From: Escherichia phage EC100
Sequence record: NC_105587.1
Length of the DNA stretch: 64,000 nt
Reading direction: 5' to 3' (one strand)
In this document: positions 1 through 64,000 of the stretch, piece by piece
Numbering within the stretch: the stretch's first letter is position 1
How the letters are laid out: each line of letters opens with the position of its first letter
Program-made: the position numbers and the translations under genes
The notes under the pieces: generated by a model
Database searches by the model: none
What the model saw: only the letters and a program-made list of their open reading frames with translations
Told to the model about the DNA's origin: nothing

Positions 1-19
1 ACTATTTCAACCTTAATTA

Positions 20-754
20 TTATGCGACTTTTAATTTCTCAATATATTGTTGCGGGCTGCAACTATATTCTGCGCGTTCTTCTTCGGTCATACTTTCCCA
101 ACATAATTGCAGGCGGTCGGCTAGGAACTGATAATCATTATCATCCTCAAGAGATTCATCAATAAAGGTTTCGCCTATCAATGTGACACCGATTGATAGA
201 ATATCGTTAATAGCTTGCGCGTCCAGCGTTTTAAACCCGTATGATGCCGCCGCCGATAGCACGCCTTTATGATCGTCGATCATCGTAAAATCAGCGTTTG
301 GATATAGCTGTTTAAATAGCTCAAAGTAATGGCTTTTATATATAGCGTCTTTACTGTGGTATATTTCGCTAACTTTATCAGCTTCAAAATATTTGTGTAG
401 TGTATCACGGGAAAATACGCGGATATTACTATTACCACGACCACGCAAGCCTTGTTTGCGCAGGAAGTAATAATCTGATTTGCTCATTAGTCGAGCGGTA
501 CAAATAATGTTTAAAGTATTTGCGTCATTCATGCACTGGCGCATATATTCAACCAATGGCAATAAAGTATCCTGCATTATTAAATGATGTTTACACGCTT
601 CATTTTTATACTTATTTAAATCTAAATTGCCCTCATTATCAAAGCAAGGCGCGACACGATGGAAAGAATTAACGATAGTGCCGTCTAAATCCCAAATCAT
701 AACGCGGGAAATATGCGGGAAGCTGCGGGAAATATTCATAATAGCTTTATTCAT
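20..754 (-). CDS. dmp: 5'-deoxyribonucleotidase Dmp (HAD-family phosphatase)
   Basis: 244 aa; HAD motif I 'IWDLDGTIV' near N-terminus; GGAG RBS; size/position as T5 pre-early dmp. Confidence 0.8.
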   Translation of the reverse strand: MNKAIMNISRSFPHISRVMIWDLDGTIVNSFHRVAPCFDNEGNLDLNKYKNEACKHHLIMQDTLLPLVEYMRQCMNDANTLNIICTARLMSKSDYYFLRKQGLRGRGNSNIRVFSRDTLHKYFEADKVSEIYHSKDAIYKSHYFELFKQLYPNADFTMIDDHKGVLSAAASYGFKTLDAQAINDILSIGVTLIGETFIDESLEDDNDYQFLADRLQLCWESMTEEERAEYSCSPQQYIEKLKVA

Positions 755-841
755 TTTGTTACGTTCTCCATTAAAGGGATTAGATTAATTCAATCTAGCC
801 CACTAATTATATTTTATTAGTGGGCTATGTTCAATTAACTA

Positions 842-1240
842 TTAGAACGCCAGACCAAAAGCAAGAGCATCAGCGATAAAACTAACATCCTCACCTGATA
901 CATGGGAACGAATACCCGCGCAGGTATATACTTTTGCGCTGATCAATTGATCATCGAGGCAAGCGAGGCAAGGCGCGACAACTGCAAAGGCTAGACCGGA
1001 TTTTACGGCGTCAATGATAATCGTTTCTTGTTTCACTGTGTCAACATAAACACCTGCGGCCTTAATGTAGCTACTTGCGCGGCCTTGCGTATAGGCAAAG
1101 GTAGTAACCTGCAAAGCGTCATTGAAATCTAACAGATCATCAATAACGTGCCCCGCCTCGACGTGGTAACGTTCACCATTAGAATAAACCAGAACAATGG
1201 AAGACTGAGCGCGATCGAATGGAATATTTTGCTTTTTCAT
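842..1240 (-). CDS. hypothetical protein
   Basis: 132-aa ORF, compact spacing with neighbours. Confidence 0.5.
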   Translation of the reverse strand: MKKQNIPFDRAQSSIVLVYSNGERYHVEAGHVIDDLLDFNDALQVTTFAYTQGRASSYIKAAGVYVDTVKQETIIIDAVKSGLAFAVVAPCLACLDDQLISAKVYTCAGIRSHVSGEDVSFIADALAFGLAF

Positions 1241-1278
1241 ATTTATAAAACCCCAATTAGTTTAATAATGGATTTAAT

Positions 1279-1536
1279 TTATTTGATAATAATCTGCATC
1301 TGGTACGGCGTTAATTCACCGTTTACGGGTAAATTATTATCACTTAGCCACTCATAAAAAGCGCCATCGTCATCAAAAGGAACAATATCATTATCACGGG
1401 AATCGACGGAAATAATACCATCAGTATTAGTTTTGGCGGCTAGGATAGGCCCGAAGCTGTAAACTTTATCGGATTCCATTTCATCCGGTGAAATGAATAC
1501 TTTTTCGTCCAATGTTTTGGGTAATGTAACTTTCAT
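1279..1536 (-). CDS. hypothetical protein
   Basis: 85-aa ORF directly downstream of A1. Confidence 0.45.
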   Translation of the reverse strand: MKVTLPKTLDEKVFISPDEMESDKVYSFGPILAAKTNTDGIISVDSRDNDIVPFDDDGAFYEWLSDNNLPVNGELTPYQMQIIIK

Positions 1537-1591
1537 TTTTTGTGACTCCTGTAATAGCGGCTATATTTCAAGCCGCTAGGGAATAATTTAA

Positions 1592-3256
1592 TTACGCAAA
1601 GAATTTACCGTTCTTAAAGTCAATCAAAGTGCGTTGACCGTTTGCATAGGTAATTAAATGCGTTTGCGTCCAGCTTGACGCGCCAACGTTGTAACCCATA
1701 TCCAGACTACCCGCTACGCCAGCGGTATATACACCGCCGTAAATGCTGGCGGTGTGAGTGTGCCCCGTGTTTAACTTGCCCAATTTCTTAAACTGTTTAG
1801 GATTGCCACGGCTGCCGTTAATGCCATTGTGACCGTGTACGCCACATTCAATGCCTGCAATCTTGAAAGATTGATCAGTGGTCAGGAAAATGGCGTTAAA
1901 TTCACAACCTGCAACCTTGCGCAACGCATAATCTAGCACGTTGAACGTTTCGTCGTGTTCACCGATTGCCGCATAGATTGCAGCATTCAGGCGGTGATAC
2001 AGTTCCGCGTTCGCGGGATCGTCTTTGATGTTAGCATTACGATCATCAAGCCAACGGGATAGCGCCAAATCGTGATTAGATTCAACAATGATTGTTTGAG
2101 AAAAATCACGTTCCATTGATTCCAGCACGCGCCCAGTATCGATTAGATCATCCAAAACTTTATCACGTCCGGCGGCGTATTGTTTCGCTAGGAATACACC
2201 CGATGCGCGATTGTGATGGTTGCGCGATGTAAAATCATGCACGTCATGGATAAACTGATATTTTGGTTTAAGAATATCAAGCAAACTATTATCGCCAGCC
2301 CATGACGCAACGGCACAATCATCATCTAATTTTTCCGCATGAATATCGCCATACTGCAAGCCTAAAACATGCCCCGATGTCTCATAACATCCGGCGGGAG
2401 TAGCGCACACATTCAGATCATAAAACACCCCGCTTTCGTCCATTGTTTCAAGCTGGCGAACAAAAAATTCCCCATCCTCGTCGAACTCAACAATCAGCGC
2501 ACCGAAGTTATGCAGCGCCTCGGCCTTTTGTCCGGCTTTCTGCTGAATGTAGTTTTTGAGCGTTGCCGTTCCGGTTGAATACATACGGCGCACTACTTCA
2601 CCTTTTAAAGCTGGCACGCTTTCGGCGGTAATTTTAGCGTGACCAATCGCAAGCCCCTCAATATTGAGCGCGGTTGCAGTTTCTGCGAATCCTGAAAGCG
2701 GATAATCTGCGGTGGGCAAAACATTAATTTCAGCCATGAAAGCAAAACGGCGGTTATTTAAAAACACGTTTTTGCTGCAAATATATTTATCAAAAGCGGA
2801 ATCGTATTTAATACCGTCCGCACCTTCTCCATTCTGGAAGCCGTTTTTATTATAAATATACTTAGAAACAAGCAAATCAGCACCGATATATTCAGCGAAT
2901 TTTTCCAGACTTGCTAAAAAGTTTTTATGCGGGAAAGTATTATTCTGAATCGACGTAATAATAAAGCGTTTACCCTGTTTTACTTCCCATTGCTCAACCG
3001 TACTAGAAACAATTCCCGCCGCTTCTGGGCGCTCATCGTTTTTAATGGCTTTTGCTACTTTTGCCGCTTTCGGTTTAGCTGGTTTATTTGCTTCCAGCCA
3101 GTCGCAGATAGCGGTTGAATGCTTCGTTGTATCGTAGACCGCTTTTGATATATCGTCGCAGACTTCCAGTTTAGTAGCGCGCAGACGTTTACCATAGAAA
3201 TTAAAGTCAGCGGCCATTTTCAGGATAACAGTTTGCTTTTCTGCGGAAATAATCAT
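1592..3256 (-). CDS. A1: pre-early protein A1 (metallophosphatase-fold nuclease)
   Basis: 554 aa; calcineurin-like motifs 'GDIHAEKLD', 'GVHGHNG', 'GHTHTASIYGG'; size/position as T5 A1. Confidence 0.8.
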   Translation of the reverse strand: MIISAEKQTVILKMAADFNFYGKRLRATKLEVCDDISKAVYDTTKHSTAICDWLEANKPAKPKAAKVAKAIKNDERPEAAGIVSSTVEQWEVKQGKRFIITSIQNNTFPHKNFLASLEKFAEYIGADLLVSKYIYNKNGFQNGEGADGIKYDSAFDKYICSKNVFLNNRRFAFMAEINVLPTADYPLSGFAETATALNIEGLAIGHAKITAESVPALKGEVVRRMYSTGTATLKNYIQQKAGQKAEALHNFGALIVEFDEDGEFFVRQLETMDESGVFYDLNVCATPAGCYETSGHVLGLQYGDIHAEKLDDDCAVASWAGDNSLLDILKPKYQFIHDVHDFTSRNHHNRASGVFLAKQYAAGRDKVLDDLIDTGRVLESMERDFSQTIIVESNHDLALSRWLDDRNANIKDDPANAELYHRLNAAIYAAIGEHDETFNVLDYALRKVAGCEFNAIFLTTDQSFKIAGIECGVHGHNGINGSRGNPKQFKKLGKLNTGHTHTASIYGGVYTAGVAGSLDMGYNVGASSWTQTHLITYANGQRTLIDFKNGKFFA

Positions 3257-3346
3257 AGTAATAAAACTCCATTAAAGGGATTAGATTAATAATGGCAATA
3301 TTGCCAAATATAACGCCTCGAATAATAGGCGTTATAATTTGCAACA

Positions 3347-3544
3347 TTAATTTAAAGGCATCAGGCTAGAACTAACACCACAAGCAACGGCGGCAATAAA
3401 ACAAATCAGACCTAAACGCTTCGCTAACTTAGATTTACGTTTAAAATAATACGAATCTAAATCATTTTGAAAATAAGCGAATAATAGGGAGGCCGCCATA
3501 ATAAATAAGCCTAGAATTAAAGATTCAGTAGGGAAGAAAACCAT
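3347..3544 (-). CDS. small membrane protein
   Basis: 65 aa, two hydrophobic helices. Confidence 0.4.
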   Translation of the reverse strand: MVFFPTESLILGLFIMAASLLFAYFQNDLDSYYFKRKSKLAKRLGLICFIAAVACGVSSSLMPLN

Positions 3545-3598
3545 TTTTAAAACTCCTGATTTAAGGGAAGAAAATAACTATCGCTAAACAGTTATATT

Positions 3599-3623
3599 AT
3601 TGCCCCCTCACTAGAAGGGGGCA
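3599..3623 (-). terminator. hairpin terminator downstream of A2
   Basis: 9-bp stem TTGCCCCCT/AGGGGGCAA. Confidence 0.45.
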
Positions 3624-3634
3624 AGGTATAACTA

Positions 3635-4042
3635 TTATTCACCTGCGGCTTGTTTTACTTCATCTGCAACGCCTAACAGTTGCGCCACCGCGTCCAGCGT
3701 TTCCAGTTTAGCACTTTCAAGGCTTGCCAGATCATCGGCGTCTTTGATAATGCCGGAATCAATAGCATGTTTAGCGATAACGCGTACATAATGCGCTTTA
3801 CGGATTGAACTACCGCCGCCAACTTTGCGCGGCTTATCGCTTTTTTGATATGCTTTCGCGCTGGTCAATTTTGACCGAACGGATACAGGAGAAGCCGCGC
3901 CTACTGCTTTTGCAATCTCTTTCAGGCCGTCGCTATTTGCAAAATCTAAACCGTTTTCATTAATTAACTGCTGATACATGGAAACAGCTTTCTGAGTGTT
4001 TTCTTCATTCCATGCGAATTTTGCGGTTTTAGCGTTAGTCAT
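3635..4042 (-). CDS. A2: pre-early protein A2 (putative DNA-binding)
   Basis: 135 aa, immediately upstream of A1 in same orientation; shares leader motif with dmp and A1. Confidence 0.6.
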   Translation of the reverse strand: MTNAKTAKFAWNEENTQKAVSMYQQLINENGLDFANSDGLKEIAKAVGAASPVSVRSKLTSAKAYQKSDKPRKVGGGSSIRKAHYVRVIAKHAIDSGIIKDADDLASLESAKLETLDAVAQLLGVADEVKQAAGE

Positions 4043-4139
4043 GATAAAACTCCTATTAGTTTAATTTAAGGGATTAGATTAACTTAATGTTAATCGTTAT
4101 ATCCCCCTGAAATAAGAGGGATATAAAGTTAGCACTAAA

Positions 4140-4391
4140 TTATAAAACAGCTTCCCATTTTTCGTTGCGTTGAACAACCTTTACAACATCGCCGGATTTA
4201 ACGCGAACGCTAAAAACGGGTTTGCTGTTGTTACTGCGTTCCGTTTCAGCGTATACCGCGTCGATTGTATCAAACGGCATAAGCGCCGCGCCTTTAATAC
4301 GTTCGGCTTTTCCGGTTAATTCATCCGTTTTAGTAACGAAAGGAATAAAAACGGATTGACCAATTTTAGGCGCGGTAATAACGTTTTGCAT
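4140..4391 (-). CDS. hypothetical protein
   Basis: 83-aa ORF with AGGAG RBS. Confidence 0.5.
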   Translation of the reverse strand: MQNVITAPKIGQSVFIPFVTKTDELTGKAERIKGAALMPFDTIDAVYAETERSNNSKPVFSVRVKSGDVVKVVQRNEKWEAVL

Positions 4392-4617
4392 AATATAAAC
4401 TCCTAGTTATTTGGGGATTGTTCCGCATTACCTGCTAGAAAGTAGCAGGTAATAAGTAACAATCCGCTCGCCAATATAATCAATTTAAAGAACTCCACGT
4501 AGGCCGCTATATCCCGTTAGGGGGCGGGATGCTTTATGGTAAGCACCGACCGTCAAATTTTATCAAGTTATCGCTCTTTTCGAACTGGGTACATCTTAAA
4601 ACCTATCGGCTAGGCTG

Positions 4618-4821
4618 TCAAACAATTTTTTGAGATTTTTTATGATTTTCCCTCAGGTCAATCATAATGTTTCTCCAGATCATTTCTAAACCTTGCTGGC
4701 GACCTTGCAAATATTGCTTGAATCGCCATTTTACAGAATTTTGCGCTACTGTCAACAAGTTTTTTGTTTTGCTATCTAGTGCCTTGCTAGGCTTGCCAGT
4801 GATCAAAAGCGTTTGTTTCAT
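4618..4821 (-). CDS. hypothetical protein
   Basis: 67-aa ORF, weak RBS. Confidence 0.3.
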   Translation of the reverse strand: MKQTLLITGKPSKALDSKTKNLLTVAQNSVKWRFKQYLQGRQQGLEMIWRNIMIDLRENHKKSQKIV

Positions 4822-5332
4822 ATCGTCGATTCCTTATAATGAATAAGTTTACCGCCGATAGGCTTTAAGATATACCCAATTTTTAAAGAGCGTGGCGGTA
4901 AACTTCCCGCCGTGTAGTTCGTCATTGCCGCCCTACGAGATAAATAATAACAAACAACGAAAAAGGCGCAACCTTATTTTTGTAAAGAAATGTAAAGACA
5001 AACGCCACCGGACACCATGCGGCGATCTGGGCGCAGCGCATTAAAATTAAAAGAAACGGGCGCGCGATTACCACAAAATAAAGCAGATATGCAAGTAATT
5101 TTTTCATTTATATTTGCTTTGCCCTACTTGACAAAATCCAAAAAGCTCATGGCGGCGATAAACGGCTTATCCCCTTATGATGGGATGGCTAAAAACTTTA
5201 TTGCGTTCTGGAGCGTTTTAGGCCGCTTATTTTCGACTTAACAAATCATTAACATAAGCAAAATTGAAAAATAGTTTGAAAAGATCTTGACTTTTAAAAA
5301 TCAAGATCAAATGACTTATTTTATAAAATAAA

Positions 5333-5851
5333 TTAATTGACAATTCCATATTCAGCTTTTTTAATTTCAAGCCATAATAATAACTCTTGTAAATCATAAC
5401 CAGACTTACTAACACGCTTGTTAGTAATAGGATTCTTAATTTGAGCAGTCAAATAGTCACGCCCGTAATTATCACGGGGGCGAACTTTATTAACGTAAAT
5501 GTTTTTAGGGATACCATTAGCACGCTTACAGTTTTCATACTCACTAGGAGTGCGATTATAATTATTCTGCGAACTATCAACCGCGCGAAGATTCCAGATG
5601 TTATTATTACGAGTGTTACGATCAATATGGTCAATCATTAGCTCGCTATCTATACCGCCATTCATTATACAAAAGATAATTCTATGTACTTTGAATTGTC
5701 CCATGTCTAATAGTTCAACTTGCCAATAATTACCATTTAAACCACCTGCGATGGCGTGATCTTCTCGCCAACGTAAAAATGATAACGCTGTTTCATCATA
5801 ATAAAAGTAACTATTAAAAAGGTCATAGTCTATATCTTTATATTTAGGCAT
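5333..5851 (-). CDS. HNH homing endonuclease
   Basis: 172 aa; HNH motif 'IDHIDRNTRNNNIWNLRAV'. Confidence 0.7.
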   Translation of the reverse strand: MPKYKDIDYDLFNSYFYYDETALSFLRWREDHAIAGGLNGNYWQVELLDMGQFKVHRIIFCIMNGGIDSELMIDHIDRNTRNNNIWNLRAVDSSQNNYNRTPSEYENCKRANGIPKNIYVNKVRPRDNYGRDYLTAQIKNPITNKRVSKSGYDLQELLLWLEIKKAEYGIVN

Positions 5852-6040
5852 CTAATTGTTTCCTTATGTTATTACTTTAATCTCTATTATATTATATCAA
5901 AATGATTAGCAGACTAGCTAATGAGTTTTTCAGGATTAGTTAGCAGACTCATAATCACGGTAAAATCCTATTAGCCAACTAACTATATTTTACGATATAA
6001 TAACTTTATAAATTAGTTAGTGAGAAAAACTATCATTTAA

Positions 6041-6122
6041 GTTATCCACAGACTTAATCACAGCACAAAATAATTTGACACGATAGGCGGCGATATAAAG
6101 ACTTTTACACAGACTTATCCAC
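6041..6122 (+). promoter_or_regulatory. two DnaA-box-like sites (TTATCCACA)
   Basis: exact 9-mer at 6041-6049 and 6114-6122, both within ...CAGACTTATCCACAG... context. Confidence 0.5.
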
Positions 6123-6417
6123 AGCTTATTCTACTGTATAAATATACAAGGTAAAAAGGTAGTGTTAACAACTGCAATCAATTTTAAGCGGCCTAAAACG
6201 CTTTCTAACGAGCTAAATGCGGTGGGGTAATATTAAAGTAAAGCCTTCACCCGTCGCCCTGGTGGCTTCGCCGTGTTTTGCTCTTTATTGCACCGCTGCG
6301 CGGTTAGCATAAAATTAGGCGCTAGGCAAGGAGTAAAAAACATTTTCTTTTTTCTTGCCCCCAGCGAACAAATATCTATATCATTCACTCACCGATTAAC
6401 GAGGGAGGCCGAACAAA

Positions 6418-7427
6418 TGAGGCTGTATAAACCTGATAATGCCACCGTATTAAAGGGTGCATTGCGCAACCTGCTGGACGGTAGCAAGTCAACCAGCATT
6501 AAACATTTTATTAACAAGATTGAAACTACTCATCAAAACTTTTTTGATGACTATGATGCCTATGATATGGATAGTTTTTTGCCGTTGTATAAACAAGGGG
6601 CAACGCTTGTTTTATATAACCGTGATTGCCATATCTTTACAGGCAGGGGAGCAGGGCCGGATACCGATTTTATTGTTGCGCAGGGTAATAATATTGTTGC
6701 GTATCATAGCAATTCAGGCCGTCAATCATTTAATATAAATGTTTTTGAGCTTATTGGGCTTGATCTGATAAACGGACTTTCTAGCATTGAGGGATTTTTA
6801 GATGTTATCTGGAAGCATTTACCAGCTGGATGGTATAAGCCGGATAACGACGGATCTCAATATACTGGTATAATGGCTTTTGATGGCGATGGTAATTTTT
6901 TGTTACCACGGGAGTTATACCCGTATATTTATGATGGGGATATAGAAAGCGCTGGTTTTTCTTTCTGGAAAGATGAAGATCAGATTATTGACAGCGTAGA
7001 AAACCATGCTGTAAATTCTAACACTCAAAACGTTAATACTCAAACTACTGAAAACAAAGGAAAAAATACCATGACCAAGATTGCTAACATCGTTGCCGCC
7101 AATAAATCCGCTGTTGTAAACGCTGCAAAACTGGAAGCGGGTAAAATTGCATTAACTCAAATCACGAAAGTAGCGGCTAAAAAAGCACCGTTTATGATTA
7201 AAGGTTATATTGATACGCCTATCGGTCGAGTAGTAATTGCTAACCTGCTGAGTGTGGCGGTTGACCAGTACGCACCGACTAACCAAAAGGCGAAAGCGGT
7301 AGCAGGCGCGGCTATGGAAGCGGCAATGCTGGAAATGGTGCAAAGTTTTAACATCGCTGAAATGATTGATGAAATGGTGAAAGGTATTGATATTTCTACT
7401 TTTACCACTAGCACCGAAAGCGAGTAA
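6418..7427 (+). CDS. hypothetical protein
   Basis: ORF trimmed to ATG 6418 preceded by GAGGGAGG RBS; ~336 aa. Confidence 0.55.
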
Positions 7428-7436
7428 TAATATTTG

Positions 7437-7460
7437 GCGGGGATTGTTTCCCCGCTTTAC
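7437..7460 (+). terminator. rho-independent terminator
   Basis: GCGGGGA-loop-TCCCCGC then T-rich. Confidence 0.5.
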
Positions 7461-7492
7461 TATTCCCTTGTTAATTAATAGGAGGCTAATAA

Positions 7493-7987
7493 ATGGCTGA
7501 GGAAAAATACGGGTTTTCGCTAGGGGAGGAGAGCAAGGCAAAACATGATATGATCATTTTGGTCGATTGTCATACTGGCTATTGCGGTGAAGGGAATACT
7601 GAGGAATATTTTGTTCCTGCTGGTACGGATCTCGACGCTTTCGCCCATGAAATGGCTGTTGATAATGCTTCTCGTTTTGGTAGCGATGGTTACGAAGACG
7701 AAGAAACGGGCGATTGGTATGAGAATGATAATGTATATGCAAGCCTTTATCATTATCAATTAAGTAAATCCGGCACATATGTAAACGGCGGTGATCCTAT
7801 TAATTCCGTCATGAAATTAATTATTAAATATGGCGGCGTCGAGATAGTCGATAACAAAGCGGTAATATATGCAAACCGATTAAAACAGCTTGTTTATATC
7901 CCTGATAGTACCCGATGGGAGGAATATGCTGTTTTGCATGATGAATTAAAACGATGTTTCAATATTGAAACCTTACAAGTAGTTTAA
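7493..7987 (+). CDS. hypothetical protein
   Basis: 164 aa; AGGAGG RBS; followed by terminator. Confidence 0.55.
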   Translation: MAEEKYGFSLGEESKAKHDMIILVDCHTGYCGEGNTEEYFVPAGTDLDAFAHEMAVDNASRFGSDGYEDEETGDWYENDNVYASLYHYQLSKSGTYVNGGDPINSVMKLIIKYGGVEIVDNKAVIYANRLKQLVYIPDSTRWEEYAVLHDELKRCFNIETLQVV

Positions 7988-8000
7988 TGTAAAGTTTTGT

Positions 8001-8028
8001 AAAGGCCGCCTCTTATGGCGGCCTTTTT
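8001..8028 (+). terminator. rho-independent terminator
   Basis: AGGCCGCC-TCTTA-GGCGGCCT then TTTTTTGTT. Confidence 0.65.
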
Positions 8029-8094
8029 TGTTATAATGCCCTTACACCGTTTGAGGACGGTTGAAAATTTTCCCAAAAATTTTGGAGGCTTATA

Positions 8095-8325
8095 ATGGTT
8101 GCTTATTCTTCTTCTGACGCTCTTTTCACTGGAAAAGGTTGGGTATCAAATCGCTGGATCATTCAAGAAATGGTGCAAGAATACGGCATTGCTAAAACTT
8201 ACACTACCATTCAGGCGCTTTATGATAATGATCAAATCGATCAGCAAACGGCGGGCTTTTTACTGGATACCCTGAAGGCGGAACACTGTACTAAAAAACA
8301 AGCCGCAAAAATTATTTTAATGTAA
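8095..8325 (+). CDS. hypothetical protein
   Basis: 76 aa, GGAGG RBS. Confidence 0.5.
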   Translation: MVAYSSSDALFTGKGWVSNRWIIQEMVQEYGIAKTYTTIQALYDNDQIDQQTAGFLLDTLKAEHCTKKQAAKIILM

Positions 8326-8371
8326 CTAATAACGGGGCGTTACTTTCGCCCCACTAACTAGGGGAATAAAA

Positions 8372-8518
8372 ATGGTTATTTTTCGAGCTATTCTAGCAGG
8401 TATCTTGGGCGCTATTTTATCCTTTTTTGCTATAGCTTTCGACGTTCACGCGGTTATTATTGGTGCGGGTATCGCTGTTTTTTCTTATTTGCTGGGCTGC
8501 ATGAATAAAGGAGAATAA
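8372..8518 (+). CDS. tiny membrane protein
   Basis: 48-aa hydrophobic ORF (below ORF-track cutoff), GGGGAA RBS. Confidence 0.35.
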   Translation: MVIFRAILAGILGAILSFFAIAFDVHAVIIGAGIAVFSYLLGCMNKGE

Positions 8519-8520
8519 AA

Positions 8521-8733
8521 ATGATTCGTAACGTTTCCCTTGCTCGTTCAAAGGGTTTTAAGCTGGTGGACGTTAACACGTTCGAGCGGGAAGATTGTAA
8601 AATCGAATATGTAGCACGGAATAAAAACGCCTTTCGTGTTACAGAAAAGAGATTCGATAAGCGCGGCAACGTGATAGCTGAAACGGTTAAATATTTTGCC
8701 ACCTTTTACGCGGCCTTTCGTGGGGTGCTATGA
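8521..8733 (+). CDS. hypothetical protein
   Basis: 70 aa, start abuts previous stop. Confidence 0.45.
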   Translation: MIRNVSLARSKGFKLVDVNTFEREDCKIEYVARNKNAFRVTEKRFDKRGNVIAETVKYFATFYAAFRGVL

Positions 8734-8855
8734 AAAGCGTTGTTATTATTATCCTTGCAATGGTTGGCGGTTTTACCGCCACCTTATTTAAGAATGATCC
8801 CCTTTTACTGGGGATTTTTATGCTTTTATCTGGTTACCTGATTGGGAGGTTATAA
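8730..8855 (+). CDS. tiny membrane protein
   Basis: 41-aa hydrophobic ORF, ATG overlaps upstream stop (ATGA). Confidence 0.35.
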   Translation: MKSVVIIILAMVGGFTATLFKNDPLLLGIFMLLSGYLIGRL

Positions 8856-8856
8856 A

Positions 8857-9201
8857 ATGGTAATTTATGAGGGCAATCGCTTTGTTGCTAATTGCCGCCC
8901 GGCATTATTAGCAAACTACTTAAATCAGCTTTCACCTGAATATAAAGGCGTCATAAATATTTACGAGGGAAAGGCGCATTATAAGATCAACGCGGTCGTT
9001 GCCCGTGAACTAGCATTTCAATTTTTGACCTTCGCATCTTGTGATATTCAGGTCATGGGTGAGGCGTTAATTGCAGAAAATGAAGACGATTTTATTAATA
9101 TTTTTCGCAAGGTGTGCACCGAGCGCCTGATCATGAAAGGCGCGTATATTCAGTCAACTGCGGAAAGTATTGAAACAGCATTTAGGAAGGTGGCGCAATG
9201 A
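8857..9201 (+). CDS. hypothetical protein
   Basis: ORF trimmed to ATG 8857 (GGGAGG RBS). Confidence 0.5.
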   Translation: MVIYEGNRFVANCRPALLANYLNQLSPEYKGVINIYEGKAHYKINAVVARELAFQFLTFASCDIQVMGEALIAENEDDFINIFRKVCTERLIMKGAYIQSTAESIETAFRKVAQ

Positions 9202-9356
9202 AAAAAATTTTGATAGCTGGTATGTTTCCTTTGTTGCCTTATGTAATTTGCTGGGCTTTATATGCTCATGGTGCTAGTGTTCCCGGTGTGGCTTCATTTG
9301 GTGTATCGGCTGGTTTTCTAACCGGACTATTGGCAAGCGTATATTTACGCAAATAA
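9198..9356 (+). CDS. tiny membrane protein
   Basis: 52-aa hydrophobic ORF, ATG overlaps upstream stop. Confidence 0.35.
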   Translation: MKKILIAGMFPLLPYVICWALYAHGASVPGVASFGVSAGFLTGLLASVYLRK

Positions 9357-9374
9357 TTAATAACGGGAGTTATT

Positions 9375-9569
9375 ATGAGCAATAAAATTATTGTGACCAA
9401 AACTAGTACAATGGTTGATGTTTTTTACGTGCCCGATACGCCGGAAAACCGACAAGCGGTCGAGCGTGGCGAGTATGATAAAGTGATTTATGATCACGAT
9501 GGTTATTACCAGTATTTGGTCGATTCCTACGGGGAGGAGGAGAAGATCACGCATCAATTACCGGACTGA
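9375..9569 (+). CDS. hypothetical protein
   Basis: 64 aa, GGGAG RBS, followed by terminator. Confidence 0.5.
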   Translation: MSNKIIVTKTSTMVDVFYVPDTPENRQAVERGEYDKVIYDHDGYYQYLVDSYGEEEKITHQLPD

Positions 9570-9575
9570 CAACAA

Positions 9576-9598
9576 GCGGGGAGCAGATCCCCGTTTTT
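9576..9598 (+). terminator. rho-independent terminator ending + strand operon
   Basis: CGGGGA-GCAGA-TCCCCG then TTTTTC. Confidence 0.6.
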
Positions 9599-9750
9599 CA
9601 GGCCTGCAATCAGATACCCCTTTGTTTTAGTATCCCCGCCAAAATTAAACGCGTTAGAATGCGATTCAGGACGTTTTAAGCCTATATTAGAATTATTCAC
9701 TGCATAGGAATACTGTATATTTATACAGTAGAATAACCTGGGGATAAGTC

Positions 9751-9820
9751 TGTGGATAACGCTTCAAAATGGCTAGGATTCTGTCAAGTCAAATCGTGCT
9801 GTTGATAAGTCTGTGGATAA
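9751..9820 (-). promoter_or_regulatory. two DnaA-box-like sites (TTATCCACA on reverse strand)
   Basis: TGTGGATAA at 9751-9759 and 9812-9820, each within an 18-nt repeat GATAAGTCTGTGGATAAC. Confidence 0.5.
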
Positions 9821-9840
9821 CTTAAATAGCAGTGTTTCTC

Positions 9841-10020
9841 ACTTCCATTTTTAAATGAGAATCATTATCATTTGCATTTCACTATCTAACCGATAATCAT
9901 TCCACTTTTTAAATGAGAATCATTTCACTTCTTGAATAATTCTCATCCCCTTTCTTAAATGCAAATCATTATCATTCGCATTTCACTTTTTAAATGAGAT
10001 TGATTCTCATTATCATTCGT
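9841..10020. repeat. degenerate tandem repeats
   Basis: three copies of TTTTTAAATGAGAATCATT and two of ATCATTATCATT(T/C)GCATTTCAC. Confidence 0.6.
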
Positions 10021-10030
10021 ATTTAGGCGA

Positions 10031-10048
10031 GCAGGGCAATTGCCCTGC
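10031..10048. repeat. perfect 18-bp palindrome
   Basis: GCAGGGCAATTGCCCTGC. Confidence 0.7.
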
Positions 10049-10053
10049 GCTTT

Positions 10054-10655
10054 TGTGCAAATCCGACAATTGCTCCAAGGGTTACGTGCTAGCGTGTATG
10101 TGCGAATCCGACAATTTTTGGTAGTGTGCAAATCCGACCCTAAAAACTTTTGTGATGTGCAAATCCGACAATGAATTTTCCTAAAAACTCCAGCAATCAC
10201 GAACTGCGTTCGAATCCTGTGGAATTAGCTAGAGTATGTGCAAATCCGACATGTGTTGAGATGTGCGAATCCGACAAGATTTTTGTGACTTCGATTGGAG
10301 GGTGTGTGATTGTATAGGTTTGAGGAGAAGATGAGAGAGCGAGAAAAATTTGAGGGGCTAGAAGGATGTGGGCGCAGGATTGGTGCGGAGCACCTGATTT
10401 GCGGGGATTTTGGGGAAGATGTAAGATAATTTGGGAAGATTTGAGATAGGTGCAGAAAAAGTGAAATTTTATTAGCAAAATGGAGCAAAATAGCTTGACA
10501 AGTGAAAATTCTTGTGGCTCTAAAAACTCAGGCAATCATGGGCCTTCGGCCCGAAATAATGCTGCCATTTTCAGAAGATTATGTGTCCATGAAAACTTAG
10601 GCGATTGTGCAAATCCGACCATAAATTTCTAGAAACACAATGTGCAAATCCGACA
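10054..10655 (+). repeat. array of eight direct 15-nt iterons (consensus ATGTGCAAATCCGACA)
   Basis: copies at ~10054, 10098, 10126, 10155, 10236, 10261, 10605, 10640, all same orientation. Confidence 0.75.
10300..10500 (+). repeat. purine-rich (GA) tract
   Basis: ~200 nt of almost exclusively G/A/T with GAGA/GGGG runs on + strand. Confidence 0.5.
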
Positions 10656-10679
10656 GTAATTTCTGGAAATGTGTTTTCA

Positions 10680-10830
10680 AAAAAATGTCTCCTAGAAATA
10701 ACCGCCCTCCCAATAACCGCCCTGTATTAAACCGCCTAGTATATGTTCCTAGAAACTTAGGAGAACCGCCCACTAGGAGTGTGGTATCTCGTGAGAACTC
10801 TGGAGTTTCTAGGAAAGTGTTGTGCCATCC
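10680..10830. repeat. short repeats (AACCGCCC x4, (T)CTAGAAA x5)
   Basis: clustered short direct repeats adjacent to the iteron array. Confidence 0.45.
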
Positions 10831-11192
10831 TAGCAGAAGAGCGGCAATAGGTGTATCATCTTGAATGTAAATTATGTGGTCAAAAGTTTTACTTTTATTT
10901 TAAATATAAGATCCCCCAGGGTTCTCATATAGAGCTTTGCCCCCGCCAGAAGGTCTCGTGATGTTTCTAGCAATTTATATTAAATTACTTATTAACTTGT
11001 CCTGTCGCTCCGTATCCTCCGCTACAAGTTAGTAATTTTAAATTACTGAACCACCACACCTTCTGTGTGGCAACTCTAAATGGTTAATTCTATTAACTCA
11101 TAGAGTTATGATAACATACATTTAGCTATCTGTCAACGAGAGTTTGTATTTGAGTCTCGGTACAGGTATTGTGCACCGAGACTTGCAGGATC

Positions 11193-12077
11193 TTACAGTA
11201 ACTCTTGGTATGCTTTTTGATACGCCTCAGTGTCAGTAGGTGTATCTTTTGCTAGCGCAATTAGTTCATCTGTTATCTGAATATTCGTATTATAACGTGT
11301 GTGGAACTCGTTAGGAATTTCTAGGTATCTATTGATGAATGCTGCAGCAAGCGGTGTGACTAAACCAATCTCTAGAGATAGCTTAACTTGTTTTTCGTAG
11401 ATTAAATATTGAGAATCAGATGGGATTGGTGGGGTTACATCAATTTTCTCTGGTTCTTTTTCTGGAAGCAATGGATTATTATATAATGCTTCATCTGGAA
11501 GCACAGATTTACGCTCTTTAAATATATAAGTTTCTAGATCCGATGCTTTAGATCCTGAGTATACAGCGAAGATGCTAGCTTTACCTTGTGATGCCCTAAC
11601 TGGTAGATAACTAGTAGGATAACTTCTTAATGCATCATGGAATGGACTTCCTGAGTACTTGTATGTATCTCCATAGAGATCATCAATATTCATTCGTTCA
11701 TTTTCAAAAATGTGAAATGACTTAAATGGTGGAATGGTGAAGTATTCCATCTGTAACCCATAAACTAAGAAACGATGTGCATATGCACTGATTTTTAAGA
11801 CTGTGAATGCTTTTTCACCTTCTTTATGGGCGTTGCCTTTTGAAGTAACTTGGTAACGTTTACAAAACATCTCTACTAGACGTTTCTCATTAATACTAAG
11901 GGTGGAGTACAGTCGTCCACTTAATCCTATAAGTGCATCGAACATAAATGCTAGTTTATCTTTTTCTTCCGGGGTTAGTTCAGGAAATGGAAGTACTTTA
12001 GCATTAGGAACACTATTATTCTCCTTAGGTTTTGTTTTACCAGCGTTTTGTCTTAGTTTATCTTTAAAGTTATACAT
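11193..12077 (-). CDS. hypothetical protein
   Basis: 294-aa ORF, first gene right of the repeat region. Confidence 0.55.
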   Translation of the reverse strand: MYNFKDKLRQNAGKTKPKENNSVPNAKVLPFPELTPEEKDKLAFMFDALIGLSGRLYSTLSINEKRLVEMFCKRYQVTSKGNAHKEGEKAFTVLKISAYAHRFLVYGLQMEYFTIPPFKSFHIFENERMNIDDLYGDTYKYSGSPFHDALRSYPTSYLPVRASQGKASIFAVYSGSKASDLETYIFKERKSVLPDEALYNNPLLPEKEPEKIDVTPPIPSDSQYLIYEKQVKLSLEIGLVTPLAAAFINRYLEIPNEFHTRYNTNIQITDELIALAKDTPTDTEAYQKAYQELL

Positions 12078-12154
12078 TATTATCTCCCATTTTTAAGGTC
12101 TGGATGACCTTCTTTTTATTTTAGAGCCTCCGTAGAGGCTCATGTATTAGAGGA

Positions 12155-12763
12155 TTAGCTACCTCTCTTATCTTCATTAATAGCAGCTCCCAACGCCTCC
12201 ATAATAGCATCCTCTAAACTTCCATGTTTACCAGGATTATTAAAATGAATAGTACAAACAGAACTCCTAGAAACTCCAGCATCCGCAGGTGCTACGCTTC
12301 GCATATCAGATTCAAAAGCTTCTTGAGTATGTTTCAACTGCACAGAAGGGCCGTAATCTTCCCCAACTCGATAGGATTGGTTAGATGACAGCGTACCACC
12401 ACAGGGGACATTGTGCAGTTCCGACGTTATTTTAGGATTATTTAACAGTGCAATACCACCTTTTGACCACGGATCACTAACAGTGGTACTGGGACGATTC
12501 ACCTCAGTCTTCACAAGTTTGTACCCTGCATCGATTAATGAGTTAATAAGATTATCCGCTGGGATGCGAGCCTTACCAAAAATCTTACGAGCATCTTCAA
12601 GCTTACCTTCAAAATCTTTACACGCTCTAAGGTCGGTATGTGCAAATGTTAGTTTCATAGATTTGAATTGTACAGTAGCAGTTAAATCTTTAAAGCTATA
12701 ATCCCATGTATTCAATTCACGATCTGGTACTACTTGAATAGATTGTTGTGCATATAAAGTCAT
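12155..12763 (-). CDS. hypothetical protein
   Basis: 202-aa ORF. Confidence 0.55.
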   Translation of the reverse strand: MTLYAQQSIQVVPDRELNTWDYSFKDLTATVQFKSMKLTFAHTDLRACKDFEGKLEDARKIFGKARIPADNLINSLIDAGYKLVKTEVNRPSTTVSDPWSKGGIALLNNPKITSELHNVPCGGTLSSNQSYRVGEDYGPSVQLKHTQEAFESDMRSVAPADAGVSRSSVCTIHFNNPGKHGSLEDAIMEALGAAINEDKRGS

Positions 12764-12948
12764 TATTTATTCTCCAGTTTGTCTAACAGTTTATGGGCTG
12801 CTAGATTATATTGTTTAAGCTCACGATTAAGGATTTGGTTCTCACACTTTAGCTCTAGATTCTTATTATTAAGAATGTTGCAGATTAGTAGAAGTGCTAG
12901 TATTAGTAACAGAGAACCTACGAGCACTAAAAGAAAAAGAGTTTCCAT
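12763..12948 (-). CDS. small membrane/coiled-coil protein
   Basis: 61 aa, N-terminal TM helix. Confidence 0.4.
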   Translation of the reverse strand: METLFLLVLVGSLLLILALLLICNILNNKNLELKCENQILNRELKQYNLAAHKLLDKLENK

Positions 12949-13181
12949 TATTTGATTCCCATGTAACGTTTAAGATATACTATGAAGTCTTCCGCTGTAT
13001 GCTCTACGCTACCTTGAGCTACGAATAGCTTGAGAGCTTCACGTTGTAGTTTGAGACCCGCTACCTCACCACGCAATTTTATTAGATCTTCTGCTAGTTC
13101 TCTAGCTCTACGCATAATAGCAAAGGATATAAGTACTACGATGAATAACATAACTACTAAAATAATTGCTATGATTTCCAT
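12948..13181 (-). CDS. small membrane/coiled-coil protein
   Basis: 77 aa, N-terminal TM helix then charged helix. Confidence 0.45.
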   Translation of the reverse strand: MEIIAIILVVMLFIVVLISFAIMRRARELAEDLIKLRGEVAGLKLQREALKLFVAQGSVEHTAEDFIVYLKRYMGIK

Positions 13182-13459
13182 ATTAACATCCAGCTTTTAT
13201 CACACATTTGGGCATGATCTATCAGTTCATTCATTGATGTATTGTTATCATAAATGCACTCTAGTATATACCTTCTGTCAAATTCGTCAACCAAATATTC
13301 TACGTTATTTATTACTACTTTATACAGATCTGGGACTAGAGAGCATGTATTTGGTATGGGGCGGCTGCTTAATTCTATTTCATTATAGCCCCATGTTGTT
13401 TTAAATAGTTTGTTACTAAGTGCTGCTAATGGATTTGACCATATAATATAGCTACTCAC
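13169..13459 (-). CDS. hypothetical protein
   Basis: 96-aa ORF. Confidence 0.45.
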   Translation of the reverse strand: MSSYIIWSNPLAALSNKLFKTTWGYNEIELSSRPIPNTCSLVPDLYKVVINNVEYLVDEFDRRYILECIYDNNTSMNELIDHAQMCDKSWMLIWKS

Positions 13460-13898
13460 TATTTATCTCCATTCTTAACTTTGAAAACTTATTATACCAA
13501 ACTATATAATTATCGTCAATTACAAATTTATGATAACATGCTGGTACGGTATAGGTTCCATAATCCGTGACACGCTGCACAACCTTGTGTGCACACAGTC
13601 GACAACCGTGCCCTTCTAAATGAGATCTAGCAGTTTGCCAGTAATATCCTTCATGATCTGGACAATAGATTTCTACTTGCTGTTGCATTGTTTTGTAATT
13701 TACACGCTCATACCCAAAGAAAGCTCCATGAGCTGCAATAGCTTTCTTGATAAATATAAGGTTTAGCGCTTCTTGCTGGAAGTCTGGATGTAGCTGCTTA
13801 ATCTTAGTTCTATTAATAGATCCATCCGATTTGATAAACCTATTTATTGGGAAGTTGTTAGCTTCCTCGATTAATAATTCATTTACCTTTTCTCTCAT
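13452..13898 (-). CDS. hypothetical Cys/His-rich protein
   Basis: ORF trimmed to internal Met to avoid overlap; 'GHGCRLCAH' motif. Confidence 0.45.
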   Translation of the reverse strand: MREKVNELLIEEANNFPINRFIKSDGSINRTKIKQLHPDFQQEALNLIFIKKAIAAHGAFFGYERVNYKTMQQQVEIYCPDHEGYYWQTARSHLEGHGCRLCAHKVVQRVTDYGTYTVPACYHKFVIDDNYIVWYNKFSKLRMEINSE

Positions 13899-13899
13899 A

Positions 13900-14124
13900 T
13901 TAGATACTCTCACAACTAAGATGGAAACATTCGTAAGCGTCTCCAGTAAACTCTTTATCTTGTAGTATACACTTAGCCTGGTCTTCTGGTACTCCAGCAT
14001 CTAATAACTGTTGTTTACTTGGCTTTTCAGCGAATACTTTTACAAAATACTCACCATCCTGATTATACTCATTTATATCTCTAGTAAGGACATATACTTG
14101 CATTTGAAGTTCCTTGAAACACAA
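13900..14124 (-). CDS. hypothetical protein
   Basis: 74-aa ORF. Confidence 0.4.
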   Translation of the reverse strand: MCFKELQMQVYVLTRDINEYNQDGEYFVKVFAEKPSKQQLLDAGVPEDQAKCILQDKEFTGDAYECFHLSCESI

Positions 14125-14157
14125 AAGGCCAGAACAATTAAGTCCTGGCCCCTAGAA

Positions 14158-14529
14158 TTAATGAAGTTGTTTACCACTTCTTAAAATAGTGGCCGTTTCC
14201 ATAAGATTTAACGTTGTATCACGCTTTTTGATTTGTTTGTCAAGTTCATCGGTACGTTTGCCAATGTAAGCGTTAATAGCCATATTCATAGCTGAGGCGA
14301 GATCTTCTTTGGTTATCTCTTCATTATCTAAAGCTAATTTAGCTAAAGAATCGAAAGTACTAGAAAGTCCTATAAGATCTGAGGTTTCACTGGCCAAGAT
14401 AGGGTTAACATTATCTATTGTTATTTCTAGCATAGAGTTAACAATATCTTCTCCGTCTACTAGACCAGATTCAATATTACTCTCCCATTCCTTCATCTGC
14501 TCCAGCAATGGATTTTTCTTTTCTGTCAT
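14158..14529 (-). CDS. hypothetical acidic protein
   Basis: ORF trimmed to Met with AGGAAA RBS. Confidence 0.45.
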   Translation of the reverse strand: MTEKKNPLLEQMKEWESNIESGLVDGEDIVNSMLEITIDNVNPILASETSDLIGLSSTFDSLAKLALDNEEITKEDLASAMNMAINAYIGKRTDELDKQIKKRDTTLNLMETATILRSGKQLH

Positions 14530-14938
14530 GGTAGAGGTTTCCTGTGTCAGTTGGTAAGAATGATGATTGCATTTTAGGTGGATGTTGTTTAGCAATCCAG
14601 TTAAGAATCAGTACACGACTAGGAACAATATCAGTGTTGTACCAGAAATCGTGAACCCATTGACGAGCATCCTCAAACTTACCAAATTTATACGCTTTCT
14701 TAAACAATTCAAACCCAAAACAATCTGGTGTGAAGTCTACTTCACGATACTGAATTACTTTAGAACCCGTTAGGTCTTGGATCGCTGCATTAATTTCTGT
14801 ATGAGAGAATTTTGTTTCGTGAAACTTATTAAAGAATCGGTAGTTGAAGCGTCCGTTCGTTTCGACAAACAACTGGATGAAGAGATCGTTAAATTGGTTA
14901 TCAAACCAGTAATTCTGTAGTTGTTGTAGTGCTGTCAT
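14477..14938 (-). CDS. hypothetical protein
   Basis: 153-aa ORF. Confidence 0.5.
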   Translation of the reverse strand: MTALQQLQNYWFDNQFNDLFIQLFVETNGRFNYRFFNKFHETKFSHTEINAAIQDLTGSKVIQYREVDFTPDCFGFELFKKAYKFGKFEDARQWVHDFWYNTDIVPSRVLILNWIAKQHPPKMQSSFLPTDTGNLYHDRKEKSIAGADEGMGE

Positions 14939-15135
14939 TTACGAACTCCGTTAATTGCCACGATGATGCCTTCGTACATAAAAGGAAGTAGTTCAGAAGT
15001 GTAGAAGATATTTTCCGTTATTCCTAGATGTCGAAAAAGTATATTAAATAATGCTGTTAGAAATACAATCTGAGGCAGTAATACAAAATACTCAGTTACA
15101 ATCTTTGGTGCCTGATAAACAAGACGTTTTATCAT
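14935..15135 (-). CDS. small membrane protein
   Basis: 66 aa hydrophobic. Confidence 0.4.
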   Translation of the reverse strand: MIKRLVYQAPKIVTEYFVLLPQIVFLTALFNILFRHLGITENIFYTSELLPFMYEGIIVAINGVRK

Positions 15136-15234
15136 TGTTTTTAAGTCTCCTTATTACTTTGGCCTGCTCCACAATAATAAAAACTGCAAGCACTAATAGT
15201 GCTATTAGCCCCGCAGTAATTGGTACTAAATCAA

Positions 15235-15561
15235 TCATGGGAGACGCCATACGTAATTAGCTGTCTGTAGAATCTTAGCGGTATCATCATGGTACATTAC
15301 TACAGACTTTGGTGAATAGCTATCAGCTAGTTCTTTACGAATCATTTCACACTCTTCACCAGTATCAATATTTTTAACTATCACTTTCATATTAAGTGGT
15401 GTTAATACAGAAAGTGGTTTCCAGGAGTCCTCAATCTCAATTCCTACCTTTTTCTCGATTAACATGAGAACTTCTAGTGTATCATCTGGAATACTAATAT
15501 TGTTATTCACAAACTGTAATATCTCATGTAAGGTATTTAATTCATTAAAATTAAGCTTCAT
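15235..15561 (-). CDS. hypothetical protein
   Basis: 108-aa ORF. Confidence 0.5.
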   Translation of the reverse strand: MKLNFNELNTLHEILQFVNNNISIPDDTLEVLMLIEKKVGIEIEDSWKPLSVLTPLNMKVIVKNIDTGEECEMIRKELADSYSPKSVVMYHDDTAKILQTANYVWRLP

Positions 15562-15796
15562 CTTTAAGAATATCCTCTACCATATCACAAGACTGTTGCA
15601 ATTCATCAGCAATACGTTTAACATCGGTTTTTGTTACTTTACCAATTAGCATTACCAGTAACATAGAGAAGATAATAAAAGGTACTGGAATAACAAATAA
15701 AGCTACCTTAGCTACATTCTTTGGTGTCCATGTGTGGTATTTAGTAACTAGTACACCAACCACAACTAAATAAAATGCGAGAATAAACATCATCAT
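15551..15796 (-). CDS. small membrane protein
   Basis: 81 aa, two TM helices. Confidence 0.45.
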   Translation of the reverse strand: MMMFILAFYLVVVGVLVTKYHTWTPKNVAKVALFVIPVPFIIFSMLLVMLIGKVTKTDVKRIADELQQSCDMVEDILKDEA

Positions 15797-16074
15797 TTTT
15801 TAATCTCCGTAATTATCTGCGCACGCATTACTTTAGCAGGCAATTTGTTATTTCCAACTATTACTTCAATATTATTTAACTTCTCTTTAAGAATATCTGA
15901 GCGTCTTTGGGCCAGTTCAATATCCTGTTCTTGCTCTAGTAAACGGTGGTGCAATCCGCTGTTAGTAATGAGCATACCTTCCATATTTTTTCGTATGCTT
16001 ACAATACCAATAATTCCACCAATCGCTGCTAGTGTCATAAGCACTAGCAGTCCAATAAGAATTTCTATAATCAT
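15793..16074 (-). CDS. small membrane protein
   Basis: 93 aa, N-terminal TM helix. Confidence 0.45.
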   Translation of the reverse strand: MIIEILIGLLVLMTLAAIGGIIGIVSIRKNMEGMLITNSGLHHRLLEQEQDIELAQRRSDILKEKLNNIEVIVGNNKLPAKVMRAQIITEIKK

Positions 16075-16496
16075 TTGTCCGTTACTCCATTACTACATTT
16101 AATGTAGGGGCTTACAGTTTCGTAGAATTTAATCTTGACTAAAGATCCGTTAACTGCTCTACAAAATCTCTTACCCTCTTCAATTTGAAGTTTGGCCTCA
16201 ATTGAATCTTCCATTTTGTAGGCATCTACTACTTCAACCCCAGAATCTTTAGATAATGCTTCATCTAGTTTTATTTGCTTGAGCACAAGATCTGCTTCTG
16301 CAAGCATTATTTTATGTTCTGATAGTAATTTATTGCGTTCTGCCATAGCTTTAATTTCTGGACTGATATGTTCCCCCACTACAACTTCCTTCGCTTCGTC
16401 ACGTTGATTAAGTATATAGTCGGTAACACCAATCGATATTGCTAAAGAAAGCAGCGAGTTAACTGCTATAGTATAGAAAAATTGGCCATTAGTCAT
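16071..16496 (-). CDS. hypothetical membrane-anchored protein
   Basis: 141 aa, N-terminal hydrophobic segment. Confidence 0.5.
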   Translation of the reverse strand: MTNGQFFYTIAVNSLLSLAISIGVTDYILNQRDEAKEVVVGEHISPEIKAMAERNKLLSEHKIMLAEADLVLKQIKLDEALSKDSGVEVVDAYKMEDSIEAKLQIEEGKRFCRAVNGSLVKIKFYETVSPYIKCSNGVTDK

Positions 16497-16765
16497 TATT
16501 TCTTACCTTTCAGTTGCTTAACTTCACGCTCAAAAGATGCTGCACGACGTTCGGCAGTTGCCTGATGCTCTTTCGCAAAACGTGCTTCCTGTTTTGCGAG
16601 GTTGAACGCCATAGCATTCTTATTCAGAGAATCATACATCTTTTTCATTGCCGGAATAGACATCTTCATGAGCTGACCCTCAAAACCCTGCATGTCGAGG
16701 AGAATTGCCAGAACGTTAGCCATTTCATTTTTAGTCATGTTTTCCATTAGAATTTCCTCTCTCAT
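16496..16765 (-). CDS. hypothetical protein
   Basis: 89 aa; strong promoter upstream. Confidence 0.5.
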   Translation of the reverse strand: MREEILMENMTKNEMANVLAILLDMQGFEGQLMKMSIPAMKKMYDSLNKNAMAFNLAKQEARFAKEHQATAERRAASFEREVKQLKGKK

Positions 16766-16779
16766 TAATTTATGAACTT

Positions 16780-16808
16780 ATTATACAGAATTTTAAGGCT
16801 TAAAGCAA
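16780..16808 (-). promoter_or_regulatory. strong sigma70 early promoter
   Basis: reverse strand TTGCTT/17 bp/TATAAT plus upstream A-tract. Confidence 0.6.
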
Positions 16809-16825
16809 CTGAATTTTTTAATTAC

Positions 16826-17257
16826 TTACCAATCGTTAACAACGCCGGAGAACCCAGAAGCAAAAACCTTTTCAAATTTCTCTGCAATTTCAGGATGATC
16901 TTTGCAGATCAGCTCAATACATGCTTCTGGAGTCATTCCTTCATCTTCAGGATCACCATAGTATTTATCCCAAAGATCATCAGGGATGATATGCTCCGCC
17001 AAATCTTGGAAAGAGATTAACTGATAACGTTCTGCTTCCTCAGCGATAAGAATTTCGCACAGATCTTTATCTATATCGCTACGATAATCCGCAATTAATA
17101 GGGCATTGCAAGCATGGCATTCCCAGACCATCAAACGTTCAGAGATAGGATTAGACTTATCCTGAACGTAAGACTGGAACAAGGTTCGGAAAGTTGCCTT
17201 AACTTGTTCAAACTTATCTGCTGCTGCGAAAACTAGAGCTTTATCAACTTTGTTCAT
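16826..17257 (-). CDS. hypothetical protein
   Basis: 143 aa; strong promoter upstream. Confidence 0.5.
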   Translation of the reverse strand: MNKVDKALVFAAADKFEQVKATFRTLFQSYVQDKSNPISERLMVWECHACNALLIADYRSDIDKDLCEILIAEEAERYQLISFQDLAEHIIPDDLWDKYYGDPEDEGMTPEACIELICKDHPEIAEKFEKVFASGFSGVVNDW

Positions 17258-17297
17258 TTTGATTCCTTCTCATCAATTTATAAAGTAATTATACAGA

Positions 17298-17326
17298 AAC
17301 TTAAGCATTTTAGCAAATAAAACTTT
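17298..17326 (-). promoter_or_regulatory. strong sigma70 early promoter
   Basis: TTGCTA/17 bp/TATAAT, A-tract. Confidence 0.6.
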
Positions 17327-17424
17327 TAATTAAAATGCCTAATCCTGTACCAATAGCAATACAAATGATTATAAGTATTGCTATCGCTTGTATGATTCGT
17401 TTAATAATAGCCTCAGCTATATAC

Positions 17425-18015
17425 TCAGACATTTATATCACCACGTAATACAGCAGCTACGTCTTCCCCTATTTGTAATACCTCGCCGGTAGTACAATTA
17501 ACTACTCTATCATAGCTAGTAAACTTACCAGACACAATATCCTCTAGCGGAATTGGAGTTTTACTCATTTCAAATGAAACGTTGATATAACGTGGATCAC
17601 GTAGAGAAGTAGTATGTACGTGTCCATGAATATTTAGTTTGCCACGAAGTTCATTGGGGTGCAAAGGGCAGTGAGATAGCCAAAACTTTTTGCCACCTCC
17701 AGTCTGTTTACCTAGAGCCTGAATATCATCATAAACTTCTGCTAAGTCCCTAATGCTCAGTCCTTGACGTTCCGCATCATGATTACCCATAATGAGTTGG
17801 TTAGGAACATTGTGGATAACCGACTTTAATTTGGCCAGACCTTCACGACCTACTGCAATATCCCCTAGCAAAATAAGTTTTGTTCGTTTACCAATATGCT
17901 TGGACAAAGTGTCTAGAATATACTCATCGTGCTCCTTCATGTTCTTAAACCACGGACGGAAACGTAACGCTCCAGGGTGGTCTAGGTGCAAGTCTGACCA
18001 GAATTTAACTTTCAT
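17425..18015 (-). CDS. metallophosphoesterase (calcineurin-like)
   Basis: 196 aa; 'DLHLDHP', 'GDIAVG', 'GNHD', 'GHVH' motifs. Confidence 0.7.
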   Translation of the reverse strand: MKVKFWSDLHLDHPGALRFRPWFKNMKEHDEYILDTLSKHIGKRTKLILLGDIAVGREGLAKLKSVIHNVPNQLIMGNHDAERQGLSIRDLAEVYDDIQALGKQTGGGKKFWLSHCPLHPNELRGKLNIHGHVHTTSLRDPRYINVSFEMSKTPIPLEDIVSGKFTSYDRVVNCTTGEVLQIGEDVAAVLRGDINV

Positions 18016-18304
18016 TACTCTTTTCCTTATTCTGTATTAAGCTATCAACCCAAGAGGTTAACACTTTGGTTTTAAACTCCTCGGGAGTCTCTCCTTCCTT
18101 AAGGTCTACCTCATTAAGATAGGTAGTAAGCCTTGTTTCTATCTCTATTTCAGTAGGAGAATTAAAACAAAAATTGACTGCTATTCCAGAATATATTACT
18201 CCAGTATCTCCTTTGACGAAAGCATTAACTAATGCCCTCCAACGAAGGGCATCAATACGCATTGCTCGTAATTCTTCTCGTACTTCTTTCATTCTATCAT
18301 TCAT
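18005..18304 (-). CDS. hypothetical protein
   Basis: 99-aa ORF. Confidence 0.45.
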   Translation of the reverse strand: MNDRMKEVREELRAMRIDALRWRALVNAFVKGDTGVIYSGIAVNFCFNSPTEIEIETRLTTYLNEVDLKEGETPEEFKTKVLTSWVDSLIQNKEKSNES

Positions 18305-19179
18305 TAAAGAATCCTCTGTACACCACAGCTATTATTTTTGTCTGTGGTAAATGTGGTGATTTTGCCAGTTTCATCATTAACCTGCGCAACCGTCAACTGC
18401 CCGTTGAAAACACCGCCAGTATCCAGATAAACACGGTTTTTATGAAGAAGTGGGTAAGGTACTCCAGTATGTCCATGAAACACGAAATCTACCCCTTTAA
18501 CTTCTGGCACTTCTACCATGTATTTTTCTTTAAATCCTGCATAACGCTGGAAATACGGATGTTCCTCACCATTTTTGGATAAGTAGAAGCCTATTTCTTG
18601 GATTACATCTCGATCCCATAAATATGGTTCAATATGGTATCCAGGATGGTCATGTGGGTCTTCCTTAGCTGCTTCTACTTGTGCAATAAGATTATCCCAT
18701 ACTGGGGTTTCTACTTCATTACCACATTTTTTGTATGTAAAAGGTACACCACCGTGAACAACACCATACTTCTTACCACGATGTCTAACAGTTAGGAATA
18801 CTGGCATTTTTTCAGCCATATCTTCGGCGATATTTTTAATGGTGTCTGCATCCAGCTCATTCATAGCCCATATACCACCGTTATACATCCAATTAGCCCA
18901 ATCTCCTGCAATCATAAATTGGTCGTGATTACCACGGACACTGATAAAATGTGGATTATATAGGAATTTGGCTAAAACTTGTAGGTTTTGTGTGCCTCGG
19001 TCAATTAAGTCACCAACACATACTAAGCAATCTTTTTTGCTATTATACCCAGCTAATTTCAACGCATCTTCTAGTAAATCGTTGCATCCATGAATATCAC
19101 CAACGAAAAACAAGTTGGCATCATCCGGCACTACTAGAGTTTTATGTACATTAAATTCTTTTTTCATAATTATTCCCAA
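18304..19179 (-). CDS. Ser/Thr protein phosphatase (PPP family)
   Basis: 291 aa; 'GDIHGC', 'GDLIDRG', 'RGNHD' signature motifs. Confidence 0.8.
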   Translation of the reverse strand: MGIIMKKEFNVHKTLVVPDDANLFFVGDIHGCNDLLEDALKLAGYNSKKDCLVCVGDLIDRGTQNLQVLAKFLYNPHFISVRGNHDQFMIAGDWANWMYNGGIWAMNELDADTIKNIAEDMAEKMPVFLTVRHRGKKYGVVHGGVPFTYKKCGNEVETPVWDNLIAQVEAAKEDPHDHPGYHIEPYLWDRDVIQEIGFYLSKNGEEHPYFQRYAGFKEKYMVEVPEVKGVDFVFHGHTGVPYPLLHKNRVYLDTGGVFNGQLTVAQVNDETGKITTFTTDKNNSCGVQRIL

Positions 19180-19415
19180 ATAACAGTTAAAATAGTTGTG
19201 CCATAATCATTAGATAGTTGGAAGGTATAACCCTCTTTATAGAGGGCTTTTATAGCTTCATAACTAATTTCATCGCGATTAAACTGTACAAAAGAACCTC
19301 CAATCTCCACAGAAGAAACTATTCTCTTTTTAACATACTTATATGGTTTCTTTCTGCTCTTAAGAAGCGTAGCTCTATTTATCCTGGCTAAACGTTTTGC
19401 TTGTTCCGCTAACAT
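19170..19415 (-). CDS. hypothetical protein
   Basis: 81-aa ORF. Confidence 0.45.
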   Translation of the reverse strand: MLAEQAKRLARINRATLLKSRKKPYKYVKKRIVSSVEIGGSFVQFNRDEISYEAIKALYKEGYTFQLSNDYGTTILTVIWE

Positions 19416-19442
19416 TTAATCCTCCGGTCAATTTATATAAAT

Positions 19443-19471
19443 ATTATACCAAAATTTTTAGCAAAAAGCAA
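19443..19471 (-). promoter_or_regulatory. strong sigma70 early promoter
   Basis: TTGCTT/17 bp/TATAAT, A-tract. Confidence 0.6.
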
Positions 19472-19478
19472 GTAAAAT

Positions 19479-19505
19479 AAAAGCCTGATCCGCTAAGATC
19501 AGGCT
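19479..19505 (-). terminator. hairpin terminator
   Basis: AGCCTGATC-loop-GATCAGGCT with flanking T-runs. Confidence 0.5.
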
Positions 19506-19512
19506 TTGTTTA

Positions 19513-19803
19513 TTAGTCCTCTGGATTATCGTCCAGGAAATTTTTAATAGCTTCGTGCATAGTTTCTTTACGAAGCTGACGTCCAATCAAAATATGATTG
19601 GCTTCTACTCGACCATTAGGTAAGCGATCTGCCAGAACTACTACAGGAACTTGGCGCACACCAAATTTCTGCATTAATTCTGTATTATCAGTCTCTTTAT
19701 GGATTTCCAAATTATAGTCATTGACTACTTTATCAAATACTGGCTCAAACATTTTGCAAGGATTGCAAGTGGAACCTTTCAATAGATATACTAATTTACT
19801 CAT
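19513..19803 (-). CDS. thioredoxin/glutaredoxin-like protein
   Basis: 96 aa; CxxC active site 'CNPC' near N-terminus. Confidence 0.6.
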   Translation of the reverse strand: MSKLVYLLKGSTCNPCKMFEPVFDKVVNDYNLEIHKETDNTELMQKFGVRQVPVVVLADRLPNGRVEANHILIGRQLRKETMHEAIKNFLDDNPED

Positions 19804-20227
19804 AGTTATTAATGGCCTCTAAGAAGTTTTTCATAGTTTTTACGGTTGCGGTGCTTAGATCAAGATTTACACCCAAACACTCGGTTAATGCTTCCTGATA
19901 AGGAGCCTTTAATCTGCCTTCCGGGACTTCTACCTTTTTATACTCTTTATTTTTGACCTTTTTAATCATAGTCTCTAGTACAAGAAGCGGTAATTTAGCA
20001 CCTTCAATATCAGTACCCAAAAGTTCAGTTAAAATTTTATTAAGATCAAGACGAGTTAACTTTTTGCCCTTAGACATAGATGCACCTACCTTTGTATCAA
20101 TAGATTTTTCCGCTTTCTTTTCGAGCTTTTTGTACTCAGGAGAGTCATGATCACGGAGTGCAATGTTTAGCTCGTAATGTGGTATACGAAAATGTTCCGC
20201 CATTTGAGTATAGAAACGATCAGACAT
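19796..20227 (-). CDS. hypothetical protein
   Basis: 143-aa ORF; promoter upstream. Confidence 0.5.
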   Translation of the reverse strand: MSDRFYTQMAEHFRIPHYELNIALRDHDSPEYKKLEKKAEKSIDTKVGASMSKGKKLTRLDLNKILTELLGTDIEGAKLPLLVLETMIKKVKNKEYKKVEVPEGRLKAPYQEALTECLGVNLDLSTATVKTMKNFLEAINNYE

Positions 20228-20260
20228 AATATATACCTCTCTTAACTAATTTATGTATAT

Positions 20261-20289
20261 ATTATATAATAACTAGGGCTAAAAGTCAA
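20261..20289 (-). promoter_or_regulatory. sigma70 early promoter
   Basis: TTGACT/17 bp/TATAAT. Confidence 0.55.
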
Positions 20290-20302
20290 CTACTTTTTTA
20301 TC

Positions 20303-20719
20303 TTAATCTACTGCATGTATAAATTTTTTCCTAACTAGATACATAGTTATTGGGTAAATTGAGTACATAAGTATCGGGGAGAAAAGGGTGAAATACGCTG
20401 TAACTCCCCCAGCTAACATCAAAGGTATTAATGCTAGAGTAAGGGCCATAAGAATCATACCGAATGAAACAGCCAAAGCTATGGATATAGGATTCTCTAG
20501 TTCCATCCATAACCAACAATATTTCGTATCTCTATGGCAATTGCATTTACAAACGCCGAATGAACCCATAATTATATACTCTAGTCCGTGAATAACCTTT
20601 ATTAATAAGCTATTTCGGGTAGTTAATGCAATGATAGTAAAGACTATCATTAAAACGAATACTACTAGACTTATTTTCCAGATACCTAGCAGCATCATAG
20701 TGAATAGTTCTGCAAACAT
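20303..20719 (-). CDS. integral membrane protein
   Basis: 138 aa, about four hydrophobic helices. Confidence 0.5.
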   Translation of the reverse strand: MFAELFTMMLLGIWKISLVVFVLMIVFTIIALTTRNSLLIKVIHGLEYIIMGSFGVCKCNCHRDTKYCWLWMELENPISIALAVSFGMILMALTLALIPLMLAGGVTAYFTLFSPILMYSIYPITMYLVRKKFIHAVD

Positions 20720-20797
20720 GGCTTTCTCCTATCTTCAAAAAATTATTAAAGCCCCCTTTGCCTAAAAAGGCGGGAATATTCCCGCCTCAGTTATTAA

Positions 20798-21211
20798 TTA
20801 AACTAGTTCGACATGACCGCCATCATAGGTACCACGTTTTATTTCGTCGTGATAATCTCCCGAAGCATTCCAATCAGCACCAAAACGAAGTTTAATGCCC
20901 AGTTCTTTACCCGCTTGTTCAAAAGCCTTTTTAACTGCCCAAAATGCTTCTAAATCATTCCAATCAATTTTGCCATTAATGTATGGAGCAAAATCAAGTG
21001 CATCCCCAGTAATATGCTTGCTTTTACTAGGATCTTTTAAAAATGAAGTACCATTAGCAATATTCTGGGCACTTTGTGCTACTGTACGAATACCCTGTAC
21101 GATCGTGAAATCATATGGAGATAATTCTAAAGCTCTACGAGCTACTTTTTGTAGCTCTGGCTTAACGGTAGCTAATTGTTTTTCGCTATTTTTACCAAAT
21201 TTAAAACTCAT
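20798..21211 (-). CDS. endolysin (L-alanyl-D-glutamate peptidase, M15-like)
   Basis: 137 aa; 'SKHITGDALD' and 'DGGHVEL' zinc-peptidase motifs; immediately downstream of holin. Confidence 0.75.
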   Translation of the reverse strand: MSFKFGKNSEKQLATVKPELQKVARRALELSPYDFTIVQGIRTVAQSAQNIANGTSFLKDPSKSKHITGDALDFAPYINGKIDWNDLEAFWAVKKAFEQAGKELGIKLRFGADWNASGDYHDEIKRGTYDGGHVELV

Positions 21212-21864
21212 ATTGATCTACCTAAAGATCTCTGTTGTGGGGAACAGAGCTTTGTTAAATACTCGTTAAATTTCTCAGAATCGGCTGTATCTACAGGATT
21301 ATCTTTCCAAGCAATACCAATATATCCAGCATAGATATTGTTTAGATTGAAATACGGACAAGTGTATATGTAATTAAAAGTAACGTTCTTAAACGCAGGT
21401 ATATTTAACCCCATGTATTTATTTACTTTTACACTTAAATCCGATGCGTAGTTAAAGCCTTCCAAGTGACGTCTATATAGCTCAGACGTTTTATTTACCG
21501 CTTTATCGGCCAAGTCAGCCCTATCTAATTGCGCATTGCTTTCCCATGCAATAATGTTAGAATAATCATTAATGGCATCGGGTTTATACTTGACGACAAA
21601 AACAGCATCCGCACCCGTTTGAGAAAAGAGTACCATGCTCTTTTCTCTAGCTACATTAGGAAAGTTATCTATCCTTTGAGTTTGAACATCCTGTAGAACC
21701 GCAGACGTGGAGAAAGTCTTTAAGAATGACATCACCTCGCTAGTATTACTAACAAATAAGAAAATAATGACAGCAACTAAGATAGTTAGCAGACGTTTAA
21801 GAAGCGATGCTGGATCTTTCGCTTCTTGGAGCAGTACTGTTAATAATTGTAAGAACTTTTCCAA
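21208..21864 (-). CDS. holin
   Basis: 218 aa with N-terminal TM helix, start/stop-coupled to endolysin. Confidence 0.65.
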   Translation of the reverse strand: MEKFLQLLTVLLQEAKDPASLLKRLLTILVAVIIFLFVSNTSEVMSFLKTFSTSAVLQDVQTQRIDNFPNVAREKSMVLFSQTGADAVFVVKYKPDAINDYSNIIAWESNAQLDRADLADKAVNKTSELYRRHLEGFNYASDLSVKVNKYMGLNIPAFKNVTFNYIYTCPYFNLNNIYAGYIGIAWKDNPVDTADSEKFNEYLTKLCSPQQRSLGRSI

Positions 21865-21980
21865 TTGTAACCTCCTCTAACCATTACCATTATACTAATT
21901 TTGGAGGAAAATTACAATGTGTTTTTAAAGATCACTTCTGGAGCATAAAATTTTGTCGTTGTCAAGAAGAATTTTAGATA

Positions 21981-22010
21981 AAAGAAAAGCCAGGGTCGTT
22001 AAACCCTGGC
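21981..22010 (-). terminator. rho-independent terminator downstream of ClpP-like gene
   Basis: GCCAGGGT-loop-ACCCTGGC then TTTTCTTT on reverse strand. Confidence 0.6.
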
Positions 22011-22020
22011 TTAAAATTAC

Positions 22021-22620
22021 TTACTCTTCATTGTGCTCCTCGGACTGAGGTAACTGGGCTTTATTATATTGCTCAGATCGATATTTTGCCAAGATTTCAA
22101 TACGCTTATGGATTTCCTTGCTATCTAGATAGATATTTTTGTTGTCTTTTACCATCTCGTCGATTTCATCTATTGAGAAGAACGGATAGTAGACATCTAA
22201 CATCATATCTTCTACGAACTTGTTGTAAGATTCATAGGCTTTCTTGATTTCTTGACCTTTCTCACAGAACCCACCAGAGAACGTATGTCCCATTAGCGTA
22301 GCATGTGGATGTACTACCCATCCATGACAGGATAGGAAAATTGTGCAGTAAGCAGAAGCACTAGGACCAACCAGATGTCCTATAACTGTTCCACGGCAAT
22401 TAGCAATTAAGTTAGATAACTGTGCCGCAGTATCAACATAACCACCCGGGCCATTAATCATCAGATTAATTTCGTCGTCCTCATTTGCCTGCATAAGTAC
22501 CATTGATAAATCACGGTATTCATCCGGCGGGCCTAATTCTTCATCAAAGAAAAAGGTATACTCATTAGATTGGCGAATGGAGTGAAACAGGTTAGTCTTT
22601 TCTTCTTTTTTATTAGTCAT
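22021..22620 (-). CDS. ClpP-like serine peptidase
   Basis: 199 aa; 'NGPGGYVDT', 'GPSASAYCT', 'HPHATLMGH' resemble ClpP Ser/His regions. Confidence 0.55.
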   Translation of the reverse strand: MTNKKEEKTNLFHSIRQSNEYTFFFDEELGPPDEYRDLSMVLMQANEDDEINLMINGPGGYVDTAAQLSNLIANCRGTVIGHLVGPSASAYCTIFLSCHGWVVHPHATLMGHTFSGGFCEKGQEIKKAYESYNKFVEDMMLDVYYPFFSIDEIDEMVKDNKNIYLDSKEIHKRIEILAKYRSEQYNKAQLPQSEEHNEE

Positions 22621-22632
22621 AGCGATCCTTGA

Positions 22633-23385
22633 TTATCCAACTAGTGGTTCTAGCTCTAAGTCACAGAAGTTATAAACTTCTAGTTTAAGGTTATTGATAC
22701 CATCGAATTTATTAACTAATTCGTGAGTAATATATTTTGCAGGAATACCACTTTCAGATGGATGATCTGATTTAATAGTGAACTTCTGCTCAGCGGGTAC
22801 TACATTTACTATCAAAGAATCCATATCTAAATGGTTTGTTTCTCTGAGTAACTCTCCTTCATTGGGGAATCTAACATCTGTTATTACGGCGACATCTGGG
22901 TCGTCTTTAGCGATGGATTGCTCCAGAATTATGAGCCAAATGCGTTCATGCACCAGCTGCCTTCCTAGCTCTGTCCCTACGAGCTGTAACATTTTTCTCG
23001 GAGAAATAAATAAACTATAAAGTCCGTCTTCTTTATTCTCTGAGATAAGTTGTTGAGGATTAAGATATTTTTCCTCAAAAATAGGCCAAACGTACGAGAA
23101 GTCTTCAAACTTATCGATACCGTACTTAAACCACACATCCCTGGCTCGTTCCAACTGAGATTGTGTGACCGTAAACCATTGGTCAATCTCTTTCCCCCTG
23201 CGCTCTCCTAGAAACTCTGGAGTTACACCGAGGATTACGGATGCAAGTTCATAAACGGGCTTAGCAAAACTATAACGACGAGATAAACACGTTGGATACG
23301 TGTCATTACACCAATCGATAATTAATTTTGCAACGGTATCTTTTCCCGAACCAGCTTCACCATGTAAACCGACTAATACTGACAT
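22633..23385 (-). CDS. dnk: deoxynucleoside monophosphate kinase
   Basis: 250 aa; P-loop 'GEAGSGKDT' at N-terminus. Confidence 0.75.
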   Translation of the reverse strand: MSVLVGLHGEAGSGKDTVAKLIIDWCNDTYPTCLSRRYSFAKPVYELASVILGVTPEFLGERRGKEIDQWFTVTQSQLERARDVWFKYGIDKFEDFSYVWPIFEEKYLNPQQLISENKEDGLYSLFISPRKMLQLVGTELGRQLVHERIWLIILEQSIAKDDPDVAVITDVRFPNEGELLRETNHLDMDSLIVNVVPAEQKFTIKSDHPSESGIPAKYITHELVNKFDGINNLKLEVYNFCDLELEPLVG

Positions 23386-23738
23386 TAATCTTTCCTATTG
23401 TTAATTGGTGGATAATATACTAAACAACGTTTTTCTTGTAAATCTTGACGATAGAAGCAAACCATACTTGTCAGTCGTGAAATATATGAGTATTCTGCCT
23501 CACGGCATTTTGCCAACATATTCCAATCTTTATATGGTACAACAACTACTACGCCATCTTCTCCATTTGTAGCTAATTTCTTTTCAAACTTAAAGTCAAA
23601 GCTACAAGGTTGAAGTCCTTTAGGCCAGTCTACATGAGCTTGCTTTAACTCATGAGATGGCTCTGGTTTTATTTCTTCTGCACAGCCTGTGATTGTGATT
23701 GCGGCTGCGAGCAGTATTCCAAGTTTCCAGTTAAACAC
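23385..23738 (-). CDS. putative lipoprotein (o-spanin-like)
   Basis: 117 aa; signal peptide with lipobox 'ITGC'; overlaps 3' end of upstream TM/coiled-coil gene in another frame. Confidence 0.45.
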   Translation of the reverse strand: MFNWKLGILLAAAITITGCAEEIKPEPSHELKQAHVDWPKGLQPCSFDFKFEKKLATNGEDGVVVVVPYKDWNMLAKCREAEYSYISRLTSMVCFYRQDLQEKRCLVYYPPINNRKD

Positions 23739-24112
23739 GCTAATCTTTCCTCGAACTCTTTACTCTGCTTTTTAGCAATTAATGTTACCAATCCAGGCTT
23801 TGCAGCTATAATATCTTGTCGACTAAGAGCTTTATCTAACTGCTTAATCTTTTTGTCTAGATCTGCTTGCGAAATATTATTCATTGTGAAATACTGATTC
23901 ATTCTAGTCTCACGAAGTTCGCTTTCAGCTTTCACCTTATTAAGGGAGGTTTCTAGAGAAGAAATCTTTTTAGTAGCTACTGCAAGATCACCTGCTAGAG
24001 TTTCAACCTTATTAACTAAGTGATAGGCACCGAACCCGATGCCTATCGCTAGACCTGCTCCCAAGATATACCACTTACCTTGCCATAGAGAACTAATAAA
24101 GTTTTTTATCAT
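23669..24112 (-). CDS. membrane-anchored coiled-coil protein (i-spanin-like)
   Basis: 147 aa; N-terminal TM helix then long helical region. Confidence 0.45.
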   Translation of the reverse strand: MIKNFISSLWQGKWYILGAGLAIGIGFGAYHLVNKVETLAGDLAVATKKISSLETSLNKVKAESELRETRMNQYFTMNNISQADLDKKIKQLDKALSRQDIIAAKPGLVTLIAKKQSKEFEERLACLTGNLEYCSQPQSQSQAVQKK

Positions 24113-24801
24113 CTTTTCATATTCCTAAATGATGTAACCGTATCAAATCCATGTGCTGCTAGGCGGTCTTTATCAGAAGTGGTAATAATATCTGGTTCTC
24201 CAGTTCCAAGCACCCCCCAGATATATTGCTCAACCCTCTGGTGTAATCGGTATAAGTTGCTTTCAACTTCCTGCCACGGAATACCTGATAGATGTAGGCG
24301 TGGGTTAGTTATAGCCTTGAAATACTTATTACTATCTTTATTACTATCTTTATTATTTGGAACTACTGAGTCTAGAACCGCTAAGGGTACTCTTAACTCA
24401 GCTAAGGCTTCTTCAGCTTTAGAGGTAACTTCCTCTTGCCAGGATAGGATAGATTCTTTTGGCTTCCCCCTATTTATATCTAGCAGAGAAAACCCCGTTG
24501 ACCATCCATTCTCTTTCAGAACTTCTAATGCTTTGTCTAGGTTGAAAGTTTTTACTTGAGTATCCAATACATCAATATGGTACATCCAGTAAATCTCTCC
24601 TGCTAGGAAAAACGGTAGAATTTTAAAGTAGCCGTTCTTTTCACCAACACGAGCAATTATACGTTCTTGCATAATCATGTAGTTGCCATCATCTGGAGCC
24701 TTTATTGTTAGCTCTTCAGTTTTACGCTCCCAAACACGATCTGGGTCGAACAAACTGTTCTGCAAATCATACACATCGGCGAACTTAGAAATAATCCTCA
24801 T
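24109..24801 (-). CDS. hypothetical protein
   Basis: 230 aa; internal 'NKDSNKDSNK' repeat. Confidence 0.5.
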   Translation of the reverse strand: MRIISKFADVYDLQNSLFDPDRVWERKTEELTIKAPDDGNYMIMQERIIARVGEKNGYFKILPFFLAGEIYWMYHIDVLDTQVKTFNLDKALEVLKENGWSTGFSLLDINRGKPKESILSWQEEVTSKAEEALAELRVPLAVLDSVVPNNKDSNKDSNKYFKAITNPRLHLSGIPWQEVESNLYRLHQRVEQYIWGVLGTGEPDIITTSDKDRLAAHGFDTVTSFRNMKR

Positions 24802-24832
24802 ATTTAATCCTCTTGCCTCAATCTATAAACAT

Positions 24833-24861
24833 ATTATACAAAAGTTTGGGCATCTAAGCAA
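24833..24861 (-). promoter_or_regulatory. strong sigma70 early promoter
   Basis: TTGCTT/17 bp/TATAAT. Confidence 0.6.
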
Positions 24862-24883
24862 CTAAAATTTTATTATAAAAATA

Positions 24884-24910
24884 GCCCAGTCGCAAAAGTG
24901 CAGGCTGGGC
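24884..24910 (-). terminator. hairpin terminator
   Basis: GCCCAG/CTGGGC stem, T-rich both sides. Confidence 0.45.
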
Positions 24911-24955
24911 TTTGTCATTATTTGCTTTTGCTAGTAAGTTGATTTAGTATCAATC

Positions 24956-25336
24956 TTATGTAATATTAGTTTCTCTAGCTTTGCGTAGTACCCCTGCATT
25001 TCTCCACAATTTGATGTCAGCAACTGTTTCTTTATATGGAGCAATGGTAGAACCAATTGGGCCAGCAACTAATAGTCCAAAGAACCCTACAATACGCATG
25101 TAGAACAAGCATTCTTTGGCTGTCATATTATTTACTGCTTTTTTCTGCTTTTCATCTTTAAACTTCTGTTCTTGATCATCAATACGTAGATACTTAACAA
25201 ACCATTCAGCAGAATGTTCATCCAAATGTCTAATAATAGCTATCGCATATACAGCACCGATTAAAAACCAAGTTGTAACAAGAATTAGTAATATAATCAT
25301 ATTATCTCCAGTTATGGCTAGCAGCCACCTCACCAC
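24956..25336 (-). CDS. membrane protein
   Basis: 126 aa, hydrophobic helices. Confidence 0.45.
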   Translation of the reverse strand: MVRWLLAITGDNMIILLILVTTWFLIGAVYAIAIIRHLDEHSAEWFVKYLRIDDQEQKFKDEKQKKAVNNMTAKECLFYMRIVGFFGLLVAGPIGSTIAPYKETVADIKLWRNAGVLRKARETNIT

Positions 25337-25410
25337 TTACCGCACTAAGGGGCACGACTCCCTTATCCGTAACAGTTGCAGGTGACGCAACTCGGTCCTA
25401 CGCGAGTTCT

Positions 25411-25695
25411 TTAGGTATTCTGCATTTCAGCTTTAAATTTTTTCATATTACGAGTCTTTCTATAAAAGAAAAACACAGATGTTGGGCCTAGAAGAATATC
25501 CACAATAAATATCATAGATCTAGCACATCTGAGTAATGTTTTATCATCAAGAGGAGGCAGATCTAACGGTCGAGTTTTATGTATAACGTATAATATTACA
25601 TCTTTATTCTTAGAAATATACAGATCATCAACCAAGCTGTAAATAGCTACTATAGATCCAATGACGAACCAAAGAGCAAATGGAGAGATAATCAT
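25411..25695 (-). CDS. membrane protein
   Basis: 94 aa, hydrophobic helices. Confidence 0.45.
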   Translation of the reverse strand: MIISPFALWFVIGSIVAIYSLVDDLYISKNKDVILYVIHKTRPLDLPPLDDKTLLRCARSMIFIVDILLGPTSVFFFYRKTRNMKKFKAEMQNT

Positions 25696-25988
25696 TTCAG
25701 ATCCTTTTCATTAATTAGAATATTAGTAAACAGTGGAGTAACTCCTAGACTCATAGTAGGTCCAAACGTATTCATGGCTACCCACAATTGCATAGTGATC
25801 ATCCCATCTTTAATCTCTGGATCTTTATATTCTTCGATACGTTTTTTGGCAAAGGCAACTACATCTGGAATACTACCGTTCTTTACAACATGATCATGCC
25901 AAAACTGAGCGTTTTCACTTCGTAGGAATGTTAAAACATCCTTAGTTGCCGGAATCTGCACTGTGCTATTGATGTTTAGTCTTTTCAC
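25692..25988 (-). CDS. hypothetical protein
   Basis: 98-aa ORF. Confidence 0.45.
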   Translation of the reverse strand: MKRLNINSTVQIPATKDVLTFLRSENAQFWHDHVVKNGSIPDVVAFAKKRIEEYKDPEIKDGMITMQLWVAMNTFGPTMSLGVTPLFTNILINEKDLK

Positions 25989-26385
25989 GTTCTTCTCTCC
26001 GACGTTTAGATTCTTTCATCATATGAGCTGCTACAACTTCGTGGTAGTAGTCATTAATGTTATCTTCTGGCAAGAAATGCTTAATAGTCTCTAGCTGACA
26101 AATAACTCGATGAAGATGGTTATTTGGTAGACACAATTTTATACCTGCAACAAATCCAGAGAAGCCTGGAACACTGAACATGGGTTGGGCTTCTACTCTG
26201 CCTTCAGAGTTGATATTAAGCTCAATTGAGATACCCATTTTCATGCTATAAAGCTGGCAATATTCTCCATTACCAGACCTTGACCAAACAGTGAAGTCCT
26301 CATCAATTTGATCTTGGATTTCTGTAATTGCAAATTTAATTCTAGGGTCTAAATTATTCATCTTCACCTTCAAAGTCGCAATCAT
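25966..26385 (-). CDS. hypothetical protein
   Basis: 139-aa ORF. Confidence 0.5.
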   Translation of the reverse strand: MIATLKVKMNNLDPRIKFAITEIQDQIDEDFTVWSRSGNGEYCQLYSMKMGISIELNINSEGRVEAQPMFSVPGFSGFVAGIKLCLPNNHLHRVICQLETIKHFLPEDNINDYYHEVVAAHMMKESKRRREEREKTKHQ

Positions 26386-26653
26386 AACGACAAGTAAAAG
26401 AACTGGAGCTATTAGTACGTTGAGTGGTTATTTCACCGCGTTTGCTAATAGTAACGGCTGGAGTAGAGAAGTTTTTATTAGTATAGATTTCTACTTTACC
26501 ATTACGTTCCTTAACATCACGAACTTTACCATACTCGGTAATAATGCCGTTCTGTTGGACTTTAACATTACCATTTTTCATAGAAACTTTGGTAGACGCC
26601 AGAGAACCGAAACTAACTGCGGAGATCATCAGTGCAATAATAAACTTATTCAT
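26354..26653 (-). CDS. secreted protein
   Basis: ORF trimmed to Met after GGAGG; predicted signal peptide. Confidence 0.45.
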   Translation of the reverse strand: MNKFIIALMISAVSFGSLASTKVSMKNGNVKVQQNGIITEYGKVRDVKERNGKVEIYTNKNFSTPAVTISKRGEITTQRTNSSSSFTCRYDCDFEGEDE

Positions 26654-26927
26654 CTTCATCCTCCCCACTACAATCACGACATACATCATAATCATTGAAA
26701 GAACGTTCGTGAGCTTCACACCACCAAGAACAAGAATCGCAGAGGAACATTTCGGTTTTCTCCAGTGCTTGACCTAAAAGATCATCAGCTTCCTCAGCAG
26801 TAATCTTCAATCCGCACACATCTGCCACACGTTCTTTAATTAAACGACCTGCTTCATGGTAGGACATACAGGTTCCCGCAACATCGTGTTCAAGAACATG
26901 AATGGCACAGTCTAGGCGATTTTTCAT
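26646..26927 (-). CDS. Cys-rich acidic protein
   Basis: 93 aa; 'CDSCSWWCEAHE' and 'CRDC' motifs. Confidence 0.45.
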   Translation of the reverse strand: MKNRLDCAIHVLEHDVAGTCMSYHEAGRLIKERVADVCGLKITAEEADDLLGQALEKTEMFLCDSCSWWCEAHERSFNDYDVCRDCSGEDEDE

Positions 26928-26957
26928 TTCAAACCTCTCTCATCAATTTATAAATAT

Positions 26958-26986
26958 ATTATAGCAAGAAAAGAGAGGTTTAGCAA
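26958..26986 (-). promoter_or_regulatory. strong sigma70 early promoter
   Basis: TTGCTA/17 bp/TATAAT. Confidence 0.6.
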
Positions 26987-27003
26987 ATGAATTATTTCAG
27001 AAT

Positions 27004-27351
27004 TTAGTCATAGCACCACCATAACCCACGCTTACGCATGTCATGATCGCGATTATAATCGTAATTTTCTGGATCTTTCATCACGCGGTGGAGTTCTTGA
27101 CGATTCCCTTGACGAACCATTTTATTAGAGTGCCACTTAACATTCTTACTAATGGAATTCCAGTTATAACCATCCTTTTTCTCATTACGAATGGTTGCTT
27201 CCTTCATTTCTTTTTTGATGTCGTCCCAGGATTTGGCATAAATAACACGAATCCAGTAGCCATTTTCTTTGAAGAAAGAATATTCTTGAGAGAAGTGTTC
27301 TTTAGACTTCCACCACTGATCACCAGATTGTTTACGATAAGTACGGCTCAT
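27004..27351 (-). CDS. hypothetical protein
   Basis: 115-aa ORF. Confidence 0.5.
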   Translation of the reverse strand: MSRTYRKQSGDQWWKSKEHFSQEYSFFKENGYWIRVIYAKSWDDIKKEMKEATIRNEKKDGYNWNSISKNVKWHSNKMVRQGNRQELHRVMKDPENYDYNRDHDMRKRGLWWCYD

Positions 27352-27424
27352 ATTACCTCCATTAAGTCTTTTAAATTAACCTAATGTGGATGAATTTTGT
27401 TATACATATATTATGTACCTTTAT

Positions 27425-27461
27425 ACAGAAAAACCCCAGACTACTTATTCAATAGCTGGGG
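27425..27461 (-). terminator. rho-independent terminator
   Basis: CCCCAG...CTGGGG then TTTTTCTGT on reverse strand. Confidence 0.6.
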
Positions 27462-27472
27462 TTTGTTATTAA

Positions 27473-27778
27473 TTACAGATCGGGGCGTTCATCTTCGAAC
27501 GACACAAAGCCATCAAATTCATCATTTGAAATACCACCAGTATAGGTGATGTCCGCAATCATCGCTTCCATTTTTCTAATCTCCGAAATTTTCATGCCTG
27601 CTTTACTATTCTTATAGTATTTGCGAGGGTTCCCGCACATCCAACAAGAACAGATGCAAGGAGTAGTAGTGATAATACCTAACCGCTTAGGGCTTTCTTC
27701 ATGTGGAAAGACTGTCCAGTACTTCTTGCGGTTGTTCTTCACACGTTGCCGGTGATGACGTCTTAATGCTCGATCCAC
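27473..27778 (-). CDS. Cys-rich hypothetical protein
   Basis: 101 aa; 'CICSCWMCGNPRKY'. Confidence 0.45.
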   Translation of the reverse strand: MDRALRRHHRQRVKNNRKKYWTVFPHEESPKRLGIITTTPCICSCWMCGNPRKYYKNSKAGMKISEIRKMEAMIADITYTGGISNDEFDGFVSFEDERPDL

Positions 27779-27859
27779 ACATTTCTCCTAAAACTTGGGA
27801 GATAAATGGAGTTTGCTCGACTACCTTGCGTAGCTGGGAAAAATCGTATCCAAACCCCA

Positions 27860-28228
27860 TTACATCGCCTGAGTAAATGTACGACTAATAACGTCGTTCT
27901 GTTGTTCACGCGTCAATGCGTTAAAACGTACAGCGTACCCTGAAACACGGATAGTTAATTGAGGGTATTTTTCAGGATGTTTCTGCGCATCCAAAAGCTG
28001 ATCACGGCTTAATACATTGACATTTAGGTGCTGACCACCTTCGATTTGAGGGGCGACTTCCACTTTGACTTCACGGAAGGCTTCGGGATCGAATTGTGGT
28101 GTGATACCTTCTAGATCTTCAACTAGAACTTTCTGTTTAAGTTCACCATTGTCGGAGTATAGCTGAATAATCTGATTTTCATGAACAAGGTTAATTACGC
28201 CAGATTTAAGATTTTGATATGCTTTCAT
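27860..28228 (-). CDS. autonomous glycyl-radical cofactor (GrcA/YfiD-like)
   Basis: 122 aa; C-terminus '[11 protein letters not shown]...[35 protein letters not shown]' nearly superimposes on E. coli GrcA. Confidence 0.8.
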
Positions 28229-28251
28229 TAGATCTCCCCGATGTTAGAATT

Positions 28252-28327
28252 TGGTAGTTAGTAGTGGATTTGAACCACTGTAGTCGCTCCGTATGAAGGA
28301 GGTGCATAACCACTCTGCCAACTAACT
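28252..28327 (-). tRNA. tRNA-Met/Ile2 (anticodon CAT)
   Basis: 7-bp acceptor stem, T-arm, anticodon loop with CAT, encoded CCA; hand-folded. Confidence 0.65.
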
Positions 28328-28423
28328 GTTATGTTTTACTAGACTAAGTAAGTATTCTTTATACTCTTTAGACCAATTAGCTTTTTTAAACTTTCCTGGA
28401 CGCATAGTCTTAATTCCTAAATT

Positions 28424-28500
28424 TGGTACTCCGGGAGGGATTTAAACCCCCGATCTCTCGGTTATCAGCCGAGTGCTTTAGATCGCTAAGCTACCGAAGC
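28424..28500 (-). tRNA. tRNA-Ile (GAT)
   Basis: acceptor stem with G-U pairs, anticodon stem CTCGG/CCGAG, loop with GAT. Confidence 0.6.
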
Positions 28501-28501
28501 A

Positions 28502-28729
28502 TTAACATTTCACAGCAGAACGTTTGCCATTTCTAGGTGCACCTGGAAGTCGTGCACGTTCTGTCATTCTTCGCTTAATCTTTGAGATATTTTCTAGTGT
28601 TTGTTTTTCAGGCTTAATACCTGAAACACTACACCACTGATTACCGTCCCATGCGGTAATGATCATAACACCATTACTCATGATCTTTTCTGTAAAAGTA
28701 ATCCTCATTATAGCAACTCGTCTAAGCAA
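28502..28729 (-). CDS. hypothetical protein
   Basis: 75-aa ORF between tRNA genes. Confidence 0.4.
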   Translation of the reverse strand: MLRRVAIMRITFTEKIMSNGVMIITAWDGNQWCSVSGIKPEKQTLENISKIKRRMTERARLPGAPRNGKRSAVKC

Positions 28730-29001
28730 GAGGTATATTTAAGTTTACCATCTTTATCTACTTTGATTTCGACTTCCGCCCGTGGTACTTGACGAACTAC
28801 ACCATGAATCATCTTATAGCGAATGCCTTTAGCTAGTTCATGATCTTTTGGAAAGACTTGCTTAACCGTTACTACCTTGTACCCATCACGCGGTGTTAGT
28901 ACAACTACTTGATCACCTTCTTTGATTTTCCAAGAGCCAGGAAATTCGTAAGTATAGCGTTGACCACCAGTTTGGAACACAACAGAAAGATAACGTTTCA
29001 T
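28708..29001 (-). CDS. hypothetical protein
   Basis: 97 aa; promoter upstream. Confidence 0.5.
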   Translation of the reverse strand: MKRYLSVVFQTGGQRYTYEFPGSWKIKEGDQVVVLTPRDGYKVVTVKQVFPKDHELAKGIRYKMIHGVVRQVPRAEVEIKVDKDGKLKYTSCLDELL

Positions 29002-29031
29002 TTGGCTTCCCTCTCATTATTTTATATAAAT

Positions 29032-29060
29032 ATTATAACAATAAATAAGAGAGAAAGCAA
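29032..29060 (-). promoter_or_regulatory. strong sigma70 early promoter
   Basis: TTGCTT/17 bp/TATAAT. Confidence 0.6.
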
Positions 29061-29075
29061 ATGAATTTTTAAATT

Positions 29076-29150
29076 TGGTGCTCCCACCAGGAATCGAACC
29101 CGGTTCAGATGCTTACAAGGCAACTGCATCGCCAACAATGCTTTAGGAGC
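29076..29150 (-). tRNA. tRNA-Thr (TGT)
   Basis: acceptor stem, T-arm CCGGG-TTCGATT-CCTGG, anticodon loop with TGT. Confidence 0.6.
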
Positions 29151-29161
29151 GATAGCCCGTT

Positions 29162-29326
29162 ATTTCAACGGGATTTCTTTTTCAATAACAGGAGACTTAT
29201 CAGTCATAACTGTCATTGCCATTTGTTGTAGAAATTCAAAGGTGAAGGCTACACGTTCTTCACCAATCTCTACTTCGACACGTTTCTTTTGTTTATCGAT
29301 CTTGACTTTTAGGTTATCAGCCATCT
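29162..29326 (-). CDS. small hypothetical protein
   Basis: ~54-aa ORF found manually, start overlaps upstream gene end. Confidence 0.35.
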
Positions 29327-29538
29327 TCGGGTTCTCGTTGCTGCGCTACTTCTAGCCAGTCTGGTAGAAGAAACTTTGTACGAAATTCTTCGTAAGTTTC
29401 TTTGGGATAAAAGCTAAAACCTCCTTTTTCGTCATTCAGGATAACAGAGCCGTCAGTTTGTTCATATGCTCGGTATGTTTCTCCAATAACAATAACTCGT
29501 TTATCGGTACTTTTATTACGAAATTCAAAAACGTGCAT
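29317..29538 (-). CDS. hypothetical protein
   Basis: 73-aa ORF. Confidence 0.45.
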   Translation of the reverse strand: MHVFEFRNKSTDKRVIVIGETYRAYEQTDGSVILNDEKGGFSFYPKETYEEFRTKFLLPDWLEVAQQREPEDG

Positions 29539-29554
29539 AACATTTCCTTAAAGT

Positions 29555-29630
29555 TGGAGCGGCTAGAGGGAATCGAACCCTACTCAGCGAGGCTTGGAAG
29601 GCCTGCGACACAACCCGTGTGCTTAACCGC
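29555..29630 (-). tRNA. tRNA-Gly (TCC)
   Basis: acceptor stem, anticodon loop CTTCCAA. Confidence 0.6.
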
Positions 29631-29638
29631 TTATTATT

Positions 29639-29714
29639 TGGCTGGAGAAGGAGGAATCGAACCTACCATTAACGGAGTCAAAGGCCGCTGTGCTAACCGT
29701 TACACTACTCTCCA
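29639..29714 (-). tRNA. tRNA-Gln (TTG)
   Basis: U1-A72 acceptor start typical of tRNA-Gln, anticodon loop with TTG. Confidence 0.6.
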
Positions 29715-29720
29715 ATTATT

Positions 29721-29796
29721 TGGCTGGGATGCCACGGATCGAACGTGGAACCTTCGGAGTCAGAGGCCGACGATCTGCCAATTGATCTACATCCCA
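29721..29796 (-). tRNA. tRNA-Gln (CTG)
   Basis: acceptor TGGGATG/CATCCCA, anticodon loop CTCTGAC. Confidence 0.6.
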
Positions 29797-29808
29797 ATAA
29801 TTTTTATT

Positions 29809-30003
29809 CTACGGAAAAATTGTTGTTGGCTCAGATTCTTCCAAACGTTTGCCTTCATGATCTACTCGAATAACTCCGCATCCCTCGCAAATCACAACAG
29901 CACCGTAGCCTTCTTTAACTTCAGCTTCTGTAATCAAACCAGAAAGATCACCAGTATCTCTGCCCCACATATCAATGGAGCATTGTTTGCAGAAATCAGC
30001 CAT
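29809..30003 (-). CDS. small Cys-rich (zinc-ribbon-like) protein
   Basis: 64 aa; 'CKQCS...CEGCG'. Confidence 0.45.
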   Translation of the reverse strand: MADFCKQCSIDMWGRDTGDLSGLITEAEVKEGYGAVVICEGCGVIRVDHEGKRLEESEPTTIFP

Positions 30004-30028
30004 ATTTTATTTCCTATTTAAGTTAATT

Positions 30029-30105
30029 TGGGGTGGCTAGTGGAATTCGAATCCACATAGGCCTGATTCACAATCAGGATCATTAACCAATTATGATATA
30101 GCCAC
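30029..30105 (-). tRNA. tRNA-His (GTG)
   Basis: acceptor GTGGCTA/TAGCCAC, anticodon arm CCTGA-TTGTGAA-TCAGG. Confidence 0.7.
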
Positions 30106-30470
30106 AATTGAAAACTCGCAGGGTTAGCGAAACCTTCCTCAATTAGCATGTTCTAGAATACTAATCAAGTTATCTCCTATTGCACGCAGCTCAAGACGAG
30201 TACGAATTTTCAATTGTGGCGGCTCTCAGAAACTCTTCTACTCTAGCCTTAGCAGCTTACTCCCGAACGCATGTCGGGGAAGTCTTACTAAGCGCATCAA
30301 ATAGCACCGTTACACTTTGAGCCATTGGTGTATCAAGAAGCAGAAGGACTTGAACCTTCACGAGATAGACCATTTATCTCAGCCGCTTTATGAGGTATGT
30401 TGCAGGGAGTGGATGTTCCCTATAAACCTTTTAGGCAGCCCCGTCTACCGATTCCGGCATACTTCAAGAT

Positions 30471-30565
30471 TTGGAGGTAGGTAAGGGGATCGAACCCTTA
30501 CACCGTATCACTACGATCAACCGATTTCAAGTCGGAGTCCAGCGCCAGCCATTGGATTGACCTAC
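30471..30565 (-). tRNA. tRNA-Ser (TGA), class II
   Basis: acceptor GGTAGGT/ACCTACC, long variable arm, anticodon loop CTTGAAA. Confidence 0.6.
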
Positions 30566-30577
30566 CATATAAGTTAT

Positions 30578-30668
30578 TTGGCGGAAGAGGAGGGATTTGA
30601 ACTCTCAAGCCGTTTTACCAGTCAGCCACTTTCCAAGCGGTTTTCGTCGCCAATTCGATTTGCTCTTC
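30578..30668 (-). tRNA. tRNA-Ser (GGA), class II
   Basis: acceptor GGAAGAG/CTCTTCC, long variable arm, anticodon loop TTGGAAA. Confidence 0.5.
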
Positions 30669-30689
30669 CAATAATAAGATGATGCCTCT

Positions 30690-30765
30690 ATCACACCAGG
30701 CAGTTACGCCTCGCTGGGATTCGAACCCATTAAAACAGCTCAACCGAGATAGTAGGTTTAATTTA
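30690..30765 (-). tRNA. tRNA-like element, identity unresolved
   Basis: canonical T-arm but no pairing acceptor partner found by hand. Confidence 0.3.
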
Positions 30766-30771
30766 CTCTGA

Positions 30772-30848
30772 CCATCAAATTTGGTGCGTGACAAGGGATT
30801 CGAACCCTCAAAACCCGACTTCTAAGGACGGTATGTATGCCAATTCCA
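30772..30848 (-). tRNA. tRNA, anticodon probably TAG (Leu?)
   Basis: acceptor GCGTGAT/GTCACGC and T-arm clear; D-arm atypical. Confidence 0.45.
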
Positions 30849-30853
30849 TCAAT

Positions 30854-30928
30854 CACGCGTATTTGGTGGACAAAGAGGGACTCGAACCCTCCCTACCAGA
30901 TTGCAAGTCTGGTGTGCTCCCGCTGACA
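30854..30928 (-). tRNA. tRNA-Ala (TGC)
   Basis: acceptor with G3-U70, anticodon arm CCAGA-CTTGCAA-TCTGG. Confidence 0.7.
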
Positions 30929-31176
30929 CTATTCGCCCAAATTCTTTAGTTTACTAAGGCTATTAGCTCGGCGTAACTACAGCACCTTCGCTTCGAGCGG
31001 AAGGAACTGCGTCATCTCGCAAACCCAATACACTATTCAGTTGCCACTGAATCTAGTGGACTAATCTAGAACTTCTCCCAAATCGTAGGGATCGTGCTTT
31101 TTGGCAGCCAGTCCTAGGTCGAGCTAATACCTTAGTGAACTATGATGAGGATTTCTCCTCATCAATTTATATAAAT

Positions 31177-31205
31177 ATTATAACAAGAAATTAAGCATCA
31201 AGCAA
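31177..31205 (-). promoter_or_regulatory. strong sigma70 early promoter
   Basis: TTGCTT/17 bp/TATAAT; reads into a tRNA/small-ORF block. Confidence 0.6.
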
Positions 31206-31223
31206 CTGCGTTTTTCTTGAAAT

Positions 31224-31302
31224 TGGTAGATCGCCTGGGACTCGAACCCAGAACCTTCCGATTAAAAGTCGGATGCTACTAAACCTATTGAGCTAGCGAT
31301 CT
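31224..31302 (-). tRNA. tRNA-Lys (TTT)
   Basis: acceptor AGATCGC/GCGATCT, anticodon arm TCCGA-CTTTTAA-TCGGA. Confidence 0.65.
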
Positions 31303-31303
31303 A

Positions 31304-31471
31304 TTAGTAACCATTGTATACTTCTTTAATAGAGTGAACTTTCAAGTAAGGGTGATTAGTATTAAACTCTGACATTACTTCATCCCAATTTTTACCATAA
31401 TGGGCAAGTAAAGATTTTGATGTATTCTTACCTAAACGTTTGTCACTTACTACTAATCGAAATACTTTCAT
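31304..31471 (-). CDS. small hypothetical protein
   Basis: ~55-aa ORF found manually between tRNA-Lys and tRNA-Met. Confidence 0.35.
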   Translation of the reverse strand: MKVFRLVVSDKRLGKNTSKSLLAHYGKNWDEVMSEFNTNHPYLKVHSIKEVYNGY

Positions 31472-31491
31472 TTCGAAATCCTCTATTAAAA

Positions 31492-31569
31492 TGGAAGCGG
31501 GTGCAGGAATCGAACCTACCTCTTTCTAGCTTATGAGACTAGCGATCTCTACCAGAGATCTAACCCGCA
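31492..31569 (-). tRNA. tRNA-Met/fMet/Ile2 (CAT)
   Basis: T-arm and anticodon arm CTAGT-CTCATAA-GCTAG; 5' acceptor register uncertain by 1 nt. Confidence 0.55.
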
Positions 31570-31575
31570 GTTGTT

Positions 31576-31653
31576 TGGTCTCCGTGGGAGGATTTGAACC
31601 CCCGACCCTATCGCCCCAAACGAAACGCTCTGGCCAAACTGAGCTACACGGAG
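31576..31653 (-). tRNA. tRNA-Pro (TGG)
   Basis: acceptor CTCCGTG/CACGGAG, anticodon loop TTTGGGG. Confidence 0.6.
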
Positions 31654-31814
31654 AATATTATTTCTTCAACCACAACAAAGATAAGCCCAGCATACTAAAG
31701 CTGCTAACTAATCCAATACATTTTTCTTCTATAGTAAAAGTATCTAGATTAAATGCTGTTATAGCTATTGGTATACACCATAATGCCATAAAAACTTGAG
31801 CTATCTTGTGTTTC
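31653..31814 (-). CDS. small membrane protein
   Basis: ~53-aa hydrophobic ORF found manually; promoter upstream. Confidence 0.4.
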
Positions 31815-31848
31815 ATTTTGCTTTCCTTCTCTTCACTTTATAAAATAT

Positions 31849-31877
31849 ATTATACAGAGAATTAAGCATAATAGCAA
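31849..31877 (-). promoter_or_regulatory. strong sigma70 early promoter
   Basis: TTGCTA/17 bp/TATAAT. Confidence 0.6.
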
Positions 31878-32269
31878 ATAAATTTTTAATAAATTTACTT
31901 ATTGTGTAGGCCACCTGGAGGCTATGAACCCCACGGCTGACAAAGAAGTTTGCGAGACCTCTCTTAAATGCCAGAATAGACCCGCCGATCTATCGGAACC
32001 TACATAATAAGTAAACTTTATAGTGTCATTCTAGACAGGACTCGAACCTGTTATCACTTGTGCGGACTTACGAGAACCATTCTTTCACTCGAATCGAACG
32101 AGCTTCTGCCCTCGCCAAGCTGGTTTCCCCATCAACCACGCTAGAATGTTTGATTGTTTTCAGTGCAAGAGTCCGAGTCTTGGACACGACCGCTTCGCAA
32201 GTACATAGGCAGCTTATCATGAGTCAGCACTTCCGAATTGCTAGCTCCGTGTTCTGCACTGAAATTTTG

Positions 32270-32617
32270 TTAATTTAATAGTAATGTATGATCTACTTCA
32301 CCATTAATTGTTCGGCATTCCTCTGGAATTGCTGGTGTAGTCTTATATTCCCACCATTCAGAACCATCATATTCACCACGTTCTAACCAAGTTCCATCAG
32401 TAAACCATACGTTACCATAAAGCAATTGTCCACCGAAACCAGAATCATATTTAAAGTCTAGATTATTTAGAAAATCTTCAATATCTTTTTCTGTATAACC
32501 TACGGGTAATACCCAAACTTCTTTGTCCCCATAATAACCGAATTCTATTTTAATACACTTAATTTCAGAATTAATATTCTTTAGGGCAAGTAATAATTCT
32601 TCTTTAGCATTAATCAT
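32270..32617 (-). CDS. hypothetical protein
   Basis: 115-aa ORF. Confidence 0.5.
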   Translation of the reverse strand: MINAKEELLLALKNINSEIKCIKIEFGYYGDKEVWVLPVGYTEKDIEDFLNNLDFKYDSGFGGQLLYGNVWFTDGTWLERGEYDGSEWWEYKTTPAIPEECRTINGEVDHTLLLN

Positions 32618-32643
32618 AGCATATTTCTCGTGCTAGTTTAGTT

Positions 32644-32719
32644 TGGTACACCCACTAGGACTTGAACCTAGAACCCTCCGCTTAAGAGGCGGTAGCTCTA
32701 ACCATTGAGCTATGGATGT
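32644..32719 (-). tRNA. tRNA, anticodon CTT (Lys?)
   Basis: acceptor ACATCCA/TGGGTGT, D-arm GCTC/GAGC, anticodon loop CTCTTAA. Confidence 0.5.
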
Positions 32720-32720
32720 A

Positions 32721-32879
32721 TTAAATTACTTTTTCCAGTTCATCAGCTATGGCTTTGATTTTTTCAAAGTTTACATCACTAATAATGATACCTTCCAGTG
32801 ATAGAGATATTCTAGCATTTTTCGTAGCAGATTCTTTTATCTGCTCTATATCTTCTGGAGTAAACTCTCTACGTTCCAT
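32721..32879 (-). CDS. small acidic protein
   Basis: ~52-aa ORF found manually next to a tRNA. Confidence 0.35.
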   Translation of the reverse strand: MERREFTPEDIEQIKESATKNARISLSLEGIIISDVNFEKIKAIADELEKVI

Positions 32880-32896
32880 AGCTAACCTACCTTATT

Positions 32897-32973
32897 TGGC
32901 GCGACCGATGGGATTTGAACCCACATTCCCTCCCGTGACAGGGGAGTACCATTACCAAGCCAGCCCCGGTCGC
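32897..32973 (-). tRNA. tRNA-Asp (GTC)
   Basis: acceptor GCGACCG/CGGTCGC, anticodon arm CTCCC-CTGTCAC-GGGAG. Confidence 0.65.
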
Positions 32974-32982
32974 ATAATTCAT

Positions 32983-33168
32983 TTACTCAGCTTTGAGTTT
33001 TTCAATAGCTGCATTAAGTTCTTTAAGAAACTCTTTTCGTACATTAAGACGGTTGAGACTTACTAGTATATCATGTTTAAGTTCTTCGATGTATTTCTTC
33101 TCAACTTCAATATTGTTGATAGTGCTATCACGATGAACTTCTAGCTGCGCAATTACATTCTTGGACAT
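32983..33168 (-). CDS. small coiled-coil protein
   Basis: 61-aa ORF. Confidence 0.4.
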   Translation of the reverse strand: MSKNVIAQLEVHRDSTINNIEVEKKYIEELKHDILVSLNRLNVRKEFLKELNAAIEKLKAE

Positions 33169-33270
33169 GCTTGTTTCCTCAGTTATTAATGAAAATGGTA
33201 TCTGTGGCTGGATTCGATGTCAGCAATGATAGCTGGTTGGCTACCGGTTTACTTAACTCTACACAGAATT

Positions 33271-33353
33271 TGGCGGGCCGTGTAGGATTCGAACCTACGT
33301 TGTCTTTCGACATGGATTAACAGTCCACCGCCAAACCGCTTGGCTAACGACCC
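33271..33353 (-). tRNA. tRNA, anticodon GTT (Asn?) with unusually long variable arm
   Basis: acceptor, D-arm, anticodon loop CTGTTAA, 13-nt variable region. Confidence 0.5.
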
Positions 33354-33505
33354 TGAATTTGTATTGCTGACTAGGATTTTCACCTAGACGGAGTTAGCAC
33401 CGTAGCGTGTAGCGGCATACCTCTCCAAACCGTGCCTCATCTTTCAATTACGGAGACAGTGTTCCTACGCGTGCCTGAATTGATTTAACAATTCTTTCAG
33501 CAAAT

Positions 33506-33581
33506 TGGACGACCGCATGAGATTTGAACTCACATAAAAAGGATTTGCAATCCTTCGCCTAAGCCATTCAGCCAACGGTCG
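33506..33581 (-). tRNA. tRNA-Cys (GCA)
   Basis: acceptor, anticodon arm AGGA-TTGCAAA-TCCT. Confidence 0.6.
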
Positions 33582-33629
33582 GTTTATCTTGTTCTGTCAT
33601 GTTGCTTCTCCAGTTCAATTTATGTAATT

Positions 33630-33658
33630 ATTATACAGAACTTTTGGAAACTAAGCAA
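33630..33658 (-). promoter_or_regulatory. strong sigma70 early promoter
   Basis: TTGCTT/17 bp/TATAAT. Confidence 0.6.
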
Positions 33659-33938
33659 CTACATTTTTTAAGAATTTGATGCCTTTCTTTTTCTTCTTAT
33701 ATTTCCACGTTAATGGATTCTGTCGATTATGAACGCTTGAGATCTTTGTCTCGTCAAAGTTCTTCAATACCATGTAATCACAAGATAATTGTTTTAATGG
33801 AATGTGATCACCGTCAAAAGCGTATACATAAGGCTGTTGACTAGCACGATAATGATAGACTTTGTTAATTCTACGTTTCAGCAACTTATCCGCGCAGTAA
33901 ATAAAGAAGTTTTCAGGATGCATCAGCAGCTCCCTCAA
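33651..33938 (-). CDS. hypothetical protein
   Basis: 95 aa; promoter upstream. Confidence 0.5.
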   Translation of the reverse strand: MRELLMHPENFFIYCADKLLKRRINKVYHYRASQQPYVYAFDGDHIPLKQLSCDYMVLKNFDETKISSVHNRQNPLTWKYKKKKKGIKFLKNVVA

Positions 33939-33940
33939 TT

Positions 33941-34015
33941 TGGTGCACCCTGTTCGTATCGAACGAACCTCTCAAGCTCTTCAGGCAAGCGCTAATCCAT
34001 CTCAGCTAAAGGTGC
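33941..34015 (-). tRNA. tRNA-Phe (GAA), tentative
   Basis: acceptor and D-arm fit; anticodon loop CTGAAGA but stem has two U-U mismatches. Confidence 0.45.
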
Positions 34016-34101
34016 AAATTTTGGCAGGGGTAAAGGTATTCGAAACCTTTTCATGGGTTTTGGAGGCCCATTTGCAACCTATGCGTACCCCAATTATTAA
34101 T

Positions 34102-34176
34102 TGGCACACCCAACGAGGATCGAACTCGTGTTCCCACTGTGAAAGAGTGGTGTCCTAACCGCTAGACGATAGGTGC
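34102..34176 (-). tRNA. tRNA-Glu (TTC)
   Basis: acceptor, anticodon arm CCACT-CTTTCAC-AGTGG. Confidence 0.6.
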
Positions 34177-34183
34177 ATTAAAT

Positions 34184-34271
34184 TGGTGGGCGTTAATGGA
34201 GTCGAACCACTCGAGTCGCAATGACCAGGGATTTACAATCCCCTCCGCTACCACTTACGGAATAAACGCCC
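34184..34271 (-). tRNA. tRNA-Tyr (GTA), class II
   Basis: acceptor GGGCGTT/AACGCCC, long variable arm, anticodon loop TTGTAAA. Confidence 0.6.
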
Positions 34272-34399
34272 ATATTTAGAAGTATTCAAATACTAGTTTA
34301 AACACTTTTAAATATGTTTCCAAATTAGATAACTATTATATCAAGTTTTAAGGCACTGAGCAAGTAAGATTTTGAAGAACTTGCTCAGTGCTGTATTAG

Positions 34400-34675
34400 T
34401 TAGTCGAACTTAGGAGTGACAGATAAGGAGAACGGAAGTTCAAAAACTTCTTCACCCTCATTACTAACGGTAACTACACGACCTTTAAGTTCAGACATTG
34501 AAATATCAATATCAGCTTTTGCATCTGGAGACATGCCAGCTTCAACACATTTAGCTTTAACTTCCGGAAGGAGTTCTACATCGTAGAAATAAAGCCATTC
34601 AATCTCACCTTCCCAGCCTTCCCAGGATTTACAGATTGCACTTTCAATACCAGTTGCTATAACACGATTTTGCAT
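34400..34675 (-). CDS. hypothetical protein
   Basis: 91 aa; promoter upstream. Confidence 0.5.
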   Translation of the reverse strand: MQNRVIATGIESAICKSWEGWEGEIEWLYFYDVELLPEVKAKCVEAGMSPDAKADIDISMSELKGRVVTVSNEGEEVFELPFSLSVTPKFD

Positions 34676-34705
34676 TCGTTAACTCCTTCATCAATTTATA
34701 TAACT

Positions 34706-34735
34706 ATTATACCAGAAATTTAAAGCAAAAGGCAA
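34706..34735 (-). promoter_or_regulatory. sigma70 early promoter
   Basis: TTGCCT/18 bp/TATAAT. Confidence 0.5.
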
Positions 34736-34765
34736 GTACATTTTTAAAAATTCTGTTCGGAGGAG

Positions 34766-34972
34766 CTAAACTCCAGATTCTTCTGCCAAGTCTAGACTAA
34801 TAAGAGTTATAGCCATAATTGCTGCACCGTGTTCTTTTTCTCCGGTGTTTTTAGCAGAGTCTATAATAGTCTTAATCTGTTCGTAATAGCCTTTTACTTC
34901 TTGTTCAATACCTGCCTCGGCTATCATGCCTTTAGTCATGATTCGTTGCATAGTAATTTCACGGTTAGCCAT
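34766..34972 (-). CDS. hypothetical protein
   Basis: 68-aa ORF. Confidence 0.45.
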   Translation of the reverse strand: MANREITMQRIMTKGMIAEAGIEQEVKGYYEQIKTIIDSAKNTGEKEHGAAIMAITLISLDLAEESGV

Positions 34973-35132
34973 GTTGTTTCTCCAGCTTCATTTTTAATAG
35001 TTTACAAATGAAATCAACGTCTTCATCTGTACCTAGATCTCTATCTTCAAGGGTTGCCTTGAAATTTTTCGTTAGTTCCATAAGAATAACTTCCCTAGAA
35101 CGACGTGTTGGCGGAGGTGGATGTCTATACAT
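34965..35132 (-). CDS. small proline-rich protein
   Basis: ~55-aa ORF found manually; AAGGA RBS; stop overlaps downstream start. Confidence 0.4.
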   Translation of the reverse strand: MYRHPPPPTRRSREVILMELTKNFKATLEDRDLGTDEDVDFICKLLKMKLEKQHG

Positions 35133-35161
35133 CTTAATTCCTTAACTTGGTAGGGGTTATA

Positions 35162-35845
35162 TCATCTATTTTTCTTAATACTTTTAGGATCTTTCCCTGT
35201 TAGGGACTTATACCTTTTCCTTAATCCAGTATCAGACAATCCTAGTTCTTTGGAGGCACGAATCCAGGAATATTTAGATACCCAGTACTCTATTTGCTCC
35301 ACAGTAATATCTGGATTTATAGTTATCTCTTTAGGAGTACATGATTTACAGTGTGTTGCTCTTGAGCTAATTTCGCAGTGACAAATAGCACACGTATTTA
35401 CAGTCCTTTCTGTATACCTGCCAATATTTTTGCCTGCATGAGTAGGTGTTAGTGCATGGCAATTTGGGCATAGGAAGGCTAAGTTATCCCATTCATTATT
35501 ATAGTGATTTCCATCCTTGTGTTCAAGTTCTAAAGGAATTGGTTTATCTAACCAACTTTCTAAGCCACAACTCTCACATTTATGTGGTTTTAGCCCCTCG
35601 TTAAGAATTTTATTCTTTAGTTTATAGGAAGAAATAGGGCTGCCGTTATATAAATACTCTGTTGCAGACTTATATTTATTATCATACTGCCTATTCGCAG
35701 GAATAACTACTATTCCTAGTTTTCCTAAATATGCTTCCAAAGTGTTCGAGGAGCAGGATAGCATTCTTGCTATCTCTGCTTTAGATTTTCCCTGAGCTAT
35801 CCACTGAGCTATTTCTTCCTTTCTATCTAGTATATCAGTTCTCAT
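35162..35845 (-). CDS. HNH homing endonuclease with N-terminal HTH
   Basis: 227 aa; 'ELEHKDGNHYNNEWDNLAFLCPNCH' plus extra Cys pairs; embedded in tRNA cluster. Confidence 0.7.
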   Translation of the reverse strand: MRTDILDRKEEIAQWIAQGKSKAEIARMLSCSSNTLEAYLGKLGIVVIPANRQYDNKYKSATEYLYNGSPISSYKLKNKILNEGLKPHKCESCGLESWLDKPIPLELEHKDGNHYNNEWDNLAFLCPNCHALTPTHAGKNIGRYTERTVNTCAICHCEISSRATHCKSCTPKEITINPDITVEQIEYWVSKYSWIRASKELGLSDTGLRKRYKSLTGKDPKSIKKNR

Positions 35846-35868
35846 AGTTTATGACTTTATAATTAAGT

Positions 35869-35946
35869 TGGTGGCTCCCCGAGGATTCGAACCTACGTAC
35901 CTTCCGGTTATGAGCCGGGTGCTCATACCATATGAGCTTGAGAACC
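35869..35946 (-). tRNA. tRNA-Met/Ile2 (CAT)
   Basis: acceptor GGTTCTC/GGGAGCC with G-U pairs, anticodon arm CCGG-CTCATAA-CCGG; weak T-stem. Confidence 0.5.
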
Positions 35947-35951
35947 AAAAT

Positions 35952-36041
35952 CTGGCGGAAGAAGTGGGAATCGAACCCACAAGGCTATATTTCAAACCGA
36001 CAGATTAGCAATCTGCTGCAATACCGTTATGCTATTCTTCC
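35952..36041 (-). tRNA. tRNA-Ser (GCT), class II
   Basis: acceptor GGAAGAA/TTCTTCC, long variable arm, anticodon loop TTGCTAA. Confidence 0.6.
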
Positions 36042-36056
36042 GAATTTATAAGATAT

Positions 36057-36085
36057 ATTATATTAGAAATTTAGCTTCATAGCAA
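36057..36085 (-). promoter_or_regulatory. strong sigma70 early promoter
   Basis: TTGCTA/17 bp/TATAAT; reads into tRNA-Ser/tRNA-Met. Confidence 0.6.
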
Positions 36086-44153: not shown

Positions 44154-44454
44154 ATAAGAGGGGCTTTCGCCCCCTGATTTAAATCATTTGCCCAGCAGTT
44201 TAAGGATATTTTCCATAATAGTTTGGGCAGATTTTTCACTCTTGCTGGTTTCAGCCAACTTTAAAGCTAGTTCTTCCTGCTGTTTCTGAATATCCGCAGC
44301 AATTTTTTGATCAGCCTCAATACGAGCTTGAAGCTCATCAGTGATAGTGGTAAAGGAAGCAACGATTTCAGCAACGGAACGTGGTTTCTTAGAGAACATA
44401 AAAATATCCTTGATTAGTTAGAGAATTAGTCGATTGTAAGGGGCTTTCGCCCCT
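44154..44454. repeat. two copies of GC hairpin AGGGGCTTTCGCCCCT
   Basis: identical 16-nt palindromic hairpins at ~44158-44173 and ~44439-44454 flanking gene 44184..44399. Confidence 0.6.
44184..44399 (-). CDS. hypothetical protein
   Basis: 71-aa ORF flanked by hairpins. Confidence 0.45.
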   Translation of the reverse strand: MFSKKPRSVAEIVASFTTITDELQARIEADQKIAADIQKQQEELALKLAETSKSEKSAQTIMENILKLLGK

Positions 44455-44463
44455 ATTTATCTG

Positions 44464-44979
44464 TTACTTCGCTTTACGCTTGCGCGCTGGTTTAGCAGAT
44501 TTACGAGCAGAATCACCCGTGAACTTAATGCCTACACCGTAGCACAGAGCACGAACATTATCTTTACTATACTCTACGCCAAAGATATTTGGCTTAACAG
44601 ACCCAAACTGTCCATGAGTATCACGCAATACATCTGCTGTTGGTTTACGCTTCTGGTTAACTGCCTTCTCATAGTCTTTCATAGACATACCATTACGAGA
44701 GAACAACTCAGCCCCAGCGTTGAAGCTCAGGGAAACTGGGACAGATTTGTGGCCGTAATTTTCTACATACATAACCATTTTGTAAGATTTACGGGTGGCA
44801 TTTTTAGCTTTAGGCTTCTGACGAATCGGAGCCGGATTATTCAGTGCTTGCGCAGCCTGAGCATCGGTAGGGTGCTTACGCAGGTGGCGTTCCAGACGAG
44901 CTTTGCGATTAGCCTCGGTCTGTGGGAAAGTTTTAACTGTAGTAGCTGCTTGAGTTTTTGCGTTTTTCTGCTTAGCCAT
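44464..44979 (-). CDS. basic protein (possible nucleic-acid binding)
   Basis: 171 aa; Lys/Arg-rich termini. Confidence 0.5.
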   Translation of the reverse strand: MAKQKNAKTQAATTVKTFPQTEANRKARLERHLRKHPTDAQAAQALNNPAPIRQKPKAKNATRKSYKMVMYVENYGHKSVPVSLSFNAGAELFSRNGMSMKDYEKAVNQKRKPTADVLRDTHGQFGSVKPNIFGVEYSKDNVRALCYGVGIKFTGDSARKSAKPARKRKAK

Positions 44980-45017
44980 TATTTGTTTTCCTTTTTGTTT
45001 ATCAATTTATGAAGTAT

Positions 45018-45046
45018 ATTATACGAGAATTTGAAGCGTTTAGCAA
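45018..45046 (-). promoter_or_regulatory. strong sigma70 early promoter
   Basis: TTGCTA/17 bp/TATAAT. Confidence 0.6.
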
Positions 45047-45054
45047 ATGAATTT

Positions 45055-45504
45055 TTAATTTATTAACTGTAAGCTTCTTTTAATTTCAGACCTTACCTGC
45101 ATCAAAAGAACTCCCAAAGTATTATCCCCGATGCCTCGGCAAACACCCCAATATGTATCTCCCCAGGTATTTCCTTCAATCAAAGTTGCATTTTCTGTTG
45201 CTAACAGTTTATCTCTCAAATCAGGGAGTGCAAACTTTAACCGTAAAAGCTCTAGCATTACATCATCTTTTACCTTATCCCAGTCAGAGCGTAGAGTTAA
45301 TTTACGTCCTCTACGTTTAGCAACTCCTGCATTTAGGGAGCGTAGTACATGAGCTACATCATCTTTTTGGTCGGATTTCATAGCCTGAAAAGCATGTTCT
45401 ACAGTATCAGCATGCCATATTTCATTTAGATATTCGAAAGTAATTGGTGATAAATAAAAGTTAGATAAGAAACTATAAGCACCTTTAAATTCAGTAATCT
45501 TCAT
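45055..45504 (-). CDS. NADAR (YbiA-like) domain protein
   Basis: 149 aa; 'FLSNFYLSPI', 'EHAFQAMK', 'AKRRGRK', 'DWDKVKDDVM', 'TWGDTYWG', 'NTLGVLLMQVR' align with E. coli YbiA/NADAR blocks. Confidence 0.8.
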   Translation of the reverse strand: MKITEFKGAYSFLSNFYLSPITFEYLNEIWHADTVEHAFQAMKSDQKDDVAHVLRSLNAGVAKRRGRKLTLRSDWDKVKDDVMLELLRLKFALPDLRDKLLATENATLIEGNTWGDTYWGVCRGIGDNTLGVLLMQVRSEIKRSLQLIN

Positions 45505-45785
45505 TTTTTACGCCCCGCATCTTTGGCCTCTTCGGCTGTATAGATATACTGGTAAGCCCCTTTGGAGTAGGCTGGAGCAGTACACAGTTTCTTACGCTCA
45601 ATCTCTTCTTGAGCTTTTCTTTCGCGTTCAGCTAATTCTTCATCCAGATAAACTAAACGTTGTTCTGGAGGAGGTGGAAGACGTGTTTCTGGCTCACCAA
45701 TATTAGCCTTTCTTATTTGACGAGGTGATTGTGCACGTTTTCTCAATGATTTAAACCCTAGTGAATTTGAGTTATAAATTCGCAT
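45501..45785 (-). CDS. hypothetical protein
   Basis: 94-aa ORF, start/stop-coupled. Confidence 0.45.
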   Translation of the reverse strand: MRIYNSNSLGFKSLRKRAQSPRQIRKANIGEPETRLPPPPEQRLVYLDEELAERERKAQEEIERKKLCTAPAYSKGAYQYIYTAEEAKDAGRKK

Positions 45786-45861
45786 AAAGCCCTCCTCACT
45801 TTCAATACGAATATTATACTAAATTAGAGAGCTTTAAGCAAGAAGATTTTTAATTTATTTA

Positions 45862-46338
45862 TCACATCTCAGCCATTTCAGCTTCAGTAATAACTGTGTT
45901 ACACAAAGCATCTACAGCTTCATTACCACTAATACCAGAATGTCCTTTAACCTTAATAAAGGTAGGATTAGTATTATGAAAGTTGATATACTGCTGTGTT
46001 AATTTAAATGCTTCCTGCCAAAGTTCTAGATTAAGAGGAACTTCACCATCTGCTTTCTTCCAGCCTTTTCTTTGCCAAGAAAACATCCAACTTTCCATAC
46101 CATTTTTGCAATAAGCAGAGTCAGTATAGATAATAATTGGTCTATTATCTTTTTTAACGGACCAACGTAGAGCTTCTACAATAGCCGTGAGTTCCATCTC
46201 ATTATTTGTAGTTTTAGGACTATACCCAGATTTAGAACCTAAACGATCGTCGTTATCATCATAGACAATAAAACCCCAAGCACCTAAACCCGGATTGCCT
46301 TTACATGCACCATCTGTGTAAATGTGGAAAACCGACAT
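45862..46338 (-). CDS. rnh: ribonuclease H
   Basis: 158 aa; 'IYTDGAC', 'NEMEL', 'IYTDS', 'GH..N...D' RNase HI signature. Confidence 0.8.
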   Translation of the reverse strand: MSVFHIYTDGACKGNPGLGAWGFIVYDDNDDRLGSKSGYSPKTTNNEMELTAIVEALRWSVKKDNRPIIIYTDSAYCKNGMESWMFSWQRKGWKKADGEVPLNLELWQEAFKLTQQYINFHNTNPTFIKVKGHSGISGNEAVDALCNTVITEAEMAEM

Positions 46339-46538
46339 TATTTTTCACCTTCTGTTATCTCTTTAGTTTTTGACTGGGTAGGAGACTTGGGTTTTATAGC
46401 CTCTAACTCTCTATCCAGAAATTCCTCTATTGCTCTATCTACAAAATAATCATATGGTAAATGATAATATTCTGATAGAGTAAGAAGTTTGAGTTCTTGC
46501 TTTTCTGTTAAATAAACTTTCTTTCTAAAGAGTCCCAT
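46338..46538 (-). CDS. hypothetical protein
   Basis: 66-aa ORF. Confidence 0.45.
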   Translation of the reverse strand: MGLFRKKVYLTEKQELKLLTLSEYYHLPYDYFVDRAIEEFLDRELEAIKPKSPTQSKTKEITEGEK

Positions 46539-46564
46539 ATGTGTATCTCCAATTTATAAAATAT

Positions 46565-46593
46565 ATTATATTTAAATTTCACTAAATAAGCAA
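46565..46593 (-). promoter_or_regulatory. strong sigma70 early promoter
   Basis: TTGCTT/17 bp/TATAAT. Confidence 0.6.
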
Positions 46594-46605
46594 ATGAAAT
46601 TTAAA

Positions 46606-46626
46606 TATAATAGCCCCGAAGGGCTA
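46606..46626 (-). terminator. hairpin terminator downstream of thy
   Basis: TAGCCC-CGAA-GGGCTA then T-rich. Confidence 0.5.
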
Positions 46627-46632
46627 TTTAAG

Positions 46633-47472
46633 TTAAGAGGACATTTTAGCTTTAAGAGCTGGATGAGGATCGTACCCCTCTAAATGGAATGACCAAGCTG
46701 CCGTATTATTTTCTAGTAAGTCGTAAAGATCTACAAACTCTGGCATTACTAGAGTTGGTAAAGAACGAGGTTTACGTTTTACCTGTTCTTCTACCTGTTC
46801 CATATGGTCATTATAGATATGAGTATCACCACCACTAAAGATAAGATAACGAGGTTTTAATCCTGTCAGTTTTGCTAATATATGTGTTAATAAAGCATAA
46901 CTAGCAATATTGAAAGGTAAACCGAGGAAACAATCTACAGAACGTTGTGTCCATTTAAGGTCTAGGTATCCATCGTTACTTACATAGCATTGGAAGCCGT
47001 AGTGACAGGGTGGTAATGCCATCTTATCCAGTTCAGCAACGTTCCATGCAGAAACTAGATGTCTGCGGCCATGAGGATTATTCTTGAGTCCCTCAATAAG
47101 TTCTAGAATCTGATCTCGCCCACCAAAGTTACGCCACTGTTTGCCATATACTGGTCCTAGATTACCCTTATCATACCCCATACTTATAGCTTGGTCTTCA
47201 TAATTTGGAGTCCAGATGGTCCACTGCCCTTCGTCACGACCAAATGTGAATACACGTAGATCATGAAGATTTGTGGAACCAGACAAGAACCATAAAAGTT
47301 CTCCTACTACTGATTTCCAGGCCAGGCGTTTGGTAGTTACAGCTGGGAACCCTTCACGTAGGTCGAACTTAGCATAGGAATCAAAAATTGAAACTGTGCC
47401 TGTTCCTGTACGGTCATTACGGGGTTCACCTAGTAAAATTACATCTGTCAAAATTTTTAAATATTGTTGCAT
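46633..47472 (-). CDS. thy: thymidylate synthase
   Basis: 279 aa; 'LPPCHYGFQCYV' active-site region. Confidence 0.85.
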   Translation of the reverse strand: MQQYLKILTDVILLGEPRNDRTGTGTVSIFDSYAKFDLREGFPAVTTKRLAWKSVVGELLWFLSGSTNLHDLRVFTFGRDEGQWTIWTPNYEDQAISMGYDKGNLGPVYGKQWRNFGGRDQILELIEGLKNNPHGRRHLVSAWNVAELDKMALPPCHYGFQCYVSNDGYLDLKWTQRSVDCFLGLPFNIASYALLTHILAKLTGLKPRYLIFSGGDTHIYNDHMEQVEEQVKRKPRSLPTLVMPEFVDLYDLLENNTAAWSFHLEGYDPHPALKAKMSS

Positions 47473-48005
47473 TAATAAGTAACCAATTCCTGTACAAATC
47501 GCAGGCTGTTATCACTGTTTGCGCCAACTGCATAGACTAATCGGGTGGATTCATAATTATAATCCAGTATCATACTATCTAGGTGTATATCTGCCTCTAG
47601 CTTCTGTTCGCTAAAGATTGTAGATACAAAAGCACTTTCTATATGCCCATGTTGGTACATTTCTAGAAGAAGATTAGCTCCGCCTAGAACTACTGTTTGC
47701 TGATCTTTTAGAAAAGTAGGTAATGTATCACCTATCATTGATATGGGAGTGTAAATATCATGTGTAATATCGTCTGGCAGTGGACGATCAGCACGAATAA
47801 ATAGGTCAGAAGCTCCAATCATACGTTCCCTAACGGCGTATGGAAGAGCTAAATAAGTACCTGCCCCAATAATAATATTATCAGGATTTAGTACATCTAA
47901 TTGTGAATAAAAAGCATCTAGTTCTTCTTTAAAAGAACCCCAGGGAAGCTTACCTCGGAGGCCGAACTCCCCATTCGGCCCAACTGCATATATTGCTGTA
48001 ATCAT
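47472..48005 (-). CDS. frd: dihydrofolate reductase
   Basis: 177 aa; N-terminal 'MITAIYAVGPNGEFGLRGKLPW'; coupled to thy. Confidence 0.75.
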   Translation of the reverse strand: MITAIYAVGPNGEFGLRGKLPWGSFKEELDAFYSQLDVLNPDNIIIGAGTYLALPYAVRERMIGASDLFIRADRPLPDDITHDIYTPISMIGDTLPTFLKDQQTVVLGGANLLLEMYQHGHIESAFVSTIFSEQKLEADIHLDSMILDYNYESTRLVYAVGANSDNSLRFVQELVTY

Positions 48006-49147
48006 AGGAAATCTCCAAATTCATTGCCCAGATCTTTCAGAGTATCAGTAGAGGTCTCAGTTACCTGACCTACACGGTAAGCTGCACCAATCTGGATTTC
48101 TTGTGGAGCAGGCTGTAGAGAAGTAGTATCCAACCAGTTCATGATCCACGGAATAGGGTTTTTGGTGATTACTGGTAAGTGACTAGGCCATTCTACACCA
48201 ATGTGCATAAATGCGTTACGTCCCACAAAGTACAAGTATTCTTCTAGAAGTTCTGCATTCAAACCAATCAGACTACGACCTTTGAAGATGAAATGACCCC
48301 ATTCAATTTCAGTTTTCAGAGTTTTCAGGAGCTGTGCTGGTGCTTTAGCCACTGCTTCATCTACCAGATCTTTGTCAAACTGCTGGAACATAATCTGGAT
48401 GATTGTTTTAGACATCTGAGTATGTAGGGCTTCATCTTTAGCAATCAACTGCAGATTTTTAGCAATACCTTGCAGAATATCGTTCTCTGCTAACGCAAAG
48501 GTACATGCAAAGGATGCGTAGAACTGCATTGCTTCTAGACCGTAGATTGCAAAATAAGCGTCTAATAACTTAGCCTGAGTTTCACGTTTAACTTCAGGAA
48601 ACTCTGTTTCTGGGTAAGTATTATCACCACGATGATCGCGTACTGCGATGAAATACTGACCTAACTGGTACAATTCATCGAACAGTTCAACAGAATCAGC
48701 GATACGTGCGAATGCTTCTTGGTTTTTAGTTACAGAATCAATAAATTCTGCCGGATCAGTCAGCACATTACGGATAATATTGCTATACGCACGACTATGC
48801 AGGTCTTCAAAATAGCTCCACTGCTTGAGCATACCTTCCAATTCTGGACGGCTTACAAGCGGCATAATAGCTGCTTCAGGAGCACGACTGATAAAGGAAT
48901 CTGTTTGAGTCTGCCATGCTAAGTTCAGGAGTGTGATTTCCTGGATTTCACGTGGGAGATTGGGCCATTGTTTCTTATCTGCTTCCAGACTGATTTCAGT
49001 TTCAGTCCAAAATTGAGAGCGTTGCAGAAGTGCCAGACGTTCTAGTTCTGGATGTGCTACACGTACATAATCTGCGATACCTAGAGAATCGCCCAGGAAA
49101 AGATCAGCGTTAGTATGATCCCAATTCAGGTTTAGTAAAGTAGTCAT
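48002..49147 (-). CDS. nrdB: ribonucleotide reductase small subunit
   Basis: 381 aa; class Ia R2-like; downstream of nrdA. Confidence 0.8.
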   Translation of the reverse strand: MTTLLNLNWDHTNADLFLGDSLGIADYVRVAHPELERLALLQRSQFWTETEISLEADKKQWPNLPREIQEITLLNLAWQTQTDSFISRAPEAAIMPLVSRPELEGMLKQWSYFEDLHSRAYSNIIRNVLTDPAEFIDSVTKNQEAFARIADSVELFDELYQLGQYFIAVRDHRGDNTYPETEFPEVKRETQAKLLDAYFAIYGLEAMQFYASFACTFALAENDILQGIAKNLQLIAKDEALHTQMSKTIIQIMFQQFDKDLVDEAVAKAPAQLLKTLKTEIEWGHFIFKGRSLIGLNAELLEEYLYFVGRNAFMHIGVEWPSHLPVITKNPIPWIMNWLDTTSLQPAPQEIQIGAAYRVGQVTETSTDTLKDLGNEFGDFL

Positions 49148-49178
49148 TGATTTTCCTCTTTCTCACTATTTCAGGAAT

Positions 49179-49207
49179 ATTATAGCAAATCAGGTAGCGA
49201 TTAGCAA
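49179..49207 (-). promoter_or_regulatory. strong sigma70 early promoter
   Basis: TTGCTA/17 bp/TATAAT upstream of nrdB. Confidence 0.6.
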
Positions 49208-49254
49208 GTAAAATTTCAAAGAAAAAGGAGACCCGAAGATCTCCTTGTTTTTTA

Positions 49255-51585
49255 TTATAACTGGCAACCACCAGAAGCACAACCCGCTGCTTCTTCACCA
49301 GCTCCTCCACCATTCGCAGTGTTAAAGTTAGCATAATACCAAGTTTTTATACCGTACTTAACAGCAGTCATGAAATCACGAACTACTACTGGGCCAGGGA
49401 TGATTTCATTCTCGAATTTAGAGTAATCATAATACATCTGGAAACTTGATGACTGATTCAAGAATTTTTGGTAAACGGCGTTCCACTTGATCCACTCAGT
49501 GCGATCAATATCATAGGCCAGTTTATAGCTCATTAATGTTTCCCAATCAGTCGCACCTGGGGCAATTGCAATTACTTTATTCACTGCACTACCCTTGATA
49601 GATACAATCTTACGAGGTGGCTCAATTGAGTTGGTAACACCTAACAGAACAGAGGAACTTTCTCCCGGCATCTGAGCAGTCAGAACAGAGTTACGCATAC
49701 CGTATTTCAGAATATCTGCACGGAGAGATTCCCAATCCATTTCTAGACCTACGGATACCAGCTCATCAACAGTTTTCTTATACGTGTCGATTACCAGAAT
49801 TCCTTTGGATGGTTTAGTACGATTAAACCATTCACATGCACCTTGTTCTTTAGCCAGACGTACAGAGGCTTTATGTAGGAAGTAAGACAGTTTTTCAGCC
49901 TCACGGTGAATCCAGTTACGTGCTTCAACGCCTTCATAAGCCAGACCTTCTGCTGCCATTGCACCTGCTGCGTTCATAAGGCCAATACCAACGTTACGAC
50001 GTTTCTTAGCTGTATATTCCATAGTTGGGAACGGATAGTCCTGAATTTCAATAATTGTATCAACGAATTTCAGGAGGATGTAGCAAGTTTTTTCCCACTC
50101 AGCCAGAGATTCCATGCGTCCTAGTACAACACCACCTAAGTTACACAGAGATACTTCCCCAATATCCTCCGGCTTCATTTGATCAAGTTGTTCTTTTGTT
50201 TTATACAGTTCCGTGATATGATGGAGCGGGCGTGTAGGCTGAGTAATTTCAACACAAAGGTTTGTCATACGGATTGGATCAAGGAAGTTACCGTGACGAT
50301 TAGATTCCCCAATGTGGTGCGCATACATGCGTCCTGTTTCCATTCGGATACGTAGCCAGGTATCTAGGATTTCTTTTGCAGAGACTTTAGGAGCTGCTGG
50401 AACTGTTTTTCCTTCGTGGTCGATCTTTGTAAGAGATGCCACACGTTTCTCCGCTGCCACATAGATTTCTTCAAATTTAGCCTCGTCATCACTATAAAAC
50501 GCTTCATGAACTTCTGGAGCATAGAAGTATGACATTAGCGTAATATCTTCATTTTTCAGATAACGTTTTAACAAAAGATTGTTGAAACTCAGAGAATAAT
50601 CCATCTTATCGATTTTATTCTCATCTGTAGCACGTTGTTGCTTAACCTGCATCAACTGGATGATTTCAGGGTCAAAGTAAGGATAGGATACAGTAGCAGA
50701 ACCACCACGAGTTTGCTGAGTATTAGCCTTTACTGATCGGTCAATGTGTCGATAATATGGCAGTTTTCCGGAATGCGGGAATGCCCCATTTCGCACCGGA
50801 TCAGCAATTGATCGGCTTTCAAGATGATACCCGATTCCCGCTCTGGCTGCGACCATTTTAAAAACGATGTGCTCGGCTGTGTCGATTGAATCCAATGTGT
50901 CAGTGGAATCCACGAGGCAGCAACTAGCAAATCCACGGTCACTAGAGCGCAAGCCAACCAATGGCGGCGTAGGAACGTTGATTTTGTGGAGCGACATTGC
51001 ATTGTAGAGGTCGATTGCATCTAGAATTGTCCAGTTAGGTTGAGATAACATCGCCATTGCCATGCCCATATAGGCAAATTGCGGGGTTTCGTAAATTTCG
51101 CCAGTTGCGATATTACGACGGGAATACTTATCAAAGAATTGTTTCAGTCCTCCGCTAGTGAAAAGACGGTCACGATCATGATCAATAACCTGATTCAAAG
51201 CCTCAAACTGCTCATCGGTAATCCATGCACTCATGTCTTCCCATGCACCTACACTAACCATATGATCGTGGAAAAAGCGTAGAGAAGGTGGTTCGAAGGA
51301 ATCATAAAGGCGTTTACGCATCTGCGCAAGACGTAATTCCTTTGCAGGCACGTCGTATGCTGGATTATCTTTGATAAGACTTTCAGCAGCTTTAATTAAC
51401 GCATCCATCAGAGTATCGGAATCTACAACCCCTTTAGGCAGAGTTTTTTGAGCAGCCATAGTAATGGCTGACCAACTTACATCAACTGTTTTGCAACCAT
51501 ACTCTGCCCAACCATTGAGTTTTTCAGGAGCAAAGTCTTCTACAGTACCGTCACGTTTAATTACTTTTTCAATGCGATGGCTCAT
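49255..51585 (-). CDS. nrdA: ribonucleotide reductase large subunit
   Basis: ORF trimmed to 'MSHRIEKVIKRDG' (ATP-cone) with AAGGAAA RBS; ~776 aa. Confidence 0.85.
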   Translation of the reverse strand: MSHRIEKVIKRDGTVEDFAPEKLNGWAEYGCKTVDVSWSAITMAAQKTLPKGVVDSDTLMDALIKAAESLIKDNPAYDVPAKELRLAQMRKRLYDSFEPPSLRFFHDHMVSVGAWEDMSAWITDEQFEALNQVIDHDRDRLFTSGGLKQFFDKYSRRNIATGEIYETPQFAYMGMAMAMLSQPNWTILDAIDLYNAMSLHKINVPTPPLVGLRSSDRGFASCCLVDSTDTLDSIDTAEHIVFKMVAARAGIGYHLESRSIADPVRNGAFPHSGKLPYYRHIDRSVKANTQQTRGGSATVSYPYFDPEIIQLMQVKQQRATDENKIDKMDYSLSFNNLLLKRYLKNEDITLMSYFYAPEVHEAFYSDDEAKFEEIYVAAEKRVASLTKIDHEGKTVPAAPKVSAKEILDTWLRIRMETGRMYAHHIGESNRHGNFLDPIRMTNLCVEITQPTRPLHHITELYKTKEQLDQMKPEDIGEVSLCNLGGVVLGRMESLAEWEKTCYILLKFVDTIIEIQDYPFPTMEYTAKKRRNVGIGLMNAAGAMAAEGLAYEGVEARNWIHREAEKLSYFLHKASVRLAKEQGACEWFNRTKPSKGILVIDTYKKTVDELVSVGLEMDWESLRADILKYGMRNSVLTAQMPGESSSVLLGVTNSIEPPRKIVSIKGSAVNKVIAIAPGATDWETLMSYKLAYDIDRTEWIKWNAVYQKFLNQSSSFQMYYDYSKFENEIIPGPVVVRDFMTAVKYGIKTWYYANFNTANGGGAGEEAAGCASGGCQL

Positions 51586-51729
51586 TTGGTTTTCCTTTTT
51601 ATAGTTATCAGGATTTAGGAAATAGTTTACTTTATTCTCAGTCATTTGGCAAATAAAATTTTCTGATAGAAAAGGCCCGAGTATTTTCATACCCAGGCCT
51701 TCTGTGTTGTCAGTCTAGTTTTTGGCCAC

Positions 51730-51927
51730 TTAAGTTCTCAGCAGAATATCTATTGAGGTACTTAGTTCATTATAATTGAAGGGCCGATTTGGATTTGAGG
51801 TTACAATTTTCCACGCTAGGGTAGTCTTAGGACTATCTTCCCCTTCCTTACGTGTAATCATATTAGCAGCACTCAGTGAAGTACGATGTATTTTTGTTTT
51901 ACGGTGTAGATGTACGACGTTTCCCAT
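51730..51927 (-). CDS. hypothetical protein
   Basis: 65-aa ORF. Confidence 0.4.
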   Translation of the reverse strand: MGNVVHLHRKTKIHRTSLSAANMITRKEGEDSPKTTLAWKIVTSNPNRPFNYNELSTSIDILLRT

Positions 51928-51928
51928 A

Positions 51929-52690
51929 TTACACCTTCCCCATGTCTTTAAAAATATCGTAGAATGCTTTAGACTCAGCAGAACGAACGTTATCGATCAA
52001 TTCGATCATTGAGAATGGAGCATTTTCATATTTCTCATAAACTTCCATAAGAAGTGCTAGACCTGAGTCACCTTTAATGTCTTTCTGAGCTATATCTCCG
52101 CAGATAATTAAACGGCAGTCTTGTCCTACACGAGTTAGGAGACAAACCATTGCCTCAACGGAAATATTCTGAGCTTCATCGACAATTACATAGGAGTTGT
52201 TGAAAGTTCTGCCACGAGCATGTTCTATAGCCAAAAATTTAATTTTCTGGCGTTCGACATATCCCTTATAGGCATGATCACCGATGGCCCATTTCATACC
52301 ATCAGCTATTGGCTCCAACCAAGGCTCTAGCTTTTCTGCTAGATCACCAGGAAGCATACCAAGAGACTTACCTAGAGGTTCATTAGGACGTACGAGAATC
52401 ACTTGCTCAATATCTGAGTGAATGTCTACGAGTTCCTGAGCTGCAAGAACGGACGGGATAAAGGTTTTACCTGTACCTGGTTCACCGATACCTACAGTCA
52501 CTGTGTTGTTCTTGATCATATTGATATATGATTTTTGCTCTCGGTTTTTACCTACTAGGGATTTAGCAACTGGGTTAGCGTAATCATTAGAAAAATCAGC
52601 CTGAATTACGTTATTCTCATATTTGTTGCCACGCTTTCTTGAACCATTGCGGTTCTCTCTTTTTTGACGTGCTTTTCCCATAAATAACAC
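51929..52690 (-). CDS. phoH: PhoH-like ATPase
   Basis: 253 aa; Walker A 'GEPGTGKTF', Walker B 'VIVDEAQN'. Confidence 0.8.
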   Translation of the reverse strand: MLFMGKARQKRENRNGSRKRGNKYENNVIQADFSNDYANPVAKSLVGKNREQKSYINMIKNNTVTVGIGEPGTGKTFIPSVLAAQELVDIHSDIEQVILVRPNEPLGKSLGMLPGDLAEKLEPWLEPIADGMKWAIGDHAYKGYVERQKIKFLAIEHARGRTFNNSYVIVDEAQNISVEAMVCLLTRVGQDCRLIICGDIAQKDIKGDSGLALLMEVYEKYENAPFSMIELIDNVRSAESKAFYDIFKDMGKV

Positions 52691-52754
52691 TCCTATAGTG
52701 TACTTCGCTAACAGAGGATCAACAAAAAGATCTTGTTTATCAACTTACAAATAT

Positions 52755-52783
52755 ATTATACCAGTATATGCAGTAAAAAGCAA
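52755..52783 (-). promoter_or_regulatory. strong sigma70 early promoter
   Basis: TTGCTT/17 bp/TATAAT upstream of phoH. Confidence 0.6.
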
Positions 52784-52993
52784 CTACAATTTTAAATAAG
52801 CCTATGATATTGCATTTAAATAAAAAATTTGCTTGCTTTTAACGGGAAATGTATGGTATTAGATAATCATTTTATACCGCGTACATAGGTGCGTGATTAT
52901 ACTATTTTAAGTACAAAATAGCAAATAAATTTTTTAACAATTTGCTAACCTTTTAGCACAGATCAAAATACAATATCTAAGAGAAAAATTATA

Positions 52994-53022
52994 TTGACAT
53001 TTGCCCTTGAATAAGCTATAAT
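52994..53022 (+). promoter_or_regulatory. consensus sigma70 promoter
   Basis: TTGACA/17 bp/TATAAT, 30 nt upstream of nrdD start. Confidence 0.65.
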
Positions 53023-53051
53023 AGTAGTCTTAGCTAGAGAAGGAGAGTATA

Positions 53052-54926
53052 ATGAATCGCAATGATGAACTAAAGTACAAGGAAATGCAGTCCTTGATTA
53101 GAAACTGCAAAGAAATTATTGAGGGTTCTGCTGATGAAGAGCTTCTCTTTAATAATGCGAATAAACCCTCTGAGCGTTTCCCTACACAAAGGGATATGCT
53201 TGCAGGGGAATTGAGTAAATATCTGATTCTAGAAGAAATGCCAATTCAGATTCGAAATGCTCATATGATTGGTGATATTCACTTTCATGATGCTGATTAC
53301 GCTGCTTTAGGCATGACTAACTGTTGCCTAGTAGCCCTGGAAGATATGTTGAAAAATGGTATGAAAGTTGGTAATGCTGAAATTAGCACTCCAAACTCTA
53401 TCACTACTGCGGCTGCTATTACAGCTCAGATTATCACACAGGTTAGTTCCCATCAGTATGGAGGTACTTCTGTAGACCGATTAGATGAGGTATTGGCTCC
53501 TTATGTTCGTAAGTCTTATGATAAGAATCATGCGTTTGCAAAACGTTGGACTAAGGATGAAGCCAAAGCATCAGTAATGGCTACGGAGATGACTGAAAAA
53601 GAAGTCTATGATGCTTGTCAAGGTCTAGAGTATGAAATCAATACGATGTTCAACTCTAATGGTCAGAGTCCATTTATTACCTTTGGTTTTGGTCTAGGAA
53701 CTTCTTGGGAAGCACGTCTAGTACAGAAAGCAATACTGAAAGTACGTATGGATGGCTTAGGCATCAATAAACGTACAGCTATCTTTCCGAAACTGGTGTT
53801 TGTTCTGCGTGATGGCGTAAATATGAAGCCAGGAGATGTTAATTATGACATCAAGAAGTTAGCTATGAAATGTACTGCTGAACGTATGTATCCGGACTAT
53901 ATAAGCTATGATAAGGTTGTGGAAGTTACGGGCGACTATAAAGTTTCTATGGGCTGCCGTTCATTCCTAGCTGCTACAGAAGATGGTGAAACTGCCGGTC
54001 GTAATAACTTAGGTGTTGTTTCTATAAACTTGCCTAGAATTGCTATCGAAGCTGAGGGGAATATTGATCTATTCTTTGATTTGCTTGAGTTACGTGTGGA
54101 TACAGCGTTAAAAGCATTGGAGTGGAGGGTTGATCGCTTAAAATACATTCAAGCTAAAGCCGCACCCATCCTCTATATGTCAGGAGCCTTTGGATTACGC
54201 TTAGGGCCTGATGAGTATGTATTCGATCATTTCTATAACCGTGCTTCTGTATCTCTGGGGTATATTGGTTGCCATGAAATGTTACAGTTCATGTTTGGCA
54301 AAGATGTGGATACAATGTCAGACACCTGTATTAAGTTTGTACAACGTGTTCTACAGTATATGCGGGATAGAGTGGATCAGAAGAAGGAAGAGACTCAGTT
54401 AGGCTATAGTCTGTATGCTACACCATCAGAGTCCCTATGTGATCGCTTTTGTCGTCTAGACCATGAATATTTCCCGGAGCATGAAGATATTCTGTCCAAA
54501 GGTTACTACACTAACTCACACCACCTCGATGTGGAGCGTAAGGTTGCTCCAAACGTGAAGTTTGACTATGAATCTAATTTTACTCCAATTGCATCTGGTG
54601 GGTGTATTTCCTACGTGGAATTACCAGACATGAAACGATTCCCAGATGCACTGGAATGGGTTATTAACTATGCTGCTAGTAAGGTTCATTACTTTGGTAT
54701 TAATACTCCAGTGGATTCTTGTGGTAAATGTGGATTCTTAGGTGAAACAGTAGCATCCGAAGATGGATTCAAGTGCCCTATCTGTGGTAATCATGACCCT
54801 GAAACTCTTGAAGTAACTCGTCGAGTTTGTGGGTATCTTGGAAATCCAGGTGCTCGTCCGTTTAACCCAGGCAAACAACATGAGGTTATGGGCAGGGTGA
54901 AACATCAGGATATTCTAGCTAAATAA
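53052..54926 (+). CDS. nrdD: anaerobic ribonucleoside-triphosphate reductase
   Basis: 624 aa; C-terminal Zn ribbon 'CGKCGF...CPICG' and glycyl-radical motif 'RVCGYLG'. Confidence 0.85.
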   Translation: MNRNDELKYKEMQSLIRNCKEIIEGSADEELLFNNANKPSERFPTQRDMLAGELSKYLILEEMPIQIRNAHMIGDIHFHDADYAALGMTNCCLVALEDMLKNGMKVGNAEISTPNSITTAAAITAQIITQVSSHQYGGTSVDRLDEVLAPYVRKSYDKNHAFAKRWTKDEAKASVMATEMTEKEVYDACQGLEYEINTMFNSNGQSPFITFGFGLGTSWEARLVQKAILKVRMDGLGINKRTAIFPKLVFVLRDGVNMKPGDVNYDIKKLAMKCTAERMYPDYISYDKVVEVTGDYKVSMGCRSFLAATEDGETAGRNNLGVVSINLPRIAIEAEGNIDLFFDLLELRVDTALKALEWRVDRLKYIQAKAAPILYMSGAFGLRLGPDEYVFDHFYNRASVSLGYIGCHEMLQFMFGKDVDTMSDTCIKFVQRVLQYMRDRVDQKKEETQLGYSLYATPSESLCDRFCRLDHEYFPEHEDILSKGYYTNSHHLDVERKVAPNVKFDYESNFTPIASGGCISYVELPDMKRFPDALEWVINYAASKVHYFGINTPVDSCGKCGFLGETVASEDGFKCPICGNHDPETLEVTRRVCGYLGNPGARPFNPGKQHEVMGRVKHQDILAK

Positions 54927-54928
54927 GC

Positions 54929-54960
54929 TAATCAGCCAGGTTGCTAGTCGACCTGGCTTT
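54929..54960 (+). terminator. rho-independent terminator downstream of nrdD
   Basis: AGCCAGGT-loop-ACCTGGCT then TTTTATTTT. Confidence 0.65.
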
Positions 54961-54968
54961 TATTTTAT

Positions 54969-54997
54969 TTGCTTTCAGCTAAAAATTTATGTATAAT
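54969..54997 (+). promoter_or_regulatory. strong sigma70 early promoter (PN25 type)
   Basis: TTGCTT/17 bp/TATAAT followed by 'AGATTTATAAATTTGAGAGGAG' leader. Confidence 0.65.
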
Positions 54998-55025
54998 AGA
55001 TTTATAAATTTGAGAGGAGAAAGAT

Positions 55026-55238
55026 ATGAGGATTCATAAGGTAGATAAAGATCGTATCTATTTTGTTATGGACTCAGGAGCATATGGTTCCATTCTCTGT
55101 GAGGATATAACTAAATTATGTTTAGTAAATACTTGGATGGACGAAGAGAAGATTGATCCTAGGGCGGGATTGTGCTTATCTGAGCCCGCCCTTTCTATTG
55201 CTAATGCAGAAATTGAAATGTTTGAGGAACAAGAATGA
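55026..55238 (+). CDS. hypothetical protein
   Basis: 70 aa; GGAGA RBS; promoter upstream. Confidence 0.5.
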   Translation: MRIHKVDKDRIYFVMDSGAYGSILCEDITKLCLVNTWMDEEKIDPRAGLCLSEPALSIANAEIEMFEEQE

Positions 55239-55438
55239 AAAACGTAAAACATCTTAAATATCGCTTAATTTACAACGGACGTATGGAAACAGAAGATCTG
55301 GCCCAACTAGCTATTAATTCTAATGAGGTTACAGTGCGTGCACTGGCAATTGAAAAGTTGCGTGCTTCTTATGAAAATCGTGTTATGGAACTAGAGGAGA
55401 AACTTTATGGACTTCTTGAATCAGAATCTAAAAAGTAA
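55235..55438 (+). CDS. hypothetical protein
   Basis: 67 aa, start overlaps upstream stop. Confidence 0.45.
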   Translation: MKNVKHLKYRLIYNGRMETEDLAQLAINSNEVTVRALAIEKLRASYENRVMELEEKLYGLLESESKK

Positions 55439-55601
55439 TCCAGAAAACATGCTTATTGAGCAGTGGAACTTTGGTTATAATGCTGGTGTAGCTACTTGTA
55501 TTGCTAGATTGGATATGCTTATTAAACAAGAAAAGGTACGCCCGGAGGAAGCAATTTTACTCCGAAATATTATCGAAGGATTTAAGCAAGGAATCGTATA
55601 G
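55407..55601 (+). CDS. hypothetical protein
   Basis: 64-aa ORF. Confidence 0.4.
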   Translation: MDFLNQNLKSNPENMLIEQWNFGYNAGVATCIARLDMLIKQEKVRPEEAILLRNIIEGFKQGIV

Positions 55602-56437
55602 TGCGTAGATTAATTATTATTAGCGGTGCGGGTTTGAGTGTTGAAAGTGGTGTACGAGCTTTTCGTACTGATACTGCTAGTGGTAAAGCATTGTGGGATG
55701 ATTATGACTTAGAAGAGGTATGTAATATTCATGCCTTTCGTGGTAATTTTTATCATAAAACTCATATGTTTTACAACAAGCGTCGTGAAGAGCTAAAAAC
55801 TGTTGAACCCAATCTTGCACACTTGCGTATTGGTGAATGGTATAAGAAATATCCGGGTCAAGTAGTAAACTTGACTACCAACGTTGATGACCTTATTGAG
55901 CGTGCTGGCGTTCCACATAGTGACATTCTGCACATTCATGGGTATTTAAAAGAGGTTGTTGTAGCTGATAGCTACAATAGTAGCAATAAACGAATTATTG
56001 ATATTGGGTATAGCTCTATTGACCCAGATGATTATAAATGGGTTAAACCTAATGTAATCTTCTTCGGGGAACATGCTCCAGCATATGCAGAAATGTACAA
56101 TGTTTTTGATGGTATTACCAGTCAAGATATGATCATTGTGGTTGGTTGCTCTAATCAAGTAATTAACTTCTACTGGGAATTATTCCCTGTTCTTAATCTG
56201 ACTTCTGCAAAACTTATGGTAGTTAACTACTATGATAGTGCTCTAGCGGTGGAACCAGGCTATCAAGGTATGACTCGTAGTGAGATGTACCAATTGGAAG
56301 AACGCGGTATCCCTTACTGGAGTAAAGGTGCGGTAGATGCTTTCAGTGACCCTGGTTTTATTGCTCGTGTAGAAGCCCATTTAGAGGGTAGACCTTATGT
56401 GCCGGAGAGAATGGGGAACAAATATGTCCATAGTTAA
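55601..56437 (+). CDS. Sir2-family (sirtuin-like) NAD-dependent enzyme
   Basis: 278 aa; 'GAGLSVESGVRAFR', 'NVDDL...AG', catalytic-His 'HIHG', 'NVIFFGE'; no Zn-ribbon cysteines. Confidence 0.65.
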   Translation: MRRLIIISGAGLSVESGVRAFRTDTASGKALWDDYDLEEVCNIHAFRGNFYHKTHMFYNKRREELKTVEPNLAHLRIGEWYKKYPGQVVNLTTNVDDLIERAGVPHSDILHIHGYLKEVVVADSYNSSNKRIIDIGYSSIDPDDYKWVKPNVIFFGEHAPAYAEMYNVFDGITSQDMIIVVGCSNQVINFYWELFPVLNLTSAKLMVVNYYDSALAVEPGYQGMTRSEMYQLEERGIPYWSKGAVDAFSDPGFIARVEAHLEGRPYVPERMGNKYVHS

Positions 56438-56606
56438 ATCTGTGTATACACATCCCGATGATATATTTGTATGGGCGGATGGTAGTTGGTGTTATCGATG
56501 TGAGCTATGGGAAATGGACTATAAATCCGATGACTATGGTGTCATATATGTTGATACGGCTGAGTATGATACGTTCTTAGAAAGGAACAAAAATGGAAAT
56601 AAGTAA
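56424..56606 (+). CDS. hypothetical protein
   Basis: ORF trimmed to internal Met. Confidence 0.35.
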   Translation: MSIVKSVYTHPDDIFVWADGSWCYRCELWEMDYKSDDYGVIYVDTAEYDTFLERNKNGNK

Positions 56607-57099
56607 TACTCCAATTATTTTTCTAGACATTGATGGGGTGCTTAATTCGAGCATCTCCCACCATCATGCACCTGATGATGAAAAGATTTTCTTTGGAAGT
56701 GACTGGGTTTTTAAACCACTTCTCAAGGCTTTTCAGGACTTTATTCGTCCTTCTCCAATAATGATTGTTGGGGTATCTTCATGGTTCTCTGTCAAGAATG
56801 AGATGGAGAACGTTCAGATTATGGCCGGATTAGATCTTATCGATCGTTTTCTTGGTACAACGGATTTTACTGGTGGTGGGCTATCTAGAGGTAATTCTGT
56901 TCTTCGCTTCGTTGAAAAGCATAAGCTCAAACATTGGTGTGTGCTGGATGACGCTGGTGCTATGATGTATCAGTATCCAACGGTTATAGTCAACGGTAGA
57001 ACTGGAATAAATCTTCAAGATTTAAGAGCTGTTAGCTATATGTTAGAATTTAGTCCAGATCTTGAAATGTGTAAAGCCCTACAACAATTTAAGGTGTAA
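56593..57099 (+). CDS. HAD-like phosphatase (tentative)
   Basis: 168 aa; 'IIFLDIDGVLNS' DxDGV motif I. Confidence 0.5.
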   Translation: MEISNTPIIFLDIDGVLNSSISHHHAPDDEKIFFGSDWVFKPLLKAFQDFIRPSPIMIVGVSSWFSVKNEMENVQIMAGLDLIDRFLGTTDFTGGGLSRGNSVLRFVEKHKLKHWCVLDDAGAMMYQYPTVIVNGRTGINLQDLRAVSYMLEFSPDLEMCKALQQFKV

Positions 57100-57101
57100 A
57101 T

Positions 57102-57530
57102 ATGTTCAATAATGTATTCTCTAAAGAAGCTAACCCAATATTGGTTAATTTTTGGCGTACTCTTCCAGACAACCTGTACAATGAGGCTATTAATGCTCTG
57201 AAAATATGGTGTGAGAATAATGAAATCTCCTTTGCTTTTAAAGGTGAGATTGAAGAAGCTCCCTGTATTGGTTTAATTGTGCAGGTAGAGGATGGCTTTG
57301 AAGAGATTGTCGGCTGGAAAGAGTTAGATGAAATGGGCTTGGTTTTTGCGTTAAACTATAAGCTGTTTATGCCTAATAAGCACCGTATTGTTGTTAACTA
57401 TAAAACCAGTGAATCTCCGGGCTTTCAAGTTAATGAACATTACGGTTGGTCTTACTCACCGGAAGAAGTAAATGATGGTATACAAAAACTTCGTCGTTTT
57501 GGTTATCAAATTCCGGGTTTAACCGCCTAA
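57102..57530 (+). CDS. hypothetical protein (paralog of next gene)
   Basis: 142 aa; shares 'W.ELDEMGL..ALN..LF' and C-terminal 'G..IPGL' with 57541..57933. Confidence 0.5.
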   Translation: MFNNVFSKEANPILVNFWRTLPDNLYNEAINALKIWCENNEISFAFKGEIEEAPCIGLIVQVEDGFEEIVGWKELDEMGLVFALNYKLFMPNKHRIVVNYKTSESPGFQVNEHYGWSYSPEEVNDGIQKLRRFGYQIPGLTA

Positions 57531-57540
57531 AGGGGGCACA

Positions 57541-57933
57541 ATGGAACAAGTATATTGGCGTCAGATTGATCCTAGTTTGGTGAAGCGTGCGGAGAAGCTG
57601 CTACAACGTTGGTTGGGGGTAAGACAAGCCTCCTTCACTTTTCCGGAGCAGCAAATAGACGATCCCTGTGTTGGTGTTTTCCTATCAGGCTACGCTAGGG
57701 AATGGGAATTGGATTGGAATGAATTGTCTGCTATGGGTTTAATTGTTGCACTAAATTTCTCTTTGTTCCATCCACGTGGTTTGGCCATATGTCGTGTGCC
57801 TGATGACGGTTGTTCGCCCCATCTTTTACAGGTGGAAGATGATATTTGGGAGTACACTCCAGATATTCTCAAAGAAGCCAAAGAACAATTAAACCGTGTT
57901 GGGATCTATGTTCCGGGGCTAAATGATAAATGA
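57541..57933 (+). CDS. hypothetical protein (paralog of previous gene)
   Basis: 130 aa; GGGGG RBS; terminator follows. Confidence 0.5.
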   Translation: MEQVYWRQIDPSLVKRAEKLLQRWLGVRQASFTFPEQQIDDPCVGVFLSGYAREWELDWNELSAMGLIVALNFSLFHPRGLAICRVPDDGCSPHLLQVEDDIWEYTPDILKEAKEQLNRVGIYVPGLNDK

Positions 57934-57957
57934 TTTTTATTAGTTGACCTCTGATTA

Positions 57958-57985
57958 CCGAGTCATTTTGGCTCGGTTTTCTCTA
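57958..57985 (+). terminator. rho-independent terminator
   Basis: CCGAGTCA-TTTTG-GCTCGG then TTTTCT. Confidence 0.55.
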
Positions 57986-58024
57986 TGCTCAAAGACACTG
58001 ATAGCACCATCCGGAAAATTTTAC

Positions 58025-58053
58025 TTGCAGGATGCCCAAAATCTTGATATAAT
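58025..58053 (+). promoter_or_regulatory. putative extended -10 sigma70 promoter
   Basis: TTGCAG/17 bp/TGaTATAAT; ~490 nt upstream of GTG 58551. Confidence 0.4.
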
Positions 58054-58550
58054 ATTTATATTGAATTGAGAGACATTAGTAAAAATTGATTTTGCTAATT
58101 TTTCTTGTTTACAATCCGCGATACGGAACAGTTAGGCTGCCCCATTAAGGGTTGTTTTAACTATTACTAGTGTTTATATTGCATTAGTTAATCTTCAATT
58201 AAGTGATCTGTGTACCCTGAATTCGGAAAGGTAAATCCAAACCGTGCATATTTAGCTCGTTATATAGGCAGAGTTTTATATGGGGGTGCGAACGAAAAGA
58301 GCAGCGAATGGCGGCACGTACAGTAGTCACCTACCAATAGGATAGTGAGGACAAATAGAATCGGCTTAGCGGCCAATGACCTAGGTTCTATTCTGTATAT
58401 GAGCGAAGAGAGCACAGCACTGAGATATGATAACTTATTCATATTGTTTGATGATAATTGATGTTTACGTAAATAGTAGTAATAGTTGTTCTATTCTTTC
58501 TGAATAGTCCTAAAGAAAAGATTTCGATTAACCAACACAGGAGTATTGTT

Positions 58551-60389
58551 GTGTTTTCTATCCTTCAAGGTCACGCCGGATTTTCTCGTGATTTAGCAAC
58601 AGGTATTTGGCGAGAAATCAAAGCGGAAGATTATACCTTTGCCAAGCGATTCTCGAAAGAGCATCCAGAAGGTAAACCAGCTTCTATGCCCTTCAAATTT
58701 GATGTAATAGAAGAGCACGACCCACAAAGCCTTGCCGAAATGTTACCCCTTATGAGACGTTTAACGTCTGACCCTCATATCGTTGCGGTACGAGGTCGAT
58801 GTCTTGCACCTAAAAATAATGTGCGACGTAAGAAAGGTAACTTTAATGTATCTAATCCTAGTAATATTATTGCTATGGACGTGGATGGTATCCTAGATAC
58901 CGGTGGGTACGACAAATTTAATCTTGTTGGTATGGCCCGCCACATTATTAAGATGTTGAATAGTATTAGTGAGGATATGTTTCCTCTTGATGCAGGCTTT
59001 ATAGCTCATGCATCATCTTCGGCTGGGCTAAAACCAGGTATCCGAATGCACTTAATGCTAGAATCTAACGTCAAGGTAACTCAGGGTCAGCTAAAGTTCT
59101 TATTTACATCTATCAACGATAGTAGTAAGCAAAAATTTGGTTTTGATATTGCCGACCTAGCTTATTATTCATCTGTCCAGCTCCACTATTTTGCCGACCC
59201 CTTATTTAGCGATGGTATTGTTGATCCGTTTAAAGCGGAGAGTAAGCCACGTCTGGTGTATGTTAAAGGTTCGAAAGTAAATTTGCCCAATAATCTAGTT
59301 GACTATGAAACAACTAGAGGGGAGTTTAAGGAAGAGTTTTATTCTTTACTTGATCAAATTAAAGGCAAAAAGATTGCTTCTGATAAAGTAGAAGAAACCA
59401 TCAGCGAGTTAGAAGAGGCTGATGATGGAGTGTATTTGCGTATTATCCCCAAACTATACCATAGAGCATTAGAGGATGGTGTTGATTTTGCATGGCTAGA
59501 ACGTGAGATTAAACCAGCTTTATCTGAATATATTGCAACTAAAGATAACAGTCGTAATATTCAAGATTACTTTAATAACGGTCGTAAGCAGGCTCTCAAA
59601 GCGTTTGTTAATAATTCTAAACGTGAGATTCCATTAAATCTGAAAGGTGTTCCACTTAAGAAATTAGAAGTGGATTCTCCACCAGAAGTTCCATACCTGA
59701 AGATTAATATTGTGCCCCCAAAAGGCCATATAACATTTGTTAAGGCAAGTCTTGGTACGGGTAAAACTACGGCAGTAACTAAATGGCTGGACGCAGGTGT
59801 TCTTCCGGGCAACTTTTTAGCAGTTACAAATACTAGAGCACTGGTATCTTCAAATGCCAAGAAATTTAGTGCAGGACAATACGATAAGTCTGTAGATATG
59901 CTCAACTTTAAGCGTGGAGCTATTGATCGTATGTCCACAACTATTCACTCTTTGCATAAGTTCAAAAGTTTTATTGGGCAAATAGACACCATTTTTATTG
60001 ATGAATGTGACGCTGTAATGAATGACCTATTATTCGCCCCTGTTGTTAAACAACGTCGTGAGTGTATTCAAGTTCTACGTGACATCCTCATGACAGCTAA
60101 GACTGTAATCTTATCCGATGGTGATATTAGTGCTGAGACGATTGAAGCATATGGTTCTCTAATTGATTTTGATAAACCGGTTGCATTTTATAATCATCAC
60201 CGTAAAATGCTGTCAAAAGCTCATGCTTATGAGTTCCCTGATGAGTCCAGTATTTGGGTTGCACTTCAGACTTCTCTAGAGATGGGTGAGAAATCTATTC
60301 TAGTATCTGATTGTGGCCCGGATGAGCTAAATGAGAAAGGTATGGCACTGCGTCGTAATACGGGTGCGTTAGTTAAGGAAATCCATTGA
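58551..60389 (+). CDS. replication protein, N-terminal part (primase-polymerase-like plus P-loop NTPase)
   Basis: GTG start after ACAGGAG RBS; 'IAMDVDG' and 'HASSSAG..IRMHLM' (AEP-like), Walker A 'SLGTGKTT', Walker B 'IFIDECD'; ends at TGA 60387-60389. Confidence 0.6.
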   Translation: MFSILQGHAGFSRDLATGIWREIKAEDYTFAKRFSKEHPEGKPASMPFKFDVIEEHDPQSLAEMLPLMRRLTSDPHIVAVRGRCLAPKNNVRRKKGNFNVSNPSNIIAMDVDGILDTGGYDKFNLVGMARHIIKMLNSISEDMFPLDAGFIAHASSSAGLKPGIRMHLMLESNVKVTQGQLKFLFTSINDSSKQKFGFDIADLAYYSSVQLHYFADPLFSDGIVDPFKAESKPRLVYVKGSKVNLPNNLVDYETTRGEFKEEFYSLLDQIKGKKIASDKVEETISELEEADDGVYLRIIPKLYHRALEDGVDFAWLEREIKPALSEYIATKDNSRNIQDYFNNGRKQALKAFVNNSKREIPLNLKGVPLKKLEVDSPPEVPYLKINIVPPKGHITFVKASLGTGKTTAVTKWLDAGVLPGNFLAVTNTRALVSSNAKKFSAGQYDKSVDMLNFKRGAIDRMSTTIHSLHKFKSFIGQIDTIFIDECDAVMNDLLFAPVVKQRRECIQVLRDILMTAKTVILSDGDISAETIEAYGSLIDFDKPVAFYNHHRKMLSKAHAYEFPDESSIWVALQTSLEMGEKSILVSDCGPDELNEKGMALRRNTGALVKEIH

Positions 60390-60404
60390 AACTCTACCTC
60401 AGAT

Positions 60405-61340
60405 GTGGATATTCGACGTATTCTGGATTACACAACTAATGAACTAATTGATCAACAAATTGATTGCTTATTATGTAGTCCATCCGTAACGAGTGGTGTT
60501 GACTTTAACTATTTTGATAACGTATTTGTGATTACTAGAACTAGTAATCAAGCGCCAAACATGCGTTTCCAAGCAATCAGGCGCGACCGTGGTGCTCAGA
60601 ATATCTATTATTTTATTGATAAATCCACTAGTGGATTCTCCGCAGGTTCTGAACAATATAATATTGATGAGGGTTGGCTGGAGTTAGCACAGCAATTATA
60701 TGCACGTCGCAGGGAGCTGGAATCTAGGAACTATACTAGTACTTTACGTTATTACTTGCTTGATCAGGGTGCAACTATTGATATTTTCAGTGAAAGCTGG
60801 GGAACTATTGAAGGTGCTGGTAAAGAGTACACAGAAGAGCGAATCAAAGCTATTCTGCACTCAACTCCTGATTATTGTGCTCCACGTCATGCGGATGCGT
60901 ATGAAGCTAAGCTACTTCTTGTTCGCTATTATCATCTCGAGTCTATTAAAGATGTAACAGTTGAGCATGTTGAACAATATATAAAAGATAAACCGAATGA
61001 TCGAGCTGCATTCTTCCATAAGATGCACGAGATGTTCTGGGAAGATATTAAGAAGTGTTCAAATGTGACCATTAAACCATTCATAGAGGCTCTGAAAGGT
61101 AAGAAGAAAGATTTCTTCCTTAAAACCGGTCAGAGTGCTAACCCAAAATATGCTAGAATGTATCTTGGCATGATGGGTATTGGTAAGGATATGAACACGG
61201 AGAATATCGTAGACTGGTACAGAACCTACTGTAAAATCGAGTGTATGCCAATTCCTTATAAATTCATGACTGACGAGGAAAAACATATGCACGATGAAGC
61301 AATGTCAGAGCTAGGTGCTAGAAATGACAGTGAAGAATAA
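60405..61340 (+). CDS. replication protein, C-terminal part (same frame as 58551..60389)
   Basis: 311 aa; in frame with upstream ORF, separated by a single TGA plus 5 codons. Confidence 0.5.
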   Translation: MDIRRILDYTTNELIDQQIDCLLCSPSVTSGVDFNYFDNVFVITRTSNQAPNMRFQAIRRDRGAQNIYYFIDKSTSGFSAGSEQYNIDEGWLELAQQLYARRRELESRNYTSTLRYYLLDQGATIDIFSESWGTIEGAGKEYTEERIKAILHSTPDYCAPRHADAYEAKLLLVRYYHLESIKDVTVEHVEQYIKDKPNDRAAFFHKMHEMFWEDIKKCSNVTIKPFIEALKGKKKDFFLKTGQSANPKYARMYLGMMGIGKDMNTENIVDWYRTYCKIECMPIPYKFMTDEEKHMHDEAMSELGARNDSEE

Positions 61341-61557
61341 AAAATGGGAAACAAGGAAGTTTCCAGTAAAAGAACGTAAAGTTCCTGTTTATGATACTTC
61401 GGAAAAGCTATGTAGGGTGGTACCACATAGATTAGCTGGTATCCCTAACATATCCGAGTGGTTACTTAAACAACGGAGGACTAACGTATCTCTTCGCATA
61501 GGGTTTGAGTTAGATAAAGTATATGCTGAACTTTCTTCTTTGCTCAAGGAATCGTAA
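61324..61557 (+). CDS. hypothetical protein
   Basis: ORF trimmed to internal Met; overlaps end of previous gene. Confidence 0.35.
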   Translation: MTVKNKKWETRKFPVKERKVPVYDTSEKLCRVVPHRLAGIPNISEWLLKQRRTNVSLRIGFELDKVYAELSSLLKES

Positions 61558-61565
61558 AAATTTAT

Positions 61566-61594
61566 TTGCTTTCAGGAAAATTTTTCTGTATAAT
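61566..61594 (+). promoter_or_regulatory. T5 PN25-type early promoter
   Basis: 'TTTATTTGCTTTCAGGAAAATTTTTCTGTATAATAGATTCATAAATTTGAGAGAGGAG' matches remembered PN25 sequence. Confidence 0.75.
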
Positions 61595-61625
61595 AGATTC
61601 ATAAATTTGAGAGAGGAGTTTAAAT

Positions 61626-62330
61626 ATGGCTGGTTCTCGCAGAAAGAAACATATCCATGAAATCCCGGATGAAGTCTTTAAAAAAGTTATAGAGCATCTG
61701 GAGAATGGTGGTACTAAGAAAGCAGCATGTGAAATGCTCGGCGTATCATCCAATCCAACTATGGAAAGGATGATTGAAGAATGGCAAGACCGCCAGATTC
61801 AAGTTGCCGAAATGAAGAAAAAGAAACGTGGCACACTTATTGAAGGCATAGAGTTAGCCAACGTTATTGAGCAGTATTTATCTGGTGATTCTTTTGAAGA
61901 AATTGCCGATCGTAATTATCGCTCTGTAGCAATGGTTAAATCTGTTCTGGAACGATATGGTGCTCTACTTCGTTTTAACGATATTGTAGATCCATTGAAT
62001 CCTCCAATTATTCCTGATGATGCTGTAGCAGAAGAATTTGCAGTTGGTGAGCTTGTTTGGGTTCCTGGATACCAGTGTATCGGTGAAATCAAAAAAGCAA
62101 TGGATAATCCTGTTGGTTGTTACCGTGTTTGGCTTCTATCAGAAGGCAAACAACAGAACGTTCATTATATGAATTACGAGCTGGCTTCTGTTAAACATCT
62201 GGAAAAGTTAGGAGTAGACGTAAAATCTTTAGGATATAAGTGGACTCGTGAAGAAATTATTACGTTGATTAACGAAGCTGTTAAGGCCGCCTTGAAACTT
62301 GATAAAGAAAAAGGAAAACGCCGTGAGTAA
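61626..62330 (+). CDS. hypothetical protein with N-terminal HTH-like region
   Basis: 234 aa; GAGGAG RBS; PN25-type promoter upstream. Confidence 0.6.
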   Translation: MAGSRRKKHIHEIPDEVFKKVIEHLENGGTKKAACEMLGVSSNPTMERMIEEWQDRQIQVAEMKKKKRGTLIEGIELANVIEQYLSGDSFEEIADRNYRSVAMVKSVLERYGALLRFNDIVDPLNPPIIPDDAVAEEFAVGELVWVPGYQCIGEIKKAMDNPVGCYRVWLLSEGKQQNVHYMNYELASVKHLEKLGVDVKSLGYKWTREEIITLINEAVKAALKLDKEKGKRRE

Positions 62331-62586
62331 ACTAACAGATTTGCTTAAAGATGGAGATGTAAAATATCTCCAGCGGGATAGCTGGGGTAACTGGGATGCT
62401 CGTACTTATTACTCTACTATTATAAAAGTAGATGTTGATAATAATGATATTGTCGAGTTTACCTGGTGGCCCAATGAAGATGGGTATACCAAGTTCGGTA
62501 TAAAAGACGCAACATGGAAAACCACCTCCCTAACCCTAGAAGAAGCTCTGGCGGATGATTGGGAGATCGTTGAGCTAGATGTGTAG
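62323..62586 (+). CDS. hypothetical protein
   Basis: ORF trimmed to GTG 62323 preceded by AAGGAAAA. Confidence 0.4.
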   Translation: MSKLTDLLKDGDVKYLQRDSWGNWDARTYYSTIIKVDVDNNDIVEFTWWPNEDGYTKFGIKDATWKTTSLTLEEALADDWEIVELDV

Positions 62587-62606
62587 CAATTACTGAAAAA
62601 TTTCAG

Positions 62607-62635
62607 TTGCTTAATCCTATAATTCTTGATATAAT
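62607..62635 (+). promoter_or_regulatory. strong sigma70 early promoter
   Basis: TTGCTT/17 bp/TATAAT. Confidence 0.6.
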
Positions 62636-62692
62636 ATTCTCATAGTTTGAAAGAACTATTCTGTTTAATTCTTAATTAAGGAAATATAAAAT

Positions 62693-63103
62693 ATGACTAC
62701 TCCAACTCAGTGGACTGATGAACTGTTTGAAAAAATGTCTTCCGAATATGTTGCTCGTATGGAGCAATTCCCAGAGGATGAACGTCCGGGCGTTAGCATG
62801 GAAATTGTTAGTGAAATTGCCCAGGAAAATGGTGTAACTCCGAACGGTTTTCGTATGAAGCTGACTAAAGCAGGTTTGTATATCAAGAAAGCTGCTGGTT
62901 CTACTTCTAAATCTAGCGCATCTACTGGAGAAAAAGCTTCCGGTGGTTCTCGTACCTCCAAAGCTCAAGCCCATGCCGACCTTCGTTCAGCGTTCTCTGA
63001 TGCTGGCTTAGCACCAGATTTTCTGGATGATGCAATTATCGACAAATTGACCGGTAAAGCGGCTGCTCATCTGGCAGAAGCAATCCGAGCTATCACTAAG
63101 TAA
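62693..63103 (+). CDS. hypothetical protein
   Basis: 136 aa; promoter upstream; Ser/Thr/Ala-rich linker. Confidence 0.55.
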   Translation: MTTPTQWTDELFEKMSSEYVARMEQFPEDERPGVSMEIVSEIAQENGVTPNGFRMKLTKAGLYIKKAAGSTSKSSASTGEKASGGSRTSKAQAHADLRSAFSDAGLAPDFLDDAIIDKLTGKAAAHLAEAIRAITK

Positions 63104-63138
63104 TTTTAGATAAATCCACCACAAAAGGAACTATAGCT

Positions 63139-63435
63139 ATGACTAAAGCTGAAATTATTGCACAGTGCGAAAAATTTGGTGAGTTTTATCTTCATTACGA
63201 GAAACTTCGTCAGAAAGGAACCACGTACCTTCAGGGTACAATGGAATTTGATCCAGCCCAAGATAAATATCTGGCTGAGCGTATTAAACGTGAACGTATT
63301 CGTAAAGCGAAAGATGATGAAATCCTTGTCTTCTCTCGTACTAATGATAGCTTCCGTTTTATTCCTGTCGAGAAAGTTCGTCGTGTGACTAGCCTCCAAT
63401 CAGAGTTAGATCGTGCTTCTCCAGTAGGCCGATAA
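63139..63435 (+). CDS. hypothetical protein
   Basis: 98 aa; terminator follows. Confidence 0.5.
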   Translation: MTKAEIIAQCEKFGEFYLHYEKLRQKGTTYLQGTMEFDPAQDKYLAERIKRERIRKAKDDEILVFSRTNDSFRFIPVEKVRRVTSLQSELDRASPVGR

Positions 63436-63445
63436 GAAAACAATT

Positions 63446-63470
63446 AGCCCCTATATGGGGCTTTTTGTGT
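63446..63470 (+). terminator. rho-independent terminator
   Basis: AGCCCCTATATGGGGCT then TTTTGT. Confidence 0.6.
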
Positions 63471-63485
63471 ATTTGGGATATGTAA

Positions 63486-63794
63486 ATGAGCGAACAGGTA
63501 AATCAAAACTATGAAGGACACGTTGATGACCAGTCCATCATACTTTGGGAGAAGGAGGGAGAACAAGTAAGATTAACAGTATCTGAATTTCGTGGGAATC
63601 TATACATGGGTATTCGTTACTGGCTTCTTGATATTAATGATGAATGGTTTCCAACGAAATCTGGCTTCTCTTTTCCTTACACCCTAGAAACAACATCACA
63701 GCTTTTCTATGCGTTTACACAGATTCTCAGCGAATCTGAGGTTTTACATGAAGTACAGAAACGAGCTGAAGAACTCAAAGCCAAGAATGCCTAG
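63486..63794 (+). CDS. hypothetical protein
   Basis: 102 aa; terminator follows. Confidence 0.5.
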   Translation: MSEQVNQNYEGHVDDQSIILWEKEGEQVRLTVSEFRGNLYMGIRYWLLDINDEWFPTKSGFSFPYTLETTSQLFYAFTQILSESEVLHEVQKRAEELKAKNA

Positions 63795-63805
63795 TTCTTG
63801 GCTTT
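63776..63805 (+). terminator. rho-independent terminator
   Basis: GCCAAGAA-loop-TTCTTGGC then TTTTTCTTT. Confidence 0.6.
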
Positions 63806-63821
63806 TTCTTTATAAATGTAT

Positions 63822-63850
63822 TTGCTTTCAACTCAGTTTTGATATATAAT
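63822..63850 (+). promoter_or_regulatory. strong sigma70 early promoter
   Basis: TTGCTT/17 bp/TATAAT upstream of ligase-like gene. Confidence 0.6.
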
Positions 63851-63881
63851 ATTTATATAAATTAATGAGAGATATAAATAA

Positions 63882-64000
63882 ATGACCAATGTAAAAGAAT
63901 TTATTAAACGCTGTCAAGAAGCATATTATCAAGGCATGTCTTTAATCTCTGATGAAGAATATGATCGCCTGGTAAAACGCTTCCCGTTAGAGGAAGAGAT
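63882..64000 (+). CDS. NAD-dependent DNA ligase, N-terminal fragment (runs off window)
   Basis: 'MTNVKEFIKRCQEAYYQGMSLISDEEYDRLVKRF' resembles LigA N-terminal domain; promoter upstream. Confidence 0.55.
   Translation, partial: MTNVKEFIKRCQEAYYQGMSLISDEEYDRLVKRFPLEEE

What the first reader, a model, noticed from the sequence alone, without database searches (positions are those of the whole stretch)
55601..57933. Sirtuin-like protein without zinc ribbon, followed by a HAD-like protein and a tandem paralog pair
55601-56437 has the Sir2 NAD pocket (GAGLSVESGVRAFR) and catalytic His (HIHG) but none of the four Zn-binding cysteines of classical deacetylases, which is more like the Sir2-like NAD-consuming effector domains. 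It is followed by a DxDGV HAD-like protein and two paralogous 130-142-aa proteins. With NADAR and an NAD-dependent ligase in the same window, the phage has several NAD/ADP-ribose-handling functions. This block may modify host proteins or NAD pools.
Basis: inference. Interest (0 to 1): 0.5.

Follow-up and report, generated by a model that had tools for sequence, protein, structure and literature searches.

The report
Zinc-less phage sirtuin with HAD phosphatase
This is the known, non-essential early operon of T5-like phages, encoding a zinc-free sirtuin, a small phosphatase and two proteins of unknown function; the zinc loss and the gene linkage are already published, but nobody has tested what the enzymes act on.

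Summary
The window is 100% identical to Escherichia phage EC122, a T5-like phage, and the block corresponds to T5 genes T5.102-T5.107. It holds a Sir2-family protein with no zinc cysteines, a cap-less HAD_SAK_2 phosphatase and two DUF7415 paralogs (31% identical).

The suggestion that the sirtuin resembles NAD-consuming defence effectors is not supported. By sequence and predicted fold it is nearest to class III deacylases (E. coli CobB, SIRT5). It keeps their Tyr/Arg anion-binding pair and matches no defence model.

Both the zinc loss (Skliros 2016) and the sirtuin-HAD neighbourhood in T5-like phages (Iyer et al. 2022, who predicted Tpt1/KptA-like RNA repair) are published. I found no experimental test.

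- The sirtuin and HAD genes stay linked in at least three gene orders.
- They are lost together in two viable T5-like genomes.
- The HAD's nearest non-T5 relatives sit at the head of NARP1 NAD+-rebuilding operons, one of them in a phage shown to lack the sirtuin.
- In Vequintavirinae the sirtuin sits inside an RNA ligase/kinase cluster.
- The DUF7415 pair behaves independently and associates with deoxynucleotide enzymes.

Best model, at moderate confidence: an NAD+-dependent RNA-healing step plus clearance of phosphorylated ADP-ribose. A plain protein deacylase remains a close rival.

The parts
54934..54958 (+). Terminator-like hairpin after nrdD; upstream boundary of the unit
   Evidence: 10-bp stem, 6 GC pairs, T-run. 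T5 has an annotated terminator at the equivalent place.
54969..54997 (+). Promoter-like site: TTGCTT, 17-nt spacer, TATAAT
   Evidence: Read directly from the sequence. T5 has an annotated promoter at the equivalent position. The consensus scan did not list it.
55026..55238 (+). Small ORF, 70 aa, function unknown
   Evidence: phrog_20147, E=2e-39. Present in only some T5-like loci.
55235..55438 (+). Small ORF, 67 aa, function unknown
   Evidence: phrog_5236, E=1e-46. Present upstream of the sirtuin gene in nearly all Tequintavirus/Epseptimavirus loci.
55407..55601 (+). Small ORF, 64 aa, function unknown; not annotated in the GenBank record. Its TAG stop overlaps the sirtuin GTG start by 1 nt.
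   Evidence: phrog_5827, E=2e-31. The overlap was read from the sequence. The ORF is absent from the ON185583 annotation.
55601..56437 (+). Zinc-less, class III-like sirtuin (T5.102 homolog), 278 aa
   Evidence: PF02146, E=9e-25. Best PDB sequence match is CobB 1s5p, E=2e-17. AF2 model has pLDDT 88.9. Foldseek top hits are CobB, Sir2-Af1 and SIRT5. Invariant residues in the 69-sequence alignment: G9 A10 G11 S13 F21 R22 Y58 R61 R62 T93 N94 D96 H113 G114. No CxxC in 120 homologs.
56424..56606 (+). Small conserved ORF (T5.104 homolog; 60 aa as annotated, 69 aa from the ATG at 56397). It overlaps both neighbouring genes.
   Evidence: phrog_5116, E=3e-30. Present between the sirtuin and HAD genes, or downstream of the sirtuin gene, in most T5-like loci.
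56593..57099 (+). Cap-less HAD phosphatase, HAD_SAK_2 family (T5.105 homolog), 168 aa
   Evidence: PF18143, E=3e-20, full length. HAD motifs I-IV are invariant. No PDB sequence match. Relatives at 36-40% identity sit at the head of Adps-Namat (NARP1) operons.
57102..57530 (+). DUF7415 protein, paralog A (T5.106 homolog), 142 aa, two DUF7415 repeats
   Evidence: PF24187, E=3e-33, 2 stretches. 31% identical to paralog B.
57541..57933 (+). DUF7415 protein, paralog B (T5.107 homolog), 130 aa, two DUF7415 repeats
57957..57977 (+). Terminator-like hairpin; downstream boundary of the unit
   Evidence: 9-bp stem, 5 GC pairs, T-run. T5 has an annotated terminator at the equivalent place.

Best explanation
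The block is the accessory early operon T5.100-T5.107 of T5-like phages. It contains two functionally separate parts.

(1) A sirtuin + HAD pair.
- The sirtuin descends from class III sirtuins and has lost its zinc. All NAD+-binding and catalytic residues are conserved, so it is most likely an active NAD+-dependent ADP-ribosyl-transfer enzyme.
- The best-supported model follows Iyer et al. 2022. The sirtuin does Tpt1/KptA-like chemistry on damaged RNA. An RNA 2'-phosphate (internal or terminal) attacks C1'' of NAD+ and nicotinamide leaves. [quoted passage not shown]
- The cap-less HAD then removes a phosphate. My refinement is that its substrate is most likely the phosphorylated ADP-ribose by-product (ADPR-1''-P or a similar molecule). 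This is the job done by the Macro enzymes Poa1p in yeast and Adpp in phage NARP1-AP operons. The alternative substrate is an RNA terminal phosphate.

(2) The tandem DUF7415 pair. This is a separate module of unknown biochemistry whose relatives associate with deoxynucleotide-metabolism enzymes.

Shown here: domain identities, conservation of catalytic residues, gene linkage patterns, dispensability.
Inferred: the substrates, the chemistry and the order of the steps.
For: The sirtuin is probably active:
- GAGxS, F21-R22, N94, D96 and H113-G114 are invariant in the 69-sequence alignment, and every one of 120 homologs has a [TS]TNVD motif.
- The AF2 model is confident (pLDDT 88.9).
- The Y58/R61 pair, which binds an anionic group in CobB (Y92/R95) and SIRT5, is invariant. 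An anionic substrate such as a phosphate would fit it.

RNA-repair context of close orthologs (50-65% identity):
- In 12 Vequintavirinae/Mydovirus-type loci the sirtuin gene sits in the order Metallophos - Rnl1 RNA ligase - cREC - polynucleotide kinase - sirtuin - ATP ligase, often with overlapping stop and start codons.
- In a 608-kb phage contig an Rnl1 ligase lies two genes upstream of the sirtuin gene.
- Iyer et al. 2022 (PMC9503650, section 3.7.3) describe the same three neighbourhood types. They name T5-like phage SP15 for the sirtuin + SAK-HAD type and propose the KptA analogy.

Sirtuin-HAD coupling:
- The pair is found in at least three gene orders: sirtuin-x-HAD here, HAD-x-sirtuin in L130 and L132, and HAD-x-x-sirtuin in L070. 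It occurs with or without nrdD and with or without DUF7415.
- Both genes are lost, by different deletions, in DT57C and in L089.

HAD and phosphorylated ADP-ribose:
- HAD relatives at 36-40% identity lie just upstream of Adps-Namat (NARP1) in three ~150-kb phage genomes or contigs: directly adjacent in one and one small ORF away in the other two.
- One of these phages, ChuuTotoro, has no sirtuin anywhere in its genome.
- 15% of NARP1-carrying phages have a Macro ADPR-1''P phosphatase, Adpp, associated with the operon. Adpp is a homolog of yeast Poa1p, which clears the Tpt1 by-product (bioRxiv 10.64898/2026.01.28.702374).

Other support:
- The HAD has no cap domain (168 aa, core only) and invariant catalytic motifs.
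- The phage carries about 20 tRNA genes, so tRNA integrity plausibly matters to it.
Against: - I found no experiment on any phage sirtuin.
- The 64-kb window has no homolog of the Vequintavirinae-cluster RNA ligase, polynucleotide kinase, cREC or Metallophos proteins by tblastn. I did not search for 2H-type enzymes. A route to a 2'-phosphate RNA substrate in T5-like phages is therefore not evident from the part of the genome examined.
- All 120 clade members are acidic (pI 4.6-6.05, median 5.2). That is unusual for an enzyme that grips RNA.
- The nearest characterised relatives are all protein deacylases.
- A Vequintavirinae-like contig (L133) has the same RNA-repair cluster with no sirtuin gene in the kinase/ligase slot. 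The sirtuin is therefore not an obligatory part of that cluster and may just occupy a variable slot.
- Sugarlandvirus and L059 have the sirtuin without the HAD.
- Many sirtuin loci from ~150-kb phages have uninformative neighbours.
- The HAD-NARP1 linkage was seen in only three genomes or contigs.
Confidence: 0.35

Rival explanations
1. The sirtuin is an ordinary CobB/SIRT5-like protein lysine deacylase (deacetylase or desuccinylase). It resets acyl marks on host or phage proteins during infection, for example reactivating acetyl-CoA synthetase as proposed for KVP40-like phages. The HAD and DUF7415 genes are merely neighbours.
For: - Best sequence and fold matches are CobB, Sir2-Af1 and SIRT5.
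- The class III Tyr/Arg pair that reads succinyl or malonyl carboxylates is invariant.
- The FGE loop is kept as FFGE.
- The acidic pI resembles that of the CobB core (5.4).
- Skliros et al. 2016 (PMC5107563) modelled the zinc-less KVP40-type enzyme and argued that the acetyl-lysine tunnel is kept.
- In one phage contig the sirtuin gene sits next to Nampt, which recycles the nicotinamide that any sirtuin reaction releases.
Against: - It scores far below the NCBIfam CobB equivalog cut-offs (99 vs 243 bits; 90 vs 320 bits).
- The four zinc ligands are lost in the whole clade.
- The Gln of the QNID motif is Thr, or Ser in four homologs, throughout the clade.
- The CobB substrate-side loop V-Y-P is V-I-N here.
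- This model does not explain the persistent linkage with a phosphatase or the sirtuin's place inside RNA ligase/kinase clusters.
Confidence: 0.3
2. The pair is a counter-defence module acting on NAD+-derived small molecules, not on RNA. The HAD dephosphorylates ADPR-1''-P made by RES-type NAD+ phosphorylases (aRES), or 2'-phospho-ADPR derived from NADP+. The sirtuin processes or detoxifies another ADP-ribose conjugate or signal.
For: - HAD relatives lie at the head of NARP1 operons in phages, and one of those phages was shown to lack the sirtuin.
- Osterman et al. 2026 show that phages add an ADPR-1''P phosphatase to NARP1 to defeat aRES.
- Distant HAD_SAK_2 genes occur near Nampt.
- The sirtuin and HAD genes are dispensable and are lost together, as is typical of anti-defence cargo.
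- T5-like phages are known to invest in NAD+ defence evasion (NARP3, PMC13464706) and carry NADAR.
Against: - The window has no Adps or Namat homolog by tblastn, so ADPR made by the HAD could not be rebuilt into NAD+ by NARP1 unless those genes lie in the unexamined remainder of the genome.
- No known role exists for a sirtuin in removing ADPR-based signals.
- This model does not explain the sirtuin's place in RNA ligase/kinase clusters.
Confidence: 0.15
3. One reading: the zinc-less sirtuin is an NADase-type effector, like ThsA, DSR or Sir2-HerA. It consumes NAD+ to reprogram or shut down the host.
For: - Loss of the zinc cysteines is also a trait of defence-type Sir2 domains (general knowledge).
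- The phage has several NAD-linked genes.
Against: - There is no PADLOC hit.
- Pfam assigns the classical SIR2 family, not a defence-type one.
- None of the 50 fold matches listed is a defence Sir2.
- The zinc-module strands are retained.
- The phage depends on NAD+ for its own DNA ligase, and relatives rebuild NAD+, so depleting it would harm the phage.
Confidence: 0.06
4. The whole block is an accessory to deoxynucleotide synthesis downstream of nrdD. The HAD is a nucleotidase, the DUF7415 proteins are adaptors or regulators of dNTP enzymes, and the sirtuin regulates one of those enzymes.
For: - The block follows nrdD in almost all Demerecviridae loci, and sirtuin genes lie near nrdD in two more distant contigs (L065, L066).
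- A single-domain DUF7415 ORF lies between nrdD and nrdG in Jiaodavirus phages and next to nudE in RB43.
- The DUF7415 domain is fused to thymidylate kinase, to a MazG-like dATP/dGTP pyrophosphohydrolase and to an ASCH/DUF3850 domain.
Against: - L130 has HAD-x-sirtuin with no nrdD and no DUF7415.
- Vequintavirinae sirtuin genes are not near ribonucleotide reductase genes.
- The HAD is cap-less, which under the published HAD classification (recalled, not tested here) favours large substrates over free nucleotides.
- This reading fits the DUF7415 pair well but fits the sirtuin and HAD poorly.
Confidence: 0.08

Closest known systems
Viral sirtuin clade of Iyer, Burroughs, Anantharaman & Aravind 2022 (Viruses 14:1977), neighbourhood type 3 (Escherichia phage SP15: sirtuin + Swiss-army-knife-like HAD)
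   Same: This is the same gene pair in the same phage group. SP15 is a T5-like phage whose HAD is 98% identical to this one. The paper already proposes KptA-like removal of RNA 2'-phosphate, with the HAD either processing RNA ends or acting on ADPr>P.
   Different: Nothing differs in the object itself. The published claim is computational only.
E. coli CobB and human SIRT5 (class III sirtuins; NAD+-dependent lysine deacetylase, desuccinylase, demalonylase)
   Same: Best sequence and fold matches. Shared features: GAGxS, the FR cofactor loop, N and D of QNID, the catalytic HG, the FGE loop, and the Tyr/Arg pair (Y58/R61 = CobB Y92/R95).
   Different: About 25% identity. All four zinc cysteines are absent. 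The Gln of QNID is Thr. The V-Y-P loop is V-I-N. There is an extra insert at about residues 210-222 and a C-terminal tail. The protein scores far below the CobB equivalog cut-offs.
Sir2/CobB of KVP40-like Vibrio phages (phiSt2, phiGrn1; Skliros et al. 2016, PMC5107563)
   Same: This is a phage sirtuin reported to lack the zinc site, and the paper names T5 as having a homolog. tblastn gives about 41% identity over 74% of the query.
   Different: It is more divergent and sits in an NAD+-salvage context. In contig L066, which may or may not be KVP40-like, a related sirtuin gene lies next to Nampt. Those authors proposed deacetylation of acetyl-CoA synthetase; that was not tested.
Tpt1/KptA RNA 2'-phosphotransferase
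   Same: This is the proposed functional analog. Both enzymes use NAD+, release nicotinamide, and proceed through attack of an oxyanion on C1'' followed by attack of the ADP-ribose 2''-OH. Some Tpt1 enzymes also remove terminal 2'- and 3'-phosphates (PMC6573784, listed). Both are associated with RNA ligase and kinase genes.
   Different: The fold is unrelated (Tpt1 belongs to the ART superfamily, this protein has a Rossmann sirtuin fold). No activity data exist for the phage protein. The phage protein is acidic.
Adpp, the Macro-domain ADPR-1''P phosphatase of NARP1-AP operons, and yeast Poa1p
   Same: HAD relatives sit with the Adps and Namat genes of NARP1 operons, as Adpp does. In the operon that paper cloned, Adpp lies between Adps and Namat, whereas the HAD lies upstream of Adps. 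Poa1p clears the by-product of the Tpt1 reaction.
   Different: The fold is different (HAD versus Macro). The HAD substrate is untested. The window has no NARP1 genes.
Defence-associated Sir2 NADases (ThsA, DSR1/2, Sir2-HerA, SPARSA)
   Same: Sirtuin-superfamily Rossmann fold, NAD+ as substrate, and no zinc cysteines.
   Different: There is no PADLOC match. None of the 50 fold matches listed is a defence Sir2. The protein is a stand-alone 278-aa enzyme encoded by a lytic phage, with no sensor or partner domains.

Membership tests
Sirtuin / Sir2 family (Pfam PF02146) | Score above the family gathering threshold over the whole catalytic core | tested here: met
   88.1 bits against a cut-off of 24; profile positions 1-178 of 180.
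Sirtuin / Sir2 family (Pfam PF02146) | Rossmann NAD+ motif GAGxS and cofactor-loop FR | tested here: met
   G9 A10 G11 S13 S16 G17 F21 R22 are invariant in the 69-sequence alignment.
Sirtuin / Sir2 family (Pfam PF02146) | QNID motif (Gln, Asn, Asp contacting the nicotinamide ribose) | tested here: inconclusive
   N94 and D96 are invariant, but the Gln is Thr (T93): TTNVD in 116 and STNVD in 4 of 120 homologs.
Sirtuin / Sir2 family (Pfam PF02146) | Catalytic His in an HG motif | tested here: met
   H113 and G114 are invariant and align with the CobB HMHG motif.
Sirtuin / Sir2 family (Pfam PF02146) | Four-cysteine zinc-binding module | tested here: not met
   There are two Cys in total and none in the module. 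No CxxC occurs in 120 homologs. The three strands of the module are still predicted (residues 114-122, 131-134, 147-152).
Class III sirtuins (CobB/SIRT5 type) | Tyr-x-x-Arg pair that binds an acidic acyl group | tested here: met
   F57 Y58 N59 x R61 R62 aligns with CobB FYNARRR (Y92/R95). The residues are invariant in the clade.
Class III sirtuins (CobB/SIRT5 type) | Equivalog-level similarity to CobB | tested here: not met
   NCBIfam NF001753 gives 98.9 bits against a cut-off of 243; NF040867 gives 89.7 against 320.
Class III sirtuins (CobB/SIRT5 type) | NAD+-dependent lysine deacylase activity | not testable with these tools
   This needs an enzyme assay. No published assay was found.
Defence-type Sir2 NADase effectors | Match to models of known defence-system Sir2 proteins, or a defence-type fold neighbourhood | tested here: not met
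   PADLOC gives no hits. The Foldseek top 50 are all deacylase sirtuins.
HAD_SAK_2 (Pfam PF18143), HAD superfamily phosphatase | Score above the gathering threshold, plus HAD motifs I-IV | tested here: met
   73.5 bits against a cut-off of 27.5; profile positions 1-138 of 139. D12xD14, S62/S63, R99 and D119D120 are invariant.
HAD_SAK_2 (Pfam PF18143), HAD superfamily phosphatase | Embedded in an RNA-repair gene set (ligase or kinase) in this genome | tested here: not met
   tblastn finds no homolog of the Vequintavirinae-cluster RNA ligase, kinase or cREC in the 64-kb window. Some distant family members do lie near kinase-Rnl1-Metallophos genes.
Tpt1/KptA-like RNA 2'-phosphotransferase (functional class, not a homology family) | NAD+-dependent removal of RNA 2'-phosphate with formation of ADPR-1'',2''-cyclic phosphate | not testable with these tools
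   The only support is contextual. The fold is unrelated to Tpt1, so this could only ever be 'works like', never membership.
NARP1-AP (Adps + Namat + ADPR-1''P phosphatase) | Presence of Adps and Namat genes next to the phosphatase gene | tested here: not met
   The window has no Adps or Namat homolog. The feature is met only for HAD relatives in L069, L071 and L133.
DUF7415 (Pfam PF24187) | Score above the gathering threshold | tested here: met
   114.2 and 108.3 bits against a cut-off of 27, with two stretches in each protein.

The most novel reading that the evidence does not exclude
The zinc-less phage sirtuin is the first sirtuin-fold enzyme to act on nucleic acid rather than protein. It would be an NAD+-dependent RNA 2'-phosphate remover, convergent with Tpt1/KptA. 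Its partner HAD would be a non-Macro analog of Poa1p/Adpp that dephosphorylates the ADP-ribose-phosphate by-product. The same HAD would have been recruited in other phages to feed NARP1 and so defeat RES-type NAD+ phosphorolysis. About a thousand sequenced phages would then carry an unrecognised RNA-healing and NAD-recycling step.
Probability: 0.3. Interest if true: 0.75.

Novelty: already known. Interest (0 to 1): 0.35.

Why it matters
This sirtuin clade occurs in about 1000 sequenced phage genomes, including model phage T5 and many phages proposed for therapy, yet its substrate has never been tested.

If the RNA-repair prediction holds:
- It would extend sirtuin chemistry from acyl-lysine to RNA phosphate.
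- It would explain how tRNA-rich phages survive RNA-cleaving defences.

If the HAD is an ADP-ribose-phosphate phosphatase:
- It would be a second, non-Macro solution to RES-type NAD+ depletion.

If the sirtuin is simply a deacylase:
- It would show that phages rewrite the host acylome.

Either way, the enzymes are small and soluble-looking, natural deletion mutants exist (DT57C), and the assays are straightforward.

Tried and rejected
- Defence-effector reading of the sirtuin: rejected on PADLOC and fold search.
- RefSeq label 'Sir2 (NAD-dependent deacetylase)' on the HAD gene (T5.105): rejected as an annotation artefact. phrog_18062 matches sirtuin residues 169-215 and HAD residues 77-168. 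That is the composition of the chimeric remnant in DT57C.
- PDB sequence search for the HAD and for DUF7415: nothing significant.
- Rfam on 54000-59000: only a chance-level hit.
- KptA, 2H or Macro domains near the RNA ligase of sirtuin-less relatives (ChuuTotoro, L133): none found among the ten ORFs scanned. A sirtuin/KptA mutual-exclusion test could not be done.
- Neighbours of sirtuin genes in several ~150-kb phages (L043, L049, L054): uninformative, only a DNA methylase and DUFs.
- NARP3 (PnuC + NadR) in this window: a 330-aa candidate ORF and its 137-aa neighbour had no Pfam hit. I did not pursue this further.
- UGA-suppressor explanation for the in-frame TGA in the replication gene: no tRNA with a UCA anticodon was found. 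The odd tRNA-like gene has a degenerate anticodon arm.
- Burroughs & Aravind 2016, the source of the SAK-HAD definition, is not in the held library.
- Searches for T5.102, T5.105-107 and DUF7415 in papers: zero hits.

Full report
**Identity of the window and the block.** Positions 55000-58600 are 100% identical, at the same coordinates, to Escherichia phage EC122 (ON185583). EC122 is a Tequintavirus, and this stretch is about 95% identical to phage T5. The finding corresponds to T5 genes T5.102 (Sir2-like), T5.104, T5.105, T5.106 and T5.107. The unit is bounded by terminator-like hairpins at 54934-54958, after nrdD, and at 57957-57977. A TTGCTT-17-TATAAT promoter-like site lies at 54969-54997, where T5 has an annotated promoter. 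The genes are tightly packed. The stop codon of the upstream small ORF overlaps the GTG start of the sirtuin gene by one base.

**Check of the observation.**
- The 278-aa protein matches Pfam SIR2 (E=9e-25) and carries the NAD+ motifs and the HG catalytic motif.
- It has two cysteines and no CxxC, and none of 120 homologs has a CxxC.
- The next sizeable gene encodes a full-length HAD_SAK_2 protein (E=3e-20) in which all four HAD catalytic motifs are invariant among relatives.
- The last two genes are paralogs (31% identity, E=2e-19). Each is built from two copies of the Pfam DUF7415 domain.
- NADAR is at 45055-45504 on the minus strand.
- A split NAD-dependent DNA ligase starts at 63882, so only its first 39 codons fall in the window.

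**What kind of sirtuin it is.** The evidence says otherwise.
- There is no match to any PADLOC defence model.
- The best solved relatives by sequence are E. coli CobB, archaeal Sir2-Af1/Af2 and SIRT5.
- A confident AlphaFold model (pLDDT 88.9) finds the same deacylases as its top 50 Foldseek matches.
- The model still has the three beta-strands of the zinc module (residues 114-122, 131-134, 147-152). The module is retained without its metal ligands.
- In the 69-sequence alignment the NAD+-binding and catalytic residues are invariant: G9 A10 G11 S13 S16 G17 F21 R22 N94 D96 H113 G114. The class III signature F57-Y58-x-x-R61-R62 is also invariant. It aligns with CobB Y92/R95, the pair that binds acidic acyl groups.
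- Deviations specific to this clade are Thr in place of the Gln of QNID (TTNVD in 116 and STNVD in 4 of 120 homologs), V-I-N in place of the CobB V-Y-P loop, and an insert at about residues 210-222.
- It scores far below the NCBIfam CobB equivalog cut-offs.
- The protein is therefore very likely an active NAD+-dependent enzyme derived from class III sirtuins, with an altered substrate side.

**What is already published.**
- Skliros et al. 2016 (PMC5107563) noted that the Sir2/CobB of KVP40-like phages lacks the zinc site. They named T5 as having a homolog and proposed deacetylation of host acetyl-CoA synthetase.
- Iyer, Burroughs, Anantharaman and Aravind 2022 (PMC9503650) defined a distinct viral sirtuin clade with three conserved neighbourhoods. 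[quoted passage not shown] They proposed that these sirtuins act like KptA/Tpt1 in removing RNA 2'-phosphates. In their model the associated phosphoesterases either prepare the RNA end or process the ADPr>P by-product.
- I found no experimental work on any phage sirtuin, nor on T5.102 or T5.105-107.
- The finding is therefore already known as an annotated and computationally interpreted feature. Its function is open.

**Distribution and context of the sirtuin.** tblastn finds the sirtuin in 992 phage records. I fetched 59 loci from IMG/VR and searched their ORFs with seed proteins.
- In Demerecviridae the sirtuin gene lies between nrdD and the replication-origin-binding helicase gene, with variable company. 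Tequintavirus and Epseptimavirus have the sirtuin, a small ORF, the HAD and two DUF7415 genes. Phage My1 has the HAD and one DUF7415 gene. Sugarlandvirus has two DUF7415 genes but no HAD.
- In 12 loci of Vequintavirinae and Mydovirus type (50-65% identity), the order is Metallophos, Rnl1 RNA ligase, cREC, polynucleotide kinase, sirtuin, ATP-dependent ligase.
- More distant sirtuin genes lie next to Nampt, next to a nucleoside 2-deoxyribosyltransferase-like gene, or two genes from an Rnl1 ligase in a 608-kb contig.
- Several ~150-kb phages have uninformative neighbours.

**New context for the HAD.**
- Metagenomic relatives show that the HAD-sirtuin pair survives rearrangement. The orders seen are HAD-117aa-sirtuin with no nrdD and no DUF7415 (L130), nrdD-HAD-81aa-sirtuin (L132) and nrdD-79aa-HAD-117aa-108aa-sirtuin (L070).
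- Two viable T5-like genomes have lost both genes through different deletions. DT57C keeps only a 90-aa chimera of sirtuin residues ~169-215 and HAD residues ~132-168, annotated as 'defective'. L089 lacks the sirtuin and the first 63 residues of the HAD. Both keep the DUF7415 pair intact.
- This co-loss shows that the pair is dispensable for growth. It also explains why PHROG and RefSeq mislabel the HAD as 'Sir2'.
- The HAD's closest relatives outside T5-like phages (36-40% identity) lie at the head of an operon that continues with a PRPP-synthetase-like gene and a 595-aa NAPRTase-family gene. These are the Adps and Namat genes of the NAD+ reconstitution pathway NARP1. The arrangement occurs in three ~150-kb genomes or contigs.
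- One of them, Serratia phage ChuuTotoro, has no sirtuin anywhere in its genome.
- Osterman et al. 2026 showed that 15% of NARP1-carrying phages have a Macro-domain phosphatase, Adpp, associated with the operon. Adpp converts ADPR-1''-phosphate to ADPR and so defeats the RES-type defence aRES. It is a homolog of yeast Poa1p, the enzyme that clears the by-product of the Tpt1 reaction.
- The HAD's place in these operons suggests that it too acts on a phosphorylated ADP-ribose.
- Distant HAD_SAK_2 genes occur both near kinase-Rnl1-Metallophos clusters and near Nampt.

**Synthesis.** The sirtuin links to RNA repair and to the HAD, and the HAD links to NARP1. These threads meet at one known reaction. 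NAD+-dependent removal of an RNA 2'-phosphate yields nicotinamide and ADPR cyclic phosphate, and the latter is then opened and dephosphorylated. I therefore take the published KptA-analogy model as the best explanation, with the refinement that the HAD most likely clears the ADPR-phosphate by-product.

Confidence is only about 0.35, for these reasons:
- The window has no homolog of the Vequintavirinae-cluster RNA ligase, kinase or cREC.
- All clade members are acidic (median pI 5.2).
- A Vequintavirinae-like contig has the same RNA-repair cluster without a sirtuin gene.
- All characterised relatives are protein deacylases.

A CobB/SIRT5-like deacylase role is nearly as likely (about 0.3).

**The DUF7415 pair.**
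- An exhaustive profile search found 161 cluster representatives. Most are stand-alone proteins of 60-110 aa that match the second repeat.
- Fusions occur with thymidylate kinase, a MazG-like dATP/dGTP pyrophosphohydrolase, an ASCH/DUF3850 domain and, weakly (below Pfam's threshold), a ClpX-type zinc finger.
- In Jiaodavirus phages a single-domain copy sits between nrdD and nrdG. In RB43 a copy is next to nudE.
- The pair is kept when the sirtuin and HAD genes are deleted, and it is absent from several sirtuin+HAD loci.
- I therefore treat it as a separate module, probably tied to deoxynucleotide metabolism. Its biochemistry is unknown.

**Verdict.** As a feature it is already known. Interest is moderate (0.35). 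The object is ordinary for T5-like phages and already discussed in the literature. However, the substrate question is open, widely relevant and easy to test, and the most novel reading, a sirtuin acting on RNA with a HAD analog of Poa1p/Adpp, would be a notable result.

Noticed in passing
window 60387-60389 (within 58551-61340, + strand): An in-frame TGA splits the homolog of the T5.108 replication-origin-binding helicase into ORFs of 612 and 311 aa. T5 has TCA (Ser) at this codon. The GenBank record annotates one uninterrupted CDS across the stop. It could be a sequencing error, a real nonsense mutation or read-through.
   Followed up: partly
window 40158-40229 (- strand): A tRNA-like gene, annotated 'tRNA-OTHER', scores 35.5 bits on Rfam tRNA but is not called by ARAGORN. 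Its acceptor, D and T arms look normal, but the anticodon stem barely pairs. It has no UCA anticodon, so it is not an obvious suppressor for the TGA noted above.
   Followed up: partly
window 57978-58550: A stretch of about 570 nt lies between the operon terminator and the replication-origin-binding gene. Only short, unannotated ORFs (40-60 aa) fall in it. It contains a promoter-like TTGATT-18-TACAAT site at 58086-58115. There is no Rfam match. It might hold a replication origin or a long leader.
   Followed up: partly
window 56593-57099, and RefSeq T5.105: RefSeq/PHROG annotation calls the HAD protein 'Sir2 (NAD-dependent deacetylase)'. phrog_18062 appears to be built from chimeric sirtuin-HAD remnants like the 90-aa 'defective sir2' of phage DT57C, so the label is an artefact.
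   Followed up: yes
L071 8001-11217 (Serratia phage ChuuTotoro, ON287369 35888-39104); also L069 and L133: HAD_SAK_2 genes lie at the head of Adps-Namat (NARP1) operons in ~150-kb Vequintavirinae-type phages: directly adjacent to Adps in ChuuTotoro and one small ORF upstream in L069 and L133. They may be a non-Macro version of the NARP1-associated phosphatase. ChuuTotoro has no sirtuin gene.
   Followed up: partly
L005 3995-4213 (Klebsiella phage pKp20) and similar Jiaodavirus records; proteins P0196, P0234, P0238, P0270: A single-domain DUF7415 ORF sits between nrdD and nrdG in T4-like Klebsiella phages. The domain is also found fused to thymidylate kinase, to a MazG-like dATP/dGTP pyrophosphohydrolase and to an ASCH/DUF3850 domain.
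   Followed up: partly
window 27860-28228 (- strand): A 122-aa protein consists of just a glycyl-radical domain (PF01228, E=4e-18), like the GrcA/YfiD 'spare part'. The phage has nrdD, but neither the EC122 annotation of the window nor the T5 annotation around nrdD lists an nrdG activase.
   Followed up: no
window 55407-55601 (+ strand): A 64-aa ORF with a strong PHROG match (phrog_5827, E=2e-31) is missing from the GenBank annotation of EC122. Its stop codon overlaps the sirtuin start codon.
   Followed up: yes
L133 1139-5993 (151-kb metagenomic phage contig): This contig has the Vequintavirinae RNA-repair cluster (Metallophos, Rnl1, AAA_33 kinase, ATP-dependent ligase, MazG). A 101-aa ORF occupies the slot where relatives carry the sirtuin gene. 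The HAD+NARP1 operon is divergently transcribed about 4 kb away.
   Followed up: partly
window 45055-45504 (- strand): A stand-alone NADAR-domain protein (PF08719, E=9e-22). NADAR proteins of T4-like phages are cited as anti-DarT factors, so this is a candidate counter-defence gene separate from the sirtuin block.
   Followed up: no

What the first reader, a model, noticed from the sequence alone, without database searches (positions are those of the whole stretch)
58025..58550. ~500-nt untranslated region between a promoter-like site and the replication gene
An extended -10 promoter-like sequence (TTGCAG/17/TGaTATAAT) at 58025-58053 is followed by ~490 nt with only 19-20-aa ORFs before the RBS and GTG start at 58551. 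The region has mixed composition, unlike the AT-rich promoter leaders elsewhere. It may be a long regulatory 5'-UTR, a small RNA, or a replication-origin-like site given the adjacent gene.
Basis: inference. Interest (0 to 1): 0.4.

Follow-up and report, generated by a model that had tools for sequence, protein, structure and literature searches.

The report
Large structured leader RNA before T5 helicase
The ~490-nt gap between an early promoter and the replication helicase gene D2 of this T5-like phage encodes a large, intricately folded RNA that is conserved by compensatory mutations across T5 relatives, matches no known RNA family, and may control or assist the start of phage DNA replication.

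Summary
The window is a T5-like phage, 100% identical to Escherichia phage EC122 in this stretch. The promoter at 58025-58053 is real in form. It coincides with the annotated T5 early promoter, and TTGCAA/17/TGnTATAAT is kept at the same position in six divergent lineages. The 490 nt that follow are non-coding, and no ORF is conserved.

This leader folds on the + strand into one structured RNA of about 450 nt:
- two 5' hairpins (H1, H2);
- a core of about 330 nt (58158-58488) closed by a 35-bp rod;
- a 3' hairpin (P9).

Covariation support is strong. On a plain MAFFT alignment of 7 sequences from 6 lineages, 90% of cells pair, against 39-50% when partners are slid, and 34 of 61 pairs show double changes. 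T5-type and SH9-type cores differ at 28 positions, which change 14 pairs and break only one. G-U pairs make up 15% of cells and A-C pairs 1.3%, which fixes the + strand.

A covariance model finds the element once in the window. It always lies just upstream of D2, in Tequintavirus, Epseptimavirus, Sugarlandvirus, My1 and PR1-type phages. Nothing in Rfam 15 or the searched literature matches it.

Function is inferred, not shown. The most likely role is a cis-acting leader that sets D2 expression. The rivals are a processed stand-alone RNA or an origin or primer transcript. I found no iterons and no recognisable expression platform.

The parts
57957..57977 (+). Intrinsic terminator that ends the upstream operon (DUF7415 gene 57541-57933).
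   Evidence: 9-bp stem followed by a T-run. Annotated as a terminator in T5 records.
58025..58053 (+). Early sigma-70 promoter: -35 TTGCAG at 58025-30, 17-nt spacer, extended -10 TGaTATAAT at 58045-53. The predicted transcript start is near 58060.
   Evidence: T5 annotation as promoter / T5P32. The same architecture is conserved in position in divergent lineages. The transcript start is inferred, not mapped.
58068..58106 (+). H1, a 5'-terminal stem-loop (GAGAGA...UUUUUC outer stem and a 10-bp inner stem). It probably acts as a 5' stabiliser.
   Evidence: The hairpin is present with different sequences in T5, L064, My1, Sugarland and PR1 leaders.
58111..58155 (+). H2 hairpin. It contains the 26-nt block GAUACGGAACAGUUAGGCUGCCCCAU (58120-58145), which is nearly invariant across T5, DT57C, L064 and My1 types.
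   Evidence: The block is single-copy in the window. An exact-pattern scan of metagenomes found only T5-like contigs.
58158..58488 (+). Core domain of about 330 nt. It is closed by the P1-P2 rod (58158-58198 paired with 58448-58488, 35 bp) and P3 (58202-58213 with 58412-58421).
   Evidence: Inverted repeats. Fold. Covariance model R1 hits 58156-58512 at 440 bits, the only hit in the window. Covariation.
58214..58287 (+). P4 subdomain: ACCCU 58214-18 paired with GGGGU 58283-87, enclosing hairpins 58224-58244 and 58247-58282.
   Evidence: P4 was inferred by comparison between lineages (CCCGU/ACGGG, UUCGU/GCGAA, GCGGU/ACCGC). (helix 4: 4 of 5 pairs with double changes). The inner hairpins are less certain.
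58304..58311 (+). Conserved junction strand GCGAAUGG, which reads GAGAAGUG, AAGAAGUG or GAGACGUG in other lineages.
   Evidence: alignment anchors.
58318..58398 (+). P5 (58318-23 with 58393-98) encloses P6 (58326-58352) and P7 (58354-62 with 58384-92). Inside P7 is the hairpin GGC-UUAGCG-GCC (58363-58374); its loop UUAGCG (58366-58371) is invariant in every lineage.
   Evidence: P7 has 7 of 8 pairs with double changes on the unfitted alignment.
58424..58445 (+). P8 hairpin, between the 3' strands of P3 and P2.
   Evidence: (helix 15: 5 of 7 pairs with double changes).
58491..58507 (+). P9 hairpin (CUAUUC/GAAUAG), just 3' of the core. It has no U-tract, so it is not a terminator.
   Evidence: It covaries between lineages (CUAUC/GAUAG, CUUUCC/GGAAAG, UUCUUU/AAAGAA).
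58539..58553 (+). Shine-Dalgarno AGGAG (58539-43) and the GTG start (58551) of the D2 helicase gene.
   Evidence: Pfam Herpes_ori_bp.
58551..61340 (+). D2 / 'replication origin binding protein' gene (SF2 bipolar helicase). In this window it is split by an in-frame TGA at 60387-60389.
   Evidence: PMC3632103.

Best explanation
Shown: the stretch 58060-58512 (+) encodes a previously undescribed family of large structured RNA. It has a 5' hairpin H1 and a hairpin H2 that carries a 26-nt near-invariant block. A multi-helix core of about 330 nt follows, closed by a 35-bp rod (P1-P2) and P3, and then hairpin P9. The element sits between a conserved early sigma-70 promoter and the Shine-Dalgarno sequence and GTG start of the D2 helicase gene, with no terminator in between, so it is expected to be the 5' leader of the D2 mRNA.

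Inferred: the leader acts in cis to set how much D2 is made, and when, after transcription starts. It would do so through mRNA stability (the 5'-terminal H1), through processing in the long double-stranded rod, and/or through translation. A trans factor (a phage or host protein, or a small ligand) would be recognised at the positions that stay invariant while all helices covary. These are the H2 block, the UUAGCG hexaloop in P7 and the GAGAAGUG-type junction. P1 closes the core, so the 5' leader hairpins and the ribosome-binding region lie next to each other in the fold.
For: Structure:
- The + strand folds with z = -3.8 for the whole leader. The core alone gives z = -2.4 on the + strand and -1.0 on the - strand.
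- RNAalifold on a plain MAFFT alignment of 7 sequences from 6 lineages predicts 61 pairs, 33 with compensatory changes.
- On that same unfitted alignment 89.8% of cells pair, against 39-50% with slid partners, and 34 pairs show double changes against 7-16 in the slid controls. No shuffle out of 500 reaches the observed values on 4 of 5 measures.
- On the model-fitted alignment of 31 sequences, 96% of cells pair against 33-46% slid, and 60 of 113 pairs show double changes.
- T5-type and SH9-type cores are 93% identical, so their alignment is unambiguous. Their 28 differences change 14 pairs: 6 double compensatory, 7 through G-U, 1 disruptive.
- G-U pairs are 15.1% of cells and A-C pairs 1.3%, which fixes the + strand.

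Non-coding: no ORF is conserved on either strand.

Cis placement:
- R1 hits once in the window.
- It always hits directly upstream of D2 on the D2 strand, in T5, SH9, DT57C and Sugarland types and in L064, My1 and PR1 types.
- There is no terminator between the RNA and D2.
- The promoter is conserved in position.
Against: - No transcript mapping exists for this locus.
- No conserved expression platform was found. Predicted partners of the Shine-Dalgarno sequence differ between lineages. The one long-range leader:SD helix that RNAalifold proposed varies mostly on one side only (helix 1).
- The RNA ends 30-150 nt before the SD, unlike classic translational operators.
- Proteus phage Stubb has a perfect consensus promoter between its long non-coding region and D2, and L064 has a promoter-like site inside the 3' rod. 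D2 can therefore perhaps be expressed without the leader.
- The core behaves as an exchangeable cassette: 39-48% identity inside flanks of 85-99% between T5 and DT57C types. That fits a trans-acting or arms-race role at least as well.
Confidence: 0.45

Rival explanations
1. The element is a stand-alone non-coding RNA. The core is cut out of the leader, for example by RNase III in the 35-bp P1-P2 rod, and acts in trans. It could be a decoy or sponge for a host defence or host protein, or the RNA part of a phage ribonucleoprotein. Co-transcription with D2 would only provide early, strong expression.
For: - The 5' and 3' ends of the core pair in a long rod, as in many stable RNAs.
- No expression platform was found.
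- The core is swapped as a cassette between otherwise near-identical phages while its structure and invariant loops are kept.
- Stubb, and possibly L064, have a D2-proximal promoter downstream of the non-coding region.
- An optional module of about 90 nt is inserted after H1 in some phages.
Against: - The RNA is never found away from D2, and never in the other orientation, in any lineage where the model detects it.
- No terminator defines a 3' end.
- Homology of the Stubb region rests only on motifs seen by eye; R1 does not detect it.
Confidence: 0.25
2. The element is an origin or primer transcript. The promoter and its structured transcript would mark a T5 replication origin. The RNA would form an R-loop or primer, as ColE1 RNA II and the T4 and T7 origin transcripts do, or the displaced + strand would form the structure. 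D2, translated next to it, would load there.
For: - The downstream gene is the UL9-like 'origin binding' SF2 helicase.
- The site lies at about 48.5% of the 121.75-kb T5 map. Electron-microscopy work placed T5 origins near the centre of the molecule (bioRxiv 10.1101/866236).
- The element has a strong promoter followed by an AT-rich start (GC 0.29-0.31 at 58000-58150).
- Long non-coding regions precede D2 homologues throughout Demerecviridae, and one carries repeats.
Against: - There are no iterons or repeated boxes.
- No promoter-like site was found on the - strand, so there is no candidate for an antisense regulator.
- Selection maintains RNA-type pairing with 15% G-U pairs on the + strand.
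- The cumulative GC skew turns at about 50-52 kb, not at 58 kb. This is confounded by the switch in transcription direction.
- Recombitron editing suggested mainly unidirectional T5 replication from one end (PMC10055335).
Confidence: 0.12
3. The element is a processive antitermination or transcription-elongation RNA. Like put RNA of phage HK022, the promoter-proximal folded RNA would act on the transcribing RNA polymerase, so that it reads through terminators of the long early replication operon.
For: - The element lies immediately after an early promoter, at the head of a long + strand operon.
- No SD-linked expression platform was found.
- Invariant unpaired nucleotides could contact a protein.
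Against: - It is about five times larger than put or EAR elements and shows no similarity to them (Rfam scans).
- Downstream terminators that would need suppression were not examined.
Confidence: 0.08
4. The region holds a small protein-coding gene, or it is a chance fold without function.
For: ORFs of 38-60 aa exist on both strands, and some records annotate hypothetical proteins here.
Against: - No ORF is conserved. The 60-aa - strand ORF is already cut to 38 aa in the SH9-type phage at 93% identity.
- The substitutions are compensatory in helices.
Confidence: 0.03

Closest known systems
Translational operators in leaders of phage T4 replication genes (gene 32 pseudoknot leader, gene 43 operator hairpin)
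   Same: Both are structured RNAs in the 5' leader of a phage replication-protein mRNA, so autogenous control is a plausible analogy. The T4 biology is from my own knowledge; gene 32 leader motifs are also discussed in PMC10690425.
   Different: The T4 operators span tens of nt and abut or overlap the ribosome-binding site. This element is about 450 nt with more than 100 base pairs, and it ends 30-150 nt upstream of the SD. No protein binding has been shown.
Large riboswitch or T-box-type leader aptamers
   Same: Both have a P1-closed, multi-junction fold in a 5' UTR. Helices covary, and nucleotides in junctions and loops stay invariant.
   Different: No terminator or SD-sequestering platform was detected. 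There is no Rfam match, and no ligand is suggested by the gene context.
Origin transcripts: ColE1 RNA II, T4 ori(uvsY)/ori(34) R-loops, T7 primary origin promoters
   Same: Both are promoter-driven transcripts beside replication functions. ColE1 RNA II is also about 550 nt, and its folding matters for its function (from my own knowledge).
   Different: There is no antisense promoter and there are no iterons. Origin activity is unmapped, and the skew turn lies elsewhere.
Large ornate phage-associated RNAs (GOLLD, ROOL)
   Same: Both are phage-encoded structured RNAs of several hundred nt, recognised by covariation, with unknown biochemical function.
   Different: GOLLD and ROOL are stand-alone genes, often near tRNA genes. 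This one is a leader fixed upstream of one gene. There are no Rfam hits at gathering score or at E<=1.
RNase III processing hairpins of T7 early mRNA and the lambda N leader
   Same: Both have a long, imperfect double-stranded rod inside an early phage transcript. Here it is 35 bp of P1-P2, kept in all lineages.
   Different: The T7 sites are simple hairpins between genes. Here the rod closes a conserved 250-nt multi-helix domain. Cleavage has not been tested.

Membership tests
Any Rfam 15 family (riboswitches, 6S, tmRNA, RNase P, group I/II introns, GOLLD/ROOL, retron msr, put and others) | The covariance-model score reaches the family's gathering score. | tested here: not met
   (window 57000-59500, E<=1) returned one chance-level hit elsewhere. 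One search covered the L013 leader. One search searched eight divergent loci at gathering score and found 0 hits.
tRNA / tmRNA | Cloverleaf or tRNA-like domain detectable by ARAGORN. | tested here: not met
   20 tRNAs at 28-40 kb and none at 58 kb. The GCUUAGCGGC motif resembles a D-arm string seen in one unrelated tRNA, but here it forms a 3-bp hairpin.
Riboswitch | Conserved aptamer with covarying helices and invariant junction nucleotides. | tested here: met
Riboswitch | Expression platform: an intrinsic terminator, or an SD-sequestering helix that competes with the aptamer. | tested here: not met
   No terminator lies after the RNA. No conserved partner of the SD was found. The leader:SD helix has weak support (helix 1).
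Riboswitch | Specific ligand binding. | not testable with these tools
   This needs in-line probing or ITC.
Iteron-type or DnaA-box replication origin | Multiple direct repeats or boxes next to an AT-rich unwinding element. | tested here: not met
   One search found only short two-copy matches of 73-83% identity. The conserved motifs are single-copy.
ColE1 RNA II-type primer | An antisense regulator (RNA I) promoter on the opposite strand within the 5' part. | tested here: not met
   One search found no - strand promoter-like site in 57500-58900.
ColE1 RNA II-type primer | A persistent RNA-DNA hybrid and a DNA synthesis start at the 3' end. | not testable with these tools
   This needs DRIP or nascent-strand mapping.
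Autogenous translational operator (T4 gene 32 / gene 43 type) | The operator overlaps or abuts the ribosome-binding site. | tested here: not met
   The core and P9 end at 58507 and the SD is at 58539. The spacer is 30-150 nt in other lineages.
Autogenous translational operator (T4 gene 32 / gene 43 type) | The encoded protein binds its own leader. | not testable with these tools
   This needs EMSA or CLIP with D2.
RNase III processing site | About 20 bp or more of largely uninterrupted double-stranded RNA. | tested here: met
   The P1-P2 rod has 35 bp with small bulges and is kept by covariation (helices 1-2).
RNase III processing site | Cleavage in vivo or in vitro. | not testable with these tools
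   This needs a comparison of rnc mutant and wild-type RNA ends.
Small protein gene | An ORF conserved in frame and length among relatives. | tested here: not met

The most novel reading that the evidence does not exclude
The RNA is the missing sequence-level determinant of replication initiation in T5-like phages. It would be a large folded origin or primer RNA, or an RNA cofactor, that the UL9-like D2 helicase recognises at its invariant loops. Alternatively, it is a new class of ribozyme or riboswitch that gates the replicative helicase. Either reading would make the T5 origin, still unmapped at sequence level, directly testable.
Probability: 0.12. Interest if true: 0.85.

Novelty: new member of a known kind. 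Interest (0 to 1): 0.6.

Why it matters
- T5 is a classical model phage, yet its replication origin and the control of its essential helicase D2 are not defined at sequence level.
- A folded RNA of about 450 nt with more than 100 base pairs, maintained by compensatory evolution across several genera of Demerecviridae, is one of the larger structured RNAs seen in a phage leader. It matches no curated family.
- The element offers concrete handles for experiments on replication-gene control or origin function: the invariant 26-nt H2 block, the UUAGCG hexaloop, and helices P3 and P7.
- It warns annotators that the small 'hypothetical proteins' called in this gap are spurious.
- The core is exchanged as a cassette between near-identical phages while its fold is kept. 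This suggests it is a specificity or arms-race determinant.

Tried and rejected
- **Known RNA family.** Three Rfam scans on the window and nine related loci found nothing.
- **Coding gene.** No ORF is conserved.
- **Iteron origin.** No repeats were found.
- **SD sequestration.** Partition-function analysis of seven leaders gave no common partner. The P7 internal-loop strand reads CCUCCUUA (anti-SD-like) only in L064 and My1, not in the other lineages, so I dropped that idea.
- **Kissing loop between the P4 hairpin and P8** (GUUAU/AUAAC in T5, GGUGG/CCACC in DT57C). I saw this by eye only and did not establish it.
- **tRNA-like or retron-like reading of UUAGCG.** This rests on a 6-10-nt resemblance and on memory. 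ARAGORN and Rfam are negative, so I did not pursue it.
- **The RNA in other contexts.** The IMG/VR pattern scan gave 30 loci that were not among the T5-like loci already held. One is the L064 contig and the rest look like chance; R1 did not confirm any. The metagenome scan with the H2 block gave only 7 DT57C-type contigs.
- **Reach into distant Demerecviridae.** R1 with filters off found nothing convincing in Proteus Stubb, four Vibrio phages or Aeromonas TS3. Stubb has a P7-like module by eye only.
- **Technical limits.** Two attempts to export a filters-off alignment failed.
- **Literature.** Seven full-text searches found no description of this element. The supplement of the 10,000-candidate viral RNA catalogue is not held, so I cannot exclude that it is listed there.

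Full report
**Identity of the locus.** The window is a T5-like phage. Bases 57900-58600 are 100% identical to Escherichia phages EC104, EC105, EC122 and EC142 and 98.4% identical to T5. In the three T5 records the same stretch runs as follows:
- a conserved hypothetical gene (T5.107; DUF7415 by Pfam);
- a rho-independent terminator;
- a 'putative early promoter' (T5P32);
- about 470 nt with no annotation;
- the gene D2, annotated as 'replication origin binding protein' (T5.108).

D2 is an SF2 bipolar helicase with a Herpes_ori_bp domain.

**Check of the observation.**
- The terminator of the upstream operon lies at 57957-57977.
- The generic scan misses the promoter because its -35 hexamer is weak. 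The same TTGCAA or TTGCCA / 17 / TGnTATAAT arrangement sits at the homologous place in Sugarland-type, L064, My1 and PR1-type phages. It is also kept in T5-like phages whose upstream sequence has been replaced.
- The gap holds mechanical ORFs of up to 38 aa on the + strand and 60 aa on the - strand. None survives between lineages.
- GC rises to 0.41-0.47 in the middle of the gap.

**What is there.**
- Long-range inverted repeats (58159-76 with 58470-87, and 58184-201 with 58455-72) enclose the GC-richer middle.
- The + strand leader folds at -133.5 kcal/mol, z = -3.8. The core alone gives z = -2.4 on the + strand and -1.0 on the - strand.
- In DT57C-type phages the flanks are 94-95% identical to the window, but 58175-58477 is replaced by a segment of the same length with only about 40-48% identity.
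- The replacement keeps short islands (GAUCUGYGU, GGCUUAGCGGCCA, AGCRCAGC). It also changes both strands of the closing stem together (AACUAUUAC/GUAAUAGUU becomes AACUGUUAC/GUAACAGUU).

**Covariation.**
- RNAalifold on a plain MAFFT alignment of seven leaders from six lineages (T5, SH9, DT57C x2, Sugarland, L064, My1) predicts 61 pairs, 33 with compensatory changes.
- On that unfitted alignment 89.8% of cells pair, against 39-50% with slid partners. Double changes occur in 34 pairs, against 7-16 in the slid controls.
- I derived a full model for the window by adding the comparatively inferred helices P4 and P5 as constraints. This costs about 3 kcal/mol relative to the MFE.
- From that model I built covariance model R1, with 357 positions and 113 pairs.
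- R1 hits the window once (58156-58512, 440 bits). It hits DT57C-type loci at 69-84 bits and Sugarland-type loci at 32 bits. With filters off it hits L064 at 28 bits, PR1 at 21 bits and My1 at 19 bits. Every hit is full-length, on the D2 strand, directly upstream of D2.
- On the fitted alignment 96% of cells pair, against 33-46% slid, and 60 of 113 pairs have double changes. This alignment leans towards the model, so searches are the cleaner evidence.
- T5-type and SH9-type cores are 93% identical. They differ at 28 positions, which change 14 pairs: 6 doubly compensatory, 7 through G-U and 1 disruptive.
- G-U pairs are 15.1% of cells and A-C pairs 1.3%. The selected molecule is therefore the + strand, as expected for RNA made from the promoter.

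**Anatomy (window coordinates).**
- Predicted transcript start near 58060.
- H1: 58068-58106.
- H2: 58111-58155, with the 26-nt near-invariant block 58120-58145.
- P1-P2 rod: 58158-58198 with 58448-58488.
- P3: 58202-13 with 58412-21.
- P4: 58214-18 with 58283-87, with two inner hairpins.
- Junction GCGAAUGG: 58304-11.
- P5: 58318-23 with 58393-98.
- P6: 58326-52.
- P7: 58354-62 with 58384-92. It encloses the hairpin 58363-74, whose UUAGCG loop is invariant in all lineages including My1, PR1 and Stubb.
- P8: 58424-45.
- P9: 58491-58507.
- Then 31 nt to the SD.

The inner P4 hairpins, the small 58301-15 hairpin and details of P6 are the least certain parts.

**Function.** Nothing here is shown experimentally. 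I favour a cis-acting leader for four reasons:
- its position relative to D2 is fixed;
- there is no intervening terminator;
- the promoter is conserved;
- the closing rod brings the 5' hairpins next to the ribosome-binding region.

I could not find an expression platform, and predicted SD partners differ by lineage. Three observations keep a processed, trans-acting RNA in play:
- a consensus promoter lies between the non-coding region and D2 in Proteus phage Stubb;
- a promoter-like site lies in the 3' rod of L064;
- the core is exchanged as a cassette.

The origin or primer idea is attractive because D2 is UL9-like. The site is also at about 48.5% of the T5 map, and T5 origins were placed near the centre. 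Against it:
- there are no iterons;
- there is no - strand promoter;
- selection acts on RNA-type pairing;
- the GC-skew turn lies at 50-52 kb;
- recombitron data point to replication from one end.

**Known or new.**
- No Rfam 15 family matches the window or eight divergent homologous loci, and ARAGORN finds no tRNA or tmRNA here.
- Seven full-text literature searches and the D2 helicase paper do not mention the element.
- It may be listed among bulk computational candidates whose tables I could not read.
- I file it as a new family within the known kind 'large structured phage RNA or 5' leader', function open.

**Spread.**
- The leader matches 440 phage records by blastn, and D2 homologues occur in 904 records.
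- Long non-coding stretches also precede D2 homologues in Vibrio, Aeromonas and Proteus Demerecviridae, but R1 does not detect homology there.

Noticed in passing
window 60387-60389: The D2 helicase gene carries an in-frame TGA where T5, SH9-type and DT57C-type phages have TCA (Ser). A single C-to-G change splits D2 into ORFs of 612 and 311 aa (58551-60389 and 60405-61340). It could be a sequencing error, a real nonsense mutation or read-through. No UCA-anticodon tRNA is among the 20 phage tRNAs.
   Followed up: partly
L013 1960-2048 (also L020, L034), equivalent to an insertion after window 58108: Some T5-type and DT57C-type phages carry an extra segment of about 90 nt right after hairpin H1, flanked by a TTTTTCTT direct repeat. 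It folds into its own hairpin, has no Rfam match, and was found only at this site. It may be an optional leader module or a small insertion element.
   Followed up: partly
window 58175-58477 versus L018-L028: The RNA core is an island of 39-48% identity inside flanks of 85-99% identity between T5-type and DT57C-type phages. The core has therefore been exchanged or has diverged as a cassette, with breakpoints inside the P1 stem.
   Followed up: yes
L066 / L119 (Proteus phage Stubb), L066 1705-1733 and 2435-2464: Two perfect consensus sigma-70 promoters bracket a stretch of about 700 nt upstream of the D2 homologue, which the record's own notes call an 'empty low gene density area'. The stretch holds a P7-like module (CCACGUAU-GCC-UUAGCG-GGU-...-AUAUCGUGG). 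Covariance model R1 does not detect homology.
   Followed up: partly
L074 719-2308 (Aeromonas phage vB_AdhS_TS3): About 1.6 kb without annotated genes lies upstream of the obp homologue. It contains a hairpin CCCGAAAAGC-UUAGCG-GUUUUUCGGG with the same hexaloop and two further UUAGCGG strings. The overall fold z-score is unremarkable (-1.2).
   Followed up: partly
L073 1724-2362 (Vibrio phage vB_VpS_PG07): The 640-nt gap upstream of the D2 homologue folds with z = -4.5. It contains a segment of about 55 nt (GACUAUCACUUUGUAGCCUCAAUCCUCGGAUUGUGUGAGUCAGUUAACUUCUGUCG) present twice about 120 nt apart. These could be iterons or a different structured RNA.
   Followed up: no
window 19470-19497, - strand: A terminator-like hairpin AAAGCCUGAUC-UUAGCG-GAUCAGGCUUU followed by a U-run carries the same UUAGCG loop as P7. 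About 0.2 such hits are expected by chance, so it may be coincidence.
   Followed up: partly
window 50000-52000: The cumulative GC skew reaches its minimum here, where genes switch from the - strand to the + strand. This is a candidate divergence point or origin region about 7 kb upstream of the D2 leader.
   Followed up: no
window 58447-58474 and L064 2405-2433: A promoter-like site lies inside the 3' strand of the P2/P1 rod. It reads TTGATG/17/TATAAT in L064 and only TTGATG/16/TAAATA in the window. In some lineages it could give a short D2 transcript lacking the structured RNA.
   Followed up: no

What the first reader, a model, noticed from the sequence alone, without database searches (positions are those of the whole stretch)
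58551..61340. Primase/helicase-like replication gene interrupted by a single in-frame TGA
ORFs 58551-60389 and 60405-61340 are in the same frame; only one stop (TGA at 60387-60389) and five sense codons separate them. The upstream part carries AEP-like primase motifs and Walker A/B, and the downstream part continues as a plausible C-terminal domain. The options are programmed TGA read-through giving a ~929-aa fusion alongside a truncated form, a genuine nonsense mutation, a sequencing error, or two adjacent genes with the second starting at GTG. I found no tRNA with a TCA anticodon in the cluster.
Basis: seen in the sequence. Interest (0 to 1): 0.6.

Follow-up and report, generated by a model that had tools for sequence, protein, structure and literature searches.

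The report
One-base stop in T5-type helicase gene
A well-known phage replication gene (the T5 D2 / origin-binding helicase) carries a stop codon caused by one base change seen only in this deposited genome, so it is a private mutation or base-call error and not a programmed read-through signal.

Summary
Frame 58551-61340 is open except for TGA at 60387-60389, followed by five sense codons and a GTG.

It is one gene, not two. It is the ortholog of the phage T5 D2 / T5.108 "replication origin binding protein", a characterised bipolar SF2 helicase. Every relative examined encodes it as a single protein of about 900-1050 aa.

The window is Escherichia phage EC100 (OK665835.1). Its four near-identical sibling isolates (EC104, EC105, EC122, EC142) match it at every base of 58400-61500 except 60388, where they have C. 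That gives TCA (Ser613).
- All 36 IMG/VR relatives have a Ser codon at this position.
- 58 homologues down to 30% identity have S, K or A there, between invariant His612 and Ser615.

The stop lies inside the second RecA-like helicase domain, upstream of motif V and the arginine finger.
- The downstream GTG has no ribosome-binding site and is not conserved.
- No tRNA has a UCA anticodon, and there is no RNA structure 3' of the TGA.
- TGA ends 9 of 51 genes checked here, so it is a normal stop in this genome.

Verdict: a private C-to-G substitution. A real opal mutation and a consensus error are about equally likely. The public reads (SRP394492) would decide. Programmed read-through and a two-gene layout are not supported.

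The parts
58539..58543 (+). Shine-Dalgarno sequence (AGGAG) of the gene, 7 nt upstream of the GTG start
   Evidence: Sequence read. Anti-SD duplex energy is -6.9 kcal/mol, within the range of neighbouring annotated starts.
58551..60386 (+). Codons 1-612 of the D2/obp gene. They cover the AEP-like domain, a helical (HTH) domain, RecA-like domain 1 and the first third of RecA-like domain 2.
   Evidence: phrog_3712 positions 1-613. PF02399 at residues 389-533. Structure model.
58551..59300 (+). N-terminal AEP / PrimPol-like domain (codons 1-250). Invariant residues are D110, D112, S155, S157, H167 and D202.
59745..59768 (+). Walker A / motif I (A399-T406, ASLGTGKT)
   Evidence: Positions match T5 D2 motif I as described in PMC3632103.
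60000..60011 (+). Walker B / motif II (D484 E485 C486 D487)
60387..60389 (+). In-frame TGA at codon 613. The middle base 60388 is G here and C (TCA, Ser) in EC104, EC105, EC122 and EC142.
   Evidence: Ser codon in 36/36 IMG/VR relatives. S/K/A in 58 homologues.
60390..61340 (+). Codons 614-929 plus the TAA stop of the same gene: the rest of RecA-like domain 2 (motifs V and VI) and the helical C-terminal domain.
   Evidence: phrog_3712 positions 615-927. CyRepA1 profile continues at 244-328. Against relatives, codon differences are 35:1 and 42:1 synonymous:non-synonymous.
60405..60407 (+). GTG that opens the mechanical downstream ORF. It is Val619 of the intact protein and not a real start codon.
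   Evidence: No SD sequence (anti-SD dG +0.4 versus -2.9 to -10.7 for annotated starts). The column is variable, and the codon is GTA in many relatives.
60477..60506 (+). Helicase motif V (S643-F652, SPSVTSGVDF)
   Evidence: Invariant S643, P644, S645, G649, D651. T5 D2 motif V at 632-653 in PMC3632103.
60570..60593 (+). Helicase motif VI / arginine finger (Q674-G681, QAIRRDRG)
   Evidence: Invariant Q674, A675, R678, R680. T5 D2 arginine finger at 668-682 in PMC3632103.

Best explanation
Positions 58551-61340 are one gene. It is the Escherichia phage EC100 copy of the T5 D2 / T5.108 'replication origin binding protein'. The protein has an AEP-like N-terminal domain, a helical domain, a UL9-like SF2 helicase core and a helical C-terminal domain. 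The T5 protein is a characterised bipolar DNA helicase.

In this one deposited genome, codon 613 reads TGA instead of TCA (Ser) because of a single C-to-G difference at 60388. This is a private, recent point change. It is not an evolved recoding signal and not a gene boundary.

Two branches remain that I cannot separate from sequence, each at roughly even odds:
(a) The base is real in the sequenced stock. Ribosomes then mostly terminate after His612. The 612-aa product lacks motifs V and VI, so it should not couple ATP hydrolysis to unwinding. The phage would depend on the basal leakiness of UGA in E. coli (near-cognate reading by tRNA-Trp; own knowledge) to make a little full-length protein with Trp at a position that tolerates S, K or A.
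(b) The base is a consensus or deposit error, and the phage has the normal TCA.

Shown here: one gene, a private substitution, the position inside the helicase core, and the absence of recoding signals. Inferred: the consequences for the protein, and which branch applies.
For: - Identity of the window: the exact 612-aa and 311-aa products are NCBI UIS74164.1 and UIS74165.1 of Escherichia phage EC100. This genome is OK665835.1.
- Private base: EC104, EC105, EC122 and EC142 match the window at 3100 of 3101 bases in 58400-61500, and the only difference is 60388 G versus C. All four records annotate one CDS at 58551..61340.
- Codon 613 is TCA, TCT or TCC in 36/36 IMG/VR relatives. It is S38 / K11 / A9 in 58 homologues, between invariant H612 and S615.
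- All 73 homologous clusters are single proteins covering 92-100% of the query. In 60 phage records sampled evenly from 482, none has two annotated features across the site.
- A degenerate 26-mer with TGA finds 0 matches in IMG/VR, the metagenome-contig collection and GTDB genomes. The same pattern with TCA finds 30 and 10 matches in the first two.
- Purifying selection runs through both halves in one frame: 29:0 and 52:0 synonymous:non-synonymous codon differences upstream, 35:1 and 42:1 downstream.
- The stop follows strand 608-611 inside RecA-like domain 2 of a confident model (pLDDT 87.4). The best structural match is HSV-1 UL9 (E 2.6e-15).
- Motif V and the arginine finger lie downstream of the stop.
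- No SD before the GTG, no UCA tRNA, and no structure 3' of the TGA (z -0.81).
- TGA ends 9 of the 51 CDS checked, and this is the only one of those 51 with an internal stop.
Against: The genome was assembled from MiSeq reads at 433x coverage after three rounds of plaque purification. That makes a simple consensus error less likely than in low-coverage data, and it implies the stock grew well.

A real stop would have to be tolerated. Amber mutants assigned to D2 are reported to make no DNA (PMC3632103). However, the assignment of genetic D2 to this ORF differs between T5 records.

Nothing here measures read-through or protein products. The reads themselves could not be inspected.
Confidence: 0.93

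Rival explanations
1. Branch (b) of the best explanation, listed separately so it can be tested on its own. The G at 60388 is a sequencing, assembly or consensus error (or a minority variant called as consensus), and phage EC100 really has TCA.
For: - The base is unique among five near-identical genomes from one laboratory.
- The 14 differences among these genomes in the first 64 kb look unfiltered by selection: 10 transversions to 4 transitions and 6 non-synonymous to 2 synonymous. One adjacent pair of positions (4503-4504) has three states.
- A null allele of a strictly conserved replication gene is hard to reconcile with a plaque-purified, high-titre stock.
Against: Coverage was 433x Illumina, and the change is a substitution outside any homopolymer. 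Consensus substitution errors are rare under these conditions (own knowledge). Very recent real mutations also show non-synonymous:synonymous ratios near the random expectation.
Confidence: 0.45
2. Programmed UGA read-through. The phage deliberately makes a 612-aa truncated protein plus a minor 929-aa fusion, as in Q-beta A1-type read-through.
For: - A single in-frame UGA with an open frame beyond it.
- UGA is the leakiest stop codon in E. coli (own knowledge).
- The base after the stop is A, whereas the 9 genuine TGA terminators checked are followed by T or G.
Against: - No relative has a stop here: 36/36 Ser codons, 58/58 sense residues, and 4/4 siblings with TCA on an otherwise identical 3.1 kb.
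- Flanking bases are identical to the TCA-bearing siblings, so no context has co-evolved.
- There is no significant structure 3' of the stop and no suppressor tRNA.
- The stop cuts a RecA-like domain in the middle instead of falling at a domain boundary.
Confidence: 0.02
3. Two adjacent genes, or a split helicase. The 612-aa protein and a 311-aa protein started at GTG 60405 (by an RBS or by termination-reinitiation) are made separately and assemble into an active enzyme.
For: The depositors annotated two CDS, 'hypothetical protein' and 'DNA primase C'. The GTG lies only 15 nt after the stop, a distance at which bacterial ribosomes can sometimes reinitiate (own knowledge).
Against: - No SD sequence (dG +0.4 versus -2.9 to -10.7 for real starts).
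- The GTG is a variable Val619 codon, GTA in many relatives.
- No homologue is split.
- The break lies within the beta-sheet of RecA-like domain 2, so neither fragment would contain a complete domain.
Confidence: 0.02
4. The UGA encodes selenocysteine, or is read by a phage-encoded opal suppressor tRNA.
For: In-frame UGA. The phage carries a large tRNA cluster and one unclassified tRNA-like element at 40158-40229 (-).
Against: - No SECIS-like hairpin after the UGA (MFE -10.3 kcal/mol, z -0.81).
- Homologues have Ser, Lys or Ala, never Cys, at this position.
- None of the 20 tRNAs has anticodon UCA.
- My reading of the tRNA-like element (sequence, alignment) finds no pairable anticodon stem and no UCA in an anticodon position.
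- TGA terminates 9 of the 51 genes checked.
Confidence: 0.005

Closest known systems
Bacteriophage T5 D2 protein / T5.108 'replication origin binding protein' (AAU05245, AAS77154; Wong, Sayers & Sanders 2013, PMC3632103)
   Same: It is the same gene in the same genomic position, with 97.5% nucleotide identity. The domain order and motif positions also match: Walker A 396-406, Walker B 475-489, motif V 632-653 and arginine finger 668-682. The T5 protein is an experimentally shown bipolar SF2 helicase.
   Different: T5 and all other relatives have an uninterrupted ORF of about 928-930 codons. Here codon 613 is TGA. T5 also carries an HNH endonuclease gene (hegI) directly downstream, which is absent here.
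Herpes simplex virus 1 UL9 origin-binding protein (PF02399; PDB 9hgj, 9hgi)
   Same: It is the best structural match of the full-length model (Foldseek E 2.6e-15). It is also the only significant PDB sequence match (E 1.4e-5 over profile positions 386-524). Both have a two-RecA SF2 helicase core followed by a C-terminal domain.
   Different: Identity is only 14-16%. UL9 has no AEP-like N-terminal domain. UL9 is unidirectional (3'-5') whereas T5 D2 is bipolar (PMC3632103).
AEP primase-helicase fusion proteins (vaccinia D5 / mpox E5, PDB 8xig and 8hwa; human PrimPol 7jk1)
Programmed UGA read-through in phages (for example the Q-beta A1 protein; own knowledge)
   Same: An in-frame UGA with an open reading frame continuing beyond it.
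   Different: In such systems the stop and its context are conserved and both products have roles. Here the stop occurs in one genome only and destroys a domain.
Classical nonsense (amber/opal) mutants of phage replication genes
   Same: A single-base nonsense codon in a replication gene. T5 amber D2 mutants are reported to make no net DNA (PMC3632103).
   Different: Those mutants were selected on suppressor hosts. EC100 is a wild isolate propagated on ECOR4, and no suppressor is known to be present.

Membership tests
T5 D2 / obp family (PHROG 3712; UL9-like SF2 helicase, PF02399) | Full-length collinear similarity to the family profile | tested here: met
   phrog_3712: part 1 matches positions 1-613 (E 0, 1175 bits) and part 2 matches 615-927 (E 1.3e-187). 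PF02399 scores 26.8 bits against a cut-off of 20.
T5 D2 / obp family (PHROG 3712; UL9-like SF2 helicase, PF02399) | Walker A (GxGKT) and Walker B (DExD) in RecA-like domain 1 | tested here: met
   G402-T406 and D484-D487 are invariant in 58 homologues.
T5 D2 / obp family (PHROG 3712; UL9-like SF2 helicase, PF02399) | Motif V and motif VI (arginine finger) in RecA-like domain 2, on the same polypeptide | tested here: not met
   The motifs are present and invariant (S643-D651; Q674, R678, R680). In this window they lie downstream of the TGA at codon 613, so they are not on the primary translation product.
T5 D2 / obp family (PHROG 3712; UL9-like SF2 helicase, PF02399) | Single uninterrupted ORF of about 900-1050 codons | tested here: not met
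   There is one internal TGA here. All 73 homologous clusters, four siblings and 36 IMG/VR relatives are uninterrupted.
T5 D2 / obp family (PHROG 3712; UL9-like SF2 helicase, PF02399) | DNA-stimulated ATPase and bipolar unwinding activity | not testable with these tools
   Shown for the T5 protein only (PMC3632103).
Archaeo-eukaryotic primase (AEP) superfamily, for the N-terminal domain | AEP catalytic fold | tested here: inconclusive
   [not shown]
Archaeo-eukaryotic primase (AEP) superfamily, for the N-terminal domain | Motif I DxD, motif II SxH-type, motif III acidic residue | tested here: met
   D110, D112, S155, S157, H167 and D202 are invariant across 58 homologues. Assigning them to the AEP motifs rests on my own knowledge of the superfamily. 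It was not checked by structural superposition of residues.
Archaeo-eukaryotic primase (AEP) superfamily, for the N-terminal domain | Match to a curated AEP sequence profile | tested here: not met
   No Pfam or NCBIfam AEP/PrimPol model matches at E <= 0.1 or E <= 1 respectively.
Programmed stop-codon read-through | The stop codon is conserved among orthologs | tested here: not met
   Of 36 IMG/VR relatives, 4 siblings and 58 homologues, none has a stop. There are 0 matches to the TGA pattern in three collections, against 30 and 10 for TCA in two of them.
Programmed stop-codon read-through | Stimulatory 3' context or RNA structure | tested here: not met
   The 71-nt fold has MFE -10.3 kcal/mol and z -0.81. 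The flanks are identical to the TCA-bearing siblings.
Programmed stop-codon read-through | Both the short and the extended product are made and are functional | not testable with these tools
   This needs a Western blot, mass spectrometry or a reporter assay.
Selenocysteine or suppressor-tRNA decoding of UGA | SECIS hairpin directly 3' of the UGA, or a tRNA with anticodon UCA | tested here: not met
   TGA is a normal terminator for 9 of the 51 CDS checked.
Two separate genes (split helicase) | Ribosome-binding site and conserved start codon for the second ORF | tested here: not met
   Anti-SD dG is +0.4 at 60405 versus -2.9 to -10.7 at 16 annotated starts. The codon is a variable Val619, GTA in many relatives.
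Two separate genes (split helicase) | The split lies at a domain boundary and recurs in orthologs | tested here: not met
   The stop lies after strand 608-611 inside RecA-like domain 2. No split orthologs were found.

The most novel reading that the evidence does not exclude
The TGA is real in the EC100 stock, and the phage still grows well on ECOR4. One possibility is that the 612-aa AEP-plus-RecA1 fragment, alone or with a reinitiated C-terminal fragment, is sufficient. That would mean the ATP-driven helicase activity of D2 is dispensable or can work as a split enzyme. The other possibility is that about 1% UGA read-through supplies enough enzyme. Either way EC100 would be a natural separation-of-function or hypomorphic allele of a universally conserved Demerecviridae replication gene.
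Probability: 0.1. Interest if true: 0.4.

Novelty: already known. Interest (0 to 1): 0.1.

Why it matters
Mostly it matters for annotation. The EC100 record splits a conserved, biochemically characterised replication helicase into a 'hypothetical protein' and a 'DNA primase C'. Gene-content comparisons would therefore count a spurious gene pair.

If the stop is real, EC100 and its isogenic siblings form a ready-made natural pair. EC142 was isolated on the same host, ECOR4. The pair could be used to test how much D2 helicase a T5-like phage needs and how leaky UGA is in a natural E. coli isolate.

A separate point is that the N-terminal domain has an AEP/PrimPol-like fold, which the 2013 characterisation of T5 D2 does not mention. 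This suggests a primase-helicase initiator and is worth a biochemical test.

Tried and rejected
1. A planted or corrupted copy of EC122. The window differs from ON185583.1 at only 9 of 64000 bases, one of which makes the stop, so I suspected an altered copy. I rejected this when the exact 612-aa and 311-aa products turned up in NCBI under Escherichia phage EC100, a fifth sibling that the 'phages' searches did not return. Four of the 9 differences are shared with EC104 or EC105.
2. An apparent breakpoint at the same site in phage SUT_E420 (H100). It is an assembly gap of Ns in a partial genome.
3. 'hypothetical protein (x3)' under the match in MT233524.1. This is not a split; the gene is one CDS there.
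4. The record's 'tRNA-OTHER' at 40158-40229 (-) as an opal suppressor. It matches Rfam tRNA at 35.5 bits, but ARAGORN does not call it. By my reading of the sequence it has no pairable anticodon stem and no UCA in an anticodon position.
5. SECIS or a read-through-stimulating structure. There is none.
6. Sequence-profile detection of the AEP domain. Pfam, NCBIfam and a PDB profile search gave nothing N-terminal. Only the fold comparison did.
7. The look-up of encoding contigs for the 612-aa product gave nothing on record. The listing of cluster members then found it.
8. Iterons or repeats in the 617-bp non-coding stretch upstream (57934-58550), as a possible origin for an 'origin-binding protein'. 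I found only weak two-copy matches and no excess of promoter-like sites.
9. The E. coli genome collection has no copy of the region.
Full report
OBSERVATION

The description is accurate. The ORF listing reports 58551..60389 (+, GTG start, 612 aa) and 60405..61340 (+, GTG start, 311 aa). Translating 58551-61340 in one frame gives 929 sense codons' worth of protein with a single internal stop at codon 613. The sequence reads ...AAG GAA ATC CAT TGA AAC TCT ACC TCA GAT GTG GAT..., with TGA at 60387-60389 and five sense codons before the GTG at 60405.

The gene start at 58551 has a good Shine-Dalgarno sequence, AGGAG at 58539-58543.

WHAT THE GENE IS

The 3.1-kb region matches 453 phage records, nearly all Tequintavirus / Demerecviridae. 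There it is annotated as 'replication origin binding protein', '5'-3' and 3'-5' helicase', 'DNA primase' or 'hypothetical protein'.

In T5 it is T5.108. The AY692264 annotation names it D2.

Wong, Sayers and Sanders (PMC3632103) purified the 928-aa T5 protein. They showed that it is a DNA-stimulated ATPase and a bipolar helicase, and that a Walker A K405E mutant is dead. They placed the motifs as follows:
- Walker A at 396-406
- Walker B at 475-489
- motif V at 632-653
- the arginine finger at 668-682

Both halves of the window's frame match one PHROG profile collinearly: phrog_3712 positions 1-613 and 615-927. One NCBIfam helicase-domain profile, CyRepA1, also matches both halves, at positions 2-197 and 244-328. 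Pfam finds Herpes_ori_bp (PF02399) at residues 389-533.

WHERE THE WINDOW COMES FROM, AND THE KEY COMPARISON

The best database hits were Escherichia phages EC122, EC105, EC104 and EC142, with the same coordinates. Their bit score pointed to one mismatch.

Direct comparison shows that all four are identical to the window over 58400-61500 except at 60388. The window has G and they have C. Their codon 613 is therefore TCA (Ser), and each record annotates one CDS at 58551..61340.

Over 64 kb the window differs from EC122 at nine positions. Some of these are shared with EC104 or EC105. Four are private to the window against all four siblings:
- 29020
- 42556
- 44785
- 60388

An exact-sequence look-up settled the provenance. 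The 612-aa and 311-aa products are NCBI proteins UIS74164.1 ('hypothetical protein') and UIS74165.1 ('DNA primase C') of Escherichia phage EC100.

The genome announcement (PMC9583813) gives these details for EC100:
- accession OK665835.1, 108,723 bp
- isolated from pond water on ECOR4
- plaque-purified at least three times
- sequenced on MiSeq at 433x coverage
- assembled de novo with CLC and annotated with RAST
- reads in SRP394492

So the stop is in a real public deposit, and the depositors' pipeline split the gene.

IS THE STOP CONSERVED? NO.

- In 36 IMG/VR relatives, codon 613 is TCA (30), TCT (4) or TCC (2).
- In an alignment of 58 homologues down to 30% identity, the column is Ser 38, Lys 11, Ala 9. 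It has no gap and lies between invariant His612 and invariant Ser615.
- All 73 homologous protein clusters are single polypeptides that cover 92-100% of the query. The 58 that I aligned are 898-1050 aa long.
- In 60 phage records sampled evenly from 482, none has two annotated features over the 121 bp spanning the site. It lies under one annotated feature in all but eight. Of those eight, five have no annotation at all, two have none at this spot, and one calls the gene a tail protein.
- A degenerate 26-mer carrying TGA has no match in IMG/VR, in the metagenome-contig collection or in GTDB genomes. The same pattern with TCA finds 30 and 10 contigs in the first two collections.
- The intact 929-aa protein with Ser613 is identical in EC104/105/122, Salmonella phage oldekolle and others, on 12 contigs.

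Against Bf23 and vB_Sen_I1, the codon differences are almost all synonymous:

| Region | Bf23 (syn:non-syn) | vB_Sen_I1 (syn:non-syn) |
|---|---|---|
| Upstream of the stop | 29:0 | 52:0 |
| Downstream of the stop | 35:1 | 42:1 |

Both halves have therefore been under very strong purifying selection as one reading frame.

WHERE THE STOP FALLS IN THE PROTEIN

An AlphaFold model of the intact ortholog (P0001, 93% identical, same length) is confident, with mean pLDDT 87.4. Its best PDB matches are the HSV-1 UL9 origin-binding protein (9hgj/9hgi, E about 1e-15), then two-RecA SF2 helicases.

Reading the secondary structure against the motifs (my assignment) gives this layout:
- RecA-like domain 1 spans about residues 394-555.
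- RecA-like domain 2 spans about residues 556-700.

Codon 613 follows strand 608-611, in the middle of domain 2. It lies before motif V (S643-F652) and motif VI (Q674-G681).

The primary product of the interrupted gene would keep these parts:
- the N-terminal domain
- the helical domain
- RecA-like domain 1
- a fragment of RecA-like domain 2

It would lose the arginine finger. By established helicase mechanism such a product should not couple ATP hydrolysis to unwinding. This is inference and was not tested.

TESTS OF THE ALTERNATIVES

Second gene starting at GTG:
- The 18 nt upstream of 60405 have no anti-SD complementarity (+0.4 kcal/mol). Sixteen annotated starts nearby score -2.9 to -10.7.
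- The codon is a variable Val619, and it is GTA in many relatives.

Suppressor tRNA:
- ARAGORN finds 20 tRNAs, none with anticodon UCA.
- The sibling records annotate a 'tRNA-OTHER' at 40158-40229 (-). It matches Rfam tRNA weakly (35.5 bits). By my reading of the sequence its anticodon arm does not pair, and there is no UCA in an anticodon position.

Selenocysteine or a stimulatory structure:
- The 71 nt from 60380 fold no better than shuffled sequence (z -0.81).
- Homologues never have Cys at this position.

Genetic code:
- TGA terminates 9 of the 51 CDS checked, always followed by T or G.
- This gene is the only one of those 51 with an internal stop.

REAL MUTATION OR ERROR?

This is the one point I cannot settle.

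For an error:
- The change is private.
- The 14 differences among the sibling genomes are transversion-rich (10:4) and mostly non-synonymous (6:2). That is what unfiltered noise would look like.
- A null allele of so conserved a gene sits badly with a plaque-purified, high-titre stock. It sits worse still if the 'no DNA synthesis' phenotype of D2 amber mutants applies to this ORF. The D2 label is attached to different ORFs in different T5 records.

For a real mutation:
- Coverage was 433x Illumina, and the change is a clean substitution.
- Very recent real mutations also look unfiltered by selection.
- UGA is the leakiest stop codon in E. coli (own knowledge). A hypomorphic phage could therefore form plaques, with Trp inserted at a position that tolerates S, K or A.

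My estimates:

| Explanation | Probability |
|---|---|
| Real mutation in the stock | about 0.48 |
| Consensus error | about 0.45 |
| Programmed read-through | 0.02 |
| Two genes / split enzyme | 0.02 |
| Anything else | 0.03 |

Mapping the public reads would decide.

THE AEP REMARK

The 2013 T5 D2 paper reports an HTH motif, coiled coils and the helicase motifs, but no primase-like domain.

VERDICT

This is a known gene with a strain-private one-base stop codon. It is not a recoding signal and not a gene boundary. Interest is low.

The residual value has three parts:
- a correction to the EC100 annotation
- a cheap check of the public reads
- if the stop is real, a natural hypomorph of the T5-type initiator helicase

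Noticed in passing
[not shown]
   Followed up: partly
40158-40229 (-): This is a tRNA-like element (Rfam tRNA 35.5 bits) that sibling records label 'tRNA-OTHER'. It has good acceptor, D and T arms, but I could not find a pairable anticodon arm, and ARAGORN does not call it. It is probably a degenerate tRNA and is not an opal suppressor.
   Followed up: partly
28000-40300 (-), tRNA cluster: ARAGORN calls tRNA-His (30029-30105), tRNA-Asp (32897-32973) and tRNA-Phe (33941-34015), which the sibling GenBank records do not annotate. Those records annotate a third tRNA-Met at 35872-35946 that ARAGORN does not call.
   Followed up: no
window 1-64000: 1570, 3164, 4503, 4504, 6269, 10368, 12720, 19937, 24530, 29020, 34182, 42556, 44785, 60388: The near-identical phages EC100, EC104, EC105 and EC122 differ at only 14 positions in this stretch (EC142 was compared only in part). 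Ten differences are transversions. Six of the eight coding differences are non-synonymous. Positions 4503-4504 show three states (GC, GG, CC). The pattern looks unfiltered by selection, which fits either very recent mutations or consensus noise.
   Followed up: partly
stop codons of 51 annotated CDS across the window: Nine genes end in TGA, always followed by T (7) or G (2) and never A. The internal TGA at 60387 is followed by A.
   Followed up: no
61324-61557 (+) and the T5 locus L003 4425-4943: T5 carries an HNH homing endonuclease gene (hegI) inserted directly after this gene, and EC100 and most relatives lack it. Here the next small ORF (61324-61557) overlaps the 3' end of the helicase gene by 17 nt.
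   Followed up: no
57934-58550: There is a 617-bp non-coding stretch upstream of the 'origin-binding protein' gene, with a terminator-like hairpin at 57957-57977. I looked for iterons or strong repeats that might mark an origin and found only weak two-copy matches.
   Followed up: partly
L049 (OQ990039.1, phage SUT_E420) 923-3776: In this partial genome the same gene is unannotated and interrupted by runs of N, so homology ends at almost exactly the position of the EC100 stop. This is an assembly gap and not biology.
   Followed up: yes
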